Assembly (NCBI GenBank): GCA_000091205.1
Contig: AP006501.2
Strand: one strand, 5' to 3'
DNA: 64,000 nucleotides
Source of the DNA: Cyanidioschyzon merolae
Taxonomy: Eukaryota
In this document: piece after piece, positions 1 to 64,000 of the stretch
How the letters are laid out: every line of letters begins with the position of its first letter
Numbering within the stretch: the stretch's first letter is position 1
Position numbers and translations under genes: made by a program
Notes under the pieces: generated by a model
What the model was told of the DNA's origin: nothing
Database searches by the model: none
What the model saw: only the letters and a program-made list of their open reading frames with translations

Positions 1-816
1 TGGCTGAACAGGATGCCGGTCGTCGATCCGGTGGATACGCTTGCCCGCTAGCCGAGTCCAGATCCGAGTGAACGATTTCGTTTGCAACTGGAGACCGCCT
101 TGCACTGCATTCATGCTGTGACAGTGAAGATTCCGGGATTCCGTAACTGCGCTCGATCGCAGTGATGTTGCAGCTCGCGGCAAAAGACGTCTAGCGACAC
201 CACCACGGACGCACGCTCACGAATATCGATGCTGAAAGAGCAGCTGTGGTTCCATGTCGGTTTTTCGGAAGAGTTCAAATATGGCAGGCGACGAGCGTTG
301 CCAGCGTTGGATACCCTAGAGAGAACGACAACAGGGAAGCATACGAGTCTAGCGTACCGCGAACGAATATCAAGTCCGTCCCTGGCCTATCCACTATTGC
401 GCAGATGGACGTGGGCACCAGATCGTTACACCCGTGAGCAAATACTTCTCCATGTCGTTGTCTGTAAAGCCTGCGCCTTATAATTCTATCAAGAACCATG
501 AAAAGACATACGCGAAGAAATCAAGCCTTACAAAGGGCCGCAAAACATCAACGCCATCTGTGTCGTCGCAAAGCACCTACGCAGAAACCCGTCATGGCCA
601 TAGCACGATCCTGTGGCACCGAGACTTGGCATCCATTGTTATGTGAAGGCAGATATTCCATGAATTCTACCAGACCCATGTCAGAGGAACATGGAACGTG
701 TCTACTCTGCTGACTCGGGCGTACAATCGAAAGTTTGGGACTCTTTTTAATGCCATCAGCACCAATATTCGCCGAATTTTGCGTGACTGCTTCTTTTTGT
801 GTTTCATGTCCCGATT

Positions 817-2050
817 TAGATACGCAGGTGTCTCTCGTGTACCGCCAGATCCATTGCCAACAGTCGAAAGATGATGTACGCTTTCAAGTCCTGATTCCGC
901 TGCTTCCGGCTGCCGTTCATGGAGTACGAGGACCAGGGAAGACAACGATTTTCGCATTGCTTTTCATCTTTCATCTCGCTTGTATTCACCCTCGGTGCGC
1001 CGCTCACAACCGTGACACATGACTGAGGTCAGCAGTTCCTCTGCTGCACAACACGCTCTCCTCCGAATGCCGCCCTGGAGCGCGTGAACGCCTCGTTCAT
1101 CGCTCGCGAGATGCCCATGGCGAGCACAGAAGGCCACCCGCGTTGCCGTCCTCTGTTTCAGCACCCAGTACGGTACCCTGTGATCACGGGCTTCTTCGGG
1201 ATGATCCCCAGTGTACCTGGTGTGTTTGCGGTACGCGCAAGCACATGCTGTCGCCGTCAATAGATGGTGTGCGGAACCCGCTCATGCCCCCGAGGGATCA
1301 CGTGCCGGAAGGCGAATCGGGCCCGGAGACCCGATCGAGCGGGTGTCGCAACGTCGACGCTCCCTTCGTGCAAGGCGGTGACGTGTGATCGGTTGGATGC
1401 ATCCGGTACAACGAATCAAGTCCGAACTCCAGACTCTTTTCCGTACAAGTAGATTAGCGGGAAGCCTCTGAGAGCCGATGCCCTGAGAGCTATCACGCTT
1501 CTGTCGAGATCCGTTTTGTCGCTGAGTTCACAGAGACTAGGACTTGCGTTTCGAACGGAATCGTTGATTAGATGTGATTTGTTCAGGAAACGCTCGGAAT
1601 GCACTTGTGCACACATCGTCAGGGCACGACGTCGCGCTCGTTCCCCAGTGCATCCAGCGCCGCGCATTGCCGCGCCCACGAGTTGATTCAGAACTGAGAG
1701 AAGATCGAAAACGTGCACGAACGCGTGAGCCTCTCATGCAGCATGTGAGGAATGGAGAAGAACAGAGGCTTTCGCGTACGAGCTGGATGACGACACTGGT
1801 TATTTTACGAATCGCTATTCGATGAAGTTGCGAAATATCTTGAGTTCCAGTGACTCGACGAATTCCAGTAGCAATGGTTCGAGGTCATTTTGCGGAAAAA
1901 CGGCGACTGGGAACGCTAAACTTACGCATGAGTCCGTAAGCCCTGCTTGCTCTACGTCGAATATCGATGCTGTTCATCTAGAACAAGTTCGGAAAACAAT
2001 CCCCAGGCAGAAAGAGGTCACCCATTCAAGTGTTCTTTCCGAATGGAACA
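817..2050 (+). repeat. Copy 1 of a ~1.23-kb direct repeat, ~99% identical to 6011-7245
   Basis: Base-for-base alignment of 817-2050 with 6011-7245 shows only ~10-12 substitutions. Identity starts abruptly at TTTAGATACGCAGGTG and ends near GGTCACCCATTCA. Weaker similarity continues upstream (735-817 vs 5928-6011). No recognisable protein homology inside. Confidence 0.9.
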
Positions 2051-2434
2051 CGATTGTATGCTCTGCGCAGCGTTGCTGCAGCCGTTTGCTGTACGCGCCA
2101 GTCGTACCTGCATATAGCCGCATGGCATTGCGCTGGATGCGCCGCTTCAGCGCACAGCGTCTGTTGCGCAGATCGCCAGCTGCGGCGACACAGCGAGATG
2201 CGGGGCGCGCACTCAGGCCGATACCTGCGTCGCTGTGGTACCCGTTGAACGAGGAGCATGTTTATCAGTTCGACGCCCTGTGTACGAGGCTCTGTGAGGA
2301 GTTTGAGTGTGCATTCACTTTCGAGACAGCTAGGTACCCGGTATTTCGTGCAAAGCAAGCACCAATCCCGTGTACGGCTTCGCACTTGCGTTATCCCCAC
2401 TGGTCCCGGCTCACTCCAGCGGACGGTGTGGTGT

Positions 2435-2562
2435 ATGGAGCTCCAGGTGGGAGACGCGGCACCTGATTTTCAGATGCCGACTGACCAGGGCGGTCAAGTT
2501 TCACTGAAAGACTTTCGGGGGCGTCCAGTGGTACTCTACTTTTATCCGAAAGCCAATACACC
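2435..2562 (+). CDS. Peroxiredoxin Q / bacterioferritin comigratory protein (BCP), exon 1
   Basis: Translation MELQVGDAAPDFQMPTDQGGQVSLKDFRGRPVVLYFYPKANTP matches the BCP/PrxQ N-terminus. The conserved PGCT motif is split: exon 1 ends ...aca cc, followed by a gtaagt donor at 2563. Confidence 0.85.
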
Positions 2563-2678
2563 GTAAGTTGACGTGCAAACTGCTTGACGACGCTTGGCAC
2601 CAGAACCAGAGACTAACCGCAAGGGAGCACTTGGCTAGGGCTGCTTTTGCAGCACCGGGCTGGTACGCGAAATCGCAG

Positions 2679-3027
2679 TGGTTGTACGACACAGGCTTGT
2701 GACTTGCGTGACAATATCGAGGACCTCAATAAAGTGGATGCCGTGGTTATCGGAGTTTCGCGTGACCCTGTCGCTGACTTAGCCAAGTTTCGGAAAGATC
2801 ATGGCCTCAACTTCTACCTCGCGTCCGATGCAGACGGATCCGTCACGGAAGCTTACGGAGTGTGGAAGTTGCGTAAGATGATGGGTCGCGAGTTCATGGG
2901 TATTGAACGCAGTACATTCATCATTCAGGACGGCGTGATTCGCAAACTGTGGCGCGGCGTGAAGGCCCCAGAGCATATCGCGTGGGTAAAGCGCTCGTTA
3001 GAAGAAATGAAAGCAGGTGCGAAGTAG
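2679..3027 (+). CDS. Peroxiredoxin Q / BCP, exon 2, after a 116-bp GT-AG intron (2563-2678)
   Basis: The acceptor ...aatcgcag|t restores cct-ggt-tgt = P-G-C, giving TPGCTTQACDLRDN...VVIGVSRD...LNFYLASD...STFIIQDG in frame and ending at tag 3025-3027. This is a close match to E. coli BCP and plant PrxQ. Confidence 0.85.
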
Positions 3028-3849
3028 ATCGTCTTATGTGGAACGGTTGGGTTGCAAATAGCTTCCGAACGGCTTTGTGACATGCGTACGTTGTTCACGG
3101 TGCGCGGGAACATGTCATCGCGATGGTCGACGATTTCGATGCCGACGGCGGAAGGTGCGGTCCCTGCTCCACTTTACCGGTGACCGCCATGGCCGGGGCT
3201 ATGCGGAAACGCGTGTGAGCGCACTGCAGTGGTCTGTTGGAGCATTTTACGGACGTGTTGCTGCATTGCAAGCGACAAAAGTAAAAAGGAATGCGAATTT
3301 CTCCGAGGAACTTACCTTTCTTCATGCAATGGGTCCCGTTCTGCTGTGAGACTCGTTTCCTCGTGCTAGAGGCAGATGCTTGGAAACAGGAGTTTTGTTG
3401 GATCAGCGCACAGCGCCTATTCATAGGATATGCTTCGTCTGGACACCCCTTGCGTTTCCGGAATCAATGAGAACGACTGTCCACATGATACAGCTGCTCA
3501 TCATCGGCGCCAGGTTCTTGTAAGCCCCAGGAAAATCACCGTCCCAGCTCACGGGCTTGCCCCGGCATGCCAAGTCGTCGTGTGAACCGCAGCGCAGCGC
3601 TCCGATCGGCAATCGAAAGCGCAGCAGTGCTGGTGCTTACCGTGGCGCGGCGCGCGCGTTGTGCCGCAGCAGCGGATAGCGCTCAGTCTCTAATGTGGTA
3701 CATATCAGAACAAAGAGGAACGGGTGACTTCAAACTGCTCGTTGCTCGCGACATCCGGAAACAGCTTTGGCGTCGCCAGCGCTACAGCTGCAGCTGTTTC
3801 TGTGAGCTCGACGCAGCCGCCAGTCTCGCTCATAAGTGCTTCGTCGTCA

Positions 3850-5256
3850 ATGTGCGAGCGACGAAGCTCATGTGTGCGGGTGCTGCCCCGAAGGCTTCTC
3901 GTTTTGCTCTGGTGCTTCGTGTACCTATGTGACGCACTGCAGCCCGCAGAGAGTGAAAAAGTTGATTCCAAGGCACTTTTCGACCAGGTTGGAACGACAC
4001 TTGTGTCTATAGAGCGGGTTCAACGCAATCACTTACGCACAGAGTACGGCTCTGTGCTGCAGCACTGCAAGGTGACCCTAAAGACGCTGGATAACTTTTG
4101 CAGGCGATCGTATGTAGCTTGTAACCAGACGCGCACGTGTGCGGAGCAATTAGAACCTTGGAAGGCCCGCGTTCATGATTTAAGCGTGAACCTAGAACGG
4201 CTGACAAGCGAGAGAATTCGCGAGCGCGAAGCTCACGCGGTTCGCGTGCGCGAGCTCGAGGCGAAACTTTCCGCAGCGCGCCAGACAACCGTCAATAGTA
4301 TCGATGAACAGCGCTTGATGCGAACAAGCGGCACCGCTGCTCTGTTCGGCAACAAATGGATGCCCACGGTCGGCAATAGGCTCCATTTGCCAGCCGTGCT
4401 GCTCCTCGTCAGCTTCGGCTACCTGCTATGCGTATTTGTAGGAAGGGCATCGTCGTGGCTTCGTTACCAGAGATCCTGTGCTGTTGTTGGTCATTTCCGA
4501 GCACGAAACAGTACCCGCTTCGACGCTGCGTTTCGCTGGGTTCGAGCCGTGGATTTGTTGTGTGCGGGCCTTTTTTTGATGGCCGTGTTCTTCCCAGGAC
4601 CGATCGCGCGAACGATGATGGAGTCTGAACGATCCTTGCCGCTGTGGAGCTCCCTGTGCTACTGGGCACAATGCATCGCATGCGTATCCGGAACGTCTTT
4701 GAATGCATTCGTCTTATTTTCCGTGTTTTGGAGGGCACGATCTGTTGGGGCACTTTCAGCCTTCATTTCTCTCTGTCTCGTTCGGAGCATTCACCTTGTT
4801 GCATCTGTCAGTGTCTTATACCATTCCAGCTTCCACTGGCGCATGCCAGCGACGACCGGTCTCTTCAATACCACCGTTGAAGCAGCACATTCGTATGACA
4901 TGATGACGCATCGCTTGCGGATCTACTTTCTCACGTATGGTTTCATTTTCATGTTGATGGCGTGGGACACGCACCAGCAACTCACCGATCATGCACCGCT
5001 CAGAGCAGCAGTGCTCACTGTCGAACGTGTACGTCGACTTTCGAAGAGCCGTCGGCCACGAGCCGCCCCCGAGAAAGCGTTATGCTATCGATCCCTTGTA
5101 TCTAGTCCCAGAAGAGGCATGCAGCCATCCCTGGAGTCAGGGTCGTCCAGATCATTTTCAACTCTTGAGTCTGGCGACTGGAAGACGCCGCCCTTGCGCC
5201 GCGTCGTTGCTGAAAAGCGAACTTGCGCGCGAACGGTTGTAAGTACACCAGACTGA
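3850..5256 (+). CDS. Hypothetical multi-pass membrane protein with a signal-peptide-like N-terminus
   Basis: Long ORF (3724-5256) with several hydrophobic helices and an N-terminal RRLLVLLWCFVYLCDALQP segment after the Met at 3850. I recognise no family. The coding call rests on ORF length only. Confidence 0.3.
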   Translation: MCERRSSCVRVLPRRLLVLLWCFVYLCDALQPAESEKVDSKALFDQVGTTLVSIERVQRNHLRTEYGSVLQHCKVTLKTLDNFCRRSYVACNQTRTCAEQLEPWKARVHDLSVNLERLTSERIREREAHAVRVRELEAKLSAARQTTVNSIDEQRLMRTSGTAALFGNKWMPTVGNRLHLPAVLLLVSFGYLLCVFVGRASSWLRYQRSCAVVGHFRARNSTRFDAAFRWVRAVDLLCAGLFLMAVFFPGPIARTMMESERSLPLWSSLCYWAQCIACVSGTSLNAFVLFSVFWRARSVGALSAFISLCLVRSIHLVASVSVLYHSSFHWRMPATTGLFNTTVEAAHSYDMMTHRLRIYFLTYGFIFMLMAWDTHQQLTDHAPLRAAVLTVERVRRLSKSRRPRAAPEKALCYRSLVSSPRRGMQPSLESGSSRSFSTLESGDWKTPPLRRVVAEKRTCARTVVSTPD

Positions 5257-6010
5257 ACCCGCCATAACATTGGACATTGTCAGTCATGTACAACGCTGAA
5301 ATGAGGCGCCAGATGTGCATGGAGTCCGCAAACAACATCTGATAGCGCTCGGGACGCTTAACAAGAGTCAGCGACCAGGAAATCATCCTAGTTCTTGATC
5401 ATTTCAAAACATTTGTCAACGAAACCGGGTCCTGCACGCTGGTTATTTTTCGCGCGAGGCTGTACTCGCTCCATGTACTGTTCCGTTGCAGCGTCACGAA
5501 TGCGGAATTTTCACGAGCGAATCTGAACAGTCTCTGTGCGATACACGGCTTTCAGTTAACCAGCGAGCTCTGTCCGTGCACTGCGCTTGCTCTACGCTTC
5601 ACGGACTGCGCAGTCGGCCAACTGCCGCCGGTGTGCGTTCAAACTTTGGGTGAACAGCGCAAGCGACCAGCGTATCAGGCATAGTGCTGAAGTCAAACTG
5701 AACGACGCAACGCTCTGTAACTGAGAATCAGCTCCGCCGATTCAGGGAGATGCACCCAAAGAAACGGTGAAAACAACGTAAAGAATCGAAGGGCTCTCAG
5801 ACCGACGTGGCGTTGGTACGCACTGGCTTGATGAAGCGCTCGTAACAGTAATCGAATGCAGTTACACGAGTGCCAGACTACAAGGAAAACAGTTCCGCTT
5901 AGCTAACTCGGGTGTACGAGCGAAAGCTTGCGCTGTTTCCAACTGTCATCAGCGTCAGCCTTGCGAGCTTTCTCTGCGACCGCTTCCTTTGCCTCTCTTG
6001 TATCTGCGGC

Positions 6011-7245
6011 TTTAGATACGCAGGTGTCTCTCGTGTACCGCCAGATCCATTGCCAACAGTCGAAAGATGATGTACGCTTTCAAGTCCTGATTCCGCTGCT
6101 TCCGGCTGCCGTTCATGGAGTACGAGGACCAGGGAAGACAACGATTTTCGCATTGCTTTTCATCTTTCATCTCGCTTGTATTCACCCTCGGTGCGCCGCT
6201 CACAACCGTGACACATGACTGAGGTCAGCAGTTCCTCTGCTGCACAACACGCTCTCCTCCGAATGCCGCCCTGGAGCGCGTGAACGCCTCGTTCATCGCT
6301 CGCGAGATGCCCATGGCGAGCACAGAAGGCCACCCGCGTTGCCGTCCTCTGTTTCAGCACCCAGTACGGTGCCCTGTGATCACGGGCTTCTTCGGGATGA
6401 TCCCCAGTGTACCTGGTGTTTTTGCGGTACGCGCAAGCACATGCTGTCGCCGTCAATAGATGGTGTGCGGAACCCGCTCATGCCCCCGAGGGATCACGTG
6501 CCGGAAGGCGAATCGCGCCCGGAGACCCGATCGAGCGGGTGTCGCAACGTCGACGCTCCCTTCGTGCAAGGCGGTGACGTGTGATCGGTTGGATGCATCC
6601 GGTACAACGAATCAAGTCCGAACTCCAGACTCTTTTCCGTACAAGTAGATTAGCGGGAAGCCTCTGAGAGCCGATGCCCTGAGAGCCATCACGCTTCTGT
6701 CGAGATCCGTTTTGTCGCTGAGTTCACAGAGACTAGGACTTGCGTTTCGAACGGAATCGTTGATTAGATGTGATTTGTTCAGGAAACGCTCGGAATGCAC
6801 TTGTGCACACATCGCTAGGGCACGACGTCGCGCTCGTTCCCCAGTGCATCCAGCGCCGCGCATTGCCGCGCCCACGAGTTGATTCAGAACTGAGAGAAGA
6901 TCGAAAACGTGCACGAACGCGTGAGCCTCTCATGCAGCATGTGAGGAATGGAGAAGAACAGAGGCTTTCGCGTACGAGCTGGATGACGACACTGGTTATT
7001 TTACGAATCGCTATTCGATGAAGTTGCGAAATATCTTGATTTCCAGTGACTCGACGAATTCCAGTAGCAATGGTTCGAGGTCATTTTGCGGAAAAACGGC
7101 GACTAGGAACGCTAAACTTACGTATGAGTCCGTAAGCCCTGCTCGCTCTACGTCGAATATCGATGCTGTTCATCTAGAACAAGTTCGGAAAACAATCCCC
7201 AGGCAGAAAGAGGTCACCCATTCATGTGCTCTTTCGGAATGGAAT
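6011..7245 (+). repeat. Copy 2 of the ~1.23-kb direct repeat, ending ~55 bp upstream of the ETF-beta start codon
   Basis: See copy 1. Copy 2 diverges from copy 1 after ~7245. Confidence 0.9.
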
Positions 7246-7300
7246 CCAATCGGATGGGTGGCACGGCCGCGCTGCTGCTTTTCCAAAGAACAGACAACAT

Positions 7301-7777
7301 ATGCCTCCCCCCTGCTTCAGGGTTCTAGTTGGCGTGAAAAGAGTTGTTGATTATGCAGTCAAAGTTAGGATCACACCAGATCACAGTGGAGTGGATACCG
7401 CGAACCTTAAAACCTCCATGAACCCGTTCTGTGAACTCGCTGTTGAGGCTGCAGTGCAGCTGCGCGAACGCCTCGGTCCGGAGCGCGTGCCCGAAATCGT
7501 CGCTGCCAGTGTGGGCCCCACAGCGTGCCAGGAGACCCTGCGGACAGCGCTTGCCATGGGAGTCGATCGTGCCGTACTCGTGAACACCGACGCAGCACCA
7601 GTGTCCGACTCCAAAGCGGGTAGCGCGCTGCAGCCGGAGCCGTTAGATGTTGCGCGGACGCTGGCGGCGCTTCAGTCGCGACTCCAGTCGAACTTGATTC
7701 TGCTTGGGAAGCAAGCTATTGATGACGATTCGAACCAGACAGGCCAACTGCTGGCTGGAATTTTGAACTGGTCACAA
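7301..7777 (+). CDS. ETFB: Electron transfer flavoprotein beta subunit (ETFB), exon 1
   Basis: MPPPCFRVLVGVKRVVDYAVKVRITPD...SMNPFCELAVEAAVQLRE...CQETLRTALAMGVDRAVLV...LLGKQAIDDDSNQTGQLLAGILNWSQ aligns along its length with human ETFB. Exon ends caa|gtaagt at 7777/7778. Confidence 0.85.
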
Positions 7778-8022
7778 GTAAGTGAAGCTCGATGAGCACC
7801 AGGTTGACGCCTCTGCGCCTCAGATGATGAACGCATCAGCCGCTTTTCACGACGGTCTACTGAGTTGAGAACGATGCGGATAAAGGCTTGCATCGTAGAG
7901 ATGCTCTGATGAGGCGCACAGATAATCGATCTACGACGGGGCAACTGTCGCGGCGATGAGACGCTTGGCAGCGATGAGAACCTAGATAACTAACCACGGC
8001 ATGCAACGACGCTGATACCCAG

Positions 8023-8367
8023 GGAACTTTTCTCTCCAAGATCGAGGCCGAAAAAGAGCAAGATTTGCTGCAAGTCGACCGTGAAGTTGATGAAGGAATT
8101 GAACGGCTCCGGCTTCGACTGCCGAGTGTACTGACTTGCGACTTGCGCCTGAACAAACCACGATACATAACGTTGCCGAACCTGATGCGAGCGAAAACGA
8201 AACCGATTGAAACGCTCAGTACGAGCGACCTCGGCGTTGCGTTGCGAACGTACTGGCAAATTGTTCGCGTCGACGAACCACCCGCTCGCCGTCAAGTCAC
8301 GATGCTCAAAACTGTCGATGAGCTGGTGGCGAAACTCCAGCAACTAGGCGTTTTGGACCGCGCTTGA
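8023..8367 (+). CDS. ETFB: ETFB exon 2, after a 245-bp GT-AG intron (7778-8022)
   Basis: Acceptor cccag|ggaact. Translation GTFLSKIEAEKEQDLLQVDREVDEGIERLRLRLPSVLTCDLRLNKPRYITLPNLMRAKTKPIE...VDELVAKLQQLGVL matches the ETFB C-terminus ([20 protein letters not shown]). Stop tga at 8365-8367. Confidence 0.85.
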   Translation, partial: GTFLSKIEAEKEQDLLQVDREVDEGIERLRLRLPSVLTCDLRLNKPRYITLPNLMRAKTKPIETLSTSDLGVALRTYWQIVRVDEPPARRQVTMLKTVDELVAKLQQLGVLDRA

Positions 8368-10074
8368 TGTACTATCACAGATGTATCCGGTCATGTTGAT
8401 GCTGAGGACGTCACCGAAAAACGTGCATACGTGCGTGCGTTCGTGTGTGAAACCGAGCGAGACATTGCATGCATAGCGGCTGCAGAGTCGTTCGTGATGC
8501 ACATGGAGGCTGGTATCTGATACACTTCATTCCAGCCGACAATGATGTCGGGATATCATATCCGCAACGCGGCGAATCGATATCCGGAGGCTTGTGCGGT
8601 TGCTGATGCAGAGCGCGCTCTTGTGTGCATGAGGTGCACTTCAGGATCCAGTGTTTTTCATGCTGGTATGCTGTACCAACGATGGGGACCATTGGAGTTC
8701 ATGAAAATGATAGACCTCTACCAACGGCTTCGTTGCCGCACTGCTCCGTATTCCAGGACATTTCGGGCGGTTTTGGCAGTGTCGAAAGAGGATACATTAT
8801 CTGGCGCTGTCTTGTGGGCTTGTTTACGGGGCAGAGCAGCATCGGACAGCGACTGCTTGGAAACATATTTGCCTCACATGGCATGCTGCATCGATGAGCA
8901 TGCGTTTCGGCTCTCGCTCAATCTAGCTCAGAGCGCTTGCCGCCCTCGCTAGGAGCGTGCGGTACCGTACGCGAGGTTGACCCGTCTCGCCGCGCAATCA
9001 GCTAGCGAGACACGGCTTCCGCATGGCACCGGGGAAATCCCTACAGCTACCATTGTTACAGCTGCCTCTTCAGTTCATTTACGACGAACGCAATTTCCGC
9101 TGGAACGGTGCAAACATTCGCACATGCAGGCTTACTGGACACGTGCTTTGGAATGTGTCCACACGCCCCGGGGCGAGCATTCCGTCGACACAGACGCATC
9201 GCTTCTCGCTACCCGGCGAGCTGTGCTGCTCGCGTTAATCTCCAAAGATTCTGAAGCGTGTCCAATCGAAAGCAGGCCATGTTTGTCACCCGCCAATGAC
9301 GCCGTGCAGCGAAAGCGCCGTAGATTCAGCACCCAACCTCGAGATGCAGCGCACGTCCCGAACGACCCCAACTCCTTGTCGCAGAAGACTCCGAGGATGC
9401 ACCTGTTTCCCAACTTATTCTAACTTACACCAAACTCTGAGCCTAAATACCGACTTTCGGGGAGTCTCCGACACCACTCTGGCGCAGCGAAGACGCGCTC
9501 ACCTGGATTGATCTCCGGGAAACCTGCGTTCCACAAATCAACATCTCTACGCAGTCAGTTCTTCTCTATCCCGTTCCAAGTCTCCGAGATCCTAGCGCGT
9601 CCCTGAGTCCGCCAGACTATAGATATGAGAAAAATGCTGCGTTTTGGAAGCGATTTCTCAGAACTTAGGACCCCAAGTCCTGAATATGAGCACGCGTCGT
9701 CGCAAGAAGCAAAGTTGAGACAAAGCGTCCACGAACTGTACGCAAGCGTTTCGTGCCACCCGCTGCAGCAGCTACCCAACTTTATCCCGCCAGCTGCTAA
9801 AAAACACTTGCCTCATTCACCCTACAAGCGTCCTGTTTCGAACACGGCTCGAAGACAAGGCTCCTCGGATAGAACTATCAGCTCCATACCGTGGGCGTGT
9901 TCGCGGTGGGGCAGACGGCGCCCGGTGCACCGAACCTGCGTCCGCGAACATTCGCGCTCGGCATCCGGTACCCGAATCCGAAACCGCTTTCCTCCTCGCT
10001 GTCGTTCTACAACGCGTTCAGAGCGATTGACGCGAACGTCTTCGATATTTTTGGGACTATTCAGGTACCAGCGT

Positions 10075-11034
10075 ATGTCTAAACACTTGAATCGAGGCCT
10101 GCGTCAGGCGAGCCTTGTCGCTTACCTGGTACCACTGACGCAGCAGCTGTGGCGAGGGAGAAGCGCGCGCTGTTTATCGTGCTCGACCCGTTTTGCCTAT
10201 TCGGACTTGACTCCAAACCGGTATTCAAAAAGTCTCTACGGACTTGATGGGCGTCAGCAGTTTCGTCGCAAGTTATCGGCGGCGCAGCGAGACAGGGAAC
10301 TGCGCAACGAGTCTGCCCGTATGACTGCAGACGGCGCCCAGCAACAGGAACGAGTCCCAGCGGCGTCACGTCAAGCCGTAACCTTCATCCGAGCTCGACA
10401 TATCCTGCTTGAATCGCAGCAGATGGCAAACACCATACTAGAGAGGGTTCAGCTTGCCGAGCCGGGCCCTGCGCGAACGCAGTTGTTCGCGTCCCTAGCG
10501 CAAACGCTGTCGACGTGCGAGACGCGGACCCGTGGCGGCGACCTTGGCTGGTTCCGACGAGGTCAAATGGTGCCCGCTTTCGAAGAAGCTTGTCTGGCAG
10601 CCGAAGCGAACGTCCCGTTCAAAGTTCGAACGGAGTTTGGCTGGCATGTTGTGGAAGTTCTGGAGTTTGGCCACCAGCGTGGAGTCATATCGGTGAAGGA
10701 GTTTGCGGAGCTATATCAAAATTCGGAGCGACGGAAGCTCTATCAGCTGATTGATGTTCGCGAACCCGGTGAACTGGAGATCGTTCAGCTTGAGGGTTTC
10801 ATGAACTTGCCGCTCAACGAGTACTCGCGATGGCGTCACCTCGTGGAGGGCTCCGAAACCCAGCCTCCCGTCCTCGATCGCAATCGACCCATCGTGGTGA
10901 TGTGTCATCACGGGATTCGGAGTGCAACCATGTGCGCTTATCTGTGCCAGCAGGGGTTTTCTAATGTGCTGAACTTGCTTGGAGGAATCGACGCGTATGC
11001 AGCAGAGATTGACCAAGGCCTGCGACGATACTGA
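10075..11034 (+). CDS. PpiC-type peptidyl-prolyl isomerase (parvulin) domain fused to a rhodanese domain; plant rhodanese-like/PpiC domain protein 12 architecture
   Basis: The parvulin domain is marked by ARHILL...GGDLGWFRRGQMVPAFEEA...FGWHVVEV. The rhodanese domain is marked by LIDVREPGELEIVQLEGFMNLPL...RPIVVMCHHGIRSATMCAYLCQQGFSNVLNLLGGIDAY. The Met at 10075 begins an R/S/L-rich presequence-like segment. The start is uncertain: 10321 is an alternative, and ORF sequence upstream of 10075 looks non-coding. Confidence 0.7.
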   Translation: MSKHLNRGLRQASLVAYLVPLTQQLWRGRSARCLSCSTRFAYSDLTPNRYSKSLYGLDGRQQFRRKLSAAQRDRELRNESARMTADGAQQQERVPAASRQAVTFIRARHILLESQQMANTILERVQLAEPGPARTQLFASLAQTLSTCETRTRGGDLGWFRRGQMVPAFEEACLAAEANVPFKVRTEFGWHVVEVLEFGHQRGVISVKEFAELYQNSERRKLYQLIDVREPGELEIVQLEGFMNLPLNEYSRWRHLVEGSETQPPVLDRNRPIVVMCHHGIRSATMCAYLCQQGFSNVLNLLGGIDAYAAEIDQGLRRY

Positions 11035-11463
11035 GCGCGGCGGCAGGGTACCGCCTCGTCGTCAGCGGACTGGTGCTCCGTCCGTCGCCGGTCAATTGTG
11101 CCGCGTCAGCGATCTGATTTACTGGCGTACCCGTGAACGAGTGCATCAGCGAAAGACACAAGCATGCCCGAGGACGTCTGCGAATACGTTCGATTCGCGG
11201 GCAGACACCACAGACGTCATCGCGGATGCACAGACCACGGGTACGTTACGTTCGTCGCTGACCCGTCAACGCTGATGTATTCGCGGCATTGGTGACGGGG
11301 TTATTCCACGCAGGGGCAAAGCAGAATCGGGTCTAGAGGGGTGATGTTCGAGGGTTCACATGCGATCGTTGCAGCACATCTGGGATCATATCTGCTTTGA
11401 AAGAAGCTGTTGATGTGTTGCTCATGCGCAGAGGAAGTGTAAAAAGACGGGAGCGCTATGGCC

Positions 11464-13956
11464 TTATCGTTCCGACCCCGACGCACGTGCGTGCCGCGAA
11501 CGGTAGCGGCATGGGCGCACATGTCGCGCTTTGGATGCGAGGCCGTCAGTGGACGCGTGTGCTTCACAGGGCGCGCTCGCTGACATGCTACGGAGGATGT
11601 GCAGCTCTCTAGGCGGGATTCTCGACGGTTTTGCGTCGGAGACACATGACGGGGCGAGACGACCCAGCCAGTGCCAAAGGCTTTGCTGGTGAAGACGTTT
11701 CACTCGATACAACTGTGCTTTGTGTTCGTGTAGCTGGGCATGGAGCTGCGCGTTTTTGTACTCGGCTGCCTTGGCTTCCCAGGAGAGGCGCTCTAATCGT
11801 TCAACAAGCCCAGTCCTTTGTCGTGAAAGAGCAACGATACATTTGGTGGCCTTTGTACGCTGCTGTGCCTCGCGCACGAGGCACTGCTGCAGCCGTAACC
11901 ATAGGCTGTAATAGTGGTTTGCGTAAAAAGCCCAGGATATGTAGAACAGGAGCCACATAGGCGGAAGAACGCGTACGTGCTGTTCGTGATCCTGTTTGCC
12001 CAGCAGCGGCAACTGATGCCGGCTTTCCACAGATGGCAATAGCTCGGGACGATTATGCCCACGGCGTATGCTCCGATGTGTGCAAACCGCGGGCCAATCT
12101 CGTGAATTAGACTGGCTGAGGTCTGGGGCGTCTGCGCTCTCAGAACGCGAGCTCGACTGATCCGTAACGAAAGAGTTCGAGCCGTCCGGATCAACAGGCA
12201 CCGCCTTTCCGACCCGCTGCCTCGTCGTCCATAGCGCCTTCTCGAGCTCTGCAATGCGTTCGTCGCGCTCCAGGAAGCGAGCTTGCATACAGAGTAGGTG
12301 CGTTGAAAGTTCCTCATTGGCAGCGCGAAGGGTGTCTACCTGTTGAGCCCGCATTTCCGCCTCCACATAGGACGATTGCAGCATCCGTATTATTTTCTGT
12401 TGCTGTTCACAATGAGCTTCCATCGAACTCAAAAGACGGCTCATCGCTGATTCGCGCTCGTTGAGGCTCTCCCGAGACGCACGGTACTCTCCAAGTACCT
12501 GAGCGATTTCACGGACCTCTTTCATCTTATCGACGAGTTGCTCTCGCAGTTCAACGTATTGCCGTCTCGACGTTATTAGAGCTTCTTGCAAATTGTGAAT
12601 CTGCTTATAGAGCGCTTGAGTTTGTGCCTCTGTAGCATCTATGGAAGAGGTTTCCTCCTGGACAGAGACCGGAGGCCACGCAGCAAGCGCTCCGGCGGAC
12701 GCATGAGCGAGCGCCGCTTTGTGCGGCTGCCCGAGGGATTCGTCCGTATCAGCGCGTGGCGTTGACATTGCCTGCAGGCACCCGATCGAGGCATGCTGCA
12801 GACTTGTGGTGGGTATCTGAGTTGCGTCTTTCGTGCCCTTGGCTGCATCGAGCGTGTGCGCTTCCGGGATACCGCCGGATGACGGCTGGCTACGAGCCGA
12901 GTCTCCAACTTGATCGCATATCTCAGCATCCGCGTGAAACGAGTTCGTCCAATGAGATGCGTCCTGCCCGTTCTCTTTTTCGCAGTTTGACAATGGATGC
13001 ACATCATCTAAGTCTTTCATGATCGCCGTGATGAACTCCTGATCCGTGCTCCCATCCAGGGCGCTAGGATCTGGTTTCGCATCCCTGGAGACGGCCGGAG
13101 GTCGTAAAAGCTGCTTGATCCGAAAGCCGTCCACGCGTGTCGAGCAGTTGGACCCCTCTGAAGTGCTCTGGTCTTTTTCTGGAACTTTCGGAGCCCCTGT
13201 GTGCAAAGCAAGCGCCGCTGTCGTCATCCTTTCTAGATCAGCGCTGTCTGTGATGGATTCTGAACCTGAGCAAAGCTGCTCTCGAAATACACGCTCGACG
13301 CTTGCTTCGGTACACTCGTGCTCGAGCTCAGTGATTCGACGATCCTGCGCTTCAGCTCGTTCCAGGAGAGCCGCAGCTATCCCCAGAGCCTGCTTTAGGC
13401 CGGCCTCAAGTAACAGAGCAGCCACAAGTGCTATCTGAGAGGCAACCACTGGACGATGCTCACGTTGAACAGCGGTCCGATAGTGCTGCAGACGCCCTGC
13501 TGAATCAAGCAGATATGGTACATAATGCATGGTCACGAGTTGTCGTCTAATGCTGTCCAGTGTCGGGAAACCAGTCAGGTCCCTTCGTTGCGGGAAAAGC
13601 TCCCGCTGAAACCCAAGTCCTGCGCAAGTCAAGGGTTGCATACAAATTCCTAATCTAGAAGGGTTTCCTATCTGTTCGGGCCCATGTTCTGCGAGCAGCA
13701 CCAGAAAAATTTCTTGATCATGGAGTGATTCTGGTATGCTGCTCTCTAGGCCACGAGCCAGCTGAGCGAGCGCTTCCGAGCGCTCCTGCAGCGGTGGTGC
13801 AAGCAACAAATTCAGCGGCTCACCGCGGTTCTGTTTCTGTGTGTTTCCCGAAAAACCAACTCCGGGACTTGCGCCAGGTTCATTTTCTTTCTCGTTAGTG
13901 CGGTAGGCTTCCAGGGTCTGAACGACACCATCGAAATCCGGTCCCATGAAAGACAT
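11464..13956 (-). CDS. Hypothetical coiled-coil protein with a C-terminal hydrophobic segment
   Basis: 830-aa ORF starting at ATG (13956). It has extended heptad-like regions (QVDTLRAANEELSTHLL..., ERIAELEKAL...) and a hydrophobic WLLFYISWAFYANHYYSLWL stretch. No family recognised; the 3' extent is uncertain. Confidence 0.4.
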   Translation of the reverse strand: MSFMGPDFDGVVQTLEAYRTNEKENEPGASPGVGFSGNTQKQNRGEPLNLLLAPPLQERSEALAQLARGLESSIPESLHDQEIFLVLLAEHGPEQIGNPSRLGICMQPLTCAGLGFQRELFPQRRDLTGFPTLDSIRRQLVTMHYVPYLLDSAGRLQHYRTAVQREHRPVVASQIALVAALLLEAGLKQALGIAAALLERAEAQDRRITELEHECTEASVERVFREQLCSGSESITDSADLERMTTAALALHTGAPKVPEKDQSTSEGSNCSTRVDGFRIKQLLRPPAVSRDAKPDPSALDGSTDQEFITAIMKDLDDVHPLSNCEKENGQDASHWTNSFHADAEICDQVGDSARSQPSSGGIPEAHTLDAAKGTKDATQIPTTSLQHASIGCLQAMSTPRADTDESLGQPHKAALAHASAGALAAWPPVSVQEETSSIDATEAQTQALYKQIHNLQEALITSRRQYVELREQLVDKMKEVREIAQVLGEYRASRESLNERESAMSRLLSSMEAHCEQQQKIIRMLQSSYVEAEMRAQQVDTLRAANEELSTHLLCMQARFLERDERIAELEKALWTTRQRVGKAVPVDPDGSNSFVTDQSSSRSESADAPDLSQSNSRDWPAVCTHRSIRRGHNRPELLPSVESRHQLPLLGKQDHEQHVRVLPPMWLLFYISWAFYANHYYSLWLRLQQCLVREAQQRTKATKCIVALSRQRTGLVERLERLSWEAKAAEYKNAQLHAQLHEHKAQLYRVKRLHQQSLWHWLGRLAPSCVSDAKPSRIPPRELHILRSMSASAPCEAHASTDGLASKARHVRPCRYRSRHARASGSER

Positions 13957-14015
13957 GAACAGACCAACGCCCGAGCGGAGAAGGATTCGAAGTGCTCCTC
14001 AAAGGGCCCAACGAG

Positions 14016-14037
14016 ACACACACACACACACACACAC
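14016..14037. repeat. (AC)11 microsatellite
   Basis: acacacacacacacacacacac seen directly in the sequence. Confidence 0.9.
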
Positions 14038-15069
14038 CAAAACGTGCAACTCCTGTCCTGTAGAAGTTAGCAACGCTTTCGTTTATCCTTTGCGGAAGGC
14101 GCGTGCGCGTCGCTTCACGGGAGCACGACAGGCGACCCGCGTATCGACGCCGGCATCGCGTGTTGCGCTGTGGCGATTTGAAATCAGCGCGCGCTGCCGT
14201 GCCTCGCAATGGACGTGCCCTGCTAGACGCAGTTGACAACTCGATCTATCTGTATTTTTCTCGAGTTCCTTGAGGAACGGAAAATTCAGGAAGCAGACGG
14301 GACGTCCTGGTTTGGATTCGCATCCTAAGGTGTAGCATTCATGAGTCGCAGTAGAGGGTGGTATACCGCGCATGTCGACGTTAGACGGTAAAACGATCTT
14401 CGTTGCCCTCTGAATGCTTCTGCGAAGTGCGAGCCGCGGCGCAAATATAGGTCCAGGAGCCGAAGCAAACGAAAGAACTATCGAGTCTTAAAAAGCGAAT
14501 TTCGATGAAAATGGGGCAGTGAACTGCTCGTTCTCTTCGTGGCTATCGATATTTTTAGACATCGGTTTTCAAGAACATCCTCGATATTCTATGTGCAGCG
14601 AATAAGGATTGTCGGATTCAGATGCAGTTTTTTTCTTCGGATTCAAAGTCGAGTTTTTGGAGTGGCTCTTTCGATGCTTTGTCGCTAAAATTTGAGATGC
14701 TGCCAGCTTCAAGGCGATTCGCGACGCCCACGAACAAGCGATCGTAAGATGACCGATGCTCGTTTCCAAGTCAAATGTCCTTGGCTCTGCTCTTTTCCGT
14801 TCCTGACGTGTCCCATGCTCAAAGAACGCATTCTTCTAGGTTTCAATCGTTATATTTTCAACGAAACTCGTGGACGTTGCCATATCCGCTCATGGATTTC
14901 CGAAGGAAACTATGCAACGTCGTCTCGCGACGCGCTTTTGATAAGCTCACACCCAAAGTTCATGGAGCGCGCACACGTCAAATAAACGATTCCGTTCGGA
15001 AGACATATCCTCCTGTGTCGGTGGCAATTGCCGAAACTGCACGCGACAGCAGCATTATCTCTCTCACCG

Positions 15070-15700
15070 CTTACGTTAGATTAGGCTCCCGGCTCTTCTG
15101 TTTGCACGGGAAATGGCCGTGGACTCGAACTTGCGGCCTAGCAGCGATTGCTTCCAATGGAGCATGTGTCAGCGATTGCAGGAAATTAGCGTAGACGGAT
15201 CGGAATTTCTGGATTTGGTCTCCATCCAGGTTTTTCCTCCCAGTACTTGTTTCATCCTAGACAGCATCGCGTGCCACAAATCCTCTGTCGAATGGAACCT
15301 CGTTCGCTCGCAGCAGACAGCGTGCTCGCCAACGGAAGCGCCCTGAATACACCTCTGATCATACGATATAGCGCAGGGAATGGAAGCGAAAAGCCTTGAG
15401 TAGCGCCCTCTGTACACTGCAAGGGCATGTATCGCGTGACGAAAGCGAGCCTGCCCAGGCCATGGGTGGTCCTCGGAGCAGGAGCACGTGCGGTGGACCA
15501 ATTGGAACACCTCACAACTGCCAAGTGTCACCGTTGCAAAGTGCGCAACGAGGCTGTACGCAAAGAATATGAAAATCGCCAGCGGAACATAGACTGGAAC
15601 TTCCGCCCGTGCAGTGTATGCGTCGACAGCCGCCAGATGCTGCGAAATTCGGATGATAACGCTGCCACCAATATCCGTCGACTGCTGACACGCGAGCCGG
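15070..15700 (+). mobile_element. TnpB/Fanzor-like degenerate reading frame, copy A
   Basis: Three motifs in order. At 15075-15110 there is LGSRLFCLHGKW (TnpB N-terminal LG.ARFVYN-like). At ~15200 there is GSEFLDLVSI (GIDLG-like). At 15520-15680 there is TTAKCHRC-x24-CSVC-x10-DDNAATNIRRLL, which aligns with ISDra2 TnpB SSQLCHDCG...CPNCG...RDENAALNIRR. The three pieces lie in different frames, so the copy is pseudogenised. Confidence 0.6.
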
Positions 15701-16890
15701 ACTCAAACAAGCGGGTGGTTATTGAAAGCCGGATCTTTGAGATAAGAAACCGAAGCTGGCGTGGAAATCCGCCTCAAAGGCTGGTGTTGACGGCAATTGC
15801 AAGACATCCAAACGTTGTTATGCACGCTCACATTGGGGGGGGGGACCTATTCCTTGCTACTCAGATGCATTTTTGTTGTGGACGCCCAAGTCAGCAAAGG
15901 GGACTCTTTCCATTTTATTCTGACGTGGAAATAGGTTTGGGTGAGCGAATAACGCGCCGAAAGTCGATATTAATCGCGTACCCAGGTCAGTCTGGCTCGG
16001 TGCATCGTTTCTAAACCGCAAAACCAGGACCACACACCTGTGGTATCCGGGGGAAGCTGCTAGTGCCGCAAATCATTTACACCGCATAGAATTCGCCGGG
16101 CAGTCTGATACGTATGTTTCAGGGCCAGAGCAGGGGCTCTTCTGTGCCGAAGGCTTCACGGACATTACCTAACGAGACGCGAGCATACCACCCAGACACG
16201 TCCATGAAACCCATTCGACACGTAATGCGTGGATACCTGTCCCAGTTTGATTCACCCCCGCATGCACAGCATGCAATACGGAGCTGGTATCCGCAAACCG
16301 CATCCTCGAAAGCTTCTTCTTCTTCGTTGTCCTATTCACTTGTGAAAGTTATACAAAAGCGACCCGAATACTCCAACGCCTTGTTCTTCAAACGAAGGTG
16401 CAGCTCTCTTGTCCCGTGCTACGATCCGGTAAAGACGGATATCGCTCGAATCCGATGCAGCGACTGCAGGCGCCCGCGTTAGGAGTGCGCTCTCTCCATG
16501 GGACCAGCGTAAACGCAGCATCATCTTGAGGAGCATCGCACACTGGGTGCGTAAAGCGCGGGATACTGCAGATTGCCGCTGGTGCGAATCCAAGCCAATC
16601 TGGGCAATGATACGTGGTCTACGAATTCAAGTCAGGATGGAGCATGCTTCATGTGTGCTGCTCCCGAAAAGTCGCTTTTCTAACGCGGTCACTCGGTGCA
16701 CCTCGTCCTGCAAATCGGTGAAGCGACCCAGCGGCATCATTCCTCACAACCCTCTGGTCCTAACTTGATTCATTTGGAATCAGCGATACCATCGCCAGTG
16801 ACGCGCAACAAGCGCTTACACGTTCTACCGGCAATACGAGCAGCGAGCAGCTCTTCCGCGCTGCTACGTTTCACGTGCTAATTACCGCTC

Positions 16891-18486
16891 TCAGGGTGTT
16901 CGCCGGCGCCACCGAACGAGGCACGGAGGTTTGGGCCCCACCACCATCGCGGAATAGTCGGGAAGCGGCAGCGGACCTACGGGTTCCAGATCATAGTCCC
17001 GCAAGATGACACTCCAGATGGTCTTGATCTGGAGATAAGCGAACTGTTCTCCCATGCAAGCGTGACGGCCACCGCCGAATCCAATATGACTGAAAGGCAC
17101 GCGCTTATCCTCCTCGCGAGGCGGCGCGTACCGATCGGGATCATAACGATCGGGATCAGCGAAAACCTCCGGCAAACTCATCGCCAACGGAGGTGAAACC
17201 ACCACGATGTCACCTTTCGGAATGACGTAGTCACGGTAGGTTCGCGGAATGACGACCTCACGCATCAGGAAAATCAACGGTGGATACATGCGCAGTGCCT
17301 CTTTGATACACCGGTGCATCACATCCAATCGTAGCAGTGCATCGTAATCGATTTTGAAACAGCCGTCATCGTCGTACAATACCTGCTCCTGTTCGGCGCG
17401 CACGCGGGTAACGAGCTCCGGTTTCCGAAGCATCAATAATCCTGTCCAAGTGCCTGTGATGGTGCTCGTGTGCTGGCCCGCGAAAAGCACGGCAATAAGC
17501 AGGCCAGTGATTTGGTCGTCTGTGAGCCGCGAGCCGTCTCGATACTGCGAGTCCATAAAAACTTGTAAGACGTCGACTTCTTTCGCGGCCTCCAGCGCCT
17601 GTTGCGGGTCCTGCCCCACGCTCTCTGCCTGTGCTGCGATTTCCTGGTACCTCTTTCGTCGATTCGCGATGATGGACGCGAATAACCGACGCATCTCACG
17701 ACGGGCTCGATCGCGTTGCCAGTGCGCTTTACAGGGGAAATGCGGAGCGAAAACCGAAAGCGGCTGCATCCCTTGATCTAGCTGATGATAGAGGGTGCTC
17801 ACCTCTTCGAACAGTTGCTCGCGCACTTCCCGGCCCATTAGACAACGGGATGCAGTGAGAATGATCAACTCAGATAAGCTTTTCAAAAGATCAGCTGTAC
17901 CGTCAGTTCCATGCCAATGCCGCTTGAAGTATGTCTCTGCTTCCGCGACCATGAGCGGCACGTACTCCCGCAAACGCGCAGCCCGCAGAGCGGTTGATAC
18001 AAAGCGGAATTGCTCAAGGCGGATGGCGAGCGGCGCATCGTAGACGACTCCGCGGCCAAAGACCGGAACGGAGAACCCGTAAACTGGACCCTGATCCAGC
18101 TCGTCGTCATTGGCTCGGAAGAAAACCTCGTGCGCTCGGGGTCCCACCAGGAAAGTGAACCGCTTGGGCCCAACACGGAGCGTGAACACGTCCCCGAGTT
18201 GCGCATAGGCGCGCTTCGCCAGTTGGAGCGGGTTACGCGCAAACGCCGCGACGTTGCCGACAACCGGAAACCCTTCTGTGTACAGTGGCGGATAAGCAAG
18301 TTCCAAACCTTCGGCAGGTTTCGCTGGAGACAGCAACGTCGCCAAGGCCTGTGCTGCGCGAGTCATCAGCCAAACAAGAGCCGCTACACCCAACGCCAGC
18401 CAGCCGATAGCGTCGGTGTCGCCGTCACGGGCCCGAGCGAGTAACGCCTGAAACTGATTCGCAAGTGCTGCGAGGATGGTACCCAT
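16891..18486 (-). CDS. CYP51: Sterol 14-alpha-demethylase, cytochrome P450 family 51
   Basis: 531-aa single-exon ORF starting at ATG, with an N-terminal membrane anchor. It carries AGQHTS and the CYP51 heme-binding signature FGGGRHACMGEQFAYLQIKTIWSVILRDY. Confidence 0.9.
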   Translation of the reverse strand: MGTILAALANQFQALLARARDGDTDAIGWLALGVAALVWLMTRAAQALATLLSPAKPAEGLELAYPPLYTEGFPVVGNVAAFARNPLQLAKRAYAQLGDVFTLRVGPKRFTFLVGPRAHEVFFRANDDELDQGPVYGFSVPVFGRGVVYDAPLAIRLEQFRFVSTALRAARLREYVPLMVAEAETYFKRHWHGTDGTADLLKSLSELIILTASRCLMGREVREQLFEEVSTLYHQLDQGMQPLSVFAPHFPCKAHWQRDRARREMRRLFASIIANRRKRYQEIAAQAESVGQDPQQALEAAKEVDVLQVFMDSQYRDGSRLTDDQITGLLIAVLFAGQHTSTITGTWTGLLMLRKPELVTRVRAEQEQVLYDDDGCFKIDYDALLRLDVMHRCIKEALRMYPPLIFLMREVVIPRTYRDYVIPKGDIVVVSPPLAMSLPEVFADPDRYDPDRYAPPREEDKRVPFSHIGFGGGRHACMGEQFAYLQIKTIWSVILRDYDLEPVGPLPLPDYSAMVVGPKPPCLVRWRRRTP

Positions 18487-20984
18487 GATCTATCTTGGCA
18501 CTCAGTACAAGCCGTGTTCGACTATTCTGTCGTTCTGTGCGTCGATTACTCGCTATTTTTGCAGCGACGTCAATCAGACTAAGAATACCTAGTTGCGTAG
18601 GCAGGTACAAAGAGCGATACAGAACTGTCAAGGCCAGGGCCTCGCCTAGTGCCGATAACCAGTCGATACGAATGGTGCGGTGCGCGCTGTCGAGCACTGC
18701 TGTGCTGCGCTGCGCTGTGCTGCCGCGGCGGCGATGTCCACAGATGTGCGAAAAATTCCAGAGCGCCGCATCGAAAGCACAGCGGGCGCGCGTCTCTCAC
18801 GAATACCGTACGGGATCGCTGCATCTTCGGTGCGGAAGGCTCGAGTGCGCGCGATGGCGATCGGTTTTCAGGGCAGTCATCACTACTGCGATCCAGAACT
18901 TCAAAGTTCCACGATCCGCAAACAGGGCCTCATTTAGGACAAAGAGGCTTTAAGGGTTGCGCATTCGATATAGTATCCACTGTGGAGGAATTCTGCATCG
19001 GTGGGCAACCAAAGCACCTCTATCGCAATGTTCGTGTTCGTACGCGGGTTGCTGGGAGCATAAGCACCCTCGCAGTGAGCATACTGCGATTCCTGGACCC
19101 TCCAACGTAAATATTGGATCTATATGGAATTGTCTACCTTGACAAACTATCCTTCTGGAACGGCTTCCGCGGGACTCCGCGCGTCACCCACTACGCTGAG
19201 AAGCAGCGGCCTCGAATGAACTTGCGCTTGCACGAAGCGCCCTGAAAACAAACATCCAGCCGCGGCTTGGAGTCAGCCGAGCAGGCATAGAAGCGCATCA
19301 AAACTCGATCCGTCTAGGCCGCGAGCGCGTGTATGCATGATTTTCTTGGGCAGAGTGGCAACGTCCTTCACTTTGGTGGAAATGTTACGATTTATAGTGC
19401 AGACGAACGGAGAAAGCTGTTCTCCAGTGTAAGTCCTGTGTTAGATAGTGCCAGTAGGCTTTTTGGCGCGAAAGAGTCGAATGGCGCGCTCGAATGGCGA
19501 GACGAGGATCGAATCTGCGATCACAACACACCAGACGAGCGCTTTGGAGCATTTGGGAGCATCGGCATCCTCGCGGGTGCTTCTGTATCCGCAGAACGCG
19601 TACTGTGGAGCAGCTCAGCACGCAGGATGCCGCTGAATACCACCTCTGTTCTTCGAAAGAGAGTTTTGCTGAGGTTCATGGAAGCATGCAGCGTCTGTTA
19701 AGGAGAGATTCCAAGTTTTCCCTGGTTGCCTGCAGTATTCGCGCACAGGGAAAAAGGATTTGACTGATGGATCATTCACCGTAAAAAACTGCCTGTGCAG
19801 CACGCGGACGTTGCTGGGGAGCGTCCAGTTCCATTCGAAAAAGCAGCTCGCTAACAGATTCCGGAACCGGAGGACGCATACGGCAATATGTAGCGAAGGA
19901 ATCCGAGATCCTGTATTGTTTCTGCCATCGCATTGATGCGTCTGTGTTCGTGTCGATGACCGAGTCGTAGACACGGTATTCAAGTATGAAGTATACGCAG
20001 TAATAGAGAATCATGGGGTACCGTTGTCGTTCACCGAGTGCCCAGGACATATCCCCCAATGGAAACAATCGTCGCTCCGACCCCGGTTGGATTGCTGAAG
20101 CGCACCTAACCGGTACTTCACTGTGGCGAGAATCGGATTCCTTCGCTCCTGGATACTAATATTTAGCACCGAACGCCGGCAGTCGCTCAGCATGATGCCC
20201 ACGCTGCTCGCTAAACCATTCCCTGAAAAGCTCACTCGACAGGACGACGATGCGGAGCGCCCCTGCGAAGACTGGATATCGCTGCATGGGTGCACGTGCA
20301 CAAAAATGCCCAACGCTGTGTATGTATGGTACCACACCCTGTGGATCGCGCAGCACCAACAGGCACTTGTGCGCTTTTCTGCTTTGGTTTGCAAGATGAA
20401 ACCGTTTATATAGACGAATGCTGCGCGCGGCCCTTTGCACAACCAAATACAATGCTCTTCATGCCGTGTGAGAGACGCTTCGCTGTGTGTATTGCCATGA
20501 AATGAAAGCAATCGACTCTATGATGGTGAAGCTCGTTATGCTGATCGTCGCGGCTGCGCGGAATATTCCCGACAGCCTTGGAAACCGTGGCAGCGATGCG
20601 GTCTCAGAACTTCACGGTTCGCGAAATGCCCAGGTGACCATGAAGCAGCATGGTGTGACGAATGTGCTGTCGAATATGTTCGTCGCTGTTCGTGCTGGGC
20701 ATCATCGTGACGCGATTCCGGTCAAGGATCCCACTCGGGGGGAACAGCACTTCCTGTACAATGCCACAGGCGCCCGCGGATGACGCCCACAAGGTGTCTG
20801 CCTTTCGTGTCTGCCCGGATACGGATTTCTCCGGGCACCCAGATCCACCGAGGTCATACTTGGGGTAGCGAGCATGTATACTCCGTTTCGTATCTTCATC
20901 AAATAATCGGCATCGCACAGGAGTCCGCACGTTTGACGCTACGCGGGAGCGTCGGTATCACCGTTGTGGAGAAGCAACGACATC

Positions 20985-22733
20985 CTACCCTGTGCTATTC
21001 AGGTAGAGCTCACGGAGATACGTCAAAAGCCCGTGGTGGGCATCGGGAACATCCTTGAACGACGGGAAATAATTCAAATCCACAACATACAACGCACCGT
21101 CAACAACACTTCGAAGAACATCGAGCCCAAAAAGTGTCACATGCAAATTCTGCATGACGAGTCGTACGAGGCAGGCAGCGTCAGCCGGCGTCGGTGGCTC
21201 GGGATACCCACCGTCAGTGGCGATGCGGTCCGTGGCTCGAATTTGCGGCTCGGAGACAGCACACTTTCCAAAGTCGTATGTGTTCAGGATTCTATAACCT
21301 CGATCGGTGCCTCGTGGAATTGGCAACGTGCTTCGCGCATGAATAGACACCTGTTTGTCACTGCCAAGCACGTAAATCTTAAAGACAGCCTCACCGTGCG
21401 GGACGTACTCCTGGAGGTACACCTCATCACCAGCAAAGAGCCTGCTCGCATTCGAGTCTCGATGGTGTCGGGAAGCAGGCTCTGAGGTGAGAAGCCTCTC
21501 GAGACCATCCTCATCATAGACCAAAGCAATGTCATGGGAGGAACGCGGTCCACATGCAGTTCGCCGTTTCACTACAAGTGGAAAATGCATCTTCGCTAGT
21601 CGGCAGGCCTGTAGCCAGGGTATCGCACGCTGGAATTCGATGGTTCCCCATTTCGTTTCGTAGAACGAACCCTCTATATCAAGATCCGCATCACGTCTCG
21701 ACGCTGTCTCAGGACAAGGATTTGTTGCGGGATCAGTCAGGCCGCCCGATACAGGGCCCTGCTCACAGCCAGCAGGCCCCGCGGCTCCGCCGTTGCCAAA
21801 CCTAGCATTCAGCGTCGTACGCTGTTGTCGGGTGAACGCTTCACTAGCTGCTCTGGAAAACGTCCGTGCACCACGGTCCGCGGAACCCGCACACCATTTT
21901 GTTAGGCGAATCACAGAGCTGTGACCGTCTAGAATACCGCTGGCACCAGCAAGCGTCCCATGCTCATCAGCGGCCTGCTCTGATGCGAGCAAATGGTCCA
22001 AAACACTGCTAAATAGCGTGCGATCCGTCAACGTCCAAACAGCGTCCACAGGGTCGACAATAACTGGTCTTCGACCACGAATGCGCTTCTGTACTGCGAA
22101 CGCTTTGAAGCTACGTTCGAGCGCTGCCAGCCTCCGCTGTGCGTTCTTGTCGCCTCGTTGCGCCATTACCATATCATCGGTACGTTTGTGGATCACCATA
22201 TCCCAACATTCTGGACAATAAGCAAGGGGTTCTCGCTGTTTCTTTTGATTGTTTTCGAGGGCATACGGACCTTCTTCGAGATCCATCTCCACCAGGAGAA
22301 TAGGTCTCAGAAAAGCTCTTTGATACTCAGTATTCGCGTTTGCCTCCGCTGATGTTTGAAAGCGTTCTTCCTCACATAATGCAAGCTGTTGAAGAACGTC
22401 GAAAAAAGGCTTCTGCTTCTTTGTGTTGCAAGTATACGCAACAACGATGGGAGCCTGGACCCCTTCAGTGCGCACCAAACAGGTACGCATATGCCCTTCC
22501 GTTTTAGAAGCCTGGCTTGGGAGCAGCGTCGCAGGTTTTATCGCTTCGGCGCCAGGTACAGCTGCCTGTGGTGAGGTATCCGCGTTTTCACTCTTACCGT
22601 CCTCGTCTGGCGTTCGCTTGACCAGGTCGGGGCGCTCGCGGCCTGTTCGACAGCGCTCTAGCGAGGTACGCGCTCGACGCGCCTCTGCAGACGCGCCTTC
22701 TCGACGCCGCGACAGACCCGTGGTGGCCGGCAT
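20985..22733 (-). CDS. Inositol-tetrakisphosphate 1-kinase (ITPK1-like, ATP-grasp inositol phosphate kinase)
   Basis: Motifs DMVIHKRTDD, RPVIVDPVDAVWTLTDRTLF, QEYVPHGEAVFKIYVLGSD, LFGLDVL and YVVDLNYFPSFKDVPD match ITPK1 (DVIIHKLTD, VLDPLPAIRTLLDR, VVQNFINHNAVLYKVFVVGE, LFGIDII, VIDINAFPGY). The N-terminal extent is uncertain: the 22736 start is TTG, with ATG at 22733 and again at 22490. Confidence 0.7.
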   Translation of the reverse strand: MPATTGLSRRREGASAEARRARTSLERCRTGRERPDLVKRTPDEDGKSENADTSPQAAVPGAEAIKPATLLPSQASKTEGHMRTCLVRTEGVQAPIVVAYTCNTKKQKPFFDVLQQLALCEEERFQTSAEANANTEYQRAFLRPILLVEMDLEEGPYALENNQKKQREPLAYCPECWDMVIHKRTDDMVMAQRGDKNAQRRLAALERSFKAFAVQKRIRGRRPVIVDPVDAVWTLTDRTLFSSVLDHLLASEQAADEHGTLAGASGILDGHSSVIRLTKWCAGSADRGARTFSRAASEAFTRQQRTTLNARFGNGGAAGPAGCEQGPVSGGLTDPATNPCPETASRRDADLDIEGSFYETKWGTIEFQRAIPWLQACRLAKMHFPLVVKRRTACGPRSSHDIALVYDEDGLERLLTSEPASRHHRDSNASRLFAGDEVYLQEYVPHGEAVFKIYVLGSDKQVSIHARSTLPIPRGTDRGYRILNTYDFGKCAVSEPQIRATDRIATDGGYPEPPTPADAACLVRLVMQNLHVTLFGLDVLRSVVDGALYVVDLNYFPSFKDVPDAHHGLLTYLRELYLNSTG

Positions 22734-24757
22734 CAATGAGCTCCGCTTCCGATGTAAACGTTATCCATAAAAACTTACAGAGTAAAGCCTCAAGTGTGCT
22801 GAAAGGTTGAATACGACCTCACTTTCACTTAAAGTAGGATCAAACCCGCAGCACCGGTGCGCAACTTGTCAAAAATTGTCGAGCTCCGGGAACTCACCAC
22901 GGCTCTGTTACAGTGAGCAAGATGCGTCCGTGCGTCCAACAAGAGACTCGTGGTCAAGTTGTTTATCCGATCGAGTAACGAAGACACGCTCGGGCGAAAG
23001 AAAGCGCTTCAAGAAGAGGCTGTGTATTCGGGATATTACAATTGGTGTACACCGTTTTGAAGGGGCATGCGCGATACCGATACCCATACAGCGCGATACA
23101 GCGATGACGAGAACCTGGTGCGTCGCTGAAGCTAAAGTTTGGGCCTCTTCAGAGCTGTTCACTAGTGCTGCTTGCTTGCACTATGGGGCATGCGTCAGCG
23201 AGACATGAGCAACTGCTAGGCGGGAGCGCGCTGAACGACGACCGCCATAGACGCTTTACGGTTCGTGCACTTCCCAGCTTGTCTTACGCTCATGCGAGAC
23301 TATGAAGGGATGGGTCCAGCAACTCGGATACACACTCTAAAGTTGGTATCTCTTGCTATTATCGTCAAGACAAGGCTTCTCGGGGTTTTCTGAGACAACA
23401 TCTTTTTCATCTTCCTTACCTTTCGGTGTATATTCTCCAGTGTACCTTTTTTTTTGCAGATCCGTTCATAGCAGTCGAGAGACACTGCTAGTACTCTGAA
23501 AGTCCCAATATCGCTGGTTTCGGATGCCGTTCTCGCACCCTAGGCATAGAATGTCGTTGCGATCTACACGCTGCATGCGAGAGTCATCGCCTTCGCATAC
23601 AGACAGAGTGTACCACGCTCAGCGGTGACACGTCGCGGTACTCAGGGATTCCCGTATACCCACAATGCATCCCGTTCCGAAGCGGCGCCCTGTGCCGCGT
23701 GAGCACTTCCTTCGCCGTTCCGTGCATGTTGTTGACTGGTAAAGAAGGCTTCTGTCGATGCCTTCCTCCATTCCTGTGCCCGGTGACATGCACGATGATC
23801 ACGGGCCCCTTCTGGACGATTCCCGCGGCGAGTACGCTACCCGCTGGGCACGCAAGCGCACGCTGCTCCATGCGGTAGCGCAGCCATGGAATGCAGTATT
23901 GCCCGTGATGAAACAAGCACCTGAATGGAACTCCAGAATCGGGATCCAGGCGAGAAATCCAGGACGATCCACGCTGCCTTCGTATGCGGCCGTGACGCGC
24001 TCATTAGTGGAACCGGTTGCGGCGATGACTGCAGCCCTCGTCCAGGACGCTATTCCATGCAAGCGGAATGCACAGAAGCTTCTGGGACCATACTTCGTGA
24101 TGGGCAATGCTTGTGTCGGATCTCGGTTCGACGATAGCCACGGAGAGCGGCGGCTTTGTTTTTTCCAAATGGAACAGGCTTCCTGACGTAAGCGGTTCCA
24201 TGAACTCGCCGCATGAGCCTGTGAATACGTCGCCAGCGGACATCGTCGCGTATTTTGTTTCCTCGTCAATCCAGAGATCCGCATTGCTGCGTCCACGAGT
24301 TGCCTGAAACAGACACATCGAACACCTTGAAGAATGCGTGATTGACGCAGAGGCCAGGCAAGCAATCGAGAGGAATCGAGGCGACTGCACATGCGTGGAT
24401 GGTGGTATTGTTTTAATGCTGCGAAACCCGTGATCGACGGCGCTGGAACTCATCATGATTCCGGTGGTGAAATCGAATTGCAGCGTCAGGGAATCGAAGG
24501 AGCCTCCACGGAAACACGACCGAAAATATAAAATTCCGCATGCATCCCCAAGCTCTTGTTGCTCTACCTTGAACGTTGATGCAGCCCAAGCAAAAAAGAT
24601 CGAAAAATATCGAAAGATAGGCGCAAAGCGAGTCATTCCATGTTCCATTATAATCTGACATGAGTGTAGGCAGGCACTGGTGTTCAGGTACGCTCCTCCG
24701 AATTTTATTCTGAACGCTCCGGCTCTGGCTACCTATACGGATCACGTTTTCGATGAG

Positions 24758-25699
24758 ATGAAGCGCTCAGACAACGGAAAGCGACCAGCGGTTTCCGCTT
24801 CTGCCAAGAGAATCATGCAGGAACTAGCAGAACTAGCTCGCGAGCCTTCAACGTTGTTTGAGGTGCGTGCCCTTGACGATGACCTTTTTGAAGTGCACTT
24901 TACCATCCGTGGCCCCGCGGACTCACCCTTTGAGGAAGGACTCTACCACGGAAGAATACTGCTTCCTCCCGAGTACCCGTATAAGCCGCCGGAAATCATG
25001 CTCCTGACACCGAACGGTCGCTTCGAAACGGGGAAACGCATCTGCCTCAGCGTGACCCAGCACCACGTGGAGACCTGGCAGCCAAGTTGGGGAATACGTA
25101 CTATCCTGACGGCGCTGATTGGATTTATGCCTACTCGCGGAGATGGTGCTGTCGGGGCCCTCGACTTTACTGAGGAAGAACGTCGTCAGCTGGCGTGCGC
25201 CTCGCGACGCTGGTCTTGTGCCCGGTGTGGTATGGACCATAGCAGTTGGAAGAGTTCAGCGTCCACTTCGGCTGAAGCCCACCGGGTCTCATCTGAAGAG
25301 ACAAGCAACGAGGGATATGTGGGAAACCTCCCGGGCACTGATGGGCACGAGAGCCGGTGCATTTCGCACGAGCCAGCTGCCTCACCGGGAACCGAGCCAA
25401 TAGCGTCTGCGATGCCCACGACGCCTGCAGCTCCAGAGGAGCTTCCAGAGGCGTCGACCTCATGGCATCATGAGAAAGAAGCGCAGGCGTCTGGGAGCCA
25501 GCTGATGCTGCCAGCGATGCAAGTGCCCGAAACGGCAAGGCATTCGAGCGCATCAGACTGCAGCTCGACAGAAAAGAGCATGCCCCACGATTCGCGGACG
25601 ACAGCTACGACGGAAACCATGCTGGAGAGCGTCGATCGACTGCTAACCTACGTCATTATTGCACTGGTCTGCGCATTGACCACAGTTTGGTTTCTTTAA
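24758..25699 (+). CDS. Ubiquitin-conjugating enzyme E2, UBC6/UBE2J-type, with a C-terminal transmembrane anchor
   Basis: KRIMQELAELAREPSTLFEVRALDDDLFEVHFTIRGPADSPFEEGLYHGRILLPPEYPYKPPEIMLLTPNGRFETGKRICLSVTQHHVETWQPSWGIRTILTALIGFMP is a UBC fold with the catalytic Cys in KRICLS. The C-terminus LLTYVIIALVCALTTVWFL is a tail anchor. Confidence 0.85.
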   Translation: MKRSDNGKRPAVSASAKRIMQELAELAREPSTLFEVRALDDDLFEVHFTIRGPADSPFEEGLYHGRILLPPEYPYKPPEIMLLTPNGRFETGKRICLSVTQHHVETWQPSWGIRTILTALIGFMPTRGDGAVGALDFTEEERRQLACASRRWSCARCGMDHSSWKSSASTSAEAHRVSSEETSNEGYVGNLPGTDGHESRCISHEPAASPGTEPIASAMPTTPAAPEELPEASTSWHHEKEAQASGSQLMLPAMQVPETARHSSASDCSSTEKSMPHDSRTTATTETMLESVDRLLTYVIIALVCALTTVWFL

Positions 25700-27000
25700 T
25701 GGACGTGCCAGGCTCCGTGTGATTGTTGCCTTGAGCCAGACGCATTCTCCCGAGGCACCGTTGCGGTGCAGTTCCAGTGATCAAGTTTCAGCACCGGTGC
25801 AAAGGCGGCAATGGACGTATGTGCGCCGCAGACTCCGCTCACAAGTTCCTAGCATTTCGGCAAGACATGCCATGTGATGCGGCTTGGGGACAAGTGCTTC
25901 CTCGCGCGTGCAGCCCACAGGTCCCGGTGCGAAGAGCCCTGTTATCGAATGATCGATTTCCTCTATTCATGTACGCAAACGGTGCTCGCATGGACGCGCA
26001 TCCATAGCGCTGCACGTATCCTTCGACACTTCGTGGACGACCGGCCTAGACAGCTGCGTTGCCGGCCGTGTTTGTGTCCAGCGGAATTTTCTCGCCGCTG
26101 ATCACGCGTCCCGCTCTCCGCCTTGGCTGCATTCATTCTTGTTGAGGCATATCGTCGCCACAGGTGGCGTCACGATATAGTTGTAGAATGCTCCCGCGGG
26201 AAATGCAGCTGCAGCAGCTGAGCAACTCTGCTTGTGCGTTGTTTCTTTTCCAGTGTTTTCTTCCGAAAACAGGAACGATGCAGCCAATGCATTTTCACAT
26301 TGCCCGCCTCATTCCAGAGAAACGGGAGCAGTCCACAACCTTAACAGATTGTGCAGGGAAATCCGGAGCTAACATGAGCATCGAACGTTGTGCGACATGG
26401 TGCCTGACGCATTTTTCACGGAAGGTCTTCCATGCACACCGAGTCAGACTGGACCCGTATCCATAAAGCGAGACAGAGCGTCCGCGTCCCCCAAATCTGC
26501 TAGACTGGTCGTGAGCACTCGCAAGGCTGTAGTTTTGGTGTAGAGTGCCTTGGCGGTCGCTCTCGTCACGGAGCATGCCACTTAAACTCAGGCTGGGCTG
26601 TGGGCGGTGTTCTTTGAAAGGAACTCGAATAGCGCTGCCCAACTCGCGTTCGCTCATGAGCTCCAGATGGAACCACTTTCGCAGGTTTTGCAGCACCGCG
26701 GGTATAACGTGCGTCCAGCTCCAAGCACAGCGACCGTGGGTTGCTCGTTCCCTACTACCCAGCGTCAGGTCGCTGTTTTCCAGACCCGTTCGCGTTCGCC
26801 GAGTGCACCTGTCGTGCGTGTTCAGAAGGAAGCTTCAGGCTCTCGCCTTGAGCACATCGCTGGACTTTCTGAAACTCGGAATTCAAGCGCATGTCTACGC
26901 TCAGCAAGACAAGAGAAACTGGGTATCTATCGGTTTCAACGAGCGGACAACGTACCCGACGTTCTTAAACTTGCTCCTCAACGGAAGCGGGGCACTGTCA

Positions 27001-27033
<33 letters not shown>

Positions 27034-27048
27034 GGCGACGGCGGCGAC
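27001..27048. repeat. (GGCAAC)5-6 followed by GGCGAC repeats
   Basis: Hexanucleotide microsatellite seen directly. Confidence 0.9.
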
Positions 27049-27195
27049 AGACGTTCATGGACACAGCTGCGGCGTGAGGATCCGGCTACGTTCACGTGTA
27101 ATAGTTCGCAAAGCTTGCTCGGTTCCAATGAACCAAAGTGCTTCCATTCTTCATGAAAAGTGAGTGGTAAACGAGAGCCACAGCTAAGAGCTTGA

Positions 27196-29948
27196 ATGAA
27201 TACTACAAAAGAGTCTGCAGCAGGGCGCCGGCAGAGCTGGAACTTGCACCACTCACGGCGAAAAAGGTCCAGCACTGCAAGTCTCCTTGAGAGCCGCGAG
27301 TACACCGACACGAACCACTTTTCGAAGCAAACCGCTTGGACAGCCGAACAACTTCACCGGAAAGGTTTTCGTCGCCACAGTTATGATGTACCGACACCGC
27401 CGTGCATTTTCCGGCGGTTCACCCCGAACGGACGATTTCTCCTTGCTCTTGACCGAAACGGAACGGATCTGCTTGTCTTCCCTTACGTACACTGGTCCAG
27501 TTCTGTGCCGTTTTCTACGCAATTGAAGGGCGCTGACTGTTGCAGTGCGGAAGACCCGGCCAACAAGGTAAACCTGTCCGAGTCAGGCGGTTCGGCCTCG
27601 TTTTCCGACTTTTTTCGTGAGCCTCTACGGATAAGTGTAGTGAATGCCTATACGACTGGCTTCCTTGCGTATAATAGGGCACGCGCTTTTGGTATGGATA
27701 CACCACTGGAGGCAGAATGGGACCCTACTGGTGTCTACCTTCGGGACTTGCTTCTGTGTACACCCTGTGGTCGATTTGTTCTCCTGGGAGCGTGGCGAGC
27801 TCCGTCAACACCCGCACTGACGCACCGAGGCGAGAGCCTTCGTACTGGATCACAAATAACTGCCGCTGTATCGGAAAATTCCCACTCGAATCGTGAGCGG
27901 TCATCTACAGACAGCCATATGGAAAGCGCAACAACCGGAAGCGGGCAAAGAGGCAGCTTTCGGCGACTCGCAGCGCGCCACGTTGCCGATTCGAGTTCGC
28001 CTGCTTCTTTAGCAGGATGCCCTGTAGTACCCTCTGTCTACCTTTTTCTGGTCGACATGGAATTACAGCGAGTTGTAGATGTCTTCATGTTGCGTAATGA
28101 CCTTGTATTACTCGACGGAAACTCCGGTGTCCAGCTATTTGATGCGGACCTCGTGGCAGTGACCTCCATGGCGCATCAGGCAGTGCATCTGTTACGTATC
28201 CGGCAAGGAATCGGTGGTCTGAATCAACAGTGTGGATGCTTCCAGTACTTGACGAGCTTCGGACCGCACTGTTTCTCCGATGACGCGTTACTCATTGCCA
28301 AACAATATCGCCGGGAGCGCGATTTTCGCCGACAAGGTCGACGCGTCTTTGCACTGCAGTTACGTGATCTTTTACAGACGGAGAACTCCAGTGCAGAAAG
28401 CGAGCCGCTAGATGACGTTCCAGTTCAGCCGTCCGAGGCCAACAATGACGCCTCAGCAGCCGGGGCATGCATTTTGCCGTCGCACCCGCAGGAAACATCG
28501 GTGTTGCCTGTCGGCATGCAGAAGGAGCCTGTCGGCGGCATCGTGGAGTCTGGGATACCCCAGAGACGGTGCCGTCGACAGCGCCCCCAGAGCGATGACA
28601 ATTCGGAACGCGAGGCTTCCCCCTTTGTGATGCCATGTACGAGTGCGGCCGCTGTAGCTGGTACTGCTATGGCTGCAGCGGCGTGTCGTATGGCGTATCG
28701 CCCGCAAGAAAAGGAATGTTTCATCACGGGTTTGAAGCAGCGTCTGCTAACCTTTCTGTATCGGAGCTACACACAGGGAAAGCCATGCTCATATTATGAG
28801 CGGTTTGCGGCATCGTTCGAGAGCCTGCAGTCCTTCGTTATTCAGCGCGCTGCGCTGATCAGCAAAAAGCATTTCCTGGTACGCATGGTTCCCGCGCGAC
28901 TCGCCCTGAAACACTTTCTCGGCCGGACGGCTTGCTCTCTCTTTCATCAGCCATGGTACGTTTCGGGCGTTGCGGTTACGGGACTGGTCGATTCTGACTT
29001 GGCGCTACTGCACGCAGCAGAAGCGCACAGCACTGCAGATTCTGAGCAGATACCGGCGAGCGCGGAACCAGGATCGTACAGGCAGCAACTTCAGCATCTA
29101 TTACACGCCCCCTGTCCTGTACTCGCCGACAACATTGTTGCCTCAAAACGCCGACAGGATGCTTTGAGTGCTCTGGTGGCTCAATTGCGCACCACGTTTT
29201 ACGTGATCTACGACTATTTGAGCACACAAATTGAGGCAGTGTTCTCGCCCGGCTCGGTGGAATTCCTCGCACTCGCACGTCACCATCCGGAATGGTTCGG
29301 GTTGCGCTCCGGCGTGCCGCTGTATCGCATAGAGAGCGCCGTGGAACGACTCGAGGAATTGAAACTAGTCTGTGGAGCGGTCTACTGTCCAGTGTGCCAC
29401 CGGGAGCACCGCTGCGGTAGCGTTGCTGCGCGGAACACGCCACGCAACATGGCTCATGGAACAGACGAACGTGCTGCTCTTGTCAAGGCAGAAATTGCCC
29501 TATTATCGGCGGGCGCTCCGCTTGATACATCACAGAGGCACGAGCGCTGGTCGATGGCTGTGAAACCGGAGGCAGGTGCTGGTGAAACTTCTTCGACGGG
29601 TAAGCGTGCCGACACTAGAGCGGTTACCGGGAACTGCACAACTTTAGGACAAGATTTAACGGAGCGCGGACCTGTCATGGATGTCGCTCACCTGTACAGG
29701 GAGCCTTTGCTAACGATGTTCTTGCTGCTGCCGTTGCCGTGCCAACCGGCTATCTTTTCGCCCTGGTTGAACCGACGGTTCTTCTCCTACGATGAATCAA
29801 AGTTGTGGAGTAGAGACCTATTCCATCCAGCCGTATGCGACGAGTATCCCATGGTGCGTGTTTTTCATCGCGTACGCGGAACACTCTCTTGGCGTATCTA
29901 TCCGGCAGCGAAGAATGAGAGAGAGAGATTATCTGCTCGCCCGTTCGT

Positions 29949-29981
<33 letters not shown>

Positions 29982-30243
29982 CTTGGAAGCTTCACGAACA
30001 CATACGCCCGTGGAAGGCGCGCGTACGTCGACGACGCACGCTGGTGCACCAGACCACAGCCAAAGAACCGTCACTGACACCATGTTGCAAGCAACGGTAT
30101 CGTACTTGCCGGATGCGGAAGCAGAGCCGCGTTCCAGAGTTCGCCAATACGCATCCTATATCTTTCACCCACAAGATGCTTTTTGTCTGAGTATTTTATG
30201 GTCATCAGAACGAGCACCAGTTGTGAATCTGCACTACGCTTGA
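27196..30243 (+). CDS. DET1 (de-etiolated 1)-like protein, unusually long, with a poly-Q tract
   Basis: N-terminal segment YDVPTPPCIFRRFTPNGRFLLALDRNGTDLLVFPY matches the conserved DET1 block [33 protein letters not shown]. The rest is long (1015 aa vs ~550) and low-complexity, including an in-frame (CAG)11 at 29950-29981. Confidence 0.5.
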
Positions 30244-30800
30244 GGTTTGTACAGGTCGCATTGGCCCACGAGGCAGCCCGCGGGAACGCCGCTTGTCATG
30301 CTCTACACATACATTCCGGTGACGAGGCAAGTCGGCAGCCGCGGCTAGCGTTGATGACCATCGCAGCGTGTTGTGCGGCGCTTTCGTGCGTCGAATGTTT
30401 TTCTTACCGCGGATTTTGAAAGCAAGAGAAGCGACGCGGGTGAGCAGCAAATATTTTGGGTGTCTCGCAGTTCCATCCAGATTCCAGGTTGATGCAAGGG
30501 CCCTGATTCACGGAATCAGCGATTCAAACAACAATTGCCTTGCAATCCGGTGTATCGTTTCTGATGGTGCTTGGCATGATGCATCGCTGAGACAATCCGC
30601 TGCTCGTCATCATAAGCATCAGCTTCTGCGGTTGATATTGATGTTACTGCTGCTGCTGCTGCTGCTGCTGTTCAAGGTACGCCATGAGCAAGCATGAACA
30701 CTGCGACAGCGCTCCCAAATCTAAAATAGTTGATCCGCTTTACCATTTCCGGGCATGCAATAGAACAGCATGCCATCCATGCACCCTAGATACGATGCGT

Positions 30801-31331
30801 CTATGATTTCGTAGCAGGGCTTCCATTACCGCGTAGCGCCTTCTCGCTTGCTGGTCGAAAGACGGTCGACTCCACTGCGAGCGTGCGAATCACCGAGTCG
30901 AGTCGCTTTCGAAAGCTCTCACTCACGATCGATGTGCCGAGTGTGTAGAGCGGATTGCGTATTGCACATTCGACATACGCTTCGCGATAGACGCGCTGCA
31001 GAATCCGGGTTAGGTCGCTTGCCGTTGGCGACGTTGTCAGTACGAAGCGCAGGCCGGTGCTGCTCTCAAAGCAGTGCAACTGGTATTTCTCCGTCGAGTA
31101 ACTGCAAAAGTTAGATGGTCCTCTCGGCATGTACCGAGTTGCTGTGTCGATAGGAAGAGAGTCATCATTCGCGGGAGCAAGGCTTCGGCAGAGCTGTTTC
31201 ACGGCGAAGAGAAGACCAATGAGGTTCTGTTGTTCTTGTTGTGTGTCCGAACCGGGGCGTGTTCGTTGCCATTCCCGATAGTAGAGACATGTGCCATGTC
31301 TACTAAACAGGTAAAAGTTGTATACCTGCAT
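30801..31331 (-). CDS. TRAPP complex subunit 1 (Bet5/TRAPPC1)
   Basis: MQVYNFYLFSRHGTCLYYREWQR...LIGLLFAVKQL...KYQLHCFESSTGLRFVLTTSP...RVYREAYVECAIRNPLYTLGTSIVSESFRKRLDSVIRTL aligns with human TRAPPC1 (MTVHNLYLFDRNGVCLHYSEW...YKLHYYETPTGIKVVMNTD...VKNPLCPLGQTVQSELFRSRLDSYVRSL). Start ATG at 31331. The ORF extends further upstream, but that part is not homologous. Confidence 0.8.
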   Translation of the reverse strand: MQVYNFYLFSRHGTCLYYREWQRTRPGSDTQQEQQNLIGLLFAVKQLCRSLAPANDDSLPIDTATRYMPRGPSNFCSYSTEKYQLHCFESSTGLRFVLTTSPTASDLTRILQRVYREAYVECAIRNPLYTLGTSIVSESFRKRLDSVIRTLAVESTVFRPASEKALRGNGSPATKS

Positions 31332-32909
31332 GAGGTCAAACAATGAATAGCGCGTCCCAGCACTGTGGCGGGCGTTGCTGTTGACAGTCTGTTTCCAACG
31401 GGAACTATCCTGGACGCAGGCGAACGCGTCAACTCCAAGTCTCCGACCAGGTATGGTGCTATCGCTGCTGCTCAAGTGCAGGATGGTGGTAAAGCTATCG
31501 CGAATCTACGACGATGACACTCACAGCGTCGTTCGCAGCGGAGAAAAACCGTCGATACTGTGTCGAACGCGAGCGTTCAACGAGAAAAACTCACTGAAAC
31601 GCGAACAGTCGTGATGAACAGGTGCTCAGCGGGGTTTCCCGCACGGCACGCCGCGAGGCGCCTCACCCGAGTGAAGTGCCCGAGGAGCTTTTCGGTCACC
31701 TAGCTGCCTCCTAAACGCCACCTTTCAGCTAGCTTCGTAGTCAGTGCGAACTCCTTTCCGTCAGCGTTGCCGGAGCCCTGTACTGAAGCGCGCTTTCTAG
31801 CTTGACCACGAATGGTCGCCGCTTTTGGAAAGCACGGCTGCAGAAAGGAAGATCACGACCGCAGCCTGCCTTTGTGCAATCTGCGTCGTGCTCGGTAACA
31901 ACCTGTATGAGCTTGGGTTAGAAATCCGCTTTAGCAAGTGAGACTCGAGTCTCCGCGGTACCGGGGATCACGAACCGGTTAGCGAGCTTGGTGTGCTGAA
32001 GGCGCCTCGTAGGGCACCAGGCTCCCGAAAACTGGTGTTCCTCTTCCAAGGCAAAGGTAGCTGCAATCGTTCGCTATGGAAAATCTCTCAAAGTCTTTGC
32101 GGTGGAACAGGACTCGCAACCAGTTTCGAGACGATCACGCCCAGAGAACCGGTGATAGAGGCAGGTCCGCGAACCGCGCCTGATAGACCAAAACCTCCGA
32201 ACGAGAGCCAAGGGGTTCCTAGTCTTGCCGTGACCTCCTTCAAGAAAGCGCTTTTGTACGCTTGCGTATTCACTTTTTATACAAAGGTATGTTGTTCATC
32301 TCGAAAACGAAGAGAGAAGGGTCAGAGTGATAGGGCCAGAGGCCTTCTCACCGTCTACATCCATGTCAGATCATCATGGAAAACTGCACTAGTCGTTCTG
32401 CTCGTGCCTTATGACTTTTTTGATTTTTCTGCAGTACAATCTGGGTATTCATAGTCCAGCGATAGAGGGTTACGGAAACAGAGGTAGGTCTTGGGTTTTC
32501 GTCTGTCTTTTTTGGACGGCTCCTTGGGATTTTTGTCGCTGGACTTTGTTCCATCATCGGAAGCAACCTGATCCACGATGCACTCGTACAAGGGGTTCCT
32601 CAACTGATCGAAATCAGCATCCTATGCATTGTTAGATGACTCCACACTTGTTCGATCTTTACGGTTAGCAGGTCCAAATAACGCGTTCTTTCAACTATTC
32701 AATCTTTCTGGCCGAGGCAACTCCTGGGCGCAGCAATTCGCTCTGCGGGATTCACAAGCAAACACTCCATAATGTTGCTTGATGCGTCGTTCACACGCTC
32801 ATGCCGAACGTTTACTGAACTTGTCACGCCAAATAATTGATTCTGTTCCGAGTACAAACCCTTCTATCTGTGCGTCCGTGTACAAAACGGCAATCCACAG
32901 CAGCATGAT

Positions 32910-33563
32910 TTGCCTCATGCGATATGCTCCCAGAGACTACCGTTTCTCCTGCTTGGATGCAAAAGGGTCACAGATTCGCACCTAATTCATCAGAGCGACG
33001 AATATCAGGGGCGTATGTGTCTTCGCTTTGCCCGAAGTGACCATGGAAGGATCAAAATTTTGGGACTTGATCTCGAGCCTAGATTCTCCTTCCGGTACTT
33101 GGTACATCGTGGACAACATCATGTTACAGAAATCCTGTTCTGAACAGAGCAGCGTGCGCTTTTGTGTGCGTCGGACAGCGTACATGCAGGGCGGATCGCC
33201 TGGCTGAAGCTCGTGATCCTTGGGTTAAGCAGCAGTTGTGGAAACCGAAGAACGCGTCGCGAGGAGCCTTCAATACCCATCAAGAGCATCTACGGAGCAA
33301 CAAGTGAGGCGGCCGTGTGGCACAGTTCGGTCTCCGGAGGAGGCGCAGAAGTTGTGGTGGACATACGGGACCACCTGACCATACGCAGGTGCGACAAATG
33401 CGAAGGGCGCACACAGACAGTATCCAAACGACAAGATGAAAGTGACATGCGCAACGTTGATCGAAACTACCGTCTATGCACGGAGTGTGTTGACTATGGC
33501 CAGCAACTACGAATTTCGGGTTGCAAACCTGCCAACAACATCCATCGATTGCAGACAGCGTAA
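32910..33563 (+). mobile_element. TnpB/Fanzor-like compact reading frame, copy B; one frame with a single in-frame stop at 33141-33143
   Basis: Motifs in order: LLGCKRVTDSHL at ~32950 (LG..RFV-like), ILGLDLEP at ~33057 (RuvC-I GIDLG-like), VVDIRDHLTIRRCDKC-x26-CTEC-x13-ANNIHRL at 33370-33550 (OrfB zinc ribbon plus RuvC-III-like). The layout matches copy A despite low sequence identity. Confidence 0.5.
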
Positions 33564-34270
33564 CCGATGGGAACGCAGCGCACTGGGTGTTTCAGGCACG
33601 GGATACGAAAGGGGACATGACATCAGTCACAGGAAAAGCCCTGGAAGGCCGCAGGCGATAGCAGCGGGAAACCCCCGAAACGTTAGCGTGCACGCTCGAG
33701 TCAGAGGACCCATTCCTATGCATCCTCGCAAATGCAGGGATGCTGCCTTACCGTACCCTCGCCGTCGACCTAGGGAAAAACGATTGCAAAATCCGTTCGA
33801 GAGTCATACCGAGACATATTGTTCACTCGTGGAGGCTCGTGTCGCGTCAGCCACAGCTCAAAAAGCCACGTATTGGGTTCATCGTCTATGCTCACTCGAT
33901 GGAAGCGCCGTCGACCGACGACTAGTTCGACTTCACCTGCAGCCGCTACGTACCATTGAATTCCGCTCCAGACTGGGCCCGCACAAAACTCGCTCACATA
34001 TTTGACCAGATAAAAAAGCGTGCTTGAAACCCTGCCTCGAAGCTTCTCAGGCGTCCATCGTTACCAGCGGCACTTGTTTCGAACGCCCACGCCTGCATTT
34101 CTATTGTTCAGAGCATCGCAACGAGAGCGTGTTTGTCTATACACCGACGTGCAGACGCCTCCCAGCCTTTTCGACCGGCCCCCTGCTATCAGCCTCAGCT
34201 TCTCCTTGCACACTTCGGAATGAAGAGGTTGTCCCACAAAATTCACTTGCGTCAGCACCGCGGATCTCGT

Positions 34271-35342
34271 CTACAGCATCGCACATTGTCTGATATTAAG
34301 AGCGGCGTTAACGTCTCGGTTCACGAACTCACTGCGTTTCTTGCCGCCGCTTGTACTCAGGATCGCGAGGATTCCTAGTACTCGTGCCCAGTGTGCCACA
34401 ACAGTGTCGTCATCGGCCCGCCGGGCGAGCGCTTTTTCTCTTCTATTTTCCCTGTTCTTCTTCGTCATTTGCTCTATTTCGATTGATGGTCGGCGAATAT
34501 GGTATTGATCGTTCACTCCCGGCAGCGGGTACTGGCGGCCCCGAAGGATACCCGACTTGAATGTCCATATCTTTATTTTTTTAAAATCGAACCCAGTTTG
34601 AGCGCGTATGCTATAAACCGCGAAAAATCGCCTGAATAGACTTCCGTGAGGGTTGAAATACGATTGAGACGAAAGACTATACTTTGCTATGACTTCAACG
34701 CAAATGGACCGCCTACGTTACAGCCACACGCTAATGATCAGGATCGCGTTTCCCTTCAACGGCGATAGACGCATCGTATCTCATGCCTCCCAGATATGGA
34801 GGCTGGCGTATCGACCGAACTATCTAGAACGAGGAACGGAGACTAGGCACTACATGGCAACTCGATAACAATTTCGATCCTCGCTACGATAAGCGCTAAA
34901 ACGGGAAATCGTTTCCGAAGTGTCGAAAGTCTACCTCACAGGCGGCAGGTCCCGCGAGCCGGACGTCTCTCCCGGGCTGGTGCTTCATGCTCCCCCAGTG
35001 CCCGGTGCTGTTGCGAGGCCTGAGCAAATCGCCCGCAATGCACTTGATCCTGGGACCAGGAGCGCGTAAACTGCATCTAGGCGTCGGCTTGGTCGCCGAA
35101 GTATCCCAGTATATCGCTGCGCGCTCCACAGGCGGGACGTCTGTCTGCGCAGCTTGCAGACTCCCCGAATGCTTGTGTTCTCCGATGCCGTGCGGAACGG
35201 ACCACGCCTCGAATCGATCCACTATGTAGTCTGGCAATGCCGTTCTGTCTCTATGCTGCATCTGCATCGCCGTTAAGGGTGCCAAGGCAAGTGCTCTAGG
35301 TACGCAAAGCCCCCGATAGAACGCACAAAACGACCGGTACAT
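34271..35342 (-). mobile_element. TnpB/Fanzor-like degenerate copy B'
   Basis: The N-terminus MYRSFCAFYRGL (G..RFV-like) sits at 35342 and the C-terminal FVNRDVNAALNIRQC (RuvC-III RDxNAAxNI) at ~34288-34330. The interior is interrupted by stops in all frames. The 5' third is ~88% identical at DNA level to 63880-63945 (copy F). Confidence 0.5.
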
Positions 35343-35368
35343 CCGAGAGGAACTCTATATGATGGTAC

Positions 35369-36406
35369 ATGGTAGTATTGCGCAGCATGATGGAAACTTG
35401 GTCGTTTACGGGTACCCATCGATCACGCAAGCTGGGACCCATGGTCAATATAAGCGACTTTTATCATCCGGAAATCGTCAAGCGTTGCGGTCGGTGCGCA
35501 GATGCGTTGCACTGCGACACGCCCAGAGGCCGGTGCGTTCCAGGCTCCGCCCGAGTGCTGCTGCTTGCTTGTCTGTTTCTTCTCTCGTACTTCATGGATC
35601 AAGTGAATAGTTCTAACTCACTAACAATTGCAATAGTTGGTTTCGGCAACTTCGGACAGTTTTTGGCGAAAGCGTTTGTTCAGGCCGGTCACCGGGTGAT
35701 CGGACATTCGCGCACCAACTACGAAGCGATTGCGAGGCAGCTCGGTTGCGGTTTCGAAACCAGTGCGGATGCGCTGATGGACCTCCATAATCCTGACATT
35801 GTCGTGTTATCGACTTCGATACTCTCAACCGAAGAGGTCCTGCGCCGATTCCCGACAGCGAAGCTTCGGAGCTGCCTCGTTGTCGACGTGCTGAGCGTCA
35901 AGGTGTATGCACGGGAGCTCATGCTACGCTACGCACCTGAAGAGGCTGATATTTTGGCGACGCATCCCATGTTTGGTCCAGAGTCAGGACGTGGTTCATG
36001 GCGGGGCTTACCATTTGTCTTTGAGCGCACGCGAGTTCGTCAGCACGAGCGTTGCGAGGCCTTTCTATCTATCTTTCGGGAGCGTGGTTGCACGCTCATC
36101 GAGATGCCATGTCAAGAACATGATCACTATGCGGCGAGTACACAATTCATCACCCATACGACAGGTCGCATGTTGGCCGAGCTCAAAATTGCCTCCACAC
36201 CAATCAACACCCGCGGCTTTGAAGCACTGTTGGCGGTTGTAGAGACGACGGTGCGGGATTCTTTCGATCTCTATTACGGTTTGTACCGCTTTAATCCGAA
36301 TGCAAAGCAAGAGTTGGAGAAGATGCAGCGAGCACTCGAGCAAGTACGAGCCCAACTCGAAGCGTACGACCGCAAGTGTCGCGAGGCTGAAGCACGCTCA
36401 GCCTGA
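35369..36406 (+). CDS. Arogenate/prephenate dehydrogenase (TyrA), plant-type
   Basis: IAIVGFGNFGQFLAK...ILSTEEVL...VDVLSVK...THPMFGPESG...CEAFLSIFRERGCTLIEMPCQEHDHYAASTQFITHTTGRML...STPINTRGFEALL...DSFDLYYGLYRFNPNA is near-collinear with Arabidopsis arogenate dehydrogenase. The N-terminal ~75 aa (hydrophobic VLLLACLFLLSYF) may be a targeting sequence. An alternative start is ATG 35594. Confidence 0.8.
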   Translation: MVVLRSMMETWSFTGTHRSRKLGPMVNISDFYHPEIVKRCGRCADALHCDTPRGRCVPGSARVLLLACLFLLSYFMDQVNSSNSLTIAIVGFGNFGQFLAKAFVQAGHRVIGHSRTNYEAIARQLGCGFETSADALMDLHNPDIVVLSTSILSTEEVLRRFPTAKLRSCLVVDVLSVKVYARELMLRYAPEEADILATHPMFGPESGRGSWRGLPFVFERTRVRQHERCEAFLSIFRERGCTLIEMPCQEHDHYAASTQFITHTTGRMLAELKIASTPINTRGFEALLAVVETTVRDSFDLYYGLYRFNPNAKQELEKMQRALEQVRAQLEAYDRKCREAEARSA

Positions 36407-37374
36407 AACCCCAGTGGACGCTATCTTTCACGAGGTGCGAGACATGGACGGGATATATGGCGCGCTGTGTTGGGAACGGCCGTGTAAGCTGGTCGGCTGC
36501 TACCGGGAGCATCGCATCGAGATGCCCGTGCCTGCTCTCGAGTCCGTGGGCTCGGAGACCGGACGCTCCGGCGCTGCCAAGACAAGATGTCGATATGGGC
36601 GATACGTACACGATTGATGAATTTTCTGCAGAATGCTGAGAGGTGCCACGGCATTACGCGACGGTACTGTGGCGTTGCAACGCCCATCTTGCCACGGAGC
36701 GCCCACAGGCGCGCGCGCACACACACACACACAAAGGCCTTATTTTTCTGCTGACCCGATAGGCGCCGAGCTTCGCACAAACGCTTGCTACGGAGCTTGT
36801 CGGGTCAGCAGACAAATGAGGTCCTCGTGCTGCGACCTGTGGACGTCGGAGCGCAAGCCGGATCCGGCGATGACGACTCCCCGTCCGGATGCGAACGAGA
36901 ACATTCAGCTGCCGCGCAAGGTTCCGGAAATCGCGTTTTTCATGGCATTCGCCATCGGGATGTTGCACTCGTTCGCTGTGTGTTGTTATTCCGGACCAGA
37001 TCGCTGGTCATGCTGAGATTGTTCAACGTGTCACGCAATGGTGACGAATGGGCTCCTGCTGTGCGACATGAATCATTTTATACTCGTCATTGGGATTCTG
37101 GAGCCCAACGCATCTGCGAGCTAGGCACGTCGCCGTGATTCACCGGTTAAAGGTTTCACTTTTGCTCAAAGCGTAGTGTGCACTCAGTACAGCTTCAAAA
37201 AAATTGACAATGTGTCTGCGATACATTCGAGTCGATTCCAACGCTTGCGGCCTCTTAGGGACTGGATGCGTTACTCCAGCCGCAGCACATGTGCCTCGGA
37301 GGTAGCAGCTTGCGAAAGCATGGTCGTCGCTGGGAGCGCGCTGCGCGTTGAACCCCATGGCATCATCGCTGCGC

Positions 37375-38553
37375 TCACGATTGGCCAGCGAGGACAGCGG
37401 CTCTGTTGGCAGCCGCCTCCAGCCCTGGCCGTGAACACTGGCGTCGCACTGCCCGTTTCACATCATCTACAGACGGCAAGGCGCGCTCTTCCAGATTCTT
37501 TGCATAGGGCATGACAACATCTGCACCAGTGACGCGCTCACACGGGGCGTCCAGATAATCAAACGCTGGAGACTCTAGGATTCGCGCACAGATCTCTGCC
37601 CCGACACCGCTCTGGGGGAAGCCGCCCTCCACAGTCACACATCGGTGTGTGTGCATCACGGATTCAATGATTGTCTGGTCATCAATGGGTCGAATAGTTC
37701 GCAGATTAATAACCTCCACCTGGATGCCATCCTCGGCCTGCAATTCTTCAGCGGCCTGCAGCGCAAGCCCCACATACCGACCCAGTGCAACCACTGTGCA
37801 ATCACTGCCCGAACGCGCAACTTTTGCCTTCCCCAGTGGTACGACAAAATCCGGCTTCATGACTTGTTCCGAGACCTTAAAGCTCCGTCCATACATGATT
37901 TCATCTTCAAGCACACAAACGGGATTGTCGTCCAAAATCGCCGCTGTGAGAAGTCCCTTGGCGTCTTCTGCGTCGAAGGGCATCACGACCTTCAGGCCTG
38001 GTACGTGTCCGTACCAGGCAGCGTAGCACTGCGAGTGTTGACCTGCGACACCCGCAGCGGCACCGTTCGGCCCTCGAAACACGATCGGCACTTTAATGCG
38101 GCCTCCACTCATATAGTGTGTTTTCGCTGCTGAGTTCACAATCTGATCTATTGCTTGCATAGCAAAGTTCCAGGTCATAAACTCCACTACAGGGCGCAGC
38201 GCACCACCTCGCGGCTCTGAACCTCGCGTCGCAGTGAACGCGGCACCGACACCGAGACCCGCGAAACCCTGCTCCGTGATCGGCGTGTCGATCACACGTT
38301 CCGTACCGTACTTTTCGAGTAAACCTTTGGTGACTTTGTAAGCGCCCTGGTACTGCGCAACTTCTTCGCCAAGGATGACCACGCGCGGATCACGTTCCAT
38401 TGCCTGATCCAATGCCGTGTTTAACGCTTCCCGAACGGTGACTTCCACGTCACCTCCAGTTGATGCCCATCGCCGCACAGTTTGACCCAACGGTGACCTA
38501 TGAATCAAAGTGTTCGCCCGACCAAATCGCGTGATAAACTGTGTCGCCACCAT
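37375..38553 (-). CDS. PDHB: Pyruvate dehydrogenase E1 component beta subunit, presequence-bearing
   Basis: 392-aa single-exon ORF starting at ATG, with a presequence-like N-terminus [20 protein letters not shown]. Conserved PDHB blocks run throughout ([39 protein letters not shown], transketolase C-terminal domain). It contains an ~11-aa insertion ([11 protein letters not shown]) in the GAA(M)AGLRP loop. Confidence 0.9.
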
Positions 38554-38744
38554 GGTCGCGTCTCGAAACGCATAAAGCGTTGAAACGCCACAAGCACCAA
38601 CGATGCACCTATTGCTTCGAGTCGCTTGCGTGACGCCGGCGGCGATTCTTTTCCTTCATTGACAAAACGTGTACTGAGGCCAGCGTTCTCCGATGATGCG
38701 CTTTTTTCTATTCTTAGTTTTTTTGTGTTGTTTTCCAGTGCACG

Positions 38745-39000
38745 GTGAGGTATCTATCAAACCCCTACCTCCATGTTACATTACCGATACTTCATCTCGG
38801 ATATTCTGGTCGTTTCACCGCCGATGAGGATGATGATCGCCTTTGTCGATGCACGCTGCATTCGTCAACTGAAAACCGCACCGGCGATGGGCGCGCATCG
38901 AGTGCGGCAGCGGCAATCGGCGAACGACGTATCGGGAGGGTATCCATTTGGATCGTTGGGTGATATTCTCGGTGAACGTCAAGTCGGTGTAAAGCGTTTC
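38745..39000 (+). mobile_element. Short fragment of the TnpB/Fanzor-like family (copy E) inside the PDHB/HEAT divergent intergenic region
   Basis: 38790-38830 CTCGGATATTCTGGTCGTTTC is homologous at DNA level to 63655-63690 (copy F) and to the reverse complement of 35320-35345 (copy B'). It encodes LGYSGRFTAD (LG.ARFV-like). Confidence 0.3.
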
Positions 39001-39189
39001 GTTTCATTTCACTGAATGTACGTACTCGTTGGTTGGGTTGGTTCCATATCTTCGAAATCACGTACCAGACGCTTTCAAGGAGGTGGGTACGATTACCTAT
39101 GTTTTGAATTGCAGAGCCGATGCGTTGCCAGGAGCCGCGGGCGACAGCGTGCTCCTTGCCAGCGCGCGACCGCCAGGGCGCCGTGGTTG

Positions 39190-40014
39190 ATGACCGGTGG
39201 CACAGCCTCGTCGGGCAAACCAGAACCATCCGATGAGCGTGAAGGTAAATCGTCTAGTGAGCCCCCTGCTCCGAAATATCGCGCGGAAGAACTGTTGGCG
39301 TGGTTGGAGTCTGCGGACCCGACGACGCGCCTCCGCGCGGTGCTCGCGTGCCGCCACCTGACCGCTGTTGAGGCGGCGCCTGTCTTGGAGAAGGCAGTGC
39401 GAATAAACGAACCCGAGGTGCAGAACCGATCCTTTGCGGCTCTCGCGCTGGGTTACTTGCCGAATGAGCGCTCGTACGAGTTGCTGTCCGGGATACTGCG
39501 TAACGATATTTCGGGCGAGGTTCGCTCGAGCGCAGCAGCAGCACTGGGGTATCTGGGCGAACGACGCGCGGTTCCCGAGCTGCGTATTGCGCTCTTGGAG
39601 GATTTTCATTGGTCAACACGGATATCTGCGGCAGTCTCCCTGGGTTTGCTCCAGGATGAACGCGCGTTTGATGCTCTGGTCGATGGTCTTCGGCTGGCGC
39701 GACGTTATCGACGCGAAGAGGGAAACGCTTTGAAGAGAGCTTGCCTGGGATCGCTGGGCGAGCTCGGGATGCCCCAGGCGGTGTCGCATCTGGTTTTTTA
39801 TGCGCAGGAGCGCGACTTTTTGACGCGCCAAGTGCTAGCCGAAGCACTCGGGCGATTGCTTCATCGAACCCGTCGGCTGGAAGCTGATCGAATGACCCAG
39901 AGGCAACTGCAACTCGCACGAGAGTGTTTGGAGTATCTGGCCCGTGATGATCATGAAAATGTCCGCCGCGCCGCCCAGCTCGCTTTGGCAAATCTTTCCG
40001 TCGTTTCCGACTGA
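39190..40014 (+). CDS. PBS-lyase HEAT-like repeat protein
   Basis: Tandem HEAT-like repeats: VRSSAAAALGYLGERRAVPELRIALLEDFHWSTRISAAVSLGLLQDERAFDALVDGL and further repeats. Start ATG 39190. No His-Glu pairs, so not deoxyhypusine hydroxylase. Confidence 0.6.
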   Translation: MTGGTASSGKPEPSDEREGKSSSEPPAPKYRAEELLAWLESADPTTRLRAVLACRHLTAVEAAPVLEKAVRINEPEVQNRSFAALALGYLPNERSYELLSGILRNDISGEVRSSAAAALGYLGERRAVPELRIALLEDFHWSTRISAAVSLGLLQDERAFDALVDGLRLARRYRREEGNALKRACLGSLGELGMPQAVSHLVFYAQERDFLTRQVLAEALGRLLHRTRRLEADRMTQRQLQLARECLEYLARDDHENVRRAAQLALANLSVVSD

Positions 40015-40979
40015 AAACCCTCTGACGCTGCACGCGCCGGTCTATGCCCAGAATCCGTATTGAGACTCTGACGACATGAACCAGATAAAATATCTTTTTT
40101 GGCTCTGAACTCGCTACTCACATGGACCTCTGCAAGTCCCGAGCCGTCTCCGCTTTACGCGTTCCCAGGGCATTGCCCAGCATCGTTCTGGAGCCAGCGC
40201 CGGTCACCCTGTACACGGAAGCATCCCAGAAGCTTCGCCGGAGGTGTGCAGCGTTTCCAGCGCAAACACGCGACCGGAGTGATGCAGATCGGAATGCAGC
40301 AGCGCAATCATTATCGTGTTATTGAAAGGTTGGTAACGGAGGCTTTTCTATCCTGACCTAGAATGCCGTTAAACCCGTATCAGATGAATATCGAGAACTG
40401 AACTGGTTGTTGTGGTGCTTTCGTGCGATATTTTTCCATGCTCTTTTCAGATGTACAGTCGGGATATGCAAAGTGCAGCAACATGAGCTACTGGATGCAT
40501 GTGTCGTGTTACGGCTTTCGATCGTTTGTTCGGTTGCGCTCTTTCGACGTTTTGCCGATGACAATCGTGACTTGATCGGAATCAAGCGGATTCTCAAAGC
40601 CTTCAACCAAAGCTTCGTAAAATAACCGATATCCTTATCTGATAACAACGCAGAGGCCCTTGCAACACTCCTTTCCATACTTGAAACATGCTCAACTCAT
40701 GCATTCTTCATGTTTGCAGTCTTTCGGTTTCAACGCACGTCGTGCGTGCAGCAATTCGCACCGCTGAATTGACGAGAAAATGGACGGGACGTCGTCCCGT
40801 GATTCCTTGTTCAACAGCTCATGCCGAAATCTGACGGGACTTTTTTTCTTTGATTCCTCACATAGGATATATGCTCCCAGAGGCTCCCGTCTTTTCTGAC
40901 CGCCTGGATAAGCGACTTGGACCTGGACTCGAGGCACCACAGCGATCGCTTCCGATCCCGAGCGCGTCAGTAATTTGCG

Positions 40980-41500
40980 CGAAGCGAGCGTAGGTGGATC
41001 CAAAAATTTCTCGACGTGATCTCGAGTGTGGATTTTCTTTCAGCTACTTGTTTCATCCTGAACAACATTGCGATCTACAAATCCTATATCGAATCAAACA
41101 ACATGCGTTTGCAGCGGAAAGAGTACTCGCGGAAGGGATGGCCCAATGAAAGCCCGTGATCGTAGGGCACGGCACCGGGTGCGGAAATGATGGGCGGCAT
41201 CGAGGCGAGCCTTCTGTTGAGGTACGGGTATGCAGGGTGGGATGAATCAGGCGTTCAAGCGGCACGGGTCGGCCCTCGGAAGAGGACAGGTTGGTAGACT
41301 TATAGGTGCACCTGACCACGACGAAGTGTCTCGGCTGCGAAGTGCGCTTCCAGGGATGAGTGCAAACAGGATGACAATTCCAAGCGACGTTTGTATTGCA
41401 ACAATCGCATGTGGATGAAATGGGTCAGCAACAGCTGAAGGGATCGAGAATGGGACTCGAACGCCACCACCAACATCCTTCGACTGCTGGCAACGAAACT
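40980..41500 (+). mobile_element. TnpB/Fanzor-like degenerate copy C
   Basis: KFLDVISSVDFLSATCFILNNIAIYKS at 41000-41090 is homologous at DNA and protein level to copy A (EFLDLVSIQVFPPSTCFILDSIACHKS). DSNATTNILRLL at 41454-41489 is RuvC-III-like. Frameshifts and stops lie between them. Confidence 0.4.
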
Positions 41501-41927
41501 CGAGGGGAGTGAGAGACCGGCTCATTGAAAGCCGGGAATATGAAAGCGGACAAGGAAGCTGTCGGAGAAAAATCGCATCATAGCTGGTTTTGATGGCATT
41601 AGGAAAAGACGCAAACCTCAAACTGGACCCCCGAGTTAGCTGAGTGCACTCATCGCATTTTATTCTGATACGGCTGCTGTCTGCGATCAAGATACCCCTG
41701 TTGATTGTTTTGTTACCGTATGCGCCTGCTCGTTTGGATTCTGACCTGGCTCCCTTGCAACCGAGAAGCAGCCGGTGCTGGCGAAAACACAGATGCTGGC
41801 TCGCCGCGCACCGAATAACCTCGATACGCTGCAACTTTGGCAAACGTTTGACGCACGTCGCTAAACCGTTGAACCAGCTGCCGCGTATCCCGTCACTGTA
41901 CTGCGAACAGGTCGCGCCCATGCGTTC

Positions 41928-43175
41928 ATGGCACGAGGCACTCGCAAAGTGAACAGTTCATCGAAAACCGGCTCCAGTTCGGTTGGCAACGCCGGCCCCG
42001 GTACTCGAGTGGCGGTGGTTATCGGAGGCGCGGGCTTCACCGGCCAGTACCTCGTGCGTCGCCTACTTCAAGGTCTCGAGAAACCGTTTTGCGAGCCTTA
42101 TGGTGAAGTACGGATCGTGGACACCCTGCAACCTTCGGCGGACGTAGCAGGTGACGCTCGCGTTCACTACTTTCAGGGCGCTGTTGGCGCTGGTACCGAC
42201 GACTTCCTCCGCGAGGCGTTCGCTGGAGCCACCTCGTGCTTCTACGTCGCTTCGACGGACTCAAGAACGCTTTCCCGGTCTCGGGCGTGGCGGACAAACG
42301 TCTACGGCGCGATGCAGTGTCTCGAGTTCGCTCAGTGCTCGGGACTGAAAGCGTTTGTGTACACATCAAGTCACAACGTGGTGTGTGATTTTCGCACACC
42401 TATTCGTGGCGCCGACGAAGTCACGAGCCGCATTCCCTCACGACACTGCGACGTCTACTCGGCAAGCAAAGCGGCCGCAGAACAGCTCATACTCGCCAGA
42501 GACACACCCGGCCAGCTCCGCGTGTGTGCTATTCGACCGGTGGGTATATACGGACCAGGGGAACAGGTTCACTTCAATCGACTTTTTCAATTATCGCGGT
42601 ATCTGGGCATGCACTGGATAGAGACCGTACCTCACGATCCGTTCTGTATGGATTGGGTCCACGTCGAGTCGGTTGCGGACGCGTTGCTGCTGGGAGCAGC
42701 GGCTCTGATGGATCCCGAACGTCAGCCACTGGTTGCTGGCAAGGCCTTTTTTGTCACCGACGACGGCGGACCGACGAGTGTCCAACGAGTTTTCGATCCC
42801 GTCCTGGAAGCCGCAGGCATTCGCCTGCCAAAGCAACGCTTTCGCGTCCACTGGCGTCTTCTGTATGTGTTTGCGCTGATGTGTGAGCTCGTCGCATGGG
42901 TGCTGGACGATAAGCCGCTGTTGATGCGGATGGAGATCCGCAAAGCGCACATCGCCCACACCTTCCGAACAGACGCTGCTCGACAGGCGCTTGGCTATGC
43001 TCCACGGTATACAACCGCCGCCGGTATCCAAGCTTGGGCAGAACTTGTTCGCAAACAGTTGGCTGGTCGTGTGCTCGAGACAGATCCGATCGAGATTCGG
43101 CGTCTGTGTCGTCAAGTAGCCTCCATATCGAGTATATTTATCATCGTTACTGCTGTAGCAGCTTCGGTTGCTTAA
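41928..43175 (+). CDS. 3-beta-hydroxysteroid dehydrogenase / sterol-4-alpha-carboxylate 3-dehydrogenase (NSDHL/ERG26-like), NAD(P)-dependent epimerase/dehydratase fold
   Basis: Rossmann motif VAVVIGGAGFTGQYLVRRLL, catalytic YSASKAAAEQLIL, and YTSSHNVV are consistent with the 3-beta-HSD family. A C-terminal hydrophobic tail ISSIFIIVTAVAASVA is as in ERG26/NSDHL. Confidence 0.7.
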   Translation: MARGTRKVNSSSKTGSSSVGNAGPGTRVAVVIGGAGFTGQYLVRRLLQGLEKPFCEPYGEVRIVDTLQPSADVAGDARVHYFQGAVGAGTDDFLREAFAGATSCFYVASTDSRTLSRSRAWRTNVYGAMQCLEFAQCSGLKAFVYTSSHNVVCDFRTPIRGADEVTSRIPSRHCDVYSASKAAAEQLILARDTPGQLRVCAIRPVGIYGPGEQVHFNRLFQLSRYLGMHWIETVPHDPFCMDWVHVESVADALLLGAAALMDPERQPLVAGKAFFVTDDGGPTSVQRVFDPVLEAAGIRLPKQRFRVHWRLLYVFALMCELVAWVLDDKPLLMRMEIRKAHIAHTFRTDAARQALGYAPRYTTAAGIQAWAELVRKQLAGRVLETDPIEIRRLCRQVASISSIFIIVTAVAASVA

Positions 43176-43290
43176 TTGCGTTGCGTCGGTATGTAAATCT
43201 CGTGTGACTCGTGAACATGCGCTTTCACGTCGTCGTATGCGTTTGGAATCGAGGTGCGGCCAATACGTAGCGGAACGTTCATGCTGCGTG

Positions 43291-45981
43291 TCAGTCCATG
43301 AGCAGCCGCAAGCCGCTGAGGCCAACCAGCAGCGTACCCCCTTCGTGGAGCAGGACGGCGGCCCAGAGGGGCAGACCACCCGATACCGCCCCGATGGCGG
43401 TACTCACGATCAGAATGAGCGCAATGGCTACATTCTGGGTCATGACGCGCTGCGTCTGGCGGCTCTTCTGCAGATACCATGCGATGCGACGAATGCCTTC
43501 GGGGTAGCCATCGACAAGCACCACGTCGGCAGCGGAAACCGCTGTGGCACTGTGAAAGCCGATCGAAATGCCGGTAGTGGCGAGCGCAAGCGCCGGAGCA
43601 TCATTCATGCCGTCGCCAACCATGACCAGTCGATCTGGTTGTTGTTTCACAAACAGCATTTTGTCTTCGGGACGAAGGGCGTAGCGCACGCAGTCGGCGG
43701 GCACACCAACTGCCTCGGCAATCGCCAGTGCAGTTTCTTTCGAGTCGCCAGTCAGCAGCTGCACGGAATAGCCTTGGGTTCGGAGCTGTGCGATGCACGC
43801 CGGTGCCTCTTCCCGCATCTGGTCCCAGAAAACCAGCATGGCAACGGTGCCGTCTTCGCAGCAAAGCAGGGCCGTGGAACGCCCTAGCGCAGCCTGCTCG
43901 CGCTGATACGCTTCCAGCTTTTGATCAAGCTCCCGAGTAGTGGGCGTCGGGCTCTGGGGTGCGTTTTCGTGCTCCAAGAGCGTTGCGGCAAAGTCGAGAC
44001 GCCCCAAGCGGACGCGGTGACTGAGTGCGTCAGCGCTCGCCGCGTCTAGGTGCTGGTCGCTGCCCCCGCCGTTGCTAGTGACCTCGCTCTCGGAATGCGG
44101 GGCCTGGAAAATGCGTCCTTCCAGACCGGCGCCGGCGCATACCTTCACGTCGTGGACAAGGAGCGGCTCGATGCCAAGTTCAGCGACCGAGGCAGCCACT
44201 GCGCGTCCCAATGGGTGCACCACATGCGCTTCAAGGCCAGCTGCTAAAGCCAGTACCCGCGCTATAGCTGAGGCATGCTCCGCTGGCGGGTGCTCAGCTC
44301 GCAAATCCCAACGATACGGCAGATCCTCTGAAGCAGTAGAAGTATCTGTAGCAGCGTCGCCCGTTGCTGCCATAGACGCAACGGTTACTGCTGATTGCCT
44401 CGGCACCCGAAAGACCTGGATCTGGTGGAGTTCGGGTTCTCCCTTGGTCAGCGTACCGGTCTTATCGAATGCGACTTTGTCACAACGCGCGGAGGCTTCC
44501 AGGGTGCGCGCTCCGCCCTTCACGAGCACACCGCGACGGGCCAAAACGCCCAGCGCCGATGTATACGCAACTGGTGCCCCAATGATCAGCGCACAGGGTG
44601 ATGCCACGACCATAAAGCCAAGGGCGCGTTCGAATGCCTGCCGCTGAGCGCGCCATCGTACCGGTTGTTCCTGGGGCGCCACCGCTCTAACCCCGTGCCC
44701 AGAGTGTTTCGGTGTGCGTACCGGGGTCAGACCCGCTACGATAAAGACAAGCAAAGCACCAGTGACAACAAATCGAGAGTAGAGCTGCCCGAAGCGATCG
44801 ATCCATCGCTCCAGCGTCGGTTTGTTCTGCTGTGCGTTCGTCACCAGACGGGCAATACGCGCCACTGCTGACTCGTGCACTGGTCGCTGCACGCGGAGGT
44901 AAAGCGACCCGTCGACTGTTCGAGCGCCGGCTGCAATGAGTTCCCCGTCGCGAACACGCCGCGGAACGCTCTCTCCTGTGATTGGCTCTAAACTCACATA
45001 GGCATCACCACGAGCAATCTGGCAGTCACAGGGGACCACTTCTCCGGCCTTGACGAGGATCAGGTCGCCTGGAGTCAGCTCTGTTACCGGAACTTGATGA
45101 GCGTCGACGGTATTCAGAGTTCCATTCTCCGCAACTAGTTCGAGCGGGGTGTCCGTATCGCTGGCGCGACGCAGCCGCCACGCGTACTCGGGTACGCTGT
45201 CTCGGAGAGCGTCCAGGTCGCGACGCGCTCGAGCCCGGATGGCACCCTCTGCTGCTCGCGATACCGAGAACAGCACGAATAGAAGGGTTCCTTCCAATAA
45301 ATGACCCACGGCTAACAATAGTAAAGCGGCGAGGTTCATCAACACGTCCACCGATAGAGACGGCTTACTCAACAGCGTCCACAGCATCTCGAGTAGCGAC
45401 GGCAGTCCAGATAAGACAAGACAAGCAAGAACAAAGGCGCGTTGCATGAATATCCAGCTAAAGTAGATAGCAGCGCGCTGGGTTACTCGCGGAAGAGCGT
45501 GCTGAAGCAGGGTCAGTGTGCAAGCGGCGCACCAGAGACCAGCAGACAAGCCTTGCAGCTGGAGCGAGTCCCGCCAGCCAACAAGTCGCTCGAAAGTCGG
45601 CTGCAGCGGTCCAAGAACTCGGAGCAAGCCTGTCGTGCGTGAACCAGCACCAACTGCGTCCTGAGCGCCGCAGCATGGAGCAGCGTAGGCCTGCGCTTCA
45701 GACGAGCGTGGAGACGCGGTTGCGCTTCGCGTGCCACTGCTCTCGAGTGCGTGGCGTTTCTTTGTTGGCTCAGAATCATTGTGACACTGAACAGCGTACC
45801 GAATCGTAACAGCGCCGCGTCGTCTACTCAGCTTCGTGGCTGCGGTTGCGTGCTCGCCGTCAAGTCGCGTACGCCGCTGGTGAAACGGGTGACACCCACG
45901 GAACCTCCTTCGATCGAGTTCCCAGCCGCAATGAAGACGGGATATCGGAACCCATTTCACCTGAAAAGCCCAAGTTGACAT
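43291..45981 (-). CDS. P1B-type heavy-metal-transporting P-type ATPase with an SPC motif (HMA1/CoaT-like, P1B-4 subtype)
   Basis: P-type ATPase motifs DKTGTLT, LTGDSKETALAIAEAVG and VMVGDGMNDAPALA are present. The transmembrane metal motif is SPC (ASPCALII) rather than CPC, with a TGES-type actuator (ITGESVP). The 46044 start is GTG; the first ATG is at 45981. The N-terminus is basic/hydroxylated and transit-peptide-like. Confidence 0.85.
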   Translation of the reverse strand: MSTWAFQVKWVPISRLHCGWELDRRRFRGCHPFHQRRTRLDGEHATAATKLSRRRGAVTIRYAVQCHNDSEPTKKRHALESSGTRSATASPRSSEAQAYAAPCCGAQDAVGAGSRTTGLLRVLGPLQPTFERLVGWRDSLQLQGLSAGLWCAACTLTLLQHALPRVTQRAAIYFSWIFMQRAFVLACLVLSGLPSLLEMLWTLLSKPSLSVDVLMNLAALLLLAVGHLLEGTLLFVLFSVSRAAEGAIRARARRDLDALRDSVPEYAWRLRRASDTDTPLELVAENGTLNTVDAHQVPVTELTPGDLILVKAGEVVPCDCQIARGDAYVSLEPITGESVPRRVRDGELIAAGARTVDGSLYLRVQRPVHESAVARIARLVTNAQQNKPTLERWIDRFGQLYSRFVVTGALLVFIVAGLTPVRTPKHSGHGVRAVAPQEQPVRWRAQRQAFERALGFMVVASPCALIIGAPVAYTSALGVLARRGVLVKGGARTLEASARCDKVAFDKTGTLTKGEPELHQIQVFRVPRQSAVTVASMAATGDAATDTSTASEDLPYRWDLRAEHPPAEHASAIARVLALAAGLEAHVVHPLGRAVAASVAELGIEPLLVHDVKVCAGAGLEGRIFQAPHSESEVTSNGGGSDQHLDAASADALSHRVRLGRLDFAATLLEHENAPQSPTPTTRELDQKLEAYQREQAALGRSTALLCCEDGTVAMLVFWDQMREEAPACIAQLRTQGYSVQLLTGDSKETALAIAEAVGVPADCVRYALRPEDKMLFVKQQPDRLVMVGDGMNDAPALALATTGISIGFHSATAVSAADVVLVDGYPEGIRRIAWYLQKSRQTQRVMTQNVAIALILIVSTAIGAVSGGLPLWAAVLLHEGGTLLVGLSGLRLLMD

Positions 45982-46184
45982 ACTCGATAAAGAGCGTGCC
46001 ACTCGGCAACACACACTCGTTGCCGGGCCCGTGAGGAACAGCACCTTGCCGCACTGTCGCTAGGGATGCAGTTTCTAGATAACGTTTCCAGAGGGCAGCG
46101 ATGAGTCTCCGTGCGCGGATGCGCGTCCTCATCGCTTGAGCATCGTGATCGCCCGCCGTTGTACCACTGGCGATCATCCGCTGC

Positions 46185-47232
46185 GCGTACACGTATACCA
46201 GTGCGTGTCCATGGATGCTTTTCTACATGCATGCCTATACGTGTCCAATGGTATGTATCCATGTCCATGGGTGCTTTTCTACATGCACGCCTTTACGTGT
46301 CCAACGGTATGTGTCCGTGTCAATGGATGCTTTTCTACATGCATGCCTATACGTGTCCAATGGCATGTATCCGTGCCCATAGATGCTTTTCTACATGCAT
46401 GCCTATACGTGTCCAATGGCATGTATCCGTGCCCATGGATGCTTTTCTACATGCATGCCTATACGTGTCCAACGGTATGTGTCCGTGTCCATGGATGCTT
46501 TTCTACATGCATGCCTATACGTGTCCAATGGTATGTATCCGTGTCCATGGATGCTTTTCTACATGCACGCCTATATGTGTCTAATAATATGTGTCCGTGC
46601 CCATGGGTGCTTTTCTACATGCACGCCTATATGTGTCTAATAATATGTGTCCGTGCCCATGGGTGCTTTTCTACATGCATGCCTATACGTGTCCAATGGT
46701 ATGTATCCGTGTCCATGGGTGCTTTTCTACATGCACGCCTTTACGTGTCCAACGGTATGTGTCCGTGTCAATGGATGCTTTTCTACATGCACGCCTATAT
46801 GTGTCTAATAATATGTGTCCGTGCCCATGGGTGCTTTTCTACATGCACGCCTATATGTGTCTAATAATATGTGTCCGTGCCCATGGGTGCTTTTCTACAT
46901 GCATGCCTATACGTGTCCAATGGTATGTATCCGTGTCCATGGGTGCTTTTCTACATGCACGCCTTTACGTGTCCAACGGTATGTGTCCGTGTCAATGGAT
47001 GCTTTTCTACATGCACGCCTATATGTGTCTAATAATATGTGTCCGTGCCCATGGGTGCTTTTCTACATGCACGCCTTTACGTGTCCAATGGTATGTATCC
47101 GTGTCCATGGGTGCTTTTCTACATGCATGCCTATATGTGTCTAATAATATGTGTCCGTGCCCATGGGTGCTTTTCTACATGCATGCCTATACGTGTCTAA
47201 TAATATGTATCCGTGTCCATGGGTGCTTTTCG
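46185..47232. repeat. Minisatellite: 56-bp unit x ~19, each unit containing CCATGG, CATGCATGC (RY-like) and ACGTGT cores
   Basis: Unit CCATGGATGCTTTTCTACATGCATGCCTATACGTGTCCAATGGTATGTATCCGTGT repeated head-to-tail with point variants. The long Cys-rich ORFs across it (46136-47250) are repeat artefacts. Confidence 0.95.
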
Positions 47233-48366
47233 CTCTGGATATCAGAGTAATTTGGATGACAGGGCCGAGCGCTTCGCTCGAGTCCGTCGACGAGTTCCAG
47301 ACGTCCAGCGAGGGTGTGTTCGTTTTTTCAGTACAACGTGCATAAAAGATGAGCAACATGCCGTTTACATAGCGGACGTCCAAGCATCGCCTTCAACAAC
47401 GAGCAGGAAACGGACGAGGGTACCCGCCTTGCCATGCATCAACCGCGCCTGGGGCGATCGCGCGTCTAGTATTGTTACGTTTAGAGTCAACGCGTCGAGG
47501 CAACTCGTCAGTCGCCGCTGCGCATTGGAGTGCTCTCTGTGGCGAGCCCCCGGACTCGCGCAGAAAACCCAAGTTCAGGGCAACAACTCGATTTAGAGTA
47601 TGTAGTAGACCGATGATCGCAAACCTATCAATCTTCTTTGCAAAATCAAATCCGAACGGGAATGACAGAAAGCACCCAATTGGAATCACCCGAGCCATTT
47701 GCAGTACTTGGAGGCGGAAAAGCGCCAGCCGTCACCCATCCCGATGCGTAGCTACGTGTTGCTGGCGAGCTGCCCTGCGACGCAGCTCGCAACGCGTACC
47801 CTGAAACCTTGAACACCCCCGTTGCTTGATCGATGACATGCGGAAGCGTCCGTTCAGTAGATCGATCCGATTTTTCACCGCTTCATCGGCTGGGTTCGCG
47901 CAGCACTAGGGGTGCGCTTCCGTGTATCGATGGTATCCTAAAGAGACTCGGAGAGCAGCGCAACACCATCGCGGTCGATGCTGCCAATGCGATTCACGGG
48001 GATCGCCTGCGGATGCACGCGCCAGTCGGAGATCCCGCCTAGAGACGGAGCGCTGCACATCGCTTCCTCGTCCTGCTCCTCCGATTCAATGTGCGGCTGC
48101 AGGCGCGCCTGCCTTTGAGGTTGTCGCACCCAACGCCTGGCTACGCTAGGCAGAAGCCAAGGCGTCTGTACTATCGTGCAAATCGGCCGCATTCATCAAA
48201 AAAAGGAGGCTGCCTTAGCCGAACACGCAGTGCATGAAGCGCTTCTCCTAGCCGTCGTGCGGGGTACACCATTCGCGAGACTCGTATCGCCCCAGAATCC
48301 TGAGAATAAAGTACCGAAATTTGGTCGGGAGCTCAACATACTAGGTTCAAGACGAGATTTCCAGAT

Positions 48367-51300
48367 CTAGTGCATCGAGCGGCGCTCTGAAGAAAACAGG
48401 CTTGGCGATGCCCCTGGAGATGACGTCTCACGCAGCGTAGGGGCGTTTTCGCGGTCACTGTGCGCCGGACTCGTGGTATCCTGTTCCGCTGCGCTCGGAT
48501 GAAGCTGCCGTACCGCACTGGTGGCGCAGTGAGTTGATGCAACAGAACGCTGGTCGGGCTCATACTCGTAGCCAGCAATATTCCAGCCGAATGTCGCTGC
48601 CGGAGCGTTTGTGAAATTCGGTGCAGCAACACCATCACCAACGCCAACACAATCACCAGCAGCAGGAGTCTCCGTCACCAAATTGGCAGTGGCGCGTATC
48701 GCTGACTCGCGCGGGTAGCGTTCGACATGCTCAGCTGCGAACGCAGGTGGTGCTGCAGTAACCTCAGCAACAGAAGCGGCCTGGTCCACCGGCCGTCGCC
48801 TGGGTCGGCGCACCCGTAGCCACCATATACCAGGGCCGTAGCTCGCTGCAACCCACCAGTGTCGACGCCTGCTCGGGCGCTTACCGGGAGCACACGCTGC
48901 TGTTTGGGATGCGTACAAGTCCTTTGGCGTTTTTGAGAAGAACAATCCCGGGCCATAGGACGCCGCCACAGACCAAGACGGTCGTTCTGGCCTGATCGCA
49001 ACACTGCCATCGACGCGGTTCCTAGCTTCGGAGTCCTGGGGTGTGCGTACGCGCGTTTCACCGTCGCCAGTCGCTCGGGTGTCAAAACGAATAAGAATAC
49101 GAGGCTGTTGCTGTGAGTGAGGTCCCTCGGATACAAACGGCAGCGCCGGTGCCCAGGATGCAACGCGGTGCCTCTTCTGGGCGGCTCGTTGTTGAGAGCG
49201 CAGTTGCCGGGCACGCTCGCGCAGAGCGGCGGCCTCGGTCTCCCGTCGCAAGCGGCGCATAAAGGCATTGTCTCGCATTTCCGGACGACCTAGCATCTCC
49301 GCTTGATTCAGTAGGAAACGCGCCTCGGCGATGACCTCTTCGGGTGCGTAGCCTCTCATTTCCCCGTAAGGTAGCACGAGCAGCTTACTGAGATTCCGGA
49401 AACTGCACGCCTTAGAATTCGGAAAAGATGCACACAGGATACTCACGCGTATGGACAACTCGAATTTGCGTCTAGTGGTGGCGAAATACGGTTCATGGGA
49501 CGGATGCGGTGTAACAAGCTTGTACCACGCCCGTGCCGTTCGTATCCAAATGCATACTTCACCGTAATCGATGCACCATTCGAGAATACGACTAGTTCGA
49601 ATCATCGTTGGTCGGAGCTTGACACTTCCAGGACCAGCGCCCGGGATCAGCAGACCTTCGGCGACGAGCGAATTCGGCGTTTCCAGAGCTCCCGGGCCGC
49701 CGCCAGTGTTGCGTTTCGCGGACGTCTGCTCCAATTCCAGGGCATCCAGACAGGCGTGCTCTCCCGTACACTCGTCCAGGATGCGGAACCAGGTGAGAAG
49801 CCGCTGCGGGAGTGCGCTTTCTGTGTTCGTTGCATCAGCAGCGTTATGATGAGAGCTACTTGCATCAGTAGCCGGCAAGTTCATCTCAGGTGGAATATGC
49901 TCCTCTAGTACCATGGCATCGTCGTTAACGCTGCTCGATGACTTTGTTGCTGCCATGGTTTGCTCCTCTGCTACACCATTTTCACGTTCCTGAAGACGAG
50001 ACGATGTTCGTTCCCTTCGCTGCAGTTGCGCTTCAGCTTCGGCGCGCTCCCGTTCGGCTGCACGAAGCGCTCGTTCGATTTCCGCTCGTTGGCGCTTTGC
50101 CAGACGCTCTATTCGTTCCAGTTCGCGCCGACGTTCCAACTCCTCGCGTCTGCGTTGGCGTTCCAGTTCCTTTGCTTCCTCTTCACGCTGCTTCCGCAGC
50201 TCCTCTTCCCGCTGGCGAGCAAGTTCCAGTTCTTGGACCCGGGAGGATGTCCGTTTTGTGGCAAGCAGCCGCTCGAGACGTTCTCGACGGCGTTGCAAAC
50301 GCTCTAATTTGCGACTGTGCTCTTCCCAGACGGGAAGAAGTTCCTGCTTGAGCCATTGTCTCAAAGCGCGTTCTCTGGAACGGGGTCGAGCATCGTCCAG
50401 CGTCTCGATGAGGTCTCGCAGGGCATCCGGCCCCTGCGCAGCAACGCACCACTCGTAGTGCGGCGAAGGTTTTGCGCCCCTGCGTCGGCCTTTCGTGGAT
50501 TTCAAAGCGCTCGTTTCTGTGTCGTCAAGCAACTCCCTATACAAGCGGCAATTGTCGTCAAAGTACCAATATAGCGCTCCGTTCCTATCGATGCCCACTG
50601 GCAGGATTCGCAGGTCGTCATGGTGTAGTTGCCGCAAATCCTTCAAGTAGCGGTTATCTTCGTTCGGACTACAGAGTACGAACTCGCAGAGCGCGTACAA
50701 AATGAGCAGGCGTTGGCTTGCCCTCAGCTGCAGGAACGCTTCCCAGCCACCGGCCTCGAGCGCATCCATGATAGACGCTGCATCTGCAGACTCAGTGCTG
50801 GTGGAGCGCTCCTCCGGATACAGCCCAAGGTTGATCATTTCCGCCAGATGCTGTTGAAAGAAACGAACGAACTGCGGAAACCATAAAGCATCCGCTCGTT
50901 GGACCCAGTCCGCACGCTGCAGTGCTGCCACTGCGCGACTCCCGTCATGCTCTGTTCTGGTGCCACTGCCAGTGCGATACCCAGCCAGGCTTGCCATTAT
51001 TTCTGCCAAAATGGGCGCATATTGTGGCGTCTCCAGAGCGTGCTCGAGCTCCATGGGCGTCACGTCAGGAATGCCGAGGCGTTTGGAGAAGACTTGCAAT
51101 AGACGCCAGGTCGCCGGCAGCTGCCACATCGCCGAGGGTTCTAACCCTTCTAAACTTCGCTCGTCCAACTCGTGCATAGAAATGTTTTCCAACTTCCGCA
51201 ACCCTGAGGTGTAGATCAGACTCTGCCGCGGTTCTGTCGATATCGAAGCCGACTCTTTGACACGTTTCCGTCGCTGCCCCGGTGACCAGGTCGCTGCCTC

Positions 51301-51618
51301 TTCCGAGTCCTCCTCTGGAGTCGAGACCTCACTCTCTGTCGGTTCCGATGCTTCATCGGAACTTGACGAGCGAGACGTTGCTGGCAGGCGCCAGCGCGCC
51401 CTGCTGCTTACCACTGAACTATGCTCCGAGGAAGATTCCGAACTTGAAGAGGCAGCAGCCTCCTGGTTGGTGCGTCTGGTGCGAGCAGACCTCCGTAGCT
51501 GGCCGTCGACTTTTCGACTCCGCGAGCCATACTGCTCCTCCTGGATATTATCCCCACCTTTGAGCACGCCTGTGATGTTACGTTCGGCTTCTCGTGCCGC
51601 TTTACGGCGCGGACGCAT
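48367..51618 (-). CDS. Hypothetical chromatin-associated-like protein: possible DDT domain plus a long charged coiled coil
   Basis: Start ATG 51618. Segment AMWQLPATWRLLQVFSKRLGIPDVTPMELEHALETP resembles a DDT domain. An E/R-rich coiled coil RRERLERLLATK...ELERRRELERIERLAKRQRAEIERALRAAERERAEAEAQ follows. The 3' ~900 bp of the ORF is low-complexity and may be non-coding. Confidence 0.4.
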   Translation of the reverse strand: MRPRRKAAREAERNITGVLKGGDNIQEEQYGSRSRKVDGQLRRSARTRRTNQEAAASSSSESSSEHSSVVSSRARWRLPATSRSSSSDEASEPTESEVSTPEEDSEEAATWSPGQRRKRVKESASISTEPRQSLIYTSGLRKLENISMHELDERSLEGLEPSAMWQLPATWRLLQVFSKRLGIPDVTPMELEHALETPQYAPILAEIMASLAGYRTGSGTRTEHDGSRAVAALQRADWVQRADALWFPQFVRFFQQHLAEMINLGLYPEERSTSTESADAASIMDALEAGGWEAFLQLRASQRLLILYALCEFVLCSPNEDNRYLKDLRQLHHDDLRILPVGIDRNGALYWYFDDNCRLYRELLDDTETSALKSTKGRRRGAKPSPHYEWCVAAQGPDALRDLIETLDDARPRSRERALRQWLKQELLPVWEEHSRKLERLQRRRERLERLLATKRTSSRVQELELARQREEELRKQREEEAKELERQRRREELERRRELERIERLAKRQRAEIERALRAAERERAEAEAQLQRRERTSSRLQERENGVAEEQTMAATKSSSSVNDDAMVLEEHIPPEMNLPATDASSSHHNAADATNTESALPQRLLTWFRILDECTGEHACLDALELEQTSAKRNTGGGPGALETPNSLVAEGLLIPGAGPGSVKLRPTMIRTSRILEWCIDYGEVCIWIRTARAWYKLVTPHPSHEPYFATTRRKFELSIRVSILCASFPNSKACSFRNLSKLLVLPYGEMRGYAPEEVIAEARFLLNQAEMLGRPEMRDNAFMRRLRRETEAAALRERARQLRSQQRAAQKRHRVASWAPALPFVSEGPHSQQQPRILIRFDTRATGDGETRVRTPQDSEARNRVDGSVAIRPERPSWSVAASYGPGLFFSKTPKDLYASQTAACAPGKRPSRRRHWWVAASYGPGIWWLRVRRPRRRPVDQAASVAEVTAAPPAFAAEHVERYPRESAIRATANLVTETPAAGDCVGVGDGVAAPNFTNAPAATFGWNIAGYEYEPDQRSVASTHCATSAVRQLHPSAAEQDTTSPAHSDRENAPTLRETSSPGASPSLFSSERRSMH

Positions 51619-51747
51619 ATCCAGTTTAAAAGAAGCTGCGTTTGGCCCGTCTCCTAGCGTTGCGTTTCGCCAGCCCCGGTTGAAATGTTCGCGGCGGCGC
51701 GCAGCAGCTTTTGATCGTGTCGACCCTGCATCAGATTAGTCGTGAAG

Positions 51748-52030
51748 AGGAAGCAGAAGCAGAAGCAGCAGCAGGTTGAGCTAACGTTCATCAAGGCAAC
51801 TACACACTGATCTACCTTTGTTTGATGACTACGGCAGTAGAAATGTCGCCACTAGGAAGCAGTAGCAGGAGGTTGAGCTAACATTCAACAAGGCTACTAC
51901 AAACTGATCTATCTTTTTTAGATGACTACGGCGGCAGACAAGTCTCCACTAGGAAGCAGCAACAGGTCGAGCTAACGCCGATGAAAGCAACTACATGCAA
52001 TACCCTTGATAAGTGACGACTGCAACAGTT
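51748..52030. repeat. ~100-bp tandem repeat x ~2.8
   Basis: Units begin AGGAAGCAG(N)AGCAGG..GAGCTAAC.TTCA.CAAGGC.ACTACA.ACTGATCTA.C at 51748, 51854 and 51951. The repeat lies immediately 5' of the minus-strand gene ending at 51618. Confidence 0.8.
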
Positions 52031-52400
52031 GTGCATTCAATGGCACAGCAGGCACCTCTACGCTCGATACCCACTGTATTGATCCAAGTCTCGATCAAAC
52101 CTCGACTCTAGTGAGGAACATGGGACAGGATCTGGTAAAGCGTCGCATTATCCTCAAAGAAGCGCCCTCATTCATTCCCTGGTCTACGATTGCCTTCGCA
52201 CCTCCGCGAACGTCTGACTCGATTCGTAAAAAGTGCAGAACGTGGAGCATGGTGCGCTGCGCGGGCTGTGCGCCAGCTGGACGTGGCCAACCGCACTGTA
52301 CGAGCGCTGCACTGCGCTGCGAAGCGAGTTCGGTAGAGCGCACGGCTGTTTAGAGCGCTGGAGCACCTGCAGGGCTACTCGCTTTGGAAGCAGCTGAGGC

Positions 52401-52988
52401 ATGCAGCCAAATGGAGCAGCACCTCTGAACTGTTTGTGGCGATGGGTTTTACCAGAGTGCTGGGGTCCTCTCGGAATCCTCTTTGAGCAGATATCGCCGT
52501 ACTGGTTTGCGTACGTTGGTGTGGCCCTCGCGATAGGACTCTCTGTGCTTGGGGCCGCGTGGGGTATATTCATCACGGGGTCTTCGCTCGTGGGGGCCTC
52601 GATTCAAGCTCCGCGCATCACTTCGAAGAACCTCGTTTCGGTCATTTTTTGCGAAGCGGTCGCCATATATGGAATAATTGCCGCTATAGTCATGGCGACT
52701 CGAATCGGCTACGCGTCTGTGGCTGAAAGCGACCCTGTCACCAAGTTCGGTGGATATGCGCTTTTCGCGGCGGGCCTGGTCGTCGGGCTGAGCAACCTGT
52801 TCTGTGGGTTAAGCGTTGGCGTCACGGGCAGTAGCTGTGCGCTGGCCGACGCCCAAGATGCAACAATCTTCGTGAAACTGCTTATCGTTGAGATATTTGC
52901 GTCAGCACTGGGTTTATTTGGGGTCATCGTCGGCATTATCATCAGTTCTAAAGCCACGCTCGGTGGCGATGCAAGCGCTGGTCGCTGA
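52401..52988 (+). CDS. V-type proton ATPase proteolipid subunit c'' (V0 subunit b, VMA16/ATP6V0B-like)
   Basis: GLSVLGAAWGIFITGSSLVGASIQAPRITSKNLVSVIFCEAVAIYGIIAAIV...GLSNLFCGLSVGVTGSSCALADAQDATIFVKLLIVEIFASALGLFGVIVGII is a near-collinear match to human ATP6V0B. The first transmembrane helix present in animal and yeast c'' is absent or encoded elsewhere. Confidence 0.85.
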   Translation: MQPNGAAPLNCLWRWVLPECWGPLGILFEQISPYWFAYVGVALAIGLSVLGAAWGIFITGSSLVGASIQAPRITSKNLVSVIFCEAVAIYGIIAAIVMATRIGYASVAESDPVTKFGGYALFAAGLVVGLSNLFCGLSVGVTGSSCALADAQDATIFVKLLIVEIFASALGLFGVIVGIIISSKATLGGDASAGR

Positions 52989-54459
52989 CTAGTGCAAGGA
53001 AACTCGGGCCAATACGATTCTCAGAGCAGTGCGTTCTTGAACGCCTGCACCAGCAAACCTTTTCTGTTTTCTCGCAGGTATTCAATGAAAGGAATGTGGT
53101 CTATAGATTGGGGGAAGGTCGCAGCGGGACATGATGCTGTGAGCCCTACCTTACGAAGGAATAGTCATGCTCCTACGAGTCAGACATTCACTGGTCTGCA
53201 TGTAGATGAAGCACTCTCATCGTAGTCCGTTCTGAACCTTGTGCATCCAAAATGGAGCTTCTCAAATTTTGTATAAAAAACTATCTTCTCGTCAATCCGT
53301 CATACTCCATATTTTCTCTACGATACGCTATCAAAGAAACCACACGGTGTGAAGCTTCCGTGGCATTGATTCGGAAATTGATGGAAAGACTCGGGTGGAT
53401 AAAGAAACTGTCGCGTTTATACAGAAGACCATGGCGCGTTGGAAGACACACCACTGACTTTGCACTGAAAAATGGGCGCTTATCATACGAGGCACGGGTG
53501 CTCGCCCTATTCGATAAGGCTGAATTCGGGGGAAACGGTAGACCTGTACATGGATACACAAACAGGGGAAACCGCCCTTCCCAAGGAAGAAACAAGCGAG
53601 AATGACGACAACACAAGCCCTAGCGGCGTTTTGAATACGGTTTTCGCCTACAAAGCCCCGGACGGCAGAATCGTTGAAGGACTCATGCTTCGTGGATGCA
53701 CTTTTTGGATCCTCCATTCCACATGCCTCTGTCATTTTTATAGAGAACGTCAATTTCTATCACTTGACAGCGGCCGAAGAGTACGCAAAATGAGATTGAC
53801 ATCCAGCTACTCATCATGCGAGCGAATTCTCCCTCGCTCAGTCCAATCGAAGGCGTCTTTTCTATTCTCAAACGTCATTTTAGTGCTCAGAGATCAGTAG
53901 ACGAGTTGTTCGCATCGATATGACAAAAAGATGCAGGGTGTCATTCCGGATCGCGCAATTCCCGACTCGAGAAACGCTCGCCTAGCTTCCGTCACCTCGA
54001 CGCACCGGGCCTGGCAACTCTCACCAGAAATTCCGGACGCATGATTTCAAACGGTCCATCTCAATCCGAAAATTTTCGATCAAATATTCGTACAATAACG
54101 GAACTGATATTCGGGACAGAATGTGCAATACGACCTGATCGCGTGGTCAGAGACACGCCTCCGCGCTTCCATGAATATGTCGAGCGAACTTTCGAGGGAA
54201 CCTTTCGCGTTCTGCGTAGGCATTCTGTTGGAATGCTAGAGAGTTGCCATGAAAAAGAATCAGTGGCCAGAGGATAGAGAGACACTGTAATTTCGCCTGA
54301 TTCAAAGCACTAGTCTAGCGCGGTTCAGCAATCCAGAAAGACCGGAGTGCAGTATGGATTTACGGGAGGATGGCTTTCTCCAGAATATTCGTACAGCATA
54401 ATCGCGTTCCATTATTCAACATGACTGAGTATAGCGCGGTGATTCCGGGTTCGCAACGC

Positions 54460-54700
54460 GACACCTGTGAACGCCTACTGCATTTTTCAGACACACGTCG
54501 CATCCATACGACTCCTTGGGACGCTACACGTCAGCCTCCTGGGCGTATTCGATAGCAAACATCGATTTGTTTACAAGCAGATTGCATTTTTGCCGGTCGA
54601 TGCGACGGTGCATCTGAGGATCATATGTAGAGCGCGAGAACCTCAATCAGTCCACGAGGTCACGTTTCCTCACGAATCCTCGACGGGTACATGAATCTGT
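54460..54700 (+). mobile_element. N-terminal fragment of the TnpB-like family (copy G)
   Basis: HVASIRLLGTLHVSLLGVFDSKHRFVYKQIAF follows the TnpB N-terminal pattern (ISDra2: [33 protein letters not shown]). No downstream RuvC part is found before the next gene. Confidence 0.3.
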
Positions 54701-54814
54701 CCATACGCTGAACGGCGCTGAACGCAGACGTCCGGCGCGGCGATCATCCGGCGGATTCCAGCGCACCCTTACGCACACACACTCGGTGCTTCTGTTGTGC
54801 GCGATGATGCACAA

Positions 54815-56482
54815 TTAAGCATTGCTTGGGGGTGCCTCCGACGCACCGCGATGAAATGCCGAAAACGTCTCAAAGACCAGACACGGCAGCGCCTCTTGCC
54901 AAAGCAGAAGAACCGCGCTACGAAAAGGCACCACGACCTCGGCTTCCCCAAGGAGAACGCGTGAGATTCCGTAGCGCGCAAGCTTCGCGACAACTGCCCG
55001 CAGTGGCGCATCCAGCGCTGCATTCGGGGGCGCATCAGCAATGGCGGTCGATACAGGCTCAGACTTCGGTGACGTGTCCATCATCGAGCGTGTATACGTG
55101 TCCGCAAGCGCTCCGTGACGATCCAGCACGTACGCCGCAGGCGCCGTGATCACCGCCACTCGCCCGGAGACAGCGCGATCGAACCTGCGTGCGTCACGCG
55201 CATGCATGCGAGCAGCGTTCCATGCGTGCTCGATCCACACATCAGATTCTGAAGCGGTGCCGAATCGTTTCGTTGTTCCAGTAATGTAGATGATCTGGCC
55301 GTTTGTGTTGATGAGATCTGTCGCGATGGATCCAGCGAGGACAACTCGTCGGTAACAGAGCTCCGTGGCCGTGCAGATGGTGTCCAATCGGGAACCACGC
55401 TCGAGGCGAGGCTGCTCGTCGAGTTTTCCCAGAGTCGAGAAGCTCGTCATCGCGGATGCACCAGTCATACTGGATAATGCTGGTGCGATGACGACCAGAT
55501 CGAAGGTGCCCAGCTCTTCTCGCAGGGCGAGCACTGCATGACGAGTACCGCTGCTCTGCATGTCTAGATCCGTGAGGTGGAGCAAGCGAAAGTGCAGCCC
55601 AGGGGCCACCTCCGTACAGACGGCACGCGCCTCTTCAAGCGCTGCGAGGTGACAATCCACCCAGCTGATGCAGATATTCGAATGCTGCGGTTTGCTTTCG
55701 TTGGACTGTTCTGAGCGTTCACGCATAGCCTCCATGCAGATCACTCGAGCCATTTCCTGGAGAAATGGCGACGCGGCTCCGCCGAGAAAGCACACGCGGC
55801 GCGGCCAGTGTGGCTCTGTCCAGAGCACACCCGCCTTGTATCGCGGGAACAGACGCACCCATACGTAGATGATTGGAGACAAGAGCGCTGTCATCATGAG
55901 CACCAACAGGCGCACACCAAGAACCAGCATGAACCAGGCATATTCCGCAAAATATCGCCGCAAAATTGGGCCTCGTAGGGTCACCAGTACACACAACGCT
56001 GTCCAGAGCCGGAGCGCCATCTGCCGAAGTTGGTGCATGACTACCGCGATCGAACTGAAGAAGCCTCTGGCCTGTTGGCTTACGGATCTATCGATGCCGT
56101 CCAGAGAAGCTGCAGGCTGCGCAAACGACGCCGCTCCGGCCGATGGCTCTGAAGACTGTCGCTCCGAGGTATTGTCGGCAGCGTCCTTGCCAGCGCTGGC
56201 AAACCATCGAAAACGGCAAGTGCTTTTTCGTTTGAGTACACGAACAAACCTTGGCACACGTCTTACGCGCTGTTGTAGCTTCAAGTCGTTCAAATCAGTT
56301 TGACGTCGCCTAAGTAGCGCCCGAGCCGGTAACCAAGCCTCGACACCACCAGAATGCAACGCGTGGCCGTGAAAGAAACCCTGCTGAAACGACGCTCTCC
56401 GACATGAACGCCATGCTAAAGTCACTTGAGTGAATCCACACCGCAAGTTATTCTGATTGGATCTGGGTGCACGCACTGACAT
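54815..56482 (-). CDS. Hypothetical membrane protein; remote, unconfirmed resemblance to ALG14-type glycosyltransferase membrane subunits
   Basis: 555-aa ORF from ATG with transmembrane helices (LWTALCVLVTL, FMLVLGVRLLVLMMTALLSPIIYVWV) followed by RRVCFLGGAASPFLQEM...FDLVVIAP...IIYITGTT. This is weakly reminiscent of ALG14 (ILVVAGSGGHTTEIL...PDLVLCNGPG...KVIIVYVES), but the GSGGHT motif is not conserved. Confidence 0.35.
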   Translation of the reverse strand: MSVRAPRSNQNNLRCGFTQVTLAWRSCRRASFQQGFFHGHALHSGGVEAWLPARALLRRRQTDLNDLKLQQRVRRVPRFVRVLKRKSTCRFRWFASAGKDAADNTSERQSSEPSAGAASFAQPAASLDGIDRSVSQQARGFFSSIAVVMHQLRQMALRLWTALCVLVTLRGPILRRYFAEYAWFMLVLGVRLLVLMMTALLSPIIYVWVRLFPRYKAGVLWTEPHWPRRVCFLGGAASPFLQEMARVICMEAMRERSEQSNESKPQHSNICISWVDCHLAALEEARAVCTEVAPGLHFRLLHLTDLDMQSSGTRHAVLALREELGTFDLVVIAPALSSMTGASAMTSFSTLGKLDEQPRLERGSRLDTICTATELCYRRVVLAGSIATDLINTNGQIIYITGTTKRFGTASESDVWIEHAWNAARMHARDARRFDRAVSGRVAVITAPAAYVLDRHGALADTYTRSMMDTSPKSEPVSTAIADAPPNAALDAPLRAVVAKLARYGISRVLLGEAEVVVPFRSAVLLLWQEALPCLVFETFSAFHRGASEAPPSNA

Positions 56483-56616
56483 GAACGGTGTCCAGTAAAG
56501 TTCTCGCTAATAACCGCTGCGCTGTTTCACTGCGTATATGCCACTCGACGAAGCGCCTGCCTATCGGCGAATCCGCACCAAAAGCGCGCTGCTTACACGT
56601 CTTGCTCTTCTGAACG

Positions 56617-59600
56617 ATGCCGCAGGGTTCGCTGTTGTCATCGTCATCGGCAGCATCTGCAGGTACTTCAGTCACTGCACATAGGGAACCGACTAGATGG
56701 CGACGACGATGGCAGCGGCAAGCATCAGACAACGAAACAGAACACCACGTGAACTTGGAGCTCCAGTTACCCGAACCGCCAAGCCCCGAGGCAGCAGAGG
56801 CGCAGCTGGTTGCAACGCTGCTGCAGTCCTGGGAGCGGTCCTTGCAGCGCCCGGTTCCCGAGTCGAGCGATGATGAACCTGCCTGGGTGCAAACTGACTT
56901 TGCGTGCGTGCATCACTACCGCGAGTACTGGATACGCCGCATAGAAAACGAGTGGGTTGCAGCAGTCGCAGAAAGCGCTGCGCTGAGGGTTGAAGTGAAC
57001 GCTTGGGCAGTGACCATTGCCTCTGTAGAGCCGACCTGCACGGACTACGCTGATCGCGCTGTTCTTCAGTGGGCAGCCGGCGTCGATCCGCCACCAGACC
57101 TGGATTCACAAGACGTATACTTCCTGCAAGTCGAACGCGGGCGCAACGCTGCGTCTGGCGCTGGGCCCATCGTTCCTGCTTTACGGTTGACTCGATTGGG
57201 CTTTGCGAGCTGTTCAGGGAACGTTCATGAGTTTAGCGTTTGGATTCCGCGAAACTGCCTCCATATGCAGCAACGCACTGGTACAGTTGCCCGACTATGG
57301 CGAGCGTTCTCCGATGAGCGCGAATGGCGAACTGGGCTTGTACCTTTTGTGCGACAGCTCCAAGCGGTAACCCGGCTAGGCCAGATCCATCGACCGCTCT
57401 TGTATGCGCTGATCAGGCCCCAGGAGCATTTCAGTAGCGGGCGTAATGTGCCGCCGAACGCCTTGCCAGGTTTCCAAACACGGAAGCAGCAGCAGCAGCA
57501 GCAGCAGCAGCAAGAGCGCTATGCGAACATCCGGGAGATGAATAGTGGCGGGAGCGTCAAACCTGATTTTTCTCTTGGTTTGTTGAATGATGGACAGATG
57601 CGAGCGATTACAAGAATTGTAGAGGCTCGCCCCGGCTCTGTGACGTTGATCGTTGGCCCGCCAGGAACGGGAAAGTCGCGGACCATCATCGGGGCGCTGA
57701 GACGTCTCACGGGAGAAACACCAGCGCCGCGTCTTCTTGTATGCGCACCGTCAAATCATGCGGTGAGGCTGCTCTACGAACAGTTCCGGTCGCAGTCCGA
57801 TACTACGCGGCCGGTTGGTATTGCGTGGTTACAGGCGCAATCCCAGCGACAGGAACATGCCAATAATGCCCCAAACTCCAATAACGATGGCCAAATAGGA
57901 ATCGAGTGGAACGCTCTTGTTCATGACGTTCCCATACGGAACGCGGACGTTGTCTTCGCGACTCTGAATAGTGCAGCTGGGCTAGGGTTTCAGGGTACGG
58001 GGAGGATGCGAGAGCGACCCTTCCAGTACGTGATTGTGGATGAAGCGTCTCAAGCTGTTGAGCCGGATACGCTGATACCGCTCATCCTCGAGTCTTTTTG
58101 CCCGACGAATTTCCCGCATGGTGATCGGATGGAACCCGAAACCATCGCTCCAAGCAGACTTGTGCTTGTAGGCGATGCTCGACAACTACCCGCCACAGTG
58201 CGATCGCGCTTGAATCAGGCTAGTGGATATGACAAGTCGCTTTTCGAGCGACTTTCCGAGGCTGCAGAACGCGTCCACGGAGCTGCGCTGTGTTGGCTAG
58301 ACGAGCAGTATCGCATGCATCCGTCGATCGCCGCGTTTCCGTCACATTTTTTCTACGGGGATCGTTTGCGTACAGCTTGCCAAGTTTGTGAGCGTCTGAG
58401 AGGCGTCGACTCTCCGATAGAGCTTTTGGACATGTCAGGCGACGCCGAACATCGAGAAATTCGAGTGGCCACTAGCCTGGCAAATCCGTACGAGGCAGCT
58501 CGACTTGTACGATGGTTAGCTGAGAATCAACCGAAACTTGTCGGAAGTAGGAAAGATCCGCTGACTGTTTTGTTGATCACGCCGTACCGGGCTCAGGTTC
58601 GTTTTCTGGAAGAAGCGCTTCAGGAGTTCCATCTTTGGACGCCAGCAGCTGCAGCATCGTCGCAACCAACACGAAGCCGTCAGGAATATCGAGTTGCCAC
58701 CGTGGATGCCGCCCAGGGTGCAGAGGCTGACCTCGTGATTTTCAGCCCTGTTCGGAGTGCCCGACACGGAGTGAGCGCATGTACAACGCCCCGAGCGCTG
58801 AGCATCGGTTTTGTGGCGGATACCCGGCGACTCAATGTAGCGCTCACAAGGGCACGATCGCAGCTCGTTGTTGGCGGCGACCTGCTTACGTTGGTTCGAG
58901 CCTCACCAGTTTTTGCCGCATGGATAACGTTTCTGTGTGAGCGCAAGCTCGTTCCGAACCCGGAGGCACTCTGGGAACGTCTCTGTGAGGGACTCGAACA
59001 CCCGCCAAACGAGCGGACAACGCTGGTGGATACATCGGATCCTGTGGCGTCCGGCTTCGCGGATGCATCCGAGGCTGCAAAGGCGCGCAAGCCCGATGTC
59101 GTCGCTAGGCAGAACCGTCGTAACGAGGCGGCCTGCGCGCCCATCTACCCATGCAAGATCTGCCGGCAGGCGTCAACCCGGATCTCTGCCGCAGTAGCTC
59201 GGAAACAGACACTGGGGTCCTTGCAGGAGCCGCGGTCTACGCGACACAGTCCTACCGCTGGCTTGCCACCAGCAGTGGCATCGATTTCCTGCGCAAAAAT
59301 GAAACGCACACAGAAGGATGCGCGGATAGCTGCAGCGCGTGCCGAGGCCGCCACTGCACGCATCATTCACTCCGATGACGACGCATCATCCGACGCGGGC
59401 TCGCTGCCGACCAGAGGCGGGAGAGCAGCGCAGCTGTTGCGAAGGCATCGCACCAACGGCGGCGGGTATGCTACAACGCGACCGCAGCCAGTGCACAAGG
59501 GTGTCGACCGGCGCTGGCGCTCCTCGAGCGATGCTATTGCCGGCACCAATGCGGATCACTTTACGAAGCGGATACGGGCAGCGAGACCAGCGCCATCGTC

Positions 59601-59943
59601 AGTTCCAGGACTGACTGGGGGATCGGCACCGTCGGCCGCCGCGTTGGCGACTGTTTTTGAATCACCATGGCCCCGTGAACGCGTTTCTGCCGAGCAGCAA
59701 CGCCAACTCGATCGCGTCTCCTCTGTGCAGAGGTTCGCTCTCGGTGGAGCCACGACGACACCAGTAACGCTGGCAGTTGGAGATCGTTTTCGCGAGCCCT
59801 CGCTGCACACTGGATCCGTCGCACGAAACTCCACGGCAGTGCAACGCATCGCGAGCCGACTTGCCGAAAGAGCAAAAGACACATTGGAGAATGTCCGCCG
59901 TTCAGCGATATTCGACAAGGAAGGCTCTGGTGATGCGCGCTGA
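56617..59943 (+). CDS. Superfamily-1 UPF1-like RNA/DNA helicase (AAA_11/AAA_12 type)
   Basis: Walker A LIVGPPGTGKSRTII, motif II DEASQAVEP, LVLVGDARQLPATV, LDEQYRMHPSIAAFPSHFFYGDRL, VATVDAAQGAEADLVIFS and LNVALTRARSQLVVGGD are all present. Long low-complexity C-terminal tail. In-frame (CAG)9 at 57485-57512. Confidence 0.85.
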   Translation: MPQGSLLSSSSAASAGTSVTAHREPTRWRRRWQRQASDNETEHHVNLELQLPEPPSPEAAEAQLVATLLQSWERSLQRPVPESSDDEPAWVQTDFACVHHYREYWIRRIENEWVAAVAESAALRVEVNAWAVTIASVEPTCTDYADRAVLQWAAGVDPPPDLDSQDVYFLQVERGRNAASGAGPIVPALRLTRLGFASCSGNVHEFSVWIPRNCLHMQQRTGTVARLWRAFSDEREWRTGLVPFVRQLQAVTRLGQIHRPLLYALIRPQEHFSSGRNVPPNALPGFQTRKQQQQQQQQQERYANIREMNSGGSVKPDFSLGLLNDGQMRAITRIVEARPGSVTLIVGPPGTGKSRTIIGALRRLTGETPAPRLLVCAPSNHAVRLLYEQFRSQSDTTRPVGIAWLQAQSQRQEHANNAPNSNNDGQIGIEWNALVHDVPIRNADVVFATLNSAAGLGFQGTGRMRERPFQYVIVDEASQAVEPDTLIPLILESFCPTNFPHGDRMEPETIAPSRLVLVGDARQLPATVRSRLNQASGYDKSLFERLSEAAERVHGAALCWLDEQYRMHPSIAAFPSHFFYGDRLRTACQVCERLRGVDSPIELLDMSGDAEHREIRVATSLANPYEAARLVRWLAENQPKLVGSRKDPLTVLLITPYRAQVRFLEEALQEFHLWTPAAAASSQPTRSRQEYRVATVDAAQGAEADLVIFSPVRSARHGVSACTTPRALSIGFVADTRRLNVALTRARSQLVVGGDLLTLVRASPVFAAWITFLCERKLVPNPEALWERLCEGLEHPPNERTTLVDTSDPVASGFADASEAAKARKPDVVARQNRRNEAACAPIYPCKICRQASTRISAAVARKQTLGSLQEPRSTRHSPTAGLPPAVASISCAKMKRTQKDARIAAARAEAATARIIHSDDDASSDAGSLPTRGGRAAQLLRRHRTNGGGYATTRPQPVHKGVDRRWRSSSDAIAGTNADHFTKRIRAARPAPSSVPGLTGGSAPSAAALATVFESPWPRERVSAEQQRQLDRVSSVQRFALGGATTTPVTLAVGDRFREPSLHTGSVARNSTAVQRIASRLAERAKDTLENVRRSAIFDKEGSGDAR

Positions 59944-60699
59944 GCGGTAAACGTTCGTATGTGTGTGTGCATCGACGACGCGTGCACGCATGCACAGACT
60001 GCCGTGCGGACACGCATGCTATGCGTGCACATGGTGATGCACGCACACGCATACGTGTCCGGACACGTGTCCGTGTTGCAGACACTTCGAGGCTGGCATT
60101 TCCACGTTTCATTTGCGTTGTTTCAAGTCGTCGTTGGTGCATCGCGCACAACGAGTGTCACTGAATGGCATCGCAGGCGGTGTGGCGCGGCCTCTTCCTG
60201 TTGGCGGCTACGGAGCCGCGTGTATGGTGCGCGCCCTGGCACGCTCCACGCAACCACATGGTGCCGTTGTAATCTAGGTCTTCCCGCTAGCCATTGTTCC
60301 TGTTAGCTGCCAGAATCTCTTCCCGGCTGACGCCGAGAGCATAGTGCTCACGTCGCGGCGCGCGCAGCCGTGCGACTCGGTTGCGTGCGTCTGCCGTGGC
60401 GCCGTCCGAGATCGATTCCAGGCTGCTTCCAGAGGTATGCCACGTGCACCGAGCCCGGACTGGTGCAGACGTTGCCGATGCTCCGCGTCTGGAGACGGTA
60501 GCTCGTTCGGTGTATCCGTTTCGAGTGCTGGTAACGAAAAAATGAATCTTTATCTCCGAAACGCGTTTGGCTGCACAGTTGGATCTATGGCTGCAGCGAT
60601 ACGTATCCATGACTGGAAGCAGAGCGATCTCGGTTGCAGCGTATTCTGTTGCAGGACGACTCTTGTCATGGGATCTGCATGCACGAACGTTGAAGCGAC

Positions 60700-63396
60700 T
60701 CAGCGAGCAGGTACCAGCGGCACTGTGAAGCGGGCGTCGAGGTCGCTGCTGCTGCTGTCGTCGTCGCAGATTCGACGCCATAGCTGCGCGTTCCAAAGTG
60801 CCATGCGGGCTCGTTCACGAACATCAGGCGCTGCGTCATGTTCCGCAACCTGACGCAGCAGTACTAGCACCTCCAGTTGGGCGAGATGGTTCCGAATCGT
60901 CCTCATGACTTGCTTCGTGGTCTGATCGGGTTCCTGCGGGGGCTCCGCTGCACCAGCCGGGGGCAACGGGGCCGCTGTGGTTTTGCGGTGGAATCCCTGA
61001 ACGCTCAGCGTGTCTAGGCGATGCGGCATATACCGCAACAAGTTGGTAAAACACCAGGAAGCAAGGAAGCGTTCCAGTACCTCGGACGATTTGAGAAAGC
61101 TTGCCAAACGTTGTAAGAGCTCCCGACGCGCCAGAACTTGCGCTCGCAGTGGAATCGCATCCGCAGCCGCCACAACCGTGAGAAAATTCAATGCATGGAC
61201 GCGTACGTCTACGTGCGTGTCCGGGTGCAACGCAGCGTCCAGGCGTTCGGACAGCCCCATTGGGCTCTGCAGGACCAGAAACAAGCATGCTTCGTGCTCG
61301 CTCTGATCGCCGTTGGAGTAGACGATGTTGTGAAGCAGCGCCCACGATTGCGCACAGACGTCCGCGGCTTGCCTTACGTCCGTGAGCATGTCGAGCGATC
61401 GCCATGTTAAAAGGTCCATCAGCGATTTTTTCTCGGAACTCGATGCTGCAAGCGCCAATATTCGGATGATTTTGATAATTTTCGCCACAAGGTGTTGTTC
61501 GGTACGTGCAACCGTCTGATGTCTTGCATTAGGACCGGATTGCTTGCTCTCGGCGATGCCGTGTCCGACCGCGCTGCCTAACGCAGGAGAGCAGCCACGC
61601 CAGACATCGGCAGCATTGAGCGCTTCGGGATTCGCAGCTCGCGCGCCGGAGTCATGCGAAAGGTCCCAGCGATGCAGGTAGTCATGGACAAGGGAGACTA
61701 AATTCTGGAGAGCGCGCTCTTGATTCATCAGCGCTGTTCCCAATGGACACGGTGGCATCGCACACTGCGCAAGCGCATCACATGCCGCGCACCGCACGAC
61801 ATACGGCGCCGAACTTGTCAGAATCATGTCGAGAAGGCGCTCACTGAGGCTCGGATGCAGACCCTGACGCTGTCGGTTCGGGATCAATGCCATGAGCGAA
61901 GCCAGCGCCTGGGCGGTTGCCTCAGCCACGCCGAACGATAGCTCTGGGGGCGCCCGCCGTACCCATTCCAGTAATTTCAATAGCAACGCCATAAGTTTGT
62001 CGTCTACAAGAATAGGCTGAGTATGCTCTCCATTTGAGGCGATCAGAGCCAACGCTCGGAGCGCTGACGTGCTTTCACGCTCGCTCTGGGCGCCCGGGTT
62101 GGCTGATGGCAGCGAGGCAGCCGCAGATGTGCGTCCACATCGCGTGGGACTTGCGAGTTCCAGCCTAGAGCGCTTGCTCTCCTGGGAACGCACGGATTCC
62201 GGTAGCGATGCCAATCGATCACAGCTCTGCTCGATAACATTCACAATTACCGGAATGGCGCCAACATCAAGGGCAACTCGCCGGAAATGCGAAGAGCTGG
62301 CCAGGAGCTTTTCCACAAGCTCTACGACTTCTGCTTGCCGCAGCTGCTGAGCGGGCACCTTGGGATCGAAATAGATGCCGAATTGCGTCCAGGATTTGCC
62401 GGGCTGCGGCTGGCTCGGTGACGCTAACAGCGCGAGCAATACCGGCAGTGCGGTGGCGGCGAGTTTCGATGCGTCATTCAGCATCCCGGCAATGTACAGG
62501 TGCGCCAGAATCTTGACACTGAAGAACCTCCGCAGCGGTACCGGATCGTACAAACCCCGCCAGAAGCGTTTTGCACTGCGAGAGTTTCGCGCAAAGGTCT
62601 CCGCAAGCAACGCTGCGGCGGCGGGGGCGTCCTCGATAAACGTCGATATCAACTCTAGCATGGTCGTACTGAGCGATCCTGGGTCATCCGCATCCTCTTC
62701 AGAGCCATCAGAGTCCACGGTACGCACGTCTGCGTCATTTTCGGTGTTCAGGTTGGAATCTGGCATCCGTTTGAGATCCGCGACGATGACATCCATCGCT
62801 CCCGCCTGTAGCAGCTGTGTGCGCCCTTCGTGGTGCCGTGCCCATACCGCAATGGTTTTCAGTGCTTCCAATCTGACCAAGCCCTGATCCTGTTGGACAC
62901 AACGGAGCAGTGCCTCCGCGTCAGCACTCCGCCAGGCAAACCGCGCTCGATCGCAACCAACGCGTAACCTAGCGGCCGTGAACTGCCGCATGGTGCGCAA
63001 CGCGGCGACTTTAAGAGCATTAGGCGACGACTGCTGCAACGAGTCGGCAATAAAGCGCGGGAGACGCTGTTGTTGTGAAATCTCGGCCTCTGCAGGTGGA
63101 CAGTCGCCGTAACACAGCGTTCCCAGGAGCGCCAGCAACGCTTCCTTCACGGAACTGTCCATTCGAACAGCATCTTCAGCGCAGTACGCAAGCAGCTTCG
63201 CGAGCGCACCACTTTCCACGACCCAAGCTTTCCGTTCGGTATTTCCGATGAGGAGATTTTTCAACGTGTTGAGCACTGGGCCTTTACCACGGAGGGTACG
63301 CGTTTCCCCAAGCTCCCGGAGAGTTTTCTGCAACGTGTAGCTGAAAACATCCGAAACTGAAGCGAGTTCCATCGTTCCCACTGCTCCAGTGTGCAT
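60700..63396 (-). CDS. Armadillo-repeat protein, ARMC8/GID5 (CTLH complex)-like
   Basis: The N-terminal block LKNLLIGNTERKAWVVESGALAKLLAYC matches ARMC8 [28 protein letters not shown]. The rest is ARM/HEAT-like helical repeats. Start ATG 63396 (an alternative ATG is at 63372). Confidence 0.5.
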   Translation of the reverse strand: MHTGAVGTMELASVSDVFSYTLQKTLRELGETRTLRGKGPVLNTLKNLLIGNTERKAWVVESGALAKLLAYCAEDAVRMDSSVKEALLALLGTLCYGDCPPAEAEISQQQRLPRFIADSLQQSSPNALKVAALRTMRQFTAARLRVGCDRARFAWRSADAEALLRCVQQDQGLVRLEALKTIAVWARHHEGRTQLLQAGAMDVIVADLKRMPDSNLNTENDADVRTVDSDGSEEDADDPGSLSTTMLELISTFIEDAPAAAALLAETFARNSRSAKRFWRGLYDPVPLRRFFSVKILAHLYIAGMLNDASKLAATALPVLLALLASPSQPQPGKSWTQFGIYFDPKVPAQQLRQAEVVELVEKLLASSSHFRRVALDVGAIPVIVNVIEQSCDRLASLPESVRSQESKRSRLELASPTRCGRTSAAASLPSANPGAQSERESTSALRALALIASNGEHTQPILVDDKLMALLLKLLEWVRRAPPELSFGVAEATAQALASLMALIPNRQRQGLHPSLSERLLDMILTSSAPYVVRCAACDALAQCAMPPCPLGTALMNQERALQNLVSLVHDYLHRWDLSHDSGARAANPEALNAADVWRGCSPALGSAVGHGIAESKQSGPNARHQTVARTEQHLVAKIIKIIRILALAASSSEKKSLMDLLTWRSLDMLTDVRQAADVCAQSWALLHNIVYSNGDQSEHEACLFLVLQSPMGLSERLDAALHPDTHVDVRVHALNFLTVVAAADAIPLRAQVLARRELLQRLASFLKSSEVLERFLASWCFTNLLRYMPHRLDTLSVQGFHRKTTAAPLPPAGAAEPPQEPDQTTKQVMRTIRNHLAQLEVLVLLRQVAEHDAAPDVRERARMALWNAQLWRRICDDDSSSSDLDARFTVPLVPAR

Positions 63397-63612
63397 TTCG
63401 CTTCGCCCGAGGTGCTCGGTCCTCGGTTATGTGAACACTGGAATACCTGCAGAAGTGCAGCAAGCAAAACGCAGTGACGCCTCGTTTCCGAGCGCACGAC
63501 GCCGACCGCAAACTCCGTTGCCTCTCGAGATGCCGGGCCCAGATTTCGCATATGTTGTGATTGTTTCGATGACAAAACATCCATTTACCATATATCCCCG
63601 GTTTCGGGATGG

Positions 63613-64000
63613 ATGGATAATGGCTTTCGGGAAAGTTTCTATTATGATGCAACCTACCTTCAAGTGCCATTAGTCAGACTTCCTTCCGGATATACTGGTC
63701 GTTTCGTATGCTCTATTGAGCGTCGAGCGCCTGCCGTGAGCGCCTGCCGTAGCGCTCATACCGCTGAAGCAGATGCACCGCAGCAGCGAAACAGCTTTGC
63801 CATACCACTGAGGGCGTCCGCTCGAGGCGTAGTTCACTCGACACGGGGTCGGCGTACATCAGCATTCTGGGAGCCTGCGAGCTGCGCAGACAGACGTACT
63901 GCCTGTGGCAGCGCGAAGCGATATACCAGGATACTTCGGCGACCAAGGCGATGCCCAAACGCAGCATACCTGTTCCTAGTCCAAGAATAAATTGCGCTGC
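63613..64000 (+). mobile_element. TnpB-like family copy F, truncated by the window end
   Basis: GYTGRFVCSIERR (LG.ARFV-like) at ~63660. DNA of 63880-63945 is ~88% identical to the reverse complement of 35090-35150 (copy B'). Confidence 0.4.

Follow-up and report, generated by a model that had tools for sequence, protein, structure and literature searches.

Two decayed transposon-like copies with near-identical cores flank the PrxQ gene of Cyanidioschyzon merolae

Results

Genes at the locus

The window, by which we mean the whole 64-kb stretch of Cyanidioschyzon merolae DNA that was analysed, carries three plus-strand genes in the region of interest. PrxQ, an AhpC/TSA peroxiredoxin gene (2258-3027), was identified by a Pfam AhpC-TSA match (E=3e-20), by tblastx to Cyanidiococcus and by reading of the sequence. 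Its conserved ATG lies at 2435, and a start at the in-frame ATG of 2258 might provide a transit peptide; a 116-nt GT-AG intron occupies 2563-2678. PrxQ is followed by a 510-codon ORF (3724-5256) with 38% identity in Cyanidiococcus, in which no Pfam domain was found, and by ETFB, which encodes the electron-transfer flavoprotein beta subunit (7301-8367; Pfam ETF, E=1e-20; alignment to contig L001). The gene order MAPEG-PrxQ-ORF-ETFB-rotamase-ORF-P450 is kept in Cyanidiococcus. The spacers of the syntenic 21-kb region there are much shorter than those of the C. merolae window, and no copies of the repeat family described below were detected in that region.

The repeat pair

PrxQ and the 510-codon ORF lie between two direct repeats. 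The best local alignment gave a single ungapped 1234-bp block (815-2048 versus 6011-7244) with 13 substitutions and no indels (98.95% identity). An earlier note on this DNA had placed repeats of ~1.23 kb at 817-2050 and 6011-7245, with ~10-12 substitutions and ~99% identity, which was essentially right. The weaker homology that it reported for ~80 bp upstream is real and extends farther, to 670 and 5865, giving 145 bp at 58% identity with small indels. On the 3' side, 8 bp more of homology lead to 2056 and 7252. The spacings to the genes also agree with the earlier note, the conserved PrxQ ATG lying 387 bp past 2048 and the ETFB ATG (7301) 56 bp past 7244. The copies have the same orientation and are 5.2 kb apart (5196 bp). 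Self-BLAST found no other dispersed pair above ~71% identity in the window, and the likeness of these two is far beyond chance.

The first copy, R1 (670-2056, minus strand, 1387 bp), was delimited by nhmmer with the family HMM (E=0), end mapping and its flanks, and carries a transposase remnant on the minus strand. It lies in the spacer between MAPEG, which is upstream of the window, and PrxQ, with TA on either side (668-669 and 2057-2058). Its 5' segment (670-814), including the 5' terminal inverted repeat at about 670-699, is 58% identical to its R2 counterpart; the near-identical tract is 815-2048. The second copy, R2 (5865-7252, minus strand), was delimited in the same way. It has TA at 5863-5864 and a 3' flank decayed to GA. 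Alignment and end mapping define its 5' segment, with a terminal inverted repeat of its own, as 5865-6010, and alignment and cross-strain sites define its near-identical tract as 6011-7244. Only 48 bp separate the end of R2 from the ETFB ATG. On the sequence, most of the ETFB promoter must therefore fall within R2, and the transcription start must be in R2 or adjoin it.

A dispersed 1.39-kb family

R1 and R2 belong to a family of 1.39-kb intergenic repeats, six full-length copies of which were found in the window (nhmmer, E 1e-72 to 0). All six are intergenic, and they make up ~13% of the window; five are 1383-1391 bp long and the sixth 1306 bp. As tblastx similarity between copies is equal in all frames, it lies in the nucleotide sequence. 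The four copies beside R1 and R2, which the earlier note had missed, were placed by family search and end mapping and are 55-58% identical to the R1/R2 pair. C15 (14493-15876, plus strand) is inverted relative to R1 and 55-56% identical to it, and 60 bp of the family 5' end are duplicated at 15873-15932. C23 (23287-24666, minus strand) has the orientation of R1 and TA on both flanks, and between 23424 and about 24620 it is near-identical in sequence to a further copy outside the window. C33 (32358-33743) and C41 (40372-41677) are both on the plus strand, inverted relative to R1, and C41 has an internal deletion of ~80 bp. The family fills intergenic spacers of C. merolae, a genome whose doubled intergenic length has been attributed to repeat expansion (PMC9812998).

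Termini and coding remnant of the family

At its termini the family consensus reads CACCCGTGTCAGAGTAAGATGGAATGG and, in reverse complement, CACCCATGTCAGATTAAAATGGAACAC; as inverted repeats these agree at 21 of 27 positions, a score reached by 0 of 5000 shuffles. The best inverted match of the consensus 5' end is exactly the 3' terminus, and the next-best internal match is 15/27. The repeat is also seen in single copies (C23, C41 and R1). Of the 12 element ends, about 8 have TA next to them (R1 and C23 at both ends, R2 at its 5' end, and C33 and C41 at their 3' ends, with C15 ambiguous); the others have decayed, as expected at such an age.

The unit holds one long decayed frame of about 415-422 codons. 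A consensus was built from five independent copies, and its stitched minus-strand frame matched NCBIfam transpos_IS630 with E=1.6e-9 (37.7 bits, below the cut-off of 100; query 49-236 versus profile positions 46-238 of 299) and Pfam DDE_3 with E=2.2e-6 (28.0 bits, below the cut-off of 28.6). A second consensus matched transpos_IS630 with E=1.7e-8. Single family copies gave no match to the transposase profiles, and the consensus had no match in searches of 5.8 billion proteins and of the PDB. Motifs resembling the first two catalytic aspartates (IDKT and FIVDN) are present, with no identifiable third catalytic residue. R1 and C23 have 4 stops in the 422 codons of this frame versus 8-19 in other frames. 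The shared minus-strand ORF proposed earlier for the upstream homology (the FRLYARVS/FRSYTRVS region) is not a gene; it is the decayed C-terminal end of the transposase frame. A stop codon at consensus position 262 is common to all family copies, so the master copy that was amplified may already have been defective. All copies are dead, with no intact reading frame and with unrelated copies only 55-58% identical.

These features suggest an IS630/Tc1/mariner-type DNA transposon, with a unit size and single gene within the 1.3-2.4 kb of that class. Eight class II elements with similarity to bacterial-type transposases have been reported in C. merolae (PMC1955436).

A homogenised core

Identity between R1 and R2 is 0.58 in the 5' 145 bp versus 0.989 in the core, and all other family pairs have 0.39-0.62 and 0.55-0.585 in these two parts, respectively. 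The 3' border also falls inside the element, with a fixed difference at 2040 and divergence past 2048. Since only an internal tract is homogenised and the ends are diverged, non-allelic gene conversion is indicated.

Comparison of strains gave the same picture. R1 and R2 differ at 1 site within contig L009, 1 within L012, 6 within L010 and 13 in the window, and the same locus differs between strains at 10-28 sites; paralogues within a strain are thus closer than orthologous copies between strains. The haplotypes T-TC-G and C-CT-T (sites 1491, 1619-20 and 1844) are each present at both loci, in different samples, and site 2040 alone shows a fixed difference between the loci in all strains. The strain data are short-read metagenome assemblies, which can collapse or swap variants between repeat copies, so part of the R1-R2 agreement in L009 and L012, and of the sharing of haplotypes, could be an artefact. 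With a tract embedded in highly diverged homologous ends and copies that evolve in concert across strains, the earlier proposal that the core was homogenised by gene conversion is supported. The exchange was recurrent and not a single event, since the copies share variants across strains.

A core 28-mer was found at 6 loci in the JGI metagenome collection, in R1 or R2 contexts only and with no third flank. Between strains the cores are 0.8-1.8% diverged, compared with 0.2-1.2% for unique intergenic DNA, and they also exceed coding DNA. As the cores diverge more than unique intergenic DNA, there is no sign of selective constraint on them.

Independent assemblies and a deletion product

The arrangement was confirmed in 16 independent metagenome contigs. 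Three of these, L009, L010 (= L004+L006) and L012, come from different JGI samples, are 24-33 kb long and run through both copies and the intervening genes at 99.1-99.4% identity. The two inner junctions are covered by L008 and the left junction of copy 2 by L002.

In L011 (18.9 kb) and L007, the left flank of R1 is joined to the core and ETFB, without PrxQ and the 510-aa gene. The earlier note had suggested that unequal recombination could delete the PrxQ region, and this is probably so, as exactly the expected product occurs in these two independent contigs, although chimeric misassembly is possible. Such a join can stem from a genuine deletion allele or from misassembly; we infer that both contigs represent real alleles. 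Pop-out between direct repeats by homologous recombination has been shown experimentally in C. merolae 10D (PMC13353863).

Discussion

Explanations for the pair

The main reading of the earlier note was a young tandem or segmental duplication, in which ~1.3 kb of upstream sequence was copied from one gene to the other. The two direct copies 5196 bp apart, their 98.9% identity and their sharp borders speak for it. However, beyond the core both copies carry on in register for 145 bp of family sequence, where they are only 58% identical and have terminal inverted repeats of their own; the duplicate would have needed to land exactly in register inside an existing family member. A tandem duplication should also consist of only two copies, carry unique cargo and show no older homology past its breakpoints, but four more old copies lie in the window (six in all), no unique sequence was duplicated alongside, and homology continues past both borders. 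R1 and R2 appear instead to be separate ancient insertions in different spacers, each having a diverged 5' end and a terminal repeat of its own. Cyanidiococcus has the same gene order without the elements. We therefore regard duplication as highly improbable. Fresh insertion of a young, still-active transposon subfamily would account for the close match along the greater part of the element, most of the 3' terminal repeat included, and for the second high-identity pair (C23 and the copy upstream of the window). This reading is quite improbable. In the 5' 145 bp, which hold the 5' terminal repeat, R1 and R2 differ as much as any two old copies do, stop codons interrupt the core and leave it without an intact frame, and the core 28-mer is confined to these two loci in the metagenome collection. 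Nor is the R core a young lineage, since it is as far from the other copies (55-57%) as those are from each other. Selection might keep a functional core alike, as a promoter or regulatory module shared by PrxQ and ETFB or as a non-coding RNA gene, and each copy does lie directly upstream of a same-strand gene, R2 very close to the ETFB ATG. Yet the cores vary more between strains than unique intergenic or coding DNA, have no Rfam match, and belong to a family whose other copies were free to diverge to 56%; selection alone cannot create shared derived variants in both copies, and we consider it very improbable as the cause.

Two long direct repeats bracketing a few kb (1.2 kb each, 4 kb apart, 6.4 kb in total) are also what an LTR retrotransposon or LARD would present, and structure-based automatic pipelines would probably score such a pair as LTRs. 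One RepeatModeler run listed 1930 'LTR elements' in C. merolae averaging about 1.1 kb (PMC9812998, Supplementary Data 4), in keeping with that assignment. In this case, however, the interior consists of host genes (the intron-containing PrxQ and the conserved ORF) that are syntenic with Cyanidiococcus, where the repeats are absent, the ends are inverted repeats flanked by TA and not TG...CA with 4-6-bp duplications, and the repeats diverge over part of their length, at one end. The finished-genome paper, moreover, found no LTR retrotransposons in C. merolae (PMC1955436), and the LTR reading is refuted, with a negligible probability left to it. The same holds for an assembly artefact, a duplicated or collapsed contig join, which the earlier note had named as the finding that would overturn its reading. 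Nothing but the near-identity itself speaks for it, and it is ruled out by the three long contigs that span both copies, by others across single junctions, and by flanks that set the copies apart in every assembly, as does the fixed difference at 2040.

Very probably, then, R1 and R2 are two old, decayed Tc1/mariner-like copies whose cores are kept alike by ectopic gene conversion and between which core-mediated pop-out is possible. In this model, two separate ancient insertions of a 1.39-kb IS630/Tc1/mariner-type transposon would have given R1 and R2, which would keep exchanging sequence by non-allelic conversion over a fixed internal domain of ~1.23 kb. That domain would thereby stay 98.9% identical, while the element ends outside it, of 145 bp on one side and about 8-17 bp on the other, would decay independently. 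A crossover in the same homology would pop out the 5196 bp between the copies, taking PrxQ and the 510-aa gene. Exchange has presumably gone on without a break from the time of insertion, as sequences with only 56% identity could not begin to recombine. Continuous conversion alone, however, accounts neither for the sharp left border nor for its recurrence in a second pair.

Relation to known systems

Fossil IS630/Tc1/mariner (ITm) transposons, of the mariner/Tigger type in animals and plants, share with this family a length of ~1.4 kb, ~27-bp terminal inverted repeats with TA at the ends, a single transposase-type frame in which a putative helix-turn-helix region at the N-terminus precedes a DDE_3/IS630-like core, and dead copies scattered in non-coding DNA. 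The C. merolae family differs in that it is placed by a five-copy consensus with sub-threshold profile scores and lacks an identifiable third catalytic residue, and, unlike Tc1/mariner, in its C-terminal 150 residues, which hold a CxxC...CxxC zinc-ribbon-like stretch and a basic tail.

Dispersed repeats that evolve in concert and recombine to delete the DNA between them are known from the two HERV15 proviruses on either side of the AZFa interval in humans and from yeast Ty/delta elements. As there, same-orientation copies of a mobile element flank unique genes, conversion keeps part of them alike, and crossover can delete the interval. The C. merolae case differs in its small scale (1.2-kb repeats and a 5.2-kb interval in a haploid alga), in the extreme divergence of the partners elsewhere (56%) and in a tract border that is fixed and recurs in another pair.

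The same genome contains another abundant, decayed, interspersed family, the 'WSV repeat' or CMe-1A, a Fanzor1-bearing element (Nozaki 2007, PMC1955436; Bao & Jurka 2013, PMC3627910). CMe-1A is about 3-3.2 kb long, has 150-253 copies, no terminal inverted repeats and a TnpB-like ORF, whereas the present family has a 1.39-kb unit with inverted repeats and an IS630-type transposase as its best match. The consensus C-terminus matched the TnpB/Cas12f zinc-ribbon domain only weakly (E=0.008-0.04), no RuvC similarity was found in the consensus, and the two are not treated as one element.

A recurrent tract border

The second high-identity pair consists of C23 and the copy upstream of the window, which are inverted and about 40 kb apart. 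In element coordinates, the starts of the near-identical tracts of the two pairs coincide to within about 3 nt; they fall 145 bp in from the 5' end, beside a polypyrimidine/polypurine tract. It is conceivable, though we think it rather unlikely, that the homogenised domain has a built-in, position-specific border, with a defined site that initiates or blocks recombination in dead transposons.

The R1/R2 pair by itself is ordinary repeat biology, a known kind of feature with some unusual detail. If such a border does exist, a fossil family in a haploid, recombination-proficient alga would be evolving in locally concerted pairs, and these would generate structural polymorphism, including a natural PrxQ deletion allele.

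Alignment of the two repeats and their gene context

Local alignment of 815-2048 with 6011-7244 gave a single ungapped block of 1234 bp with 13 substitutions and no indels, in agreement with the repeat finder. The direct repeats of ~1.23 kb described in the earlier note were thus placed correctly to within 2 bases, and the spacings it gave up to ETFB (start at 7301) and up to PrxQ (conserved start at 2435) were correct. Upstream of the block, weaker homology continued with small indels. When the whole 64-kb window was compared with itself, no other dispersed pair exceeded ~71% identity.

The repeats lie in a conserved gene neighborhood. The syntenic Cyanidiococcus locus has the same gene order as C. 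merolae (epimerase, MAPEG, PrxQ, ORF, ETFB, rotamase/rhodanese, long ORF, P450), and the 510-codon ORF between the repeats showed 38% identity to a hypothetical protein of Cyanidiococcus yangmingshanensis. The spacer between this ORF and ETFB measured 2044 bp in the window versus 533 bp in Cyanidiococcus, and the ORF-to-P450 spacer 2935 bp versus 846 bp. Contigs from metagenomes, at 99.1-99.5% identity to the window, reached further left and carried a MAPEG gene whose product was 100% identical to the C. merolae 10D protein, so the window belongs to C. merolae or to a strain very near it. With MAPEG located ~250 bp beyond the left end of the window, the left repeat did not replace it. The deposited Cyanidiococcus model at 7534-9362 of the syntenic locus (L001) joins MAPEG and PrxQ as one 356-aa product; because these are two genes in C. 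merolae, with the left repeat between them, the fused model is probably a misannotation.

Few long ORFs in the window are interrupted by introns, and PrxQ is the exception, being split by a GT-AG intron of 116 nt (2563-2678). Introns in the C. merolae genome have been reported to number only about 27. Translation from an in-frame ATG further upstream, at 2258, would extend PrxQ (2258-2434) by a Ser/Arg-rich N-terminal stretch that is transit-peptide-like in appearance.

A dispersed family of 1.39-kb intergenic elements

BLAST and tblastx searches of the window with the left repeat returned weak collinear matches at four further intergenic places. The tblastx scores were similar across all six frames, so the copies do not form a family of conserved protein-coding genes. 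With nhmmer, four additional full-length copies were obtained in the window (E 1e-72 to 1e-78), and a family model recovered 6 of 6 copies at E=0, plus one 60-bp fragment. The copies lie at 670-2056 (R1) and 5865-7252 (R2), which contain the near-identical repeats, and at 14493-15876 (C15), 23287-24666 (C23), 32358-33743 (C33) and 40372-41677 (C41). Together they span ~8.3 kb of the window (13%). Unrelated copies showed 55-58% global pairwise identity in a star-like pattern. Over the 21 kb of the syntenic locus in Cyanidiococcus, no family copy was detected. Scanning the full window for Rfam families and tRNAs gave no matches, which excludes a known RNA gene as the identity of the repeat. At 15873-15932, 60 bp of the family 5' end are duplicated directly beside the 5' end of C15.

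A rule that the element 3' end always points toward a gene start fitted ~5 of 6 copies and failed for C41, which neighbors a plus-strand HEAT-repeat gene at that gene's 3' end. The rule was abandoned because only three copies lie in informative tandem spacers.

Other repeats in the window were 18.4 tandem copies of a 56-bp unit (46204-47231, 90% matches) overlapping the plus-strand ORF 46136-46864, a short tandem array of a 97-bp unit (51762-51995, 2.5 copies, 79% matches), and an inverted pair of ~360 bp (35040-35399 versus 63995-63633, 71% identity). The inverted pair is unrelated to the 1.39-kb family and may represent a further repeat family or paralogs.

Class of the element

A consensus of five independent copies had inverted termini matching at 21 of 27 positions. 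The best inverted match of its 5' end was exactly the 3' terminus, with a score reached by 0 of 5000 shuffles, and TA adjoined ~8 of 12 element ends. The LTR reading was pursued through TG...CA ends and target duplications; inverted repeats with TA were found instead. On the minus strand the consensus carried a nearly open frame of ~415 codons, and in R1 and C23 this frame held 4 stops per 422 codons versus 8-19 in the other frames.

The consensus frame matched Pfam DDE_3 at E=2.2e-6 (28.0 bits, under the gathering score of 28.6), and its residues 49-236 matched positions 46-238 of 299 in the NCBIfam model "IS630 family transposase" at E=1.6e-9, with a score below the curated cut-off. A second consensus matched the NCBIfam model at E=1.7e-8. 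The other long consensus frames, used as negative controls, yielded no matches. Frame-corrected single copies, being too decayed, had no transposase matches in Pfam or NCBIfam, and the consensus alone matched. Every copy has a stop at codon 262 of the consensus, and a third catalytic residue was not identifiable in the consensus frame. A search of the frame against 5.8 billion proteins gave nothing at E<=0.01, and PDB searches with the consensus and a six-row profile gave noise only. A weak zinc-ribbon match in the C-terminal part of the consensus (Cas12f1-like TNB, E=0.008-0.04) was given no weight.

Size, inverted repeats, TA flanks and transposase type, taken together, suggest the IS630/Tc1/mariner superfamily, and the structural and protein evidence points to a decayed DNA transposon of this type. 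It is unlike the WSV/CMe-1A Fanzor repeat of the same genome, which is 3 kb long and has no inverted repeats (PMC1955436; PMC3627910). The finished-genome paper lists eight class II elements with bacterial-like transposases (PMC1955436), which is compatible with an IS630-like lineage.

Origin of the near-identical core

Aligned with the whole family, R1 and R2 become near-identical 145 bp inside the element and remain so until 8 bp short of its end. Identity between R1 and R2 was 98.9% over this core, versus 55-58% for all other pairs; over the outer 145 bp it was 58%, and 0.39-0.62 for other pairs. Each of the two copies has an old terminal repeat and flanks of its own and sits in a different conserved spacer, and the interior alone is common to both. 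This arrangement excludes the tandem duplication suggested in the earlier note, as a fresh duplication of unique DNA would not leave each copy with separate old ends and flanks. It equally excludes a young subfamily that inserted afresh at both sites, since the outer 145 bp have diverged and only the interior is shared, and an LTR pair, since the DNA between the repeats consists of syntenic host genes. An identical core inside diverged element ends is the signature of non-allelic gene conversion, and the earlier note's appeal to conversion is upheld both by this structure and by variants common to both copies across strains. Because recombination cannot start at 56% identity, we infer that exchange between R1 and R2 has been ongoing since the copies were young, and the pair would then have evolved as one lineage.

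A 28-mer from the core start was found at six loci in the JGI metagenome collection, all of them in the surroundings of R1 or R2 and none with a third kind of flank, and a look-up with the MAPEG protein yielded ten further metagenome contigs. R1 and R2 with PrxQ between them were present in three contigs of 24-33 kb. R1 and R2 differed at 13 sites in the window, and at 1, 1 and 6 sites within the metagenome contigs L009, L012 and L010; these within-contig counts are possibly underestimates, since short-read assemblers may collapse or swap variants between repeat copies. Between strains, the same locus differed at 10-28 sites. Within a strain, R1 and R2 had derived variants in common, two core haplotypes were each found at both loci in different samples, and only site 2040 was a fixed difference between the R1 and R2 loci. 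Subject to the same caveat of assembly collapse, this pattern is concerted evolution.

Comparison of the window with L009, L010 and L012 gave between-strain divergence of 0.8-1.8% for the cores, 0.2-1.2% for unique spacers and at most 0.8% for coding DNA. The homogenized cores are ~2x as diverged between strains as the surrounding unique intergenic DNA. As the cores are not conserved between strains, the likeness of R1 and R2 is not maintained by selection for function.

A second near-identical pair and a recurrent tract border

A family copy ~8 kb left of the window was 94.5-97.5% identical to C23, in inverted orientation and ~40 kb apart. It is known from its first ~350 bp only, where every contig ends (L004 13169-13518; the first 70-200 bp of L009-L015), and its first 135-170 bp are as diverged as is usual for the family. 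The shared tract starts at 23424 in C23, where the equivalent of R1 position 815 is 23427. Its right edge, inferred from assembly breaks at k=141 and k=31, lies at ~24620 and stops ~46 bp short of the element end; the R1/R2 tract stops 8-17 bp short. C23 and its partner are therefore a second pair with this kind of domain, and its left border is the same as in R1 and R2. A polypyrimidine tract lies just outside this border. The border may reflect a barrier of non-homology together with an outer island of homology too short for recombination, or it may be a preferred break site; both are candidate explanations.

A candidate deletion allele

In two metagenome contigs, window 1-2048 is fused to 7245 onward: L011 (8302-18050; ENA ERZ27249350, MEGAHIT k141, 18.9 kb) and L007 (1-5012; JGI Ga0209012, 5.0 kb). 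Both carry the R1 left flank on the MAPEG side, a single core and the ETFB side, and lack PrxQ and the 510-aa gene. They come from different samples and pipelines, and each flank has 1 mismatch to the window. The junction is possibly a chimeric assembly path. Many metagenome contigs stop 93-235 bp into the core, as expected of an assembler meeting a two-copy repeat, and other k=141 contigs end exactly one k-mer into it. L011 runs unbranched across the repeat with at least 8 kb to each side, which favors a real deletion allele as the predominant form in that sample. A natural PrxQ deletion allele is thus the favored candidate reading of the junction, and would be the recombination product whose risk the earlier note had rightly raised. 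Experiments in C. merolae 10D have made use of direct-repeat pop-out through homologous recombination (PMC13353863), so a mechanism for such a deletion is available in the species.

Discussion

R1 and R2 can be explained in ordinary terms, as fossil Tc1/mariner-like copies kept alike over 1.23 kb by conversion and able to delete the genes between them. C. merolae has model status for the unusual simplicity of its genome. What goes beyond the routine is the class evidence for a possible main intergenic repeat in a genome reputed to be nearly transposon-free, together with a candidate natural PrxQ deletion allele and a recurrent tract border.

Published repeat annotations of C. merolae conflict: one gives transposable elements as 0.7% of the genome, with no LTR elements (PMC1955436), a second gives 12.7% "LTR elements", and a third gives class II only (Mutator, Helitron, unknown). 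The 1.39-kb family may be what these surveys label differently. C. merolae spacers are ~2x the length of those in Cyanidiococcus, "due to repeat expansion" (PMC9812998), and de novo tallies give ~1750-1930 elements (PMC9812998 Supplementary Data 4; preprint 10.1101/2022.10.24.513474); the density of the family in the window fits both. If 13% held genome-wide, the family would account for much of the doubled spacer length relative to Cyanidiococcus.

These findings bear on strain comparisons, on where to place "neutral" intergenic insertions in a species whose engineering relies on homologous recombination, and on the reading of short-read assemblies, which break at homogenized tracts. The fossil copies R1 and R2 are not inert: they exchange sequence, and in natural populations they probably also delete the genes that lie between them.

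Follow-up and report, generated by a model that had tools for sequence, protein, structure and literature searches.

The window, a 64,000-nucleotide stretch of Cyanidioschyzon merolae DNA, holds at positions 32910-33563 a frame that raises a simple question: is it a compact TnpB-like gene spoiled by one stop codon, or the remainder of something longer? The first-pass annotation favoured the former and proposed a near-intact, genuinely short protein whose layout recurs in a second copy (copy A). As a description of the letters it was largely accurate. ORFs 32910-33143 and 33162-33563 do share one frame with a single TGA between them (33141-33143), and all the peptides it cited are found in the translation of the interval, which reads 77 codons, the TGA, 139 codons and then a TAA. 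The surrounding sequence is eukaryotic nuclear DNA, with long intron-poor ORFs (Sybindin, Det1, DNMT1-RFD, P-type ATPase and others) and ~55% GC.

32910-33563, plus strand: interval of the first-pass annotation, C-terminal part of the frame with remnants of the helical linker, RuvC-II, zinc finger and RuvC-III (translation, tblastn)

The interval, called copy B, sits inside a ~1.38-kb repeat, which tblastn, blastn, MAFFT and nhmmer find six times in the window, its ends being common to every copy.

14498-15868, plus strand: copy A (tblastn, MAFFT, nhmmer)
32356-33738, plus strand: copy B including its terminal inverted repeats (TIRs), with an alignable core at 32363-33731 (MAFFT, nhmmer, comparison of termini)
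40377-41671, plus strand: copy C (tblastn, MAFFT, nhmmer, repeat search)
23292-24661, minus strand: copy D (tblastn, MAFFT, nhmmer)
678-2051, minus strand: copy E (tblastn, MAFFT, nhmmer)
5870-7247, minus strand: copy F (tblastn, MAFFT, nhmmer)
32356-32385, plus strand: left TIR of copy B, CATCC ATGTCAGATCATCATGGAAAACTG, with a TA just before it at 32354-32355 (comparison of termini)
33709-33738, plus strand: right TIR of copy B, degenerate (comparison of termini)

When the copies were aligned with their flanks in MAFFT, identity was 55-60% across the whole unit and ~35%, i.e., background, beyond the same two boundaries in every copy; nhmmer likewise recovered six full-length copies. Lengths range from 1295 to 1378 bp, with 12-19 gap openings per pair at ~56% identity, and the pairs form a star-like pattern at 54-59% identity, from which only E and F depart (95%). 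The relatedness of copies A and B is therefore real, although the ~30% identity first reported for their proteins was too low: tblastn gives 39% over 170 aa (E=7e-24). Comparison of 12 termini yields one TIR consensus for both ends, CAyyC-ATGTCAGAT.A..ATGGAAC. The reverse complement of the right TIR of copy B is TTGCGAGGATGCATAGGAATGGGTCC, to be compared with the consensus ATGTCAGA..A..ATGGAA.GGGTCC, and in copy C the repeat search found 17-nt arms, 82% complementary, precisely at the element ends. A TA lies outside 6 of 14 ends at the same offset (binomial p ~2e-4), and no copy combines an intact TA on both sides with unambiguous ends. In Pfam scans of the family-frame consensus and of 31000-35500 in its three minus-strand frames, no transposase domain is detected, so the element, if mobile, needed a transposase in trans.

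Three features of the copies were noted along the way. Between element nt ~30 and ~1230, copies E and F show 97-100% identity, which falls to 59% in the final ~100 nt and to background in their flanks; the pattern suggests gene conversion over a ~1.2-kb tract between old copies that lie 5 kb apart and point the same way, rather than recent transposition or segmental duplication. Right after the end of copy A, at 15873-15924, an extra 52-nt match to the last ~50 profile positions (nhmmer E=1e-6) is a small tandem duplication of the element terminus. Finally, all six copies are intergenic and lie in the first 42 kb, at spacings of 5.2, 8.6, 8.8, 9.1 and 8.0 kb, with none in the last 22 kb. The C. 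merolae genome measures ~16.5 Mb, and the copy density here is far above the ~1 per 100 kb expected of ~150 copies of CMe-1A, the Fanzor1 family already published for this alga.

What did the repeat encode? A majority consensus of the five independent copies, read in the register of copy B, stays open for 390 codons, from element nt 74 to ~1250, far longer than any other frame. Searched by tblastn, this consensus spans 32436-33605 in a single frame, in which the ORFs of the other copies also lie, and the ancestral frame reaches ~470-550 bp upstream of 32910. A choice of frame by tblastx between copies had been tried and was set aside, as all frames scored alike and none was singled out.

32436-33605, plus strand: full ancestral Fanzor1-derived frame in copy B, ~390 codons, without frameshift and with five internal stops (consensus, tblastn)
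33141-33143, plus strand: in-frame TGA, derived from CGA, the Arg of a conserved YRMEQRAL (comparison of copies)
33561-33563, plus strand: premature TAA ending the frame of copy B, ~15 codons short of the ancestral stop of the family (comparison of copies)

The wording "near-intact, single stop" holds within 32910-33563 and fails for the homologous frame at ~32436-33605, which has internal stops at 32463-65 (TAG), 32637-39 (TGA), 32679-81 (TAA), 32838-40 (TGA) and 33141-43 (TGA) before its premature TAA. The impression of a single stop arises from where the boundaries of the interval were set. The other copies mostly carry sense codons at the positions compared: the TGA at 32838-32840 corresponds to CGA in A, E and F; the TGA at 33141 corresponds to CGA in A and C and to CGC in D, being shared by E and F; and the position of the final TAA is a sense codon in the other copies, the consensus stop following KPEI. 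The 390-codon frame is, in this way, broken at different sites in each copy. Mismatch frequencies by codon position (0.43/0.41/0.45) reveal no codon periodicity, and column conservation fits a homogeneous neutral star model, with 22% invariant columns observed against 19% expected. Copies have diverged ~28% from the consensus, and the divergence among them looks neutral.

The TnpB-like ancestry proposed at first was right at the level of the superfamily: homology to intact Fanzor1-like proteins traces the frame back to a gene for Fanzor1, the homologue of TnpB in eukaryotes. Copy B conveys little of this by itself. Its product alone matched no TnpB model in Pfam, the sole match being a weak zinc finger, and Pfam scans found no TnpB family in the ORFs neighbouring it, nor on the minus strand of 31000-35500 in any of its three frames. 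The five-copy consensus gave nothing at E<=0.01 in a word-indexed protein search, and its alignment found no match in a PDB profile search. Its top Pfam match was PF07282 (Cas12f1-like_TNB; E=5e-4), at 20.6 bits under the 26.3-bit cut-off, and its top NCBIfam matches were Cas12f2 and guided_TnpB, all of them C-terminal. Over the same part, the consensus is collinear with the C-termini of Chlamydomonas and Chlorella Fanzor1 (z=10-12 against shuffles; green-algal sequences taken from the supplement of Bao & Jurka 2013).

Sensitivity came from relatives. A profile built only from stop-free fragments of the window (profile A2) and scored against 1.84 billion representative proteins at E<=1e-3 finds 234 proteins. 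Some 140 of them come from other decayed copies, as short ORFs with 40-60% identity to the consensus, many of which extend in frame across the 5′ half. Among the 234 there are also intact relatives: P0033 (682 aa), P0020 (756), P0156 (692), P0160 (698) and P0166 (833). An HMM of the family, built from 142 fragments, matches the intact relatives at E=1e-43 to 1e-53, and hhalign pairs the two with 100% probability (E=9e-43). Residues 521-651 of P0033 match copy B at 33132-33542, right across the TGA (tblastn E=5e-10). The PF07282 cut-off is passed by the consensus of the 142 fragments (27.3 bits) and by the relatives P0033 and P0024 (34.1 and 34.9 bits); it is the family consensus, and not copy B alone, that carries this assignment.

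The relatives themselves can be placed. Against PDB, their profile finds a single sequence, Fanzor 1 of Parasitella parasitica (9cf0, E=0.003), in an alignment that passes through ETDGVGVSI, DPGR (RuvC-I) and the C-terminal RD motif (nRD.aA.N). A phmmer search of PDB with P0033 returned one match only, which was judged spurious. Compared with CMe-1, the published C. merolae Fanzor1, the intact relatives reach 98.2% in hhalign (E=5e-14). From their sequences we conclude that these 680-830 aa proteins are Fanzor1. The closest nearly intact gene lies on a 7.7-kb JGI contig (L006, 3300035702; 3416-5656), where a frame of ~746 codons is open, complete but for its start codon and some 35 codons at the beginning. 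It is packed among genes for RNA ligase, 2H-SAK and Peptidase_S74 on a contig of 56% GC, a context that looks viral or mobile rather than algal-chromosomal; the 3′ flank of the gene resembles, by eye, the right TIR of our family.

The intact proteins give the order in which motifs should be sought: IETDGVGVSIV, then after ~60 aa GLDPGRVNLYTTA (RuvC-I), FYSR.RHL, W..Y, VL..EFM..DERCK.RMV.FRL.QRALARAAD, KPVIIGYGTGRGNGGGHKGEPSVPVKAMYRAL..AFKRHR, VWEHLTTQKCHRC (the RuvC-II Glu and the first zinc-finger pair), DRDFRVCEHC and RNRDFNAAINIL (RuvC-III). The corresponding places in copy B are as follows.

32538-32575, plus strand: remnant of the Fanzor1 motif IETDGVGVSIV, in copy B AGLCSIIGSNLI, about where homology to the intact proteins begins (hhalign, low confidence here)
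~32760-32801, plus strand: position equivalent to RuvC-I (GLDPGRVNLYTTA in the relatives), in copy B KHSIMLLDASFTRS, unrecognisable (collinear blastp against P0013, hmmsearch envelope, low confidence here)
33354-33380, plus strand: RuvC-II segment VVDIRDHLT, the Glu position at 33369-33371 being GAC, i.e., Asp (consensus against intact relatives)
33390-33488, plus strand: zinc-finger remnant of the TNB domain, from CDKC at 33390-33401 to CTEC at 33477-33488 (PF07282 on the consensus)
33510-33551, plus strand: RuvC-III segment RISGCKPANNIHRL, in the consensus RNRDLNAAINILRL, the Asp codon being GGT, i.e., Gly, at 33519-33521 (family alignment)

At the first of these places the family consensus reads IEIDMV and the window consensus EIRDTIGIKLI. 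ILGLDLEP, which had been read as RuvC-I, aligns instead with a helical stretch, VLWDEFL, ~90 aa downstream of GLDPG in the intact relatives; the site equivalent to RuvC-I lies upstream of 32910-33563 and outside it, and no GxDPG is visible in the family consensus. A peptide from an alternative frame, PPLSVAIDETALDSSIISLTAY, was considered for RuvC-I and dropped, since it is the frame of the first-pass annotation that aligns with the intact proteins there. At RuvC-II, VVDIWEHLTT of the consensus corresponds to V(W)EH(L/Y)TTQKC of the intact proteins. All four zinc-finger cysteines are kept in copy B. Judged by the motif that Bao & Jurka defined for Fanzor1, D-X(125,275)-[TS][TS]-X-X-[C4 zinc finger]-X(5,50)-RD, copy B keeps the C4 finger and fails elsewhere, with no recognisable upstream Asp, TI (in LTIRRC) for [TS][TS] and SG for RD; the family consensus has TT-AK-C, C4 and NRD, while its RuvC-I Asp is not recognisable. 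An uninterrupted ORF with the RuvC D/E/D triad is absent in copy B (five stops, premature end, Glu to Asp, Asp to Gly, degenerate RuvC-I), and with these lesions it is predicted to be inert today.

Was the protein short by nature? As to a genuinely short ancestor, the 1.38-kb unit held an ancestral frame of ~390 codons and not 217, and the intact relatives are 680-830 aa long. Homology to them starts at IETDGVG, which falls at family aa ~36, at ~32538 in copy B and at aa 292-466 of the intact proteins. The 290-465 aa ahead of this point are conserved among the intact relatives, with the motifs LPEH, YIATK, LHLxCC and PFPN..LGR.YQRLC. When the N-terminal parts of six of them were searched against the window, nothing matched in the element or elsewhere (best E=0.27), and the full-length Fanzor1 architecture, with its N-terminal REC/WED part, is not present in the element. 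The layout shared by A and B was correctly noticed, recurring with identical ends in six copies; as proof of a naturally short protein it does not serve, the copies probably sharing their breakpoints because one 5′-deleted, non-autonomous element multiplied.

We therefore read copy B as a dead relic of a 5′-deleted, non-autonomous Fanzor1 DNA transposon and not as a compact enzyme, a reading to which we give a probability of about 80%. The history would run as follows. An element carrying Fanzor1 between TIRs of ~25-30 bp would have lost ~1 kb of 5′ coding sequence, corresponding to the N-terminal 290-465 aa. The residue would be the 1.38-kb unit, in which the two TIRs enclose the last ~350 Fanzor1 codons, beginning at IETDGVG and running over RuvC and the zinc finger to the end of the protein, and a 3′ tail of ~130 nt; the unit probably inserted at TA. 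One old burst would have multiplied it many times over, presumably with a transposase acting in trans, and the copies would then have decayed neutrally to ~28% from their consensus, copy B escaping frameshifts by chance. The internal deletion, the mobilisation in trans and the duplication of a TA target site are our inferences, as is the parent element: this genome yielded no copy that is full-length and bears these TIRs. Local alignments between the family ends and the ends of the contigs of two intact relatives (L007 and L008) scored no higher than shuffles; the family termini resemble the ends of L006, L007 and L008 by eye only, and we do not rely on this.

One observation speaks against the deletion. 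Between the two TIRs the consensus frame is open almost throughout, which a random deletion need not give, even if a third of all deletions would keep the frame; decay of the 5′ ~100 nt and of the RuvC-I region has blurred the exact breakpoint. The alternative is that the founder was a naturally short Fanzor1 of ~390 aa, devoid of REC and functional while it spread, the present copies being its pseudogenes. In its favour, the open consensus fills the space between the TIRs, the ORFs of many independent copies do hold the frame through the 5′ half, all copies end alike, and the size is near that of bacterial TnpB, about 400 aa. The frame itself argues otherwise: no in-frame ATG opens the 390 codons near their start (the ATG in the left TIR belongs to another frame) and GLDPG is unrecognisable even in the consensus. 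So do the relatives, since every intact one found has the conserved N-terminal region and none of the 234 profile matches is an intact short member. The apparent exception, P0024 (376 aa, on a 1408-bp contig), was discarded, as the ORF goes on through the 244 nt ahead of it up to the edge of the contig, revealing a truncated gene call. We consider a minimal founder unlikely. If true, it would be the smallest Fanzor known and could be reconstructed from hundreds of decayed copies.

It could also be asked whether the repeat was kept for a non-coding role, e.g., as regulatory DNA, a guide (omega) RNA or a chromatin element, the protein-like frame being incidental. The well-conserved lengths of the copies and their intergenic positions 5-9 kb apart would suit such a role, as would the low variability of copy B. 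Over window positions 27048-38900, compared with two metagenome contigs (L002 and L003), copy B has 3.7 differences/kb, genes 1.3-2.4, a neighbouring CMe-1A relic 0.8-2.3 and other intergenic DNA ~11, this last figure counting indel columns, so that the lower variability of copy B and of the CMe-1A relic may be an artefact of how indels were counted. The conservation spectrum, on the other hand, is that of neutral decay, with no conserved blocks. No Rfam family matches the window, the fold of 33540-33738 is no better than shuffles (z=-1.46), and the six 3′ ends yield no consensus structure (-1.8 kcal/mol), although decay could have erased a guide RNA. Given in addition the overwhelming protein homology to Fanzor1, a retained non-coding function seems to us very improbable.

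Least credible, and contradicted by our results, is the reading with which the question began, a near-intact compact protein of ~217 aa whose stop is a sequencing error or is removed with an intron: the frame with its one TGA within 32910-33563, the zinc-finger and NAA.NI-like remnants in the expected order and the identical layout of copy A speak for it, but the exact 29-mer spanning the TGA occurs in four of four independent metagenome contigs, so the stop is genuine, the suggested intron at 33098-33146 is 49 nt long, would shift the frame on excision and sits in a stretch homologous to coding sequence in the relatives, the homologous frame runs 470 nt further upstream through four additional stops, the catalytic Glu and Asp have become Asp and Gly, ILGLDLEP is not RuvC-I and the substitutions are neutral. 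The four contigs, from JGI metagenomes, are 99.1-99.4% identical to the window over 24.4-41.3 kb, and the Sybindin protein has an identical sequence on them.

Other debris is found in the window. A 189-aa ATG ORF at 33436-34005 (plus strand), in a different frame, extends from the 3′ part of copy B into the flank; it has been called as a gene in metagenome annotations (L001-L004), has no Pfam match and is, in all likelihood, no real gene but a call on transposon debris. On the strand opposite to copy B, and only ~400 bp away, lies an internally deleted CMe-1A copy (34143-35468, minus strand), in which a junction links consensus positions 2-894 (77% identity) with 2849-3092 (75%). Both the beginning of the Fanzor1 ORF and its C-terminal end are retained, the latter with a well-preserved RuvC-III, FVNRDVNAALNIRQC (ORF 34271-34516). 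At 63567-64000 (plus strand) the 5′ region of CMe-1A / TE-N2_CMe (consensus 1-429, 81% identity) runs off the end of the window, and a 53-bp fragment at 38764-38816 matches CMe-1A 84-136 at 89%. The presence of CMe-1A pieces speaks for a Cyanidioschyzon-type host.

As a genomic fossil copy B is ordinary: like the five other decayed copies, it carries only the back half of a much longer gene. Genome annotation should treat the 1.38-kb units as transposon relics and mask them, together with the ORFs called in them, among which are the 189-aa ORF of 33436-34005 and many of the "hypothetical proteins" from metagenomes. More generally, common truncation points among repeat copies speak for amplification after truncation and are no proof of a short ancestral gene. 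For those hunting active enzymes, copy B is no compact nuclease, and the intact metagenomic relatives are the place to begin. The relics indicate that red algae of the Cyanidioschyzon type have, besides the published Fanzor1 lineage, a second and older one, and the relics are now tied to intact Fanzor1 proteins of 680-830 aa known only from metagenomes.

Among known systems, the nearest to compare is CMe-1A, the single Fanzor1 family listed for C. merolae, an element of 3169 bp with ~150 copies ~80% identical to their consensus, no TIRs and a protein of 734 aa (Bao & Jurka 2013, PMC3627910). Both families belong to the same host lineage and the same protein superfamily, and both are multi-copy, decayed and without a recognisable transposase. 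In contrast to CMe-1A, the family described here has TIRs and only the C-terminal ~350 codons of the protein, and it is older, with ~28% divergence from its consensus versus ~20%. The two share zero nucleotide similarity, and the C-terminus of our consensus compares weakly with CMe-1 (z=4.5) and strongly with green-algal Fanzor1 (z=10-12). With no nucleotide similarity and only a distant protein, the 1.38-kb family is separate from CMe-1A and, judged from these alignments, is a second, older Fanzor1-derived family beside it.

Fanzor1 is also found in Mariner/Tc1-type TIR transposons of 3.4-3.8 kb with TIRs of 24-33 bp and a TA target duplication, e.g., PUl-1 of Pythium ultimum, which carries, besides a full-length Fanzor1, a second, transposase-like ORF (PMC3627910). 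Our family resembles these elements in its TIRs of ~25-30 bp, may resemble them in its target sites, a TA lying at 6 of 14 ends, and differs from PUl-1 in being a 1.38-kb unit with no transposase and a partial Fanzor1. The structurally known Fanzor 1 of Parasitella parasitica (9cf0) is a distant relation (E=0.003), and copy B lacks both the N-terminal half and the catalytic residues. The TnpB proteins of bacterial IS200/IS605 elements, such as that of ISDra2, are ~400 aa long. The RuvC and zinc-ribbon (TNB) core is common to them and to our family, and the ancestral frame is of similar length; unlike IS200/IS605, the family sits in a eukaryotic nuclear context, has TIRs rather than hairpin ends and has no TnpA. 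The ancestral frame, moreover, is devoid of the WED/REC part that TnpB possesses, and its match in length to the bacterial protein is probably a coincidence of truncation.

Follow-up and report, generated by a model that had tools for sequence, protein, structure and literature searches.

A probable internally deleted Fanzor1 transposon relic between two genes of the red alga Cyanidioschyzon merolae

TnpB and Fanzor proteins are RNA-guided DNA endonucleases, with the guide RNA supplied by the 3′ end of the element. In Cyanidioschyzon merolae, Bao & Jurka (2013; PMC3627910) described one Fanzor1 family, CMe-1A, with about 150 copies that are ~80% identical to a ~3-kb consensus and lack terminal inverted repeats (TIRs). 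The 5′ 635 bp of CMe-1A are 95% identical to a separate element of ~70 copies, TE-N2_CMe. Here we analysed a 64-kb stretch of DNA (the window), which exact matches between its ORFs and annotated C. merolae 10D proteins (BAM82907, BAM82909, BAM82910, BAM82911 and BAM82918) place in the nuclear genome of this red alga, on chromosome 19. Its minus strand carries an element, B′, that is very probably a dead, non-autonomous, internally deleted Fanzor1-transposon copy of family CMe-1A, with a 5′ part common to TE-N2_CMe. An earlier note, made from the letters alone, had already recognised B′ as a TnpB/Fanzor-type relic on the minus strand, with a RuvC-III motif that proves genuine. The relic is real and was correctly spotted, but it had been mis-modelled as a gene.

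We assign B′ to CMe-1A on the basis of agreement in organism, protein family, length, absence of TIRs and a putatively separable 5′ module. The features in common with the published description are the C. merolae host, the age of the family, a full element of ~3 kb with a single Fanzor1 ORF and no TIRs, and possibly a ~635-bp 5′ module that also occurs standalone. B′ and two further window copies, F and E, fit the CMe-1A/TE-N2_CMe family by description (organism, size, architecture and protein family). Likewise, the distal 5′ module of B′ (~645 nt) was compared with the 635-bp TE-N2_CMe by size, and the sizes agree. B′ thus placed belongs to a transposon family already catalogued in 2013. Unlike the ~3-kb CMe-1A element, it is 1.34 kb long, with both ends kept but most of the ORF removed by an internal deletion; no such derivative appears in the passages of Bao & Jurka (2013) compared here.

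Beyond this family, the solved Fanzor1 structures (SpuFz 8GKH/9CEU, PpFz 9CF0 and GtFz 9CER) have RuvC-I, RuvC-II and RuvC-III in the same order as the parent family of B′, whereas B′ has only RuvC-III and the C-terminal tail, plus a stop; for the Cyanidiales family, the nuclease role and the guide RNA are predicted. B′ has the same RuvC-III motif, RDxNAAxNI, as prokaryotic TnpB (IS200/IS605/IS607). In contrast to TnpB, neither B′ nor the Cyanidiales proteins match the Pfam OrfB or Cas12f1-like_TNB models, and the Cas12f fold match is much weaker than the Fanzor1 match. Unlike the prokaryotic insertion sequences, B′ has no TnpA gene and preserves no subterminal hairpins. PATEs and MITE-like deletion derivatives resemble B′ in that their short forms keep the ends and lose the coding body.

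Extent and anatomy of B′

The window holds long intron-free ORFs, among them CMS323C, arogenate/prephenate dehydrogenase (BAM82909), pyruvate dehydrogenase E1-beta (BAM82910), a HEAT-repeat protein (BAM82911) and CMS335C; a tRNA search found none. B′ occupies unannotated DNA directly upstream of the arogenate/prephenate dehydrogenase gene (annotated start 35594), and the insertion was found in every related strain sampled. Its features, and an ORF that overlaps it, are as follows.

34143–35480, minus strand: whole B′ element within conservative limits, ~1.34 kb, whose two ends are each collinear with metagenome copies of ~3.1 kb
34834–35480, minus strand: distal 5′ module, ~645 nt, common to F (nhmmer E 1e-50); candidate equivalent of TE-N2_CMe
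34545–34833, minus strand: proximal 5′ noncoding region, which immediately precedes the Fanzor1 ORF in almost every full-length copy
34390–34544, minus strand: putative K/R/E-rich remnant of the ORF N terminus, plus deletion junction (...ARRADDDTVVA|HWARVLG...)
34145–34389, minus strand: C-terminal ~80 codons of Fanzor1 (tblastn), including RuvC-III NRDVNAALNI (34318–34292)
34271–34273, minus strand: premature TAG stop within the conserved C-terminal region
34050–34142, minus strand: possible degenerate 3′ tail, a weak assignment (similarity to locus L040 runs on to 34114)
34896–35342, minus strand: 148-aa ORF beginning MYRSF, judged spurious

These limits come from comparison with locus L001 and 80 further loci fetched with the family profile; the full-length comparators are all from hot-spring metagenomes, at ~70% identity, and none is from the C. 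merolae genome itself. Window 35441–34545 is collinear with L001 2138–3044 (69% over 915 nt) and window 34345–34142 with L001 5072–5273 (70%), with ~2 kb of L001 between the two matches. Such two-ended collinearity, with constant end points, recurs in ~60 metagenome loci. In full copies, a 5′ region equivalent to window ~35468–34572 is followed by an ORF of ~2 kb and then by a 3′ part equivalent to window 34389/34345–34143, the whole amounting to ~3.1 kb (for example, L040 2465–5590). What B′ has kept is the noncoding 5′ region of ~900 nt, probably ~50 codons from the start of the ORF, and the final ~80 codons with RuvC-III and the C-terminal tail, followed by a degraded 3′ end. Compared with the ~3.1-kb copies it is missing ~1.8–2 kb that encode the REC/WED domains, RuvC-I and RuvC-II, so the interior, described previously as decayed, is in fact absent.

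The element also extends past the earlier limits of 35342 and 34271, running from ~35480 to ~34143 or possibly ~34050. Its 5′ boundary is recurrent (...GAT(T)nTTTCCG-ATGACAAAAC, window ~35467–35480), and similarity stops at 34143 in dozens of loci; the position of the 3′ end of B′ itself is fuzzy by ~90 nt. No TIRs joining ~35470–35480 with ~34050–34150 were found in B′, and no obvious target-site duplication was seen around it, a call limited by the uncertain 3′ end.

The 5′ region itself has two parts. Window 34795–34572 matches ~30 loci at 67–75% identity, ~0.6 kb upstream of where P0100, a query with an incomplete N terminus, aligns, and in L001 the proximal 5′ homology stops at 3044, ~20 nt past that locus's own ORF start at 3021. 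Loci L017, L038, L039, L060 and L078 match B′ only down to window 34834/34825/34808, and several loci match only window 35352–34834 or 35125–34825. These partial matches are consistent with the ~640-nt distal 5′ module being a separable unit.

At the other end, full-length metagenome copies finish in ~100 nt with three conserved hairpins, terminating in ...GAACGGCGTT; the last hairpin occurs in two sequence variants, both of which pair. On inspection by hand, the difference between the two variants suggests a register shift and not classical covariation. Folding z-scores of the 3′ tail were modest (family mean −1.1, consensus −2.2), RNAalifold of 53 element 3′ tails returned no consensus structure, and Rfam gave no credible family, either at the gathering threshold over the whole window or at E ≤ 1 over 33900–35600. 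The B′ tail (34142–34050) has no preserved hairpins and a z-score of −0.4. If the parent behaves like characterized TnpB and Fanzor systems, an intact element would specify a DNA endonuclease guided by RNA that derives from its own 3′ end.

The RuvC-III remnant and its parent protein family

The earlier note had placed an RDxNAAxNI motif near ~34290, and it is the sole such motif in the window: a six-frame scan of the 64 kb matched [RHKDN]Dx[NS][AGS][AGS]x[NV][ILVM] only at RDVNAALNI, 34318–34292 (minus strand), with FVNRDVNAALNIRQC in frame at ~34330–34286. The longest frame through the motif is an 81-aa minus-strand ORF ending in ...EFVNRDVNAALNIRQCAML at 34271. At this point CAML*TRSAVLTQVNFVGQPL of B′ corresponds to CAVLETRPPELTRENFVGQPL in relatives, so that the stop (34273–34271) falls inside conserved sequence, and protein homology runs 43 codons beyond it, to ~34145 (CAML*TRSAV versus CAVLETRPP). 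Because homology continues straight through the stop codon, we regard B′ as a pseudogene.

A search with the translated 3′ part retrieved three metagenome proteins with ...KRMEFVNRDVNxAINIRxCAVLETxPPxxTRENFVGQPLKVELYEKKLEAVxGGRSK.... The C-terminal piece of B′ is 64% identical to P0112 over 56 aa and 44% identical over 59 aa (E 1e-12) to P0172, an intact protein of 699 aa, and the L001 ORF matches the window at 55% over 82 aa (tblastn, E 6e-21). In these alignments NRDVNAALNI of B′ is opposite NRDFNAAINIR and NRDLNAAANIR. The relatives also carry GADPGNTNI and VDEFRTS, and on the 59-kb contig of L001 the adjoining ORF fragments (FTGMIETDGVA..., VVGAYPGNTNIITIAAP, VVAYGAERW...TPAPSTRTYKECARRFATIPVDEFRTSYTHH, NRDFHAVINVR) give the order RuvC-I, RuvC-II, RuvC-III. 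Neither RuvC-I (GxDPG) nor RuvC-II (DEFRTS) occurs in B′ or anywhere else in the window, where tblastn matches only family residues ~459–559 (with long family proteins, only their last ~60–80 residues) and finds no other similarity to a Fanzor ORF in the 64 kb. B′ cannot encode a nuclease, since it keeps one of three catalytic segments, has lost the recognition domains and contains a premature stop.

The relatives numbered 154 in a second search and 1402 proteins in an exhaustive profile search, many of them 600–700 aa long. A profile of 76 diverse full-length homologues, Cyanidiales members included (A5), matched PpFz (9cf0, E 2e-20), SpuFz (8gkh, 9e-12) and GtFz (9cer, 1e-5); single-protein phmmer and a shallow 26-sequence profile gave only chance matches against the PDB. 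We ran the fold comparison on P0172, the closest intact relative, and not on B′: its AlphaFold model (pLDDT 88.9) had SpuFz, PpFz and GtFz as top Foldseek PDB matches (E ~1e-17, TM 0.52–0.72), with Cas12f and Fanzor2 far lower. The profile and the predicted fold of this relative identify the parent protein family of B′ as Fanzor1, which B′ joins solely through its last ~80 codons; an uninterrupted ORF of ~600–900 aa, as expected of Fanzor1, is lacking in B′. Among 82 loci, no intact family ORF exceeded 700 aa, the longest being 594 aa (L003). Pfam and NCBIfam TnpB models (OrfB_IS605, Cas12f1-like_TNB) matched no B′ fragment at E ≤ 10 and none of the Cyanidiales relatives, and PF07282 gave sub-threshold matches (E ~2e-3) in 2 of 10 distant homologues only.

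These data bear on two other readings of the locus. In the earlier model, B′ was a full TnpB/Fanzor gene copy that ran from MYRSF at 35342 to RuvC-III, its middle decayed by point mutation and perhaps interrupted by an intron. A 148-aa minus-strand ORF starting MYRSFCAFYRGL does run from 35342 to 34896, as had been reported, and RuvC-III does follow ~1 kb downstream on the same strand. We nevertheless consider this model very improbable, as the span is ~1.1–1.3 kb against the ~2.1-kb ORF needed by intact relatives (699 aa), 35441–34545 aligns collinearly with sequence preceding the ORF of full copies and not with the ORF, family proteins match the window only with their last ~80 residues in tblastn, and the MYRSF frame is not conserved. 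MYRSF had been taken as the start of the element and its nuclease; it lies instead in the ~900-nt noncoding 5′ region, in which no ORF is conserved. The intron-like junction proposed just before the RD motif, CGCAG/GTGAGT, is actually CGCAGTGAGT and has one G there, not two. Its translation, K-R-S-E-F, lines up with KRMEF of relatives, and at the putative donor B′ has AGTGAG where relatives have ATGGAG, not GTGAGT, with DNA and protein alignments gap-free there. We rejected a spliceosomal intron at this position: the stretch is ordinary coding sequence with no insertion relative to homologues and no conserved GT donor.

That the 148-aa ORF might instead be a real lineage-specific gene of the host or the element is, in our estimation, extremely improbable. 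Gene callers do predict it on several metagenome contigs, and 10 of 11 variants keep it open; these all come from near-identical strains and differ by only 1–2 residues, one being frameshifted into the frame of F, so its openness is uninformative. The whole ORF falls in the 5′ region, upstream of where full copies have the Fanzor ORF, and a 1-nt indel separates B′ from F in mid-ORF. In the homologous 5′ regions (65–72% identity), F and the metagenome copies have stops and frameshifts at its position; across 12 copies, the open stretches do not share a frame, and no frame shows greater translated similarity than the others. The ORF is missing from the NCBI annotation and has no Pfam or NCBIfam match. 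From these comparisons we judge it spurious and not the start of a nuclease.

Copies F and E and a second repeat family

Two further pieces of the 5′ module, and an additional set of repeats, lie elsewhere in the window.

63556–64000, plus strand: F, a further copy represented by its 5′ end and truncated where the window stops (nhmmer E 5e-56 for 63564–63818)
38763–38816, plus strand: E, a small piece of the 5′ module that includes the motif CGGATATTCTGGTCGTTT (nhmmer E 2e-8, envelope 38743–38832)
709–2048, 5902–7244, 14689–16011, 23492–24449, 32608–33560 and 40735–41670: second repeat family, from self-comparison

B′ 35040–35399 and F 63995–63633 are 71% identical over 363 nt (E 9e-47), in an alignment that extends to 35450/63580. 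The core at 35090–35150 (reverse-complemented), for which ~88% identity to 63880–63945 had been estimated, has 56 of 61 positions identical and one 1-nt indel (92%). A profile built from metagenome copies only recovered F 63564–63818 (E 5e-56), B′ 35473–35226 (E 1e-50) and E 38763–38816 (E 2e-8). The link noted earlier among 35320–35345, 63660–63690 and 38800–38825 holds at the level of an 18-mer, CGGATATACTGGTCGTTT, which with at most two mismatches occurs at 35345–35328 (minus), 38798–38815 (plus) and 63687–63704 (plus), three occurrences against 0.03 expected. Similarity between B′ and F is not confined to short low-complexity stretches, as would be needed to dismiss the relationship: the 363-nt match is of complex sequence. 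Homology between B′ and E stands over a short stretch, being significant only at 38763–38816; weaker similarity upstream, to ~38643, was seen by eye only and gained no support from the profile search. On this sequence similarity, F represents the 5′ terminus of a second element copy, and E is a scrap of ~55–90 nt of the same 5′ module.

The second repeat family, of which 709–2048 and 5902–7244 are 96% identical to each other, shows no similarity to B′, F or the Fanzor proteins and has no Pfam match, and in metagenome loci it lies outside Fanzor elements. We rejected these repeats as parts of the Fanzor element, given the lack of similarity to element or protein. Whether B′, E and F share a more recent ancestry than the other copies, as had been proposed, is moot, as the other repeats belong to this unrelated family.

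The deletion junction and placement near host genes

Window 34544–34390 has no match in any full-length copy. It is collinear, at 72–74% identity, with two other short copies on other contigs, L064:7696–8187 and L069:4560–4872. In B′, L064 and L069, a K/R/E-rich stretch ending ...ARRxDDETVV is joined directly to ...ARVxGxxAxxSxxGxKxxEFVNRDxNAAxNI, and all three copies contain stops. Intact homologues have RPDR...ETVVK near residue 55 (the ‘ETVVK’ motif of P0172 and consensus A5). From this short motif, we infer that the ORF remnant of B′ joins the N-terminal ~55 residues in frame to the last ~70–100. Since the junction is common to three diverged copies, the deletion derivative was probably propagated; it would itself have been copied, presumably in trans by full-length elements.

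The 5′ ends of the window copies face the starts of divergent genes, at distances of 114 bp for B′ (dehydrogenase), 160 bp for F (CMS335C) and 190–210 bp for E (E1-beta). Among metagenome loci, the head-to-head arrangement was seen at ~12 distinct loci and was lacking at 1–2, with raw ORFs of at least 150 aa as crude proxies for genes. Insertion directed to promoters, selective retention and co-option are all possible causes of this placement.

Co-option would mean that the B′ relic or its 5′ module has become a bidirectional promoter or regulatory part for the dehydrogenase gene, or a source of non-coding RNA. Both the short distances to divergent start codons and the metagenome counts would be expected under it, as would the presence of the insertion in all related strains sampled. 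An insertion preference, or purifying selection against other placements, explains the pattern equally well, however; the gene proxies are raw ORFs, there is no Rfam match, and the sampled strains are too close for presence to imply constraint. We hold co-option to be distinctly improbable. A broader reading joins two propositions: that B′ represents a distinct ‘mini’ lineage of the Fanzor1 element, made up of the 5′ region, an in-frame fusion of N and C termini and the 3′ end, propagated across Cyanidiales genomes, and that the 5′ module of the family integrates or persists specifically head-to-head with host-gene promoters, 70–1000 bp from the start codon. We regard this conjunction as unlikely.

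The B′ relic explains 1.3 kb of intergenic C. merolae DNA that carries no annotation and is of little significance in itself. A spurious 148-aa ORF, called repeatedly by metagenome pipelines, is now removed, and the other repeats of the window are not TnpB-like. The shared junction suggests that non-autonomous forms of Fanzor1 elements were mobilised. The head-to-head position of the 5′ ends offers a testable hint about how sites are chosen, or copies survive, in a very gene-dense genome; if the mini-lineage and the head-to-head preference were both true, they would point to promoter-directed, orientation-specific targeting, or to exaptation as bidirectional promoters, in an extremely compact eukaryotic genome.

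Shared deletion junction and 3' ends

A single deletion junction, joining an N-terminal K/R-rich ...DETVV to ...ARVxG...EFVNRDxNAAxNI, is common to three copies of the Fanzor1 element at 72-74% identity:

L064 7696-8187 (+), metagenome locus
L069 4560-4872 (-), metagenome locus
Window 34627-34156 (-), within the internally deleted copy B'

Because these copies have the junction in common, the short deleted form itself was apparently copied; stop codons are now present in all three (3/3). In full-length elements, the terminal ~100 nt contain three conserved hairpins, GGAGACGTTTCGTCT, GGGCGGGTTTCTCGCC and CGTCGTTCGACTTTCGAACGGCG (seen at L056:5770-5865 and some 50 further loci in A7, an alignment of metagenome 3' tails), the last of which occurs as two sequence variants that both pair, with the register shifted. 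Element similarity in A7 ends directly after ...GGCGTT. Candidate roles for this three-hairpin 3' end are a guide-RNA scaffold or a structure of the DNA end.

Other repeats in the window

The window also holds a second repeat family, unrelated to the Fanzor1 element, and two tandem repeats:

709-2048, second family
5902-7244, second family
14689-16011, second family
23492-24449, second family
32608-33560, second family, separated from the B' 3' end by about 0.5 kb
40735-41670, second family
46092-47343, tandem array of 56-nt period (roughly 22 units, about 1.25 kb, ~88-92% identity), overlapping long plus-strand open frames
51761-51954, tandem pair of 97-nt units, 85% identical

Two second-family copies share 96% identity over 1.34 kb; for the remainder, identity is 65-75%. 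The family had no Pfam match and was also found in Cyanidiales metagenome contigs.

Element 5' ends and neighbouring genes

In several metagenome loci a 5' module (the element's distal noncoding 5' part) lies inverted and head-to-head, directly upstream of a full element whose own 5' region is reduced to the proximal ~220 nt:

L020 1471-2677
L058 209-1212
L010 2828-3376
L073 660-1190
L078 2438-3407

At B', the long ORF 35369-36406 reaches 75 codons (window 35369-35593) further upstream than the start annotated for arogenate/prephenate dehydrogenase (35594), into the transposon 5' end; the 275-347 aa metagenome gene calls for this dehydrogenase probably include spurious N-terminal extensions of this kind.

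The 5' end of the module almost always faces a gene transcribed divergently from it, with 70-1000 bp between the module and the gene start. This head-to-head arrangement was seen at 3/3 window sites (35480, 38763-38816 and 63556) and, with raw ORFs as gene proxies, at about 12 of 14 metagenome loci (listed for it: L001, L011, L022, L026, L027, L039, L040, L041, L042, L053, L059 and L074). That 5' ends face divergent gene starts suggests that the Fanzor-element 5' module is inserted, or retained, close to promoters and with a bias in orientation.

Follow-up and report, generated by a model that had tools for sequence, protein, structure and literature searches.

Upstream of a heavy-metal ATPase gene of Cyanidioschyzon merolae 10D, a 56-bp minisatellite forms what is best read as a hypervariable, single-locus variable-number tandem repeat (VNTR) in a duplication-prone spacer, and not as a conserved cis-regulatory module. 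We assign this reading a probability of roughly 0.75, a value to be taken with the reservation that it and a selected regulatory role of the array are not strictly exclusive. The array is located on chromosome 19 (PMC1955436), within the 64-kb stretch of DNA analyzed here (the window). Three lines of evidence carry the argument: length alleles that differ by whole units, tandem duplications of unrelated sequence in the orthologous spacers of related lineages, and the decay of individual motifs within the unit.

In the TRF analysis, the array has a period of 56 bp with 18.4 copies, 90% matches, and 0% indels (score 1531), and no other tandem repeat in the window comes close to it in strength (Table 1). 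The units run head to tail, and their length lies within the range of ~10–100 bp by which minisatellites are defined. A 30-nt core of the unit has 18 matches in the 64-kb window when up to three mismatches are allowed, all of them inside the array, against an expectation of 0.00 from shuffled sequences. Read in register from 46209, the unit order is E A F G H I J (BCAD)(BCAD) K L M, followed by a partial unit of 15 nt, the repeated four-unit block being the exact 224-bp higher-order repeat. Outside the array, positions 46189–46208 match part of the unit core in inverted orientation (75%). The first-pass annotation had described a regular 56-bp minisatellite directly upstream of a heavy-metal P1B ATPase gene, and both TRF and the identity of the gene bear this out. 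Some of its details shift: the array begins at 46204 instead of 46185 and contains 18.4 instead of ~19 copies, and where a distance of ~140 bp to the ATPase start region had been given, we find 160 bp to the limit of the ORF at 46044 and 223 bp to the annotated ATG. The unit quoted there is a genuine one, present exactly once, at 46489, but two of its positions deviate from the majority consensus.

The gene next to the array is annotated as "probable metal-transporting ATPase" (BAM82913.1). According to Pfam, its product contains the E1-E2_ATPase and Hydrolase domains only, without an N-terminal HMA domain, and its translation includes the SPC motif, which marks the IB-4/HMA1 class, with the C. 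merolae protein among its members (PMC3922081). Relative to the annotated ATPase ATG, the array spans −223 to −1250 and thus occupies the predicted promoter, in a spacer that holds no other gene. Flanked by the 5′ end of the ATPase gene on one side and the 3′ end of BAM82914 on the other, this spacer is 2,385 bp long and, since the accessions BAM82913 and BAM82914 are consecutive, contains no annotated gene. From the distal end of the array to the BAM82914 stop codon there are 1,135 bp. In the BAM82914.1 product, Pfam recognizes a DNMT1-RFD domain and, weakly, WSD. The exact BAM82914 product matched no contig, but its variant products P0162 and P0154 did.

Table 1. Features of the ATPase locus in the window, length alleles of the array, and duplications in orthologous spacers (positions preceded by a minus sign are relative to the ATPase ATG).
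Feature	Position	Strand	Details
ORF identical to BAM82912.1	41928..43175		415 aa
HMA1-like P1B-4 metal ATPase, BAM82913.1 / XP_005538949.1	43291..45981	-	ATG at 45981; 896-aa product
Presumed core promoter and 5′UTR	45982..46203	-	222 bp, array to ATPase ATG; promoter function putative
56-bp x 18.4 minisatellite array, non-coding	46204..47231	.	GC 45.9%; TRF and unit map
Two exact 224-bp higher-order repeats, 4 x 56 each	46601..47048	.	46601–46824 and 46825–47048; unit pattern
Distal spacer	47232..48366	.	GC ~56%; no annotated gene; ORFs without Pfam family; no Rfam match
Three ATCGAT sites, including CATCGATC at 47828	47828..47931	.	C. merolae distal spacer
Upstream neighbor BAM82914.1	48367..51618	-	Annotation: "similar to inner centromere protein"; spacer ends at its stop codon
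10D allele (window)			1,032 bp; 18.4 copies
L012 allele			696 bp; 12.4 copies
L023 allele			696 bp; 12.4 copies; different sample, 14 mismatches from L012
L025 allele			472 bp; 8.4 copies; ENA, 63-kb contig
L011 allele			416 bp; 7.4 copies; 133-kb contig
Duplication in L017 (Cyanidiococcus yangmingshanensis)	−119 to −325		105 x 2.0; 95% match between copies
Duplication in L018 (JGI lineage; ATPase 72% identical to Cyanidiococcus)	−182 to −324		72 x 2.0; 98% match between copies
Duplication and (GT)22 in L019 (Cyanidium caldarium)	−436 to −703		118 x 2.3; 100% match between copies
L020 (closely related to C. caldarium; protein identity to L019 93%)			

The first line of evidence comes from the comparison of array lengths among strains, for which copy number was measured between identical 30-nt anchors on either side of the array. 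The alleles carry 18.4, 12.4, 8.4, and 7.4 copies, which agrees with the polymorphic VNTR that had been offered as an alternative in the earlier annotation; the shorter ones come from short-read assemblies, in which copy number may be underestimated through assembly collapse. All length differences are exact multiples of 56, while the flanks of the alleles are 98.7–99.8% identical. A textbook single-step VNTR change separates the L025 and L011 alleles, the former being the latter with one more unit inserted. Private variants mark the interiors of the alleles, which have their final two distal units in common; copy-number differences at one locus are combined here with interspersed, allele-specific variant units. 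In other samples, no fewer than 12 additional contigs terminate 40–200 bp within the array, having entered it from one side or the other. Such ends are expected for long alleles, as identical units defeat short reads, and the exact 224-bp higher-order repeats likewise account for the breaks of short-read contigs within the array. An apparent 3.4-copy allele of 192 bp (L003) was rejected as a probable assembly collapse, since it consists solely of units known from other alleles.

The second line of evidence is the behavior of the same spacer in related lineages. The gene order of RFD-domain gene, ATPase, and 3-beta-HSD is conserved in four of them (L017 to L020; Table 1), and a conserved AFQV(K/G)W motif at the N terminus served to correct the start codons of their ATPases. 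In BLAST searches with a word size of 7, no similarity between the C. merolae spacer and its orthologues was found below E = 0.09; as the orthologous spacers are unlike that of C. merolae, the 56-bp unit must have arisen within the C. merolae lineage. Three of the four spacers contain tandem duplications of their own, which are mutually unrelated and young, and at each of these 14-kb loci (L017, L018, L019) the duplication upstream of the ATPase is the only long-period repeat. The spacer of the close relative of C. caldarium aligns with that of C. caldarium throughout but contains the 118-bp unit only once; the duplication in C. caldarium is therefore very recent. The related Cyanidium spacers also hold (GT)n and (CA)n tracts. 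No repeat was found upstream of the ATPase in the distant, non-syntenic homologues L021 and L022, and a further homologue (L024) was left out because it has too little upstream sequence.

Long-period duplications are thus present in three of four orthologous spacers versus two of ~50 other spacers in the same sequences (Fisher p = 0.0016), a value that rests on a small sample, the tandem-repeat baseline per spacer being taken from only ~170 kb, and on a test framed after the first orthologues had been seen. Across the family, the 5′ spacer of the ATPase gene appears to be a recurrent hot spot of tandem duplication. Across the repeat units of the four species, no common 6- to 9-mer was found. 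One 8-mer, CATCGATC, recurs in the orthologous spacers of all related lineages covered here and lies inside the repeat units of L017, L018, and L019. As a motif shared by all repeat units it was rejected, because in C. merolae it lies outside the unit, and the case is marginal at best. With an estimated ~0.05 8-mers expected by chance to be common to four spacers, its sharing among the spacers may serve as a weak lead, but is not a finding.

The third line of evidence lies in the unit itself, which is cryptically simple in composition. Runs of 6 nt or more in which purines and pyrimidines alternate cover 49% of the array, compared to 13.6% ± 5% in 1-kb tiles of the window and 10.5% in shuffled units, and the short palindromes of the unit (CATGCATG, CCATGG, and ACGT) can be understood as by-products of this alternating composition. 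Among the 56 columns of the unit, 14 are variable; 12 of these involve transitions, four of them in a CpG context, and the motif variants in the units are mostly transitions that destroy the motif (ACG to ATG, CACG versus CATG). CATGCATG is present in 9/18 units of the 10D array and replaced by CATGCACG in the remainder, whereas 12/18 units carry ACGTGT and the others ATGTGT; CCATGG occurs 15 times. Only the 15-nt block GCTTTTCTACATGCA is invariant among the motifs counted (18/18 units in 10D), but this does not extend to other strains, where 9/12 units (L012) and 5/7 units (L011) contain it. Individual motifs of the unit therefore show no sign of constraint and decay freely by transitions.

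These counts contradict the earlier statement that every unit carries CATGCATG and ACGT. They also bear on the analogy with RY-element and ACGT transcription factor sites of plants that had been drawn from it, since the motifs are neither maintained across the units of the array nor conserved in the orthologous promoters of the four related lineages. CATGCATG is absent from the spacers of L017, L019, and L020 and has a single copy in L018, at −177, while ACGTGT occurs once each in the spacers of L019 and L020. Being absent from some units, unconstrained, and unconserved, the motifs provide a resemblance of short sequences only.

The VNTR reading entails the following history. Changes in the length of the array occur by whole 56-bp units, and the exact 224-bp repeat shows that multi-unit blocks can be duplicated as well. 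Replication slippage and/or unequal sister-chromatid exchange would be the probable mechanism, and the alternating purine/pyrimidine composition of the unit probably favors either process. Any influence on transcription would be expected to act through altered spacing of upstream elements (0.4–1.0 kb between alleles) or through altered chromatin. Since the alleles displace any upstream elements by 0.4–1.0 kb relative to the start codon, an effect of the whole array on ATPase transcription is plausible.

The most serious alternative takes this possibility further and sees the array as a tuning knob, in which array length or the dosage of sites sets the transcription of the HMA1-like ATPase gene. 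As a corollary, the recurrent duplications would be traces of selection that has acted repeatedly on the expression of metal transporters in acid hot springs rich in metals. This reading is consistent with the position of the array directly upstream of the gene, with copy-number differences among strains, and with the invariance of GCTTTTCTACATGCA throughout the 10D array. It also gains from the independent promoter-proximal duplications in four of five syntenic lineages (p ~0.002) and from precedents in yeast promoter tandem repeats, the human INS VNTR, and human minisatellites associated with expression. On the other hand, the repeat units of the four species have no 6- to 9-mer in common, no more than half to two-thirds of the units carry the candidate motifs, which decay by transitions, and GCTTTTCTACATGCA loses its invariance outside 10D. 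Furthermore, a mutational hot spot accounts for the recurrence equally well. We therefore regard a tuning function as possible but rather unlikely. Its broader version, that duplications in the spacer of this HMA1-like chloroplast ATPase have been kept across the Cyanidiaceae through repeated retuning of expression, strikes us as doubtful; if true, it would be a case of convergent cis-regulatory amplification, seen in C. merolae as strain-level VNTR alleles.

A different role is suggested by base composition. The array has the lowest GC content of any 1-kb segment in the window, and a preprint (bioRxiv 10.1101/096016, citing Kanesaki 2015) describes the centromeres of C. merolae as single regions of 2–3 kb with 48.4% GC, compared to 55%, and without shared sequence. 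The array could accordingly be the centromere or a chromosome-maintenance element of chromosome 19, which would keep its syntenic position while being replaced in sequence, and rapid turnover combined with positional conservation would match centromere behavior. However, the whole spacer has a GC content of 51.9%, which rises to 56.4% once the array is excluded, and stretches of 2.4 kb with lower GC exist elsewhere in the window (e.g. 50.7% from 52401 onward), which makes a centromere unlikely at this site. Moreover, there are alleles with only 0.4–0.7 kb of array, the orthologous spacers measure only 0.6–0.8 kb with a GC content just 3–5 points below the local value, and the prior is ~1 in 384 spacers on chromosome 19. 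In sum, we consider a centromere very improbable.

Equally, the array might be a transposon-derived or dispersed satellite, one copy among many. Some minisatellites arise inside mobile elements, and nothing beyond this general origin speaks for such a reading here. A scan of JGI metagenome contigs with GCTTTTCTACATGCAYGCCT returned six loci. Three of these (L011, L012, L015) are the array locus itself, with flanks ~99% identical, and the other three are lone 20-mer matches without further similarity, approximately the number expected by chance. No second site of the unit was found in the 64-kb window or in same-species metagenome contigs of 30–133 kb, and, at the level of ORFs, a search among 5.8 billion proteins returned only two homologues of the array ORFs, both from the same array in metagenome contigs. 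The first-pass annotation had named occurrence of the minisatellite at many unrelated sites as the result that would speak against its proposal, but the only real matches elsewhere are the same locus. Terminal inverted repeats flanking the array are also lacking. The array is thus locus-specific and not dispersed, as judged from metagenome contigs and the ORF-level search, and an origin as one of many satellite copies is highly improbable.

Least credible of all is that the array encodes a product, be it a Cys-rich repeat protein translated from its plus strand, a non-coding RNA, or a cluster of small RNAs. Plus-strand ORFs of 157–242 aa are indeed open across the array, but they follow from the canonical unit having no stop codon in any plus-strand frame; the period of 56 bp is not a multiple of 3, so that the reading frame shifts with each unit and single-unit changes in copy number would shift it again, and TAATAA variants introduce stops in 7/18 units. 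In favor of a product there are also sub-threshold matches of the array ORFs to the Pfam family Reovirus_L2_7th (25.5 bits, cut-off 27) and of the DNA to a miRNA family (21.6 bits, gathering score 100, E = 0.82), both far below threshold; no Pfam family was found above cut-off for the ORFs in and beside the array, no Rfam match of weight (E up to 1) and no tRNA was detected by the respective scans, and the single-strand DNA folding of the array is not unusual (z = −0.40). With no homologues beyond the array itself and no gene annotated there in 10D, the earlier view that the Cys-rich ORFs are artefacts holds.

Regarding the significance of the VNTR, C. merolae has a genome of 16.5 Mb, which is among the most repeat-poor finished eukaryotic genomes, and a hypervariable minisatellite of 1 kb is therefore a rare feature in this organism. 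The array could serve directly to type strains in environmental populations of Cyanidioschyzon. As C. merolae permits precise promoter replacement via homologous recombination, and duplications are available from sister genera, whether a metal-homeostasis gene is tuned by tandem repeats in its promoter could be tested cleanly at this locus. Should the array have no effect on expression, it would be an ordinary neutral VNTR. Its interest lies mainly in the fact that duplications recur across species at the promoter of a metal transporter, in an extremophile that is amenable to genetics. Among the ten best-ranked of 3,227 matches of a literature search that was not restricted to Cyanidioschyzon, none named this alga, and no report on such repeats in C. 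merolae was found.

Structurally, the array is a VNTR that resembles promoter-proximal minisatellites known from other organisms. The resemblance to plant regulatory sites is limited. The RY element (CATGCATG) is bound by B3-domain factors in plants, and ACGT cores are bZIP sites (ABRE/G-box). Some units contain the same 8-mer and an ACGTGTC core, but, in contrast to the plant elements, these are confined to 9/18 and 12/18 units, respectively, and are unconserved in orthologous promoters except for the L018 site at −177. The human INS VNTR, with a unit of 14–15 bp located ~0.6 kb upstream of the insulin gene, is a closer counterpart. It is named in PMC10904573, and PMC8096271 describes human minisatellite VNTRs as associated with expression differences. 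Like these, the C. merolae array consists of single-locus tandem units upstream of one gene, with whole-unit differences between alleles and interspersed variant units. Unlike the INS VNTR, its unit is longer (56 bp) and its host is a haploid unicellular red alga, and a link between allele length and expression would here be a prediction.

Unstable promoter repeats of yeast provide a further comparison. Their effect was reportedly demonstrated experimentally by Vinces and colleagues in 2009, and copy number has been proposed to tune transcription via nucleosome occupancy and spacing. C. merolae shares with yeast a compact genome, the location of the repeats within promoters, and rapid changes in copy number between strains, although the yeast repeats mostly have short, AT-rich units, whereas the C. 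merolae unit has 56 bp and 46% GC, and an effect on expression would be a prediction only. Finally, Hanikenne and colleagues are said to have demonstrated in 2008 that the HMA4 gene of Arabidopsis halleri is triplicated, with altered promoters and a gain in expression. What has been duplicated in C. merolae and its relatives is non-coding upstream DNA only, next to the gene of an IB-4 (HMA1) class ATPase; still, both cases combine a P1B ATPase locus with lineage-specific duplications in organisms of metal-rich habitats.

The 56-bp minisatellite upstream of the gene for the HMA1-like metal ATPase BAM82913.1 is a systematic breakpoint in assemblies of environmental Cyanidioschyzon populations. 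More than 15 metagenome- or SRA-derived contigs of this locus (L001-L010, L027-L033) terminate at the array edge or slightly within it, with flanks that are 98.7-99.8% identical to those of strain 10D. Within the array (window 46204-47231), 12 of the 14 variable unit positions differ by transitions, and four variable positions toggle between CpG and TpG (CACG/CATG, ACGT/ATGT, AACGG/AATGG, and CCGTG/CCATG), a pattern compatible with deamination of methylated cytosines. Just beyond its proximal edge lie 20 nt (window 46189-46208, ACACGTATACCAGTGCGTGT) that read as an inverted copy of the unit core ACATGCATGCCTATACGTGT at 75% identity, possibly a relic of the unit's source sequence.

The window contains a second long-period tandem repeat, with a period of 97 bp, upstream of the neighboring gene BAM82914, and its copy number is the same in the environmental contig L012 (7857-8090). 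Together with the 56-bp array, it places promoter-proximal tandem repeats at two consecutive genes. BAM82914.1 itself matches the Pfam domain DNMT1-RFD (E = 1.8e-11) and, weakly, the DDT-associated WSD domain (below the cut-off) and KIAA2026 helical. These matches suggest a protein of the chromatin-remodelling or replication-foci type, not INCENP.

Coordinates of the features discussed (window, C. merolae 10D; L017, Cyanidiococcus yangmingshanensis; L018, JGI lineage; L019, Cyanidium caldarium; L020, close relative of L019)
Feature	Position	Remarks
BAM82914.1	window 48367-51618	minus strand; annotated as 'similar to inner centromere protein'
CATCGATC / ATCGAT-core sites	window 47828-47931; L017 5554; L018 5447-5523; L019 5401 and 5519; L020 9226	
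97-bp tandem repeat, 2.5 copies matching at 79%	window 51762-51995	~144 bp upstream of BAM82914 ATG (51618, minus-strand gene)
(GT)22 microsatellite	L019 5707-5750	upstream of C. caldarium ATPase
Upstream ATG of ATPase	L017 5752; L018 5725	annotated/called starts at 6001

Alternating purine/pyrimidine simple tracts recur in the ATPase upstream spacer: the (GT)n tract is far shorter in L020 than the (GT)22 of C. caldarium (alignment A1, columns 530-575), and a (CA)n-rich tract lies close by in L020 in place of the long (GT)n.

The ATPase models of Cyanidiococcus (P0002, 807 aa) and the JGI lineage (P0003, 797 aa) appear to be truncated at the N-terminus. In-frame upstream ATGs add 83 and 92 codons, respectively, and regain the AFQV(K/G)W motif conserved at the C. 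merolae ATPase N-terminus; the added codons probably include a transit peptide.

The spacer upstream of the ATPase carries the 8-mer CATCGATC, with an ATCGAT core, in all five lineages. It falls within duplicated units in L017, L018, and L019, and C. merolae has a cluster of three ATCGAT-core sites, CATCGATC among them, within 100 bp. Another divergent promoter in L017 contains three ATCGAT copies inside 90 bp (1427-1517). The 8-mer could act as a general element of promoters in these algae.
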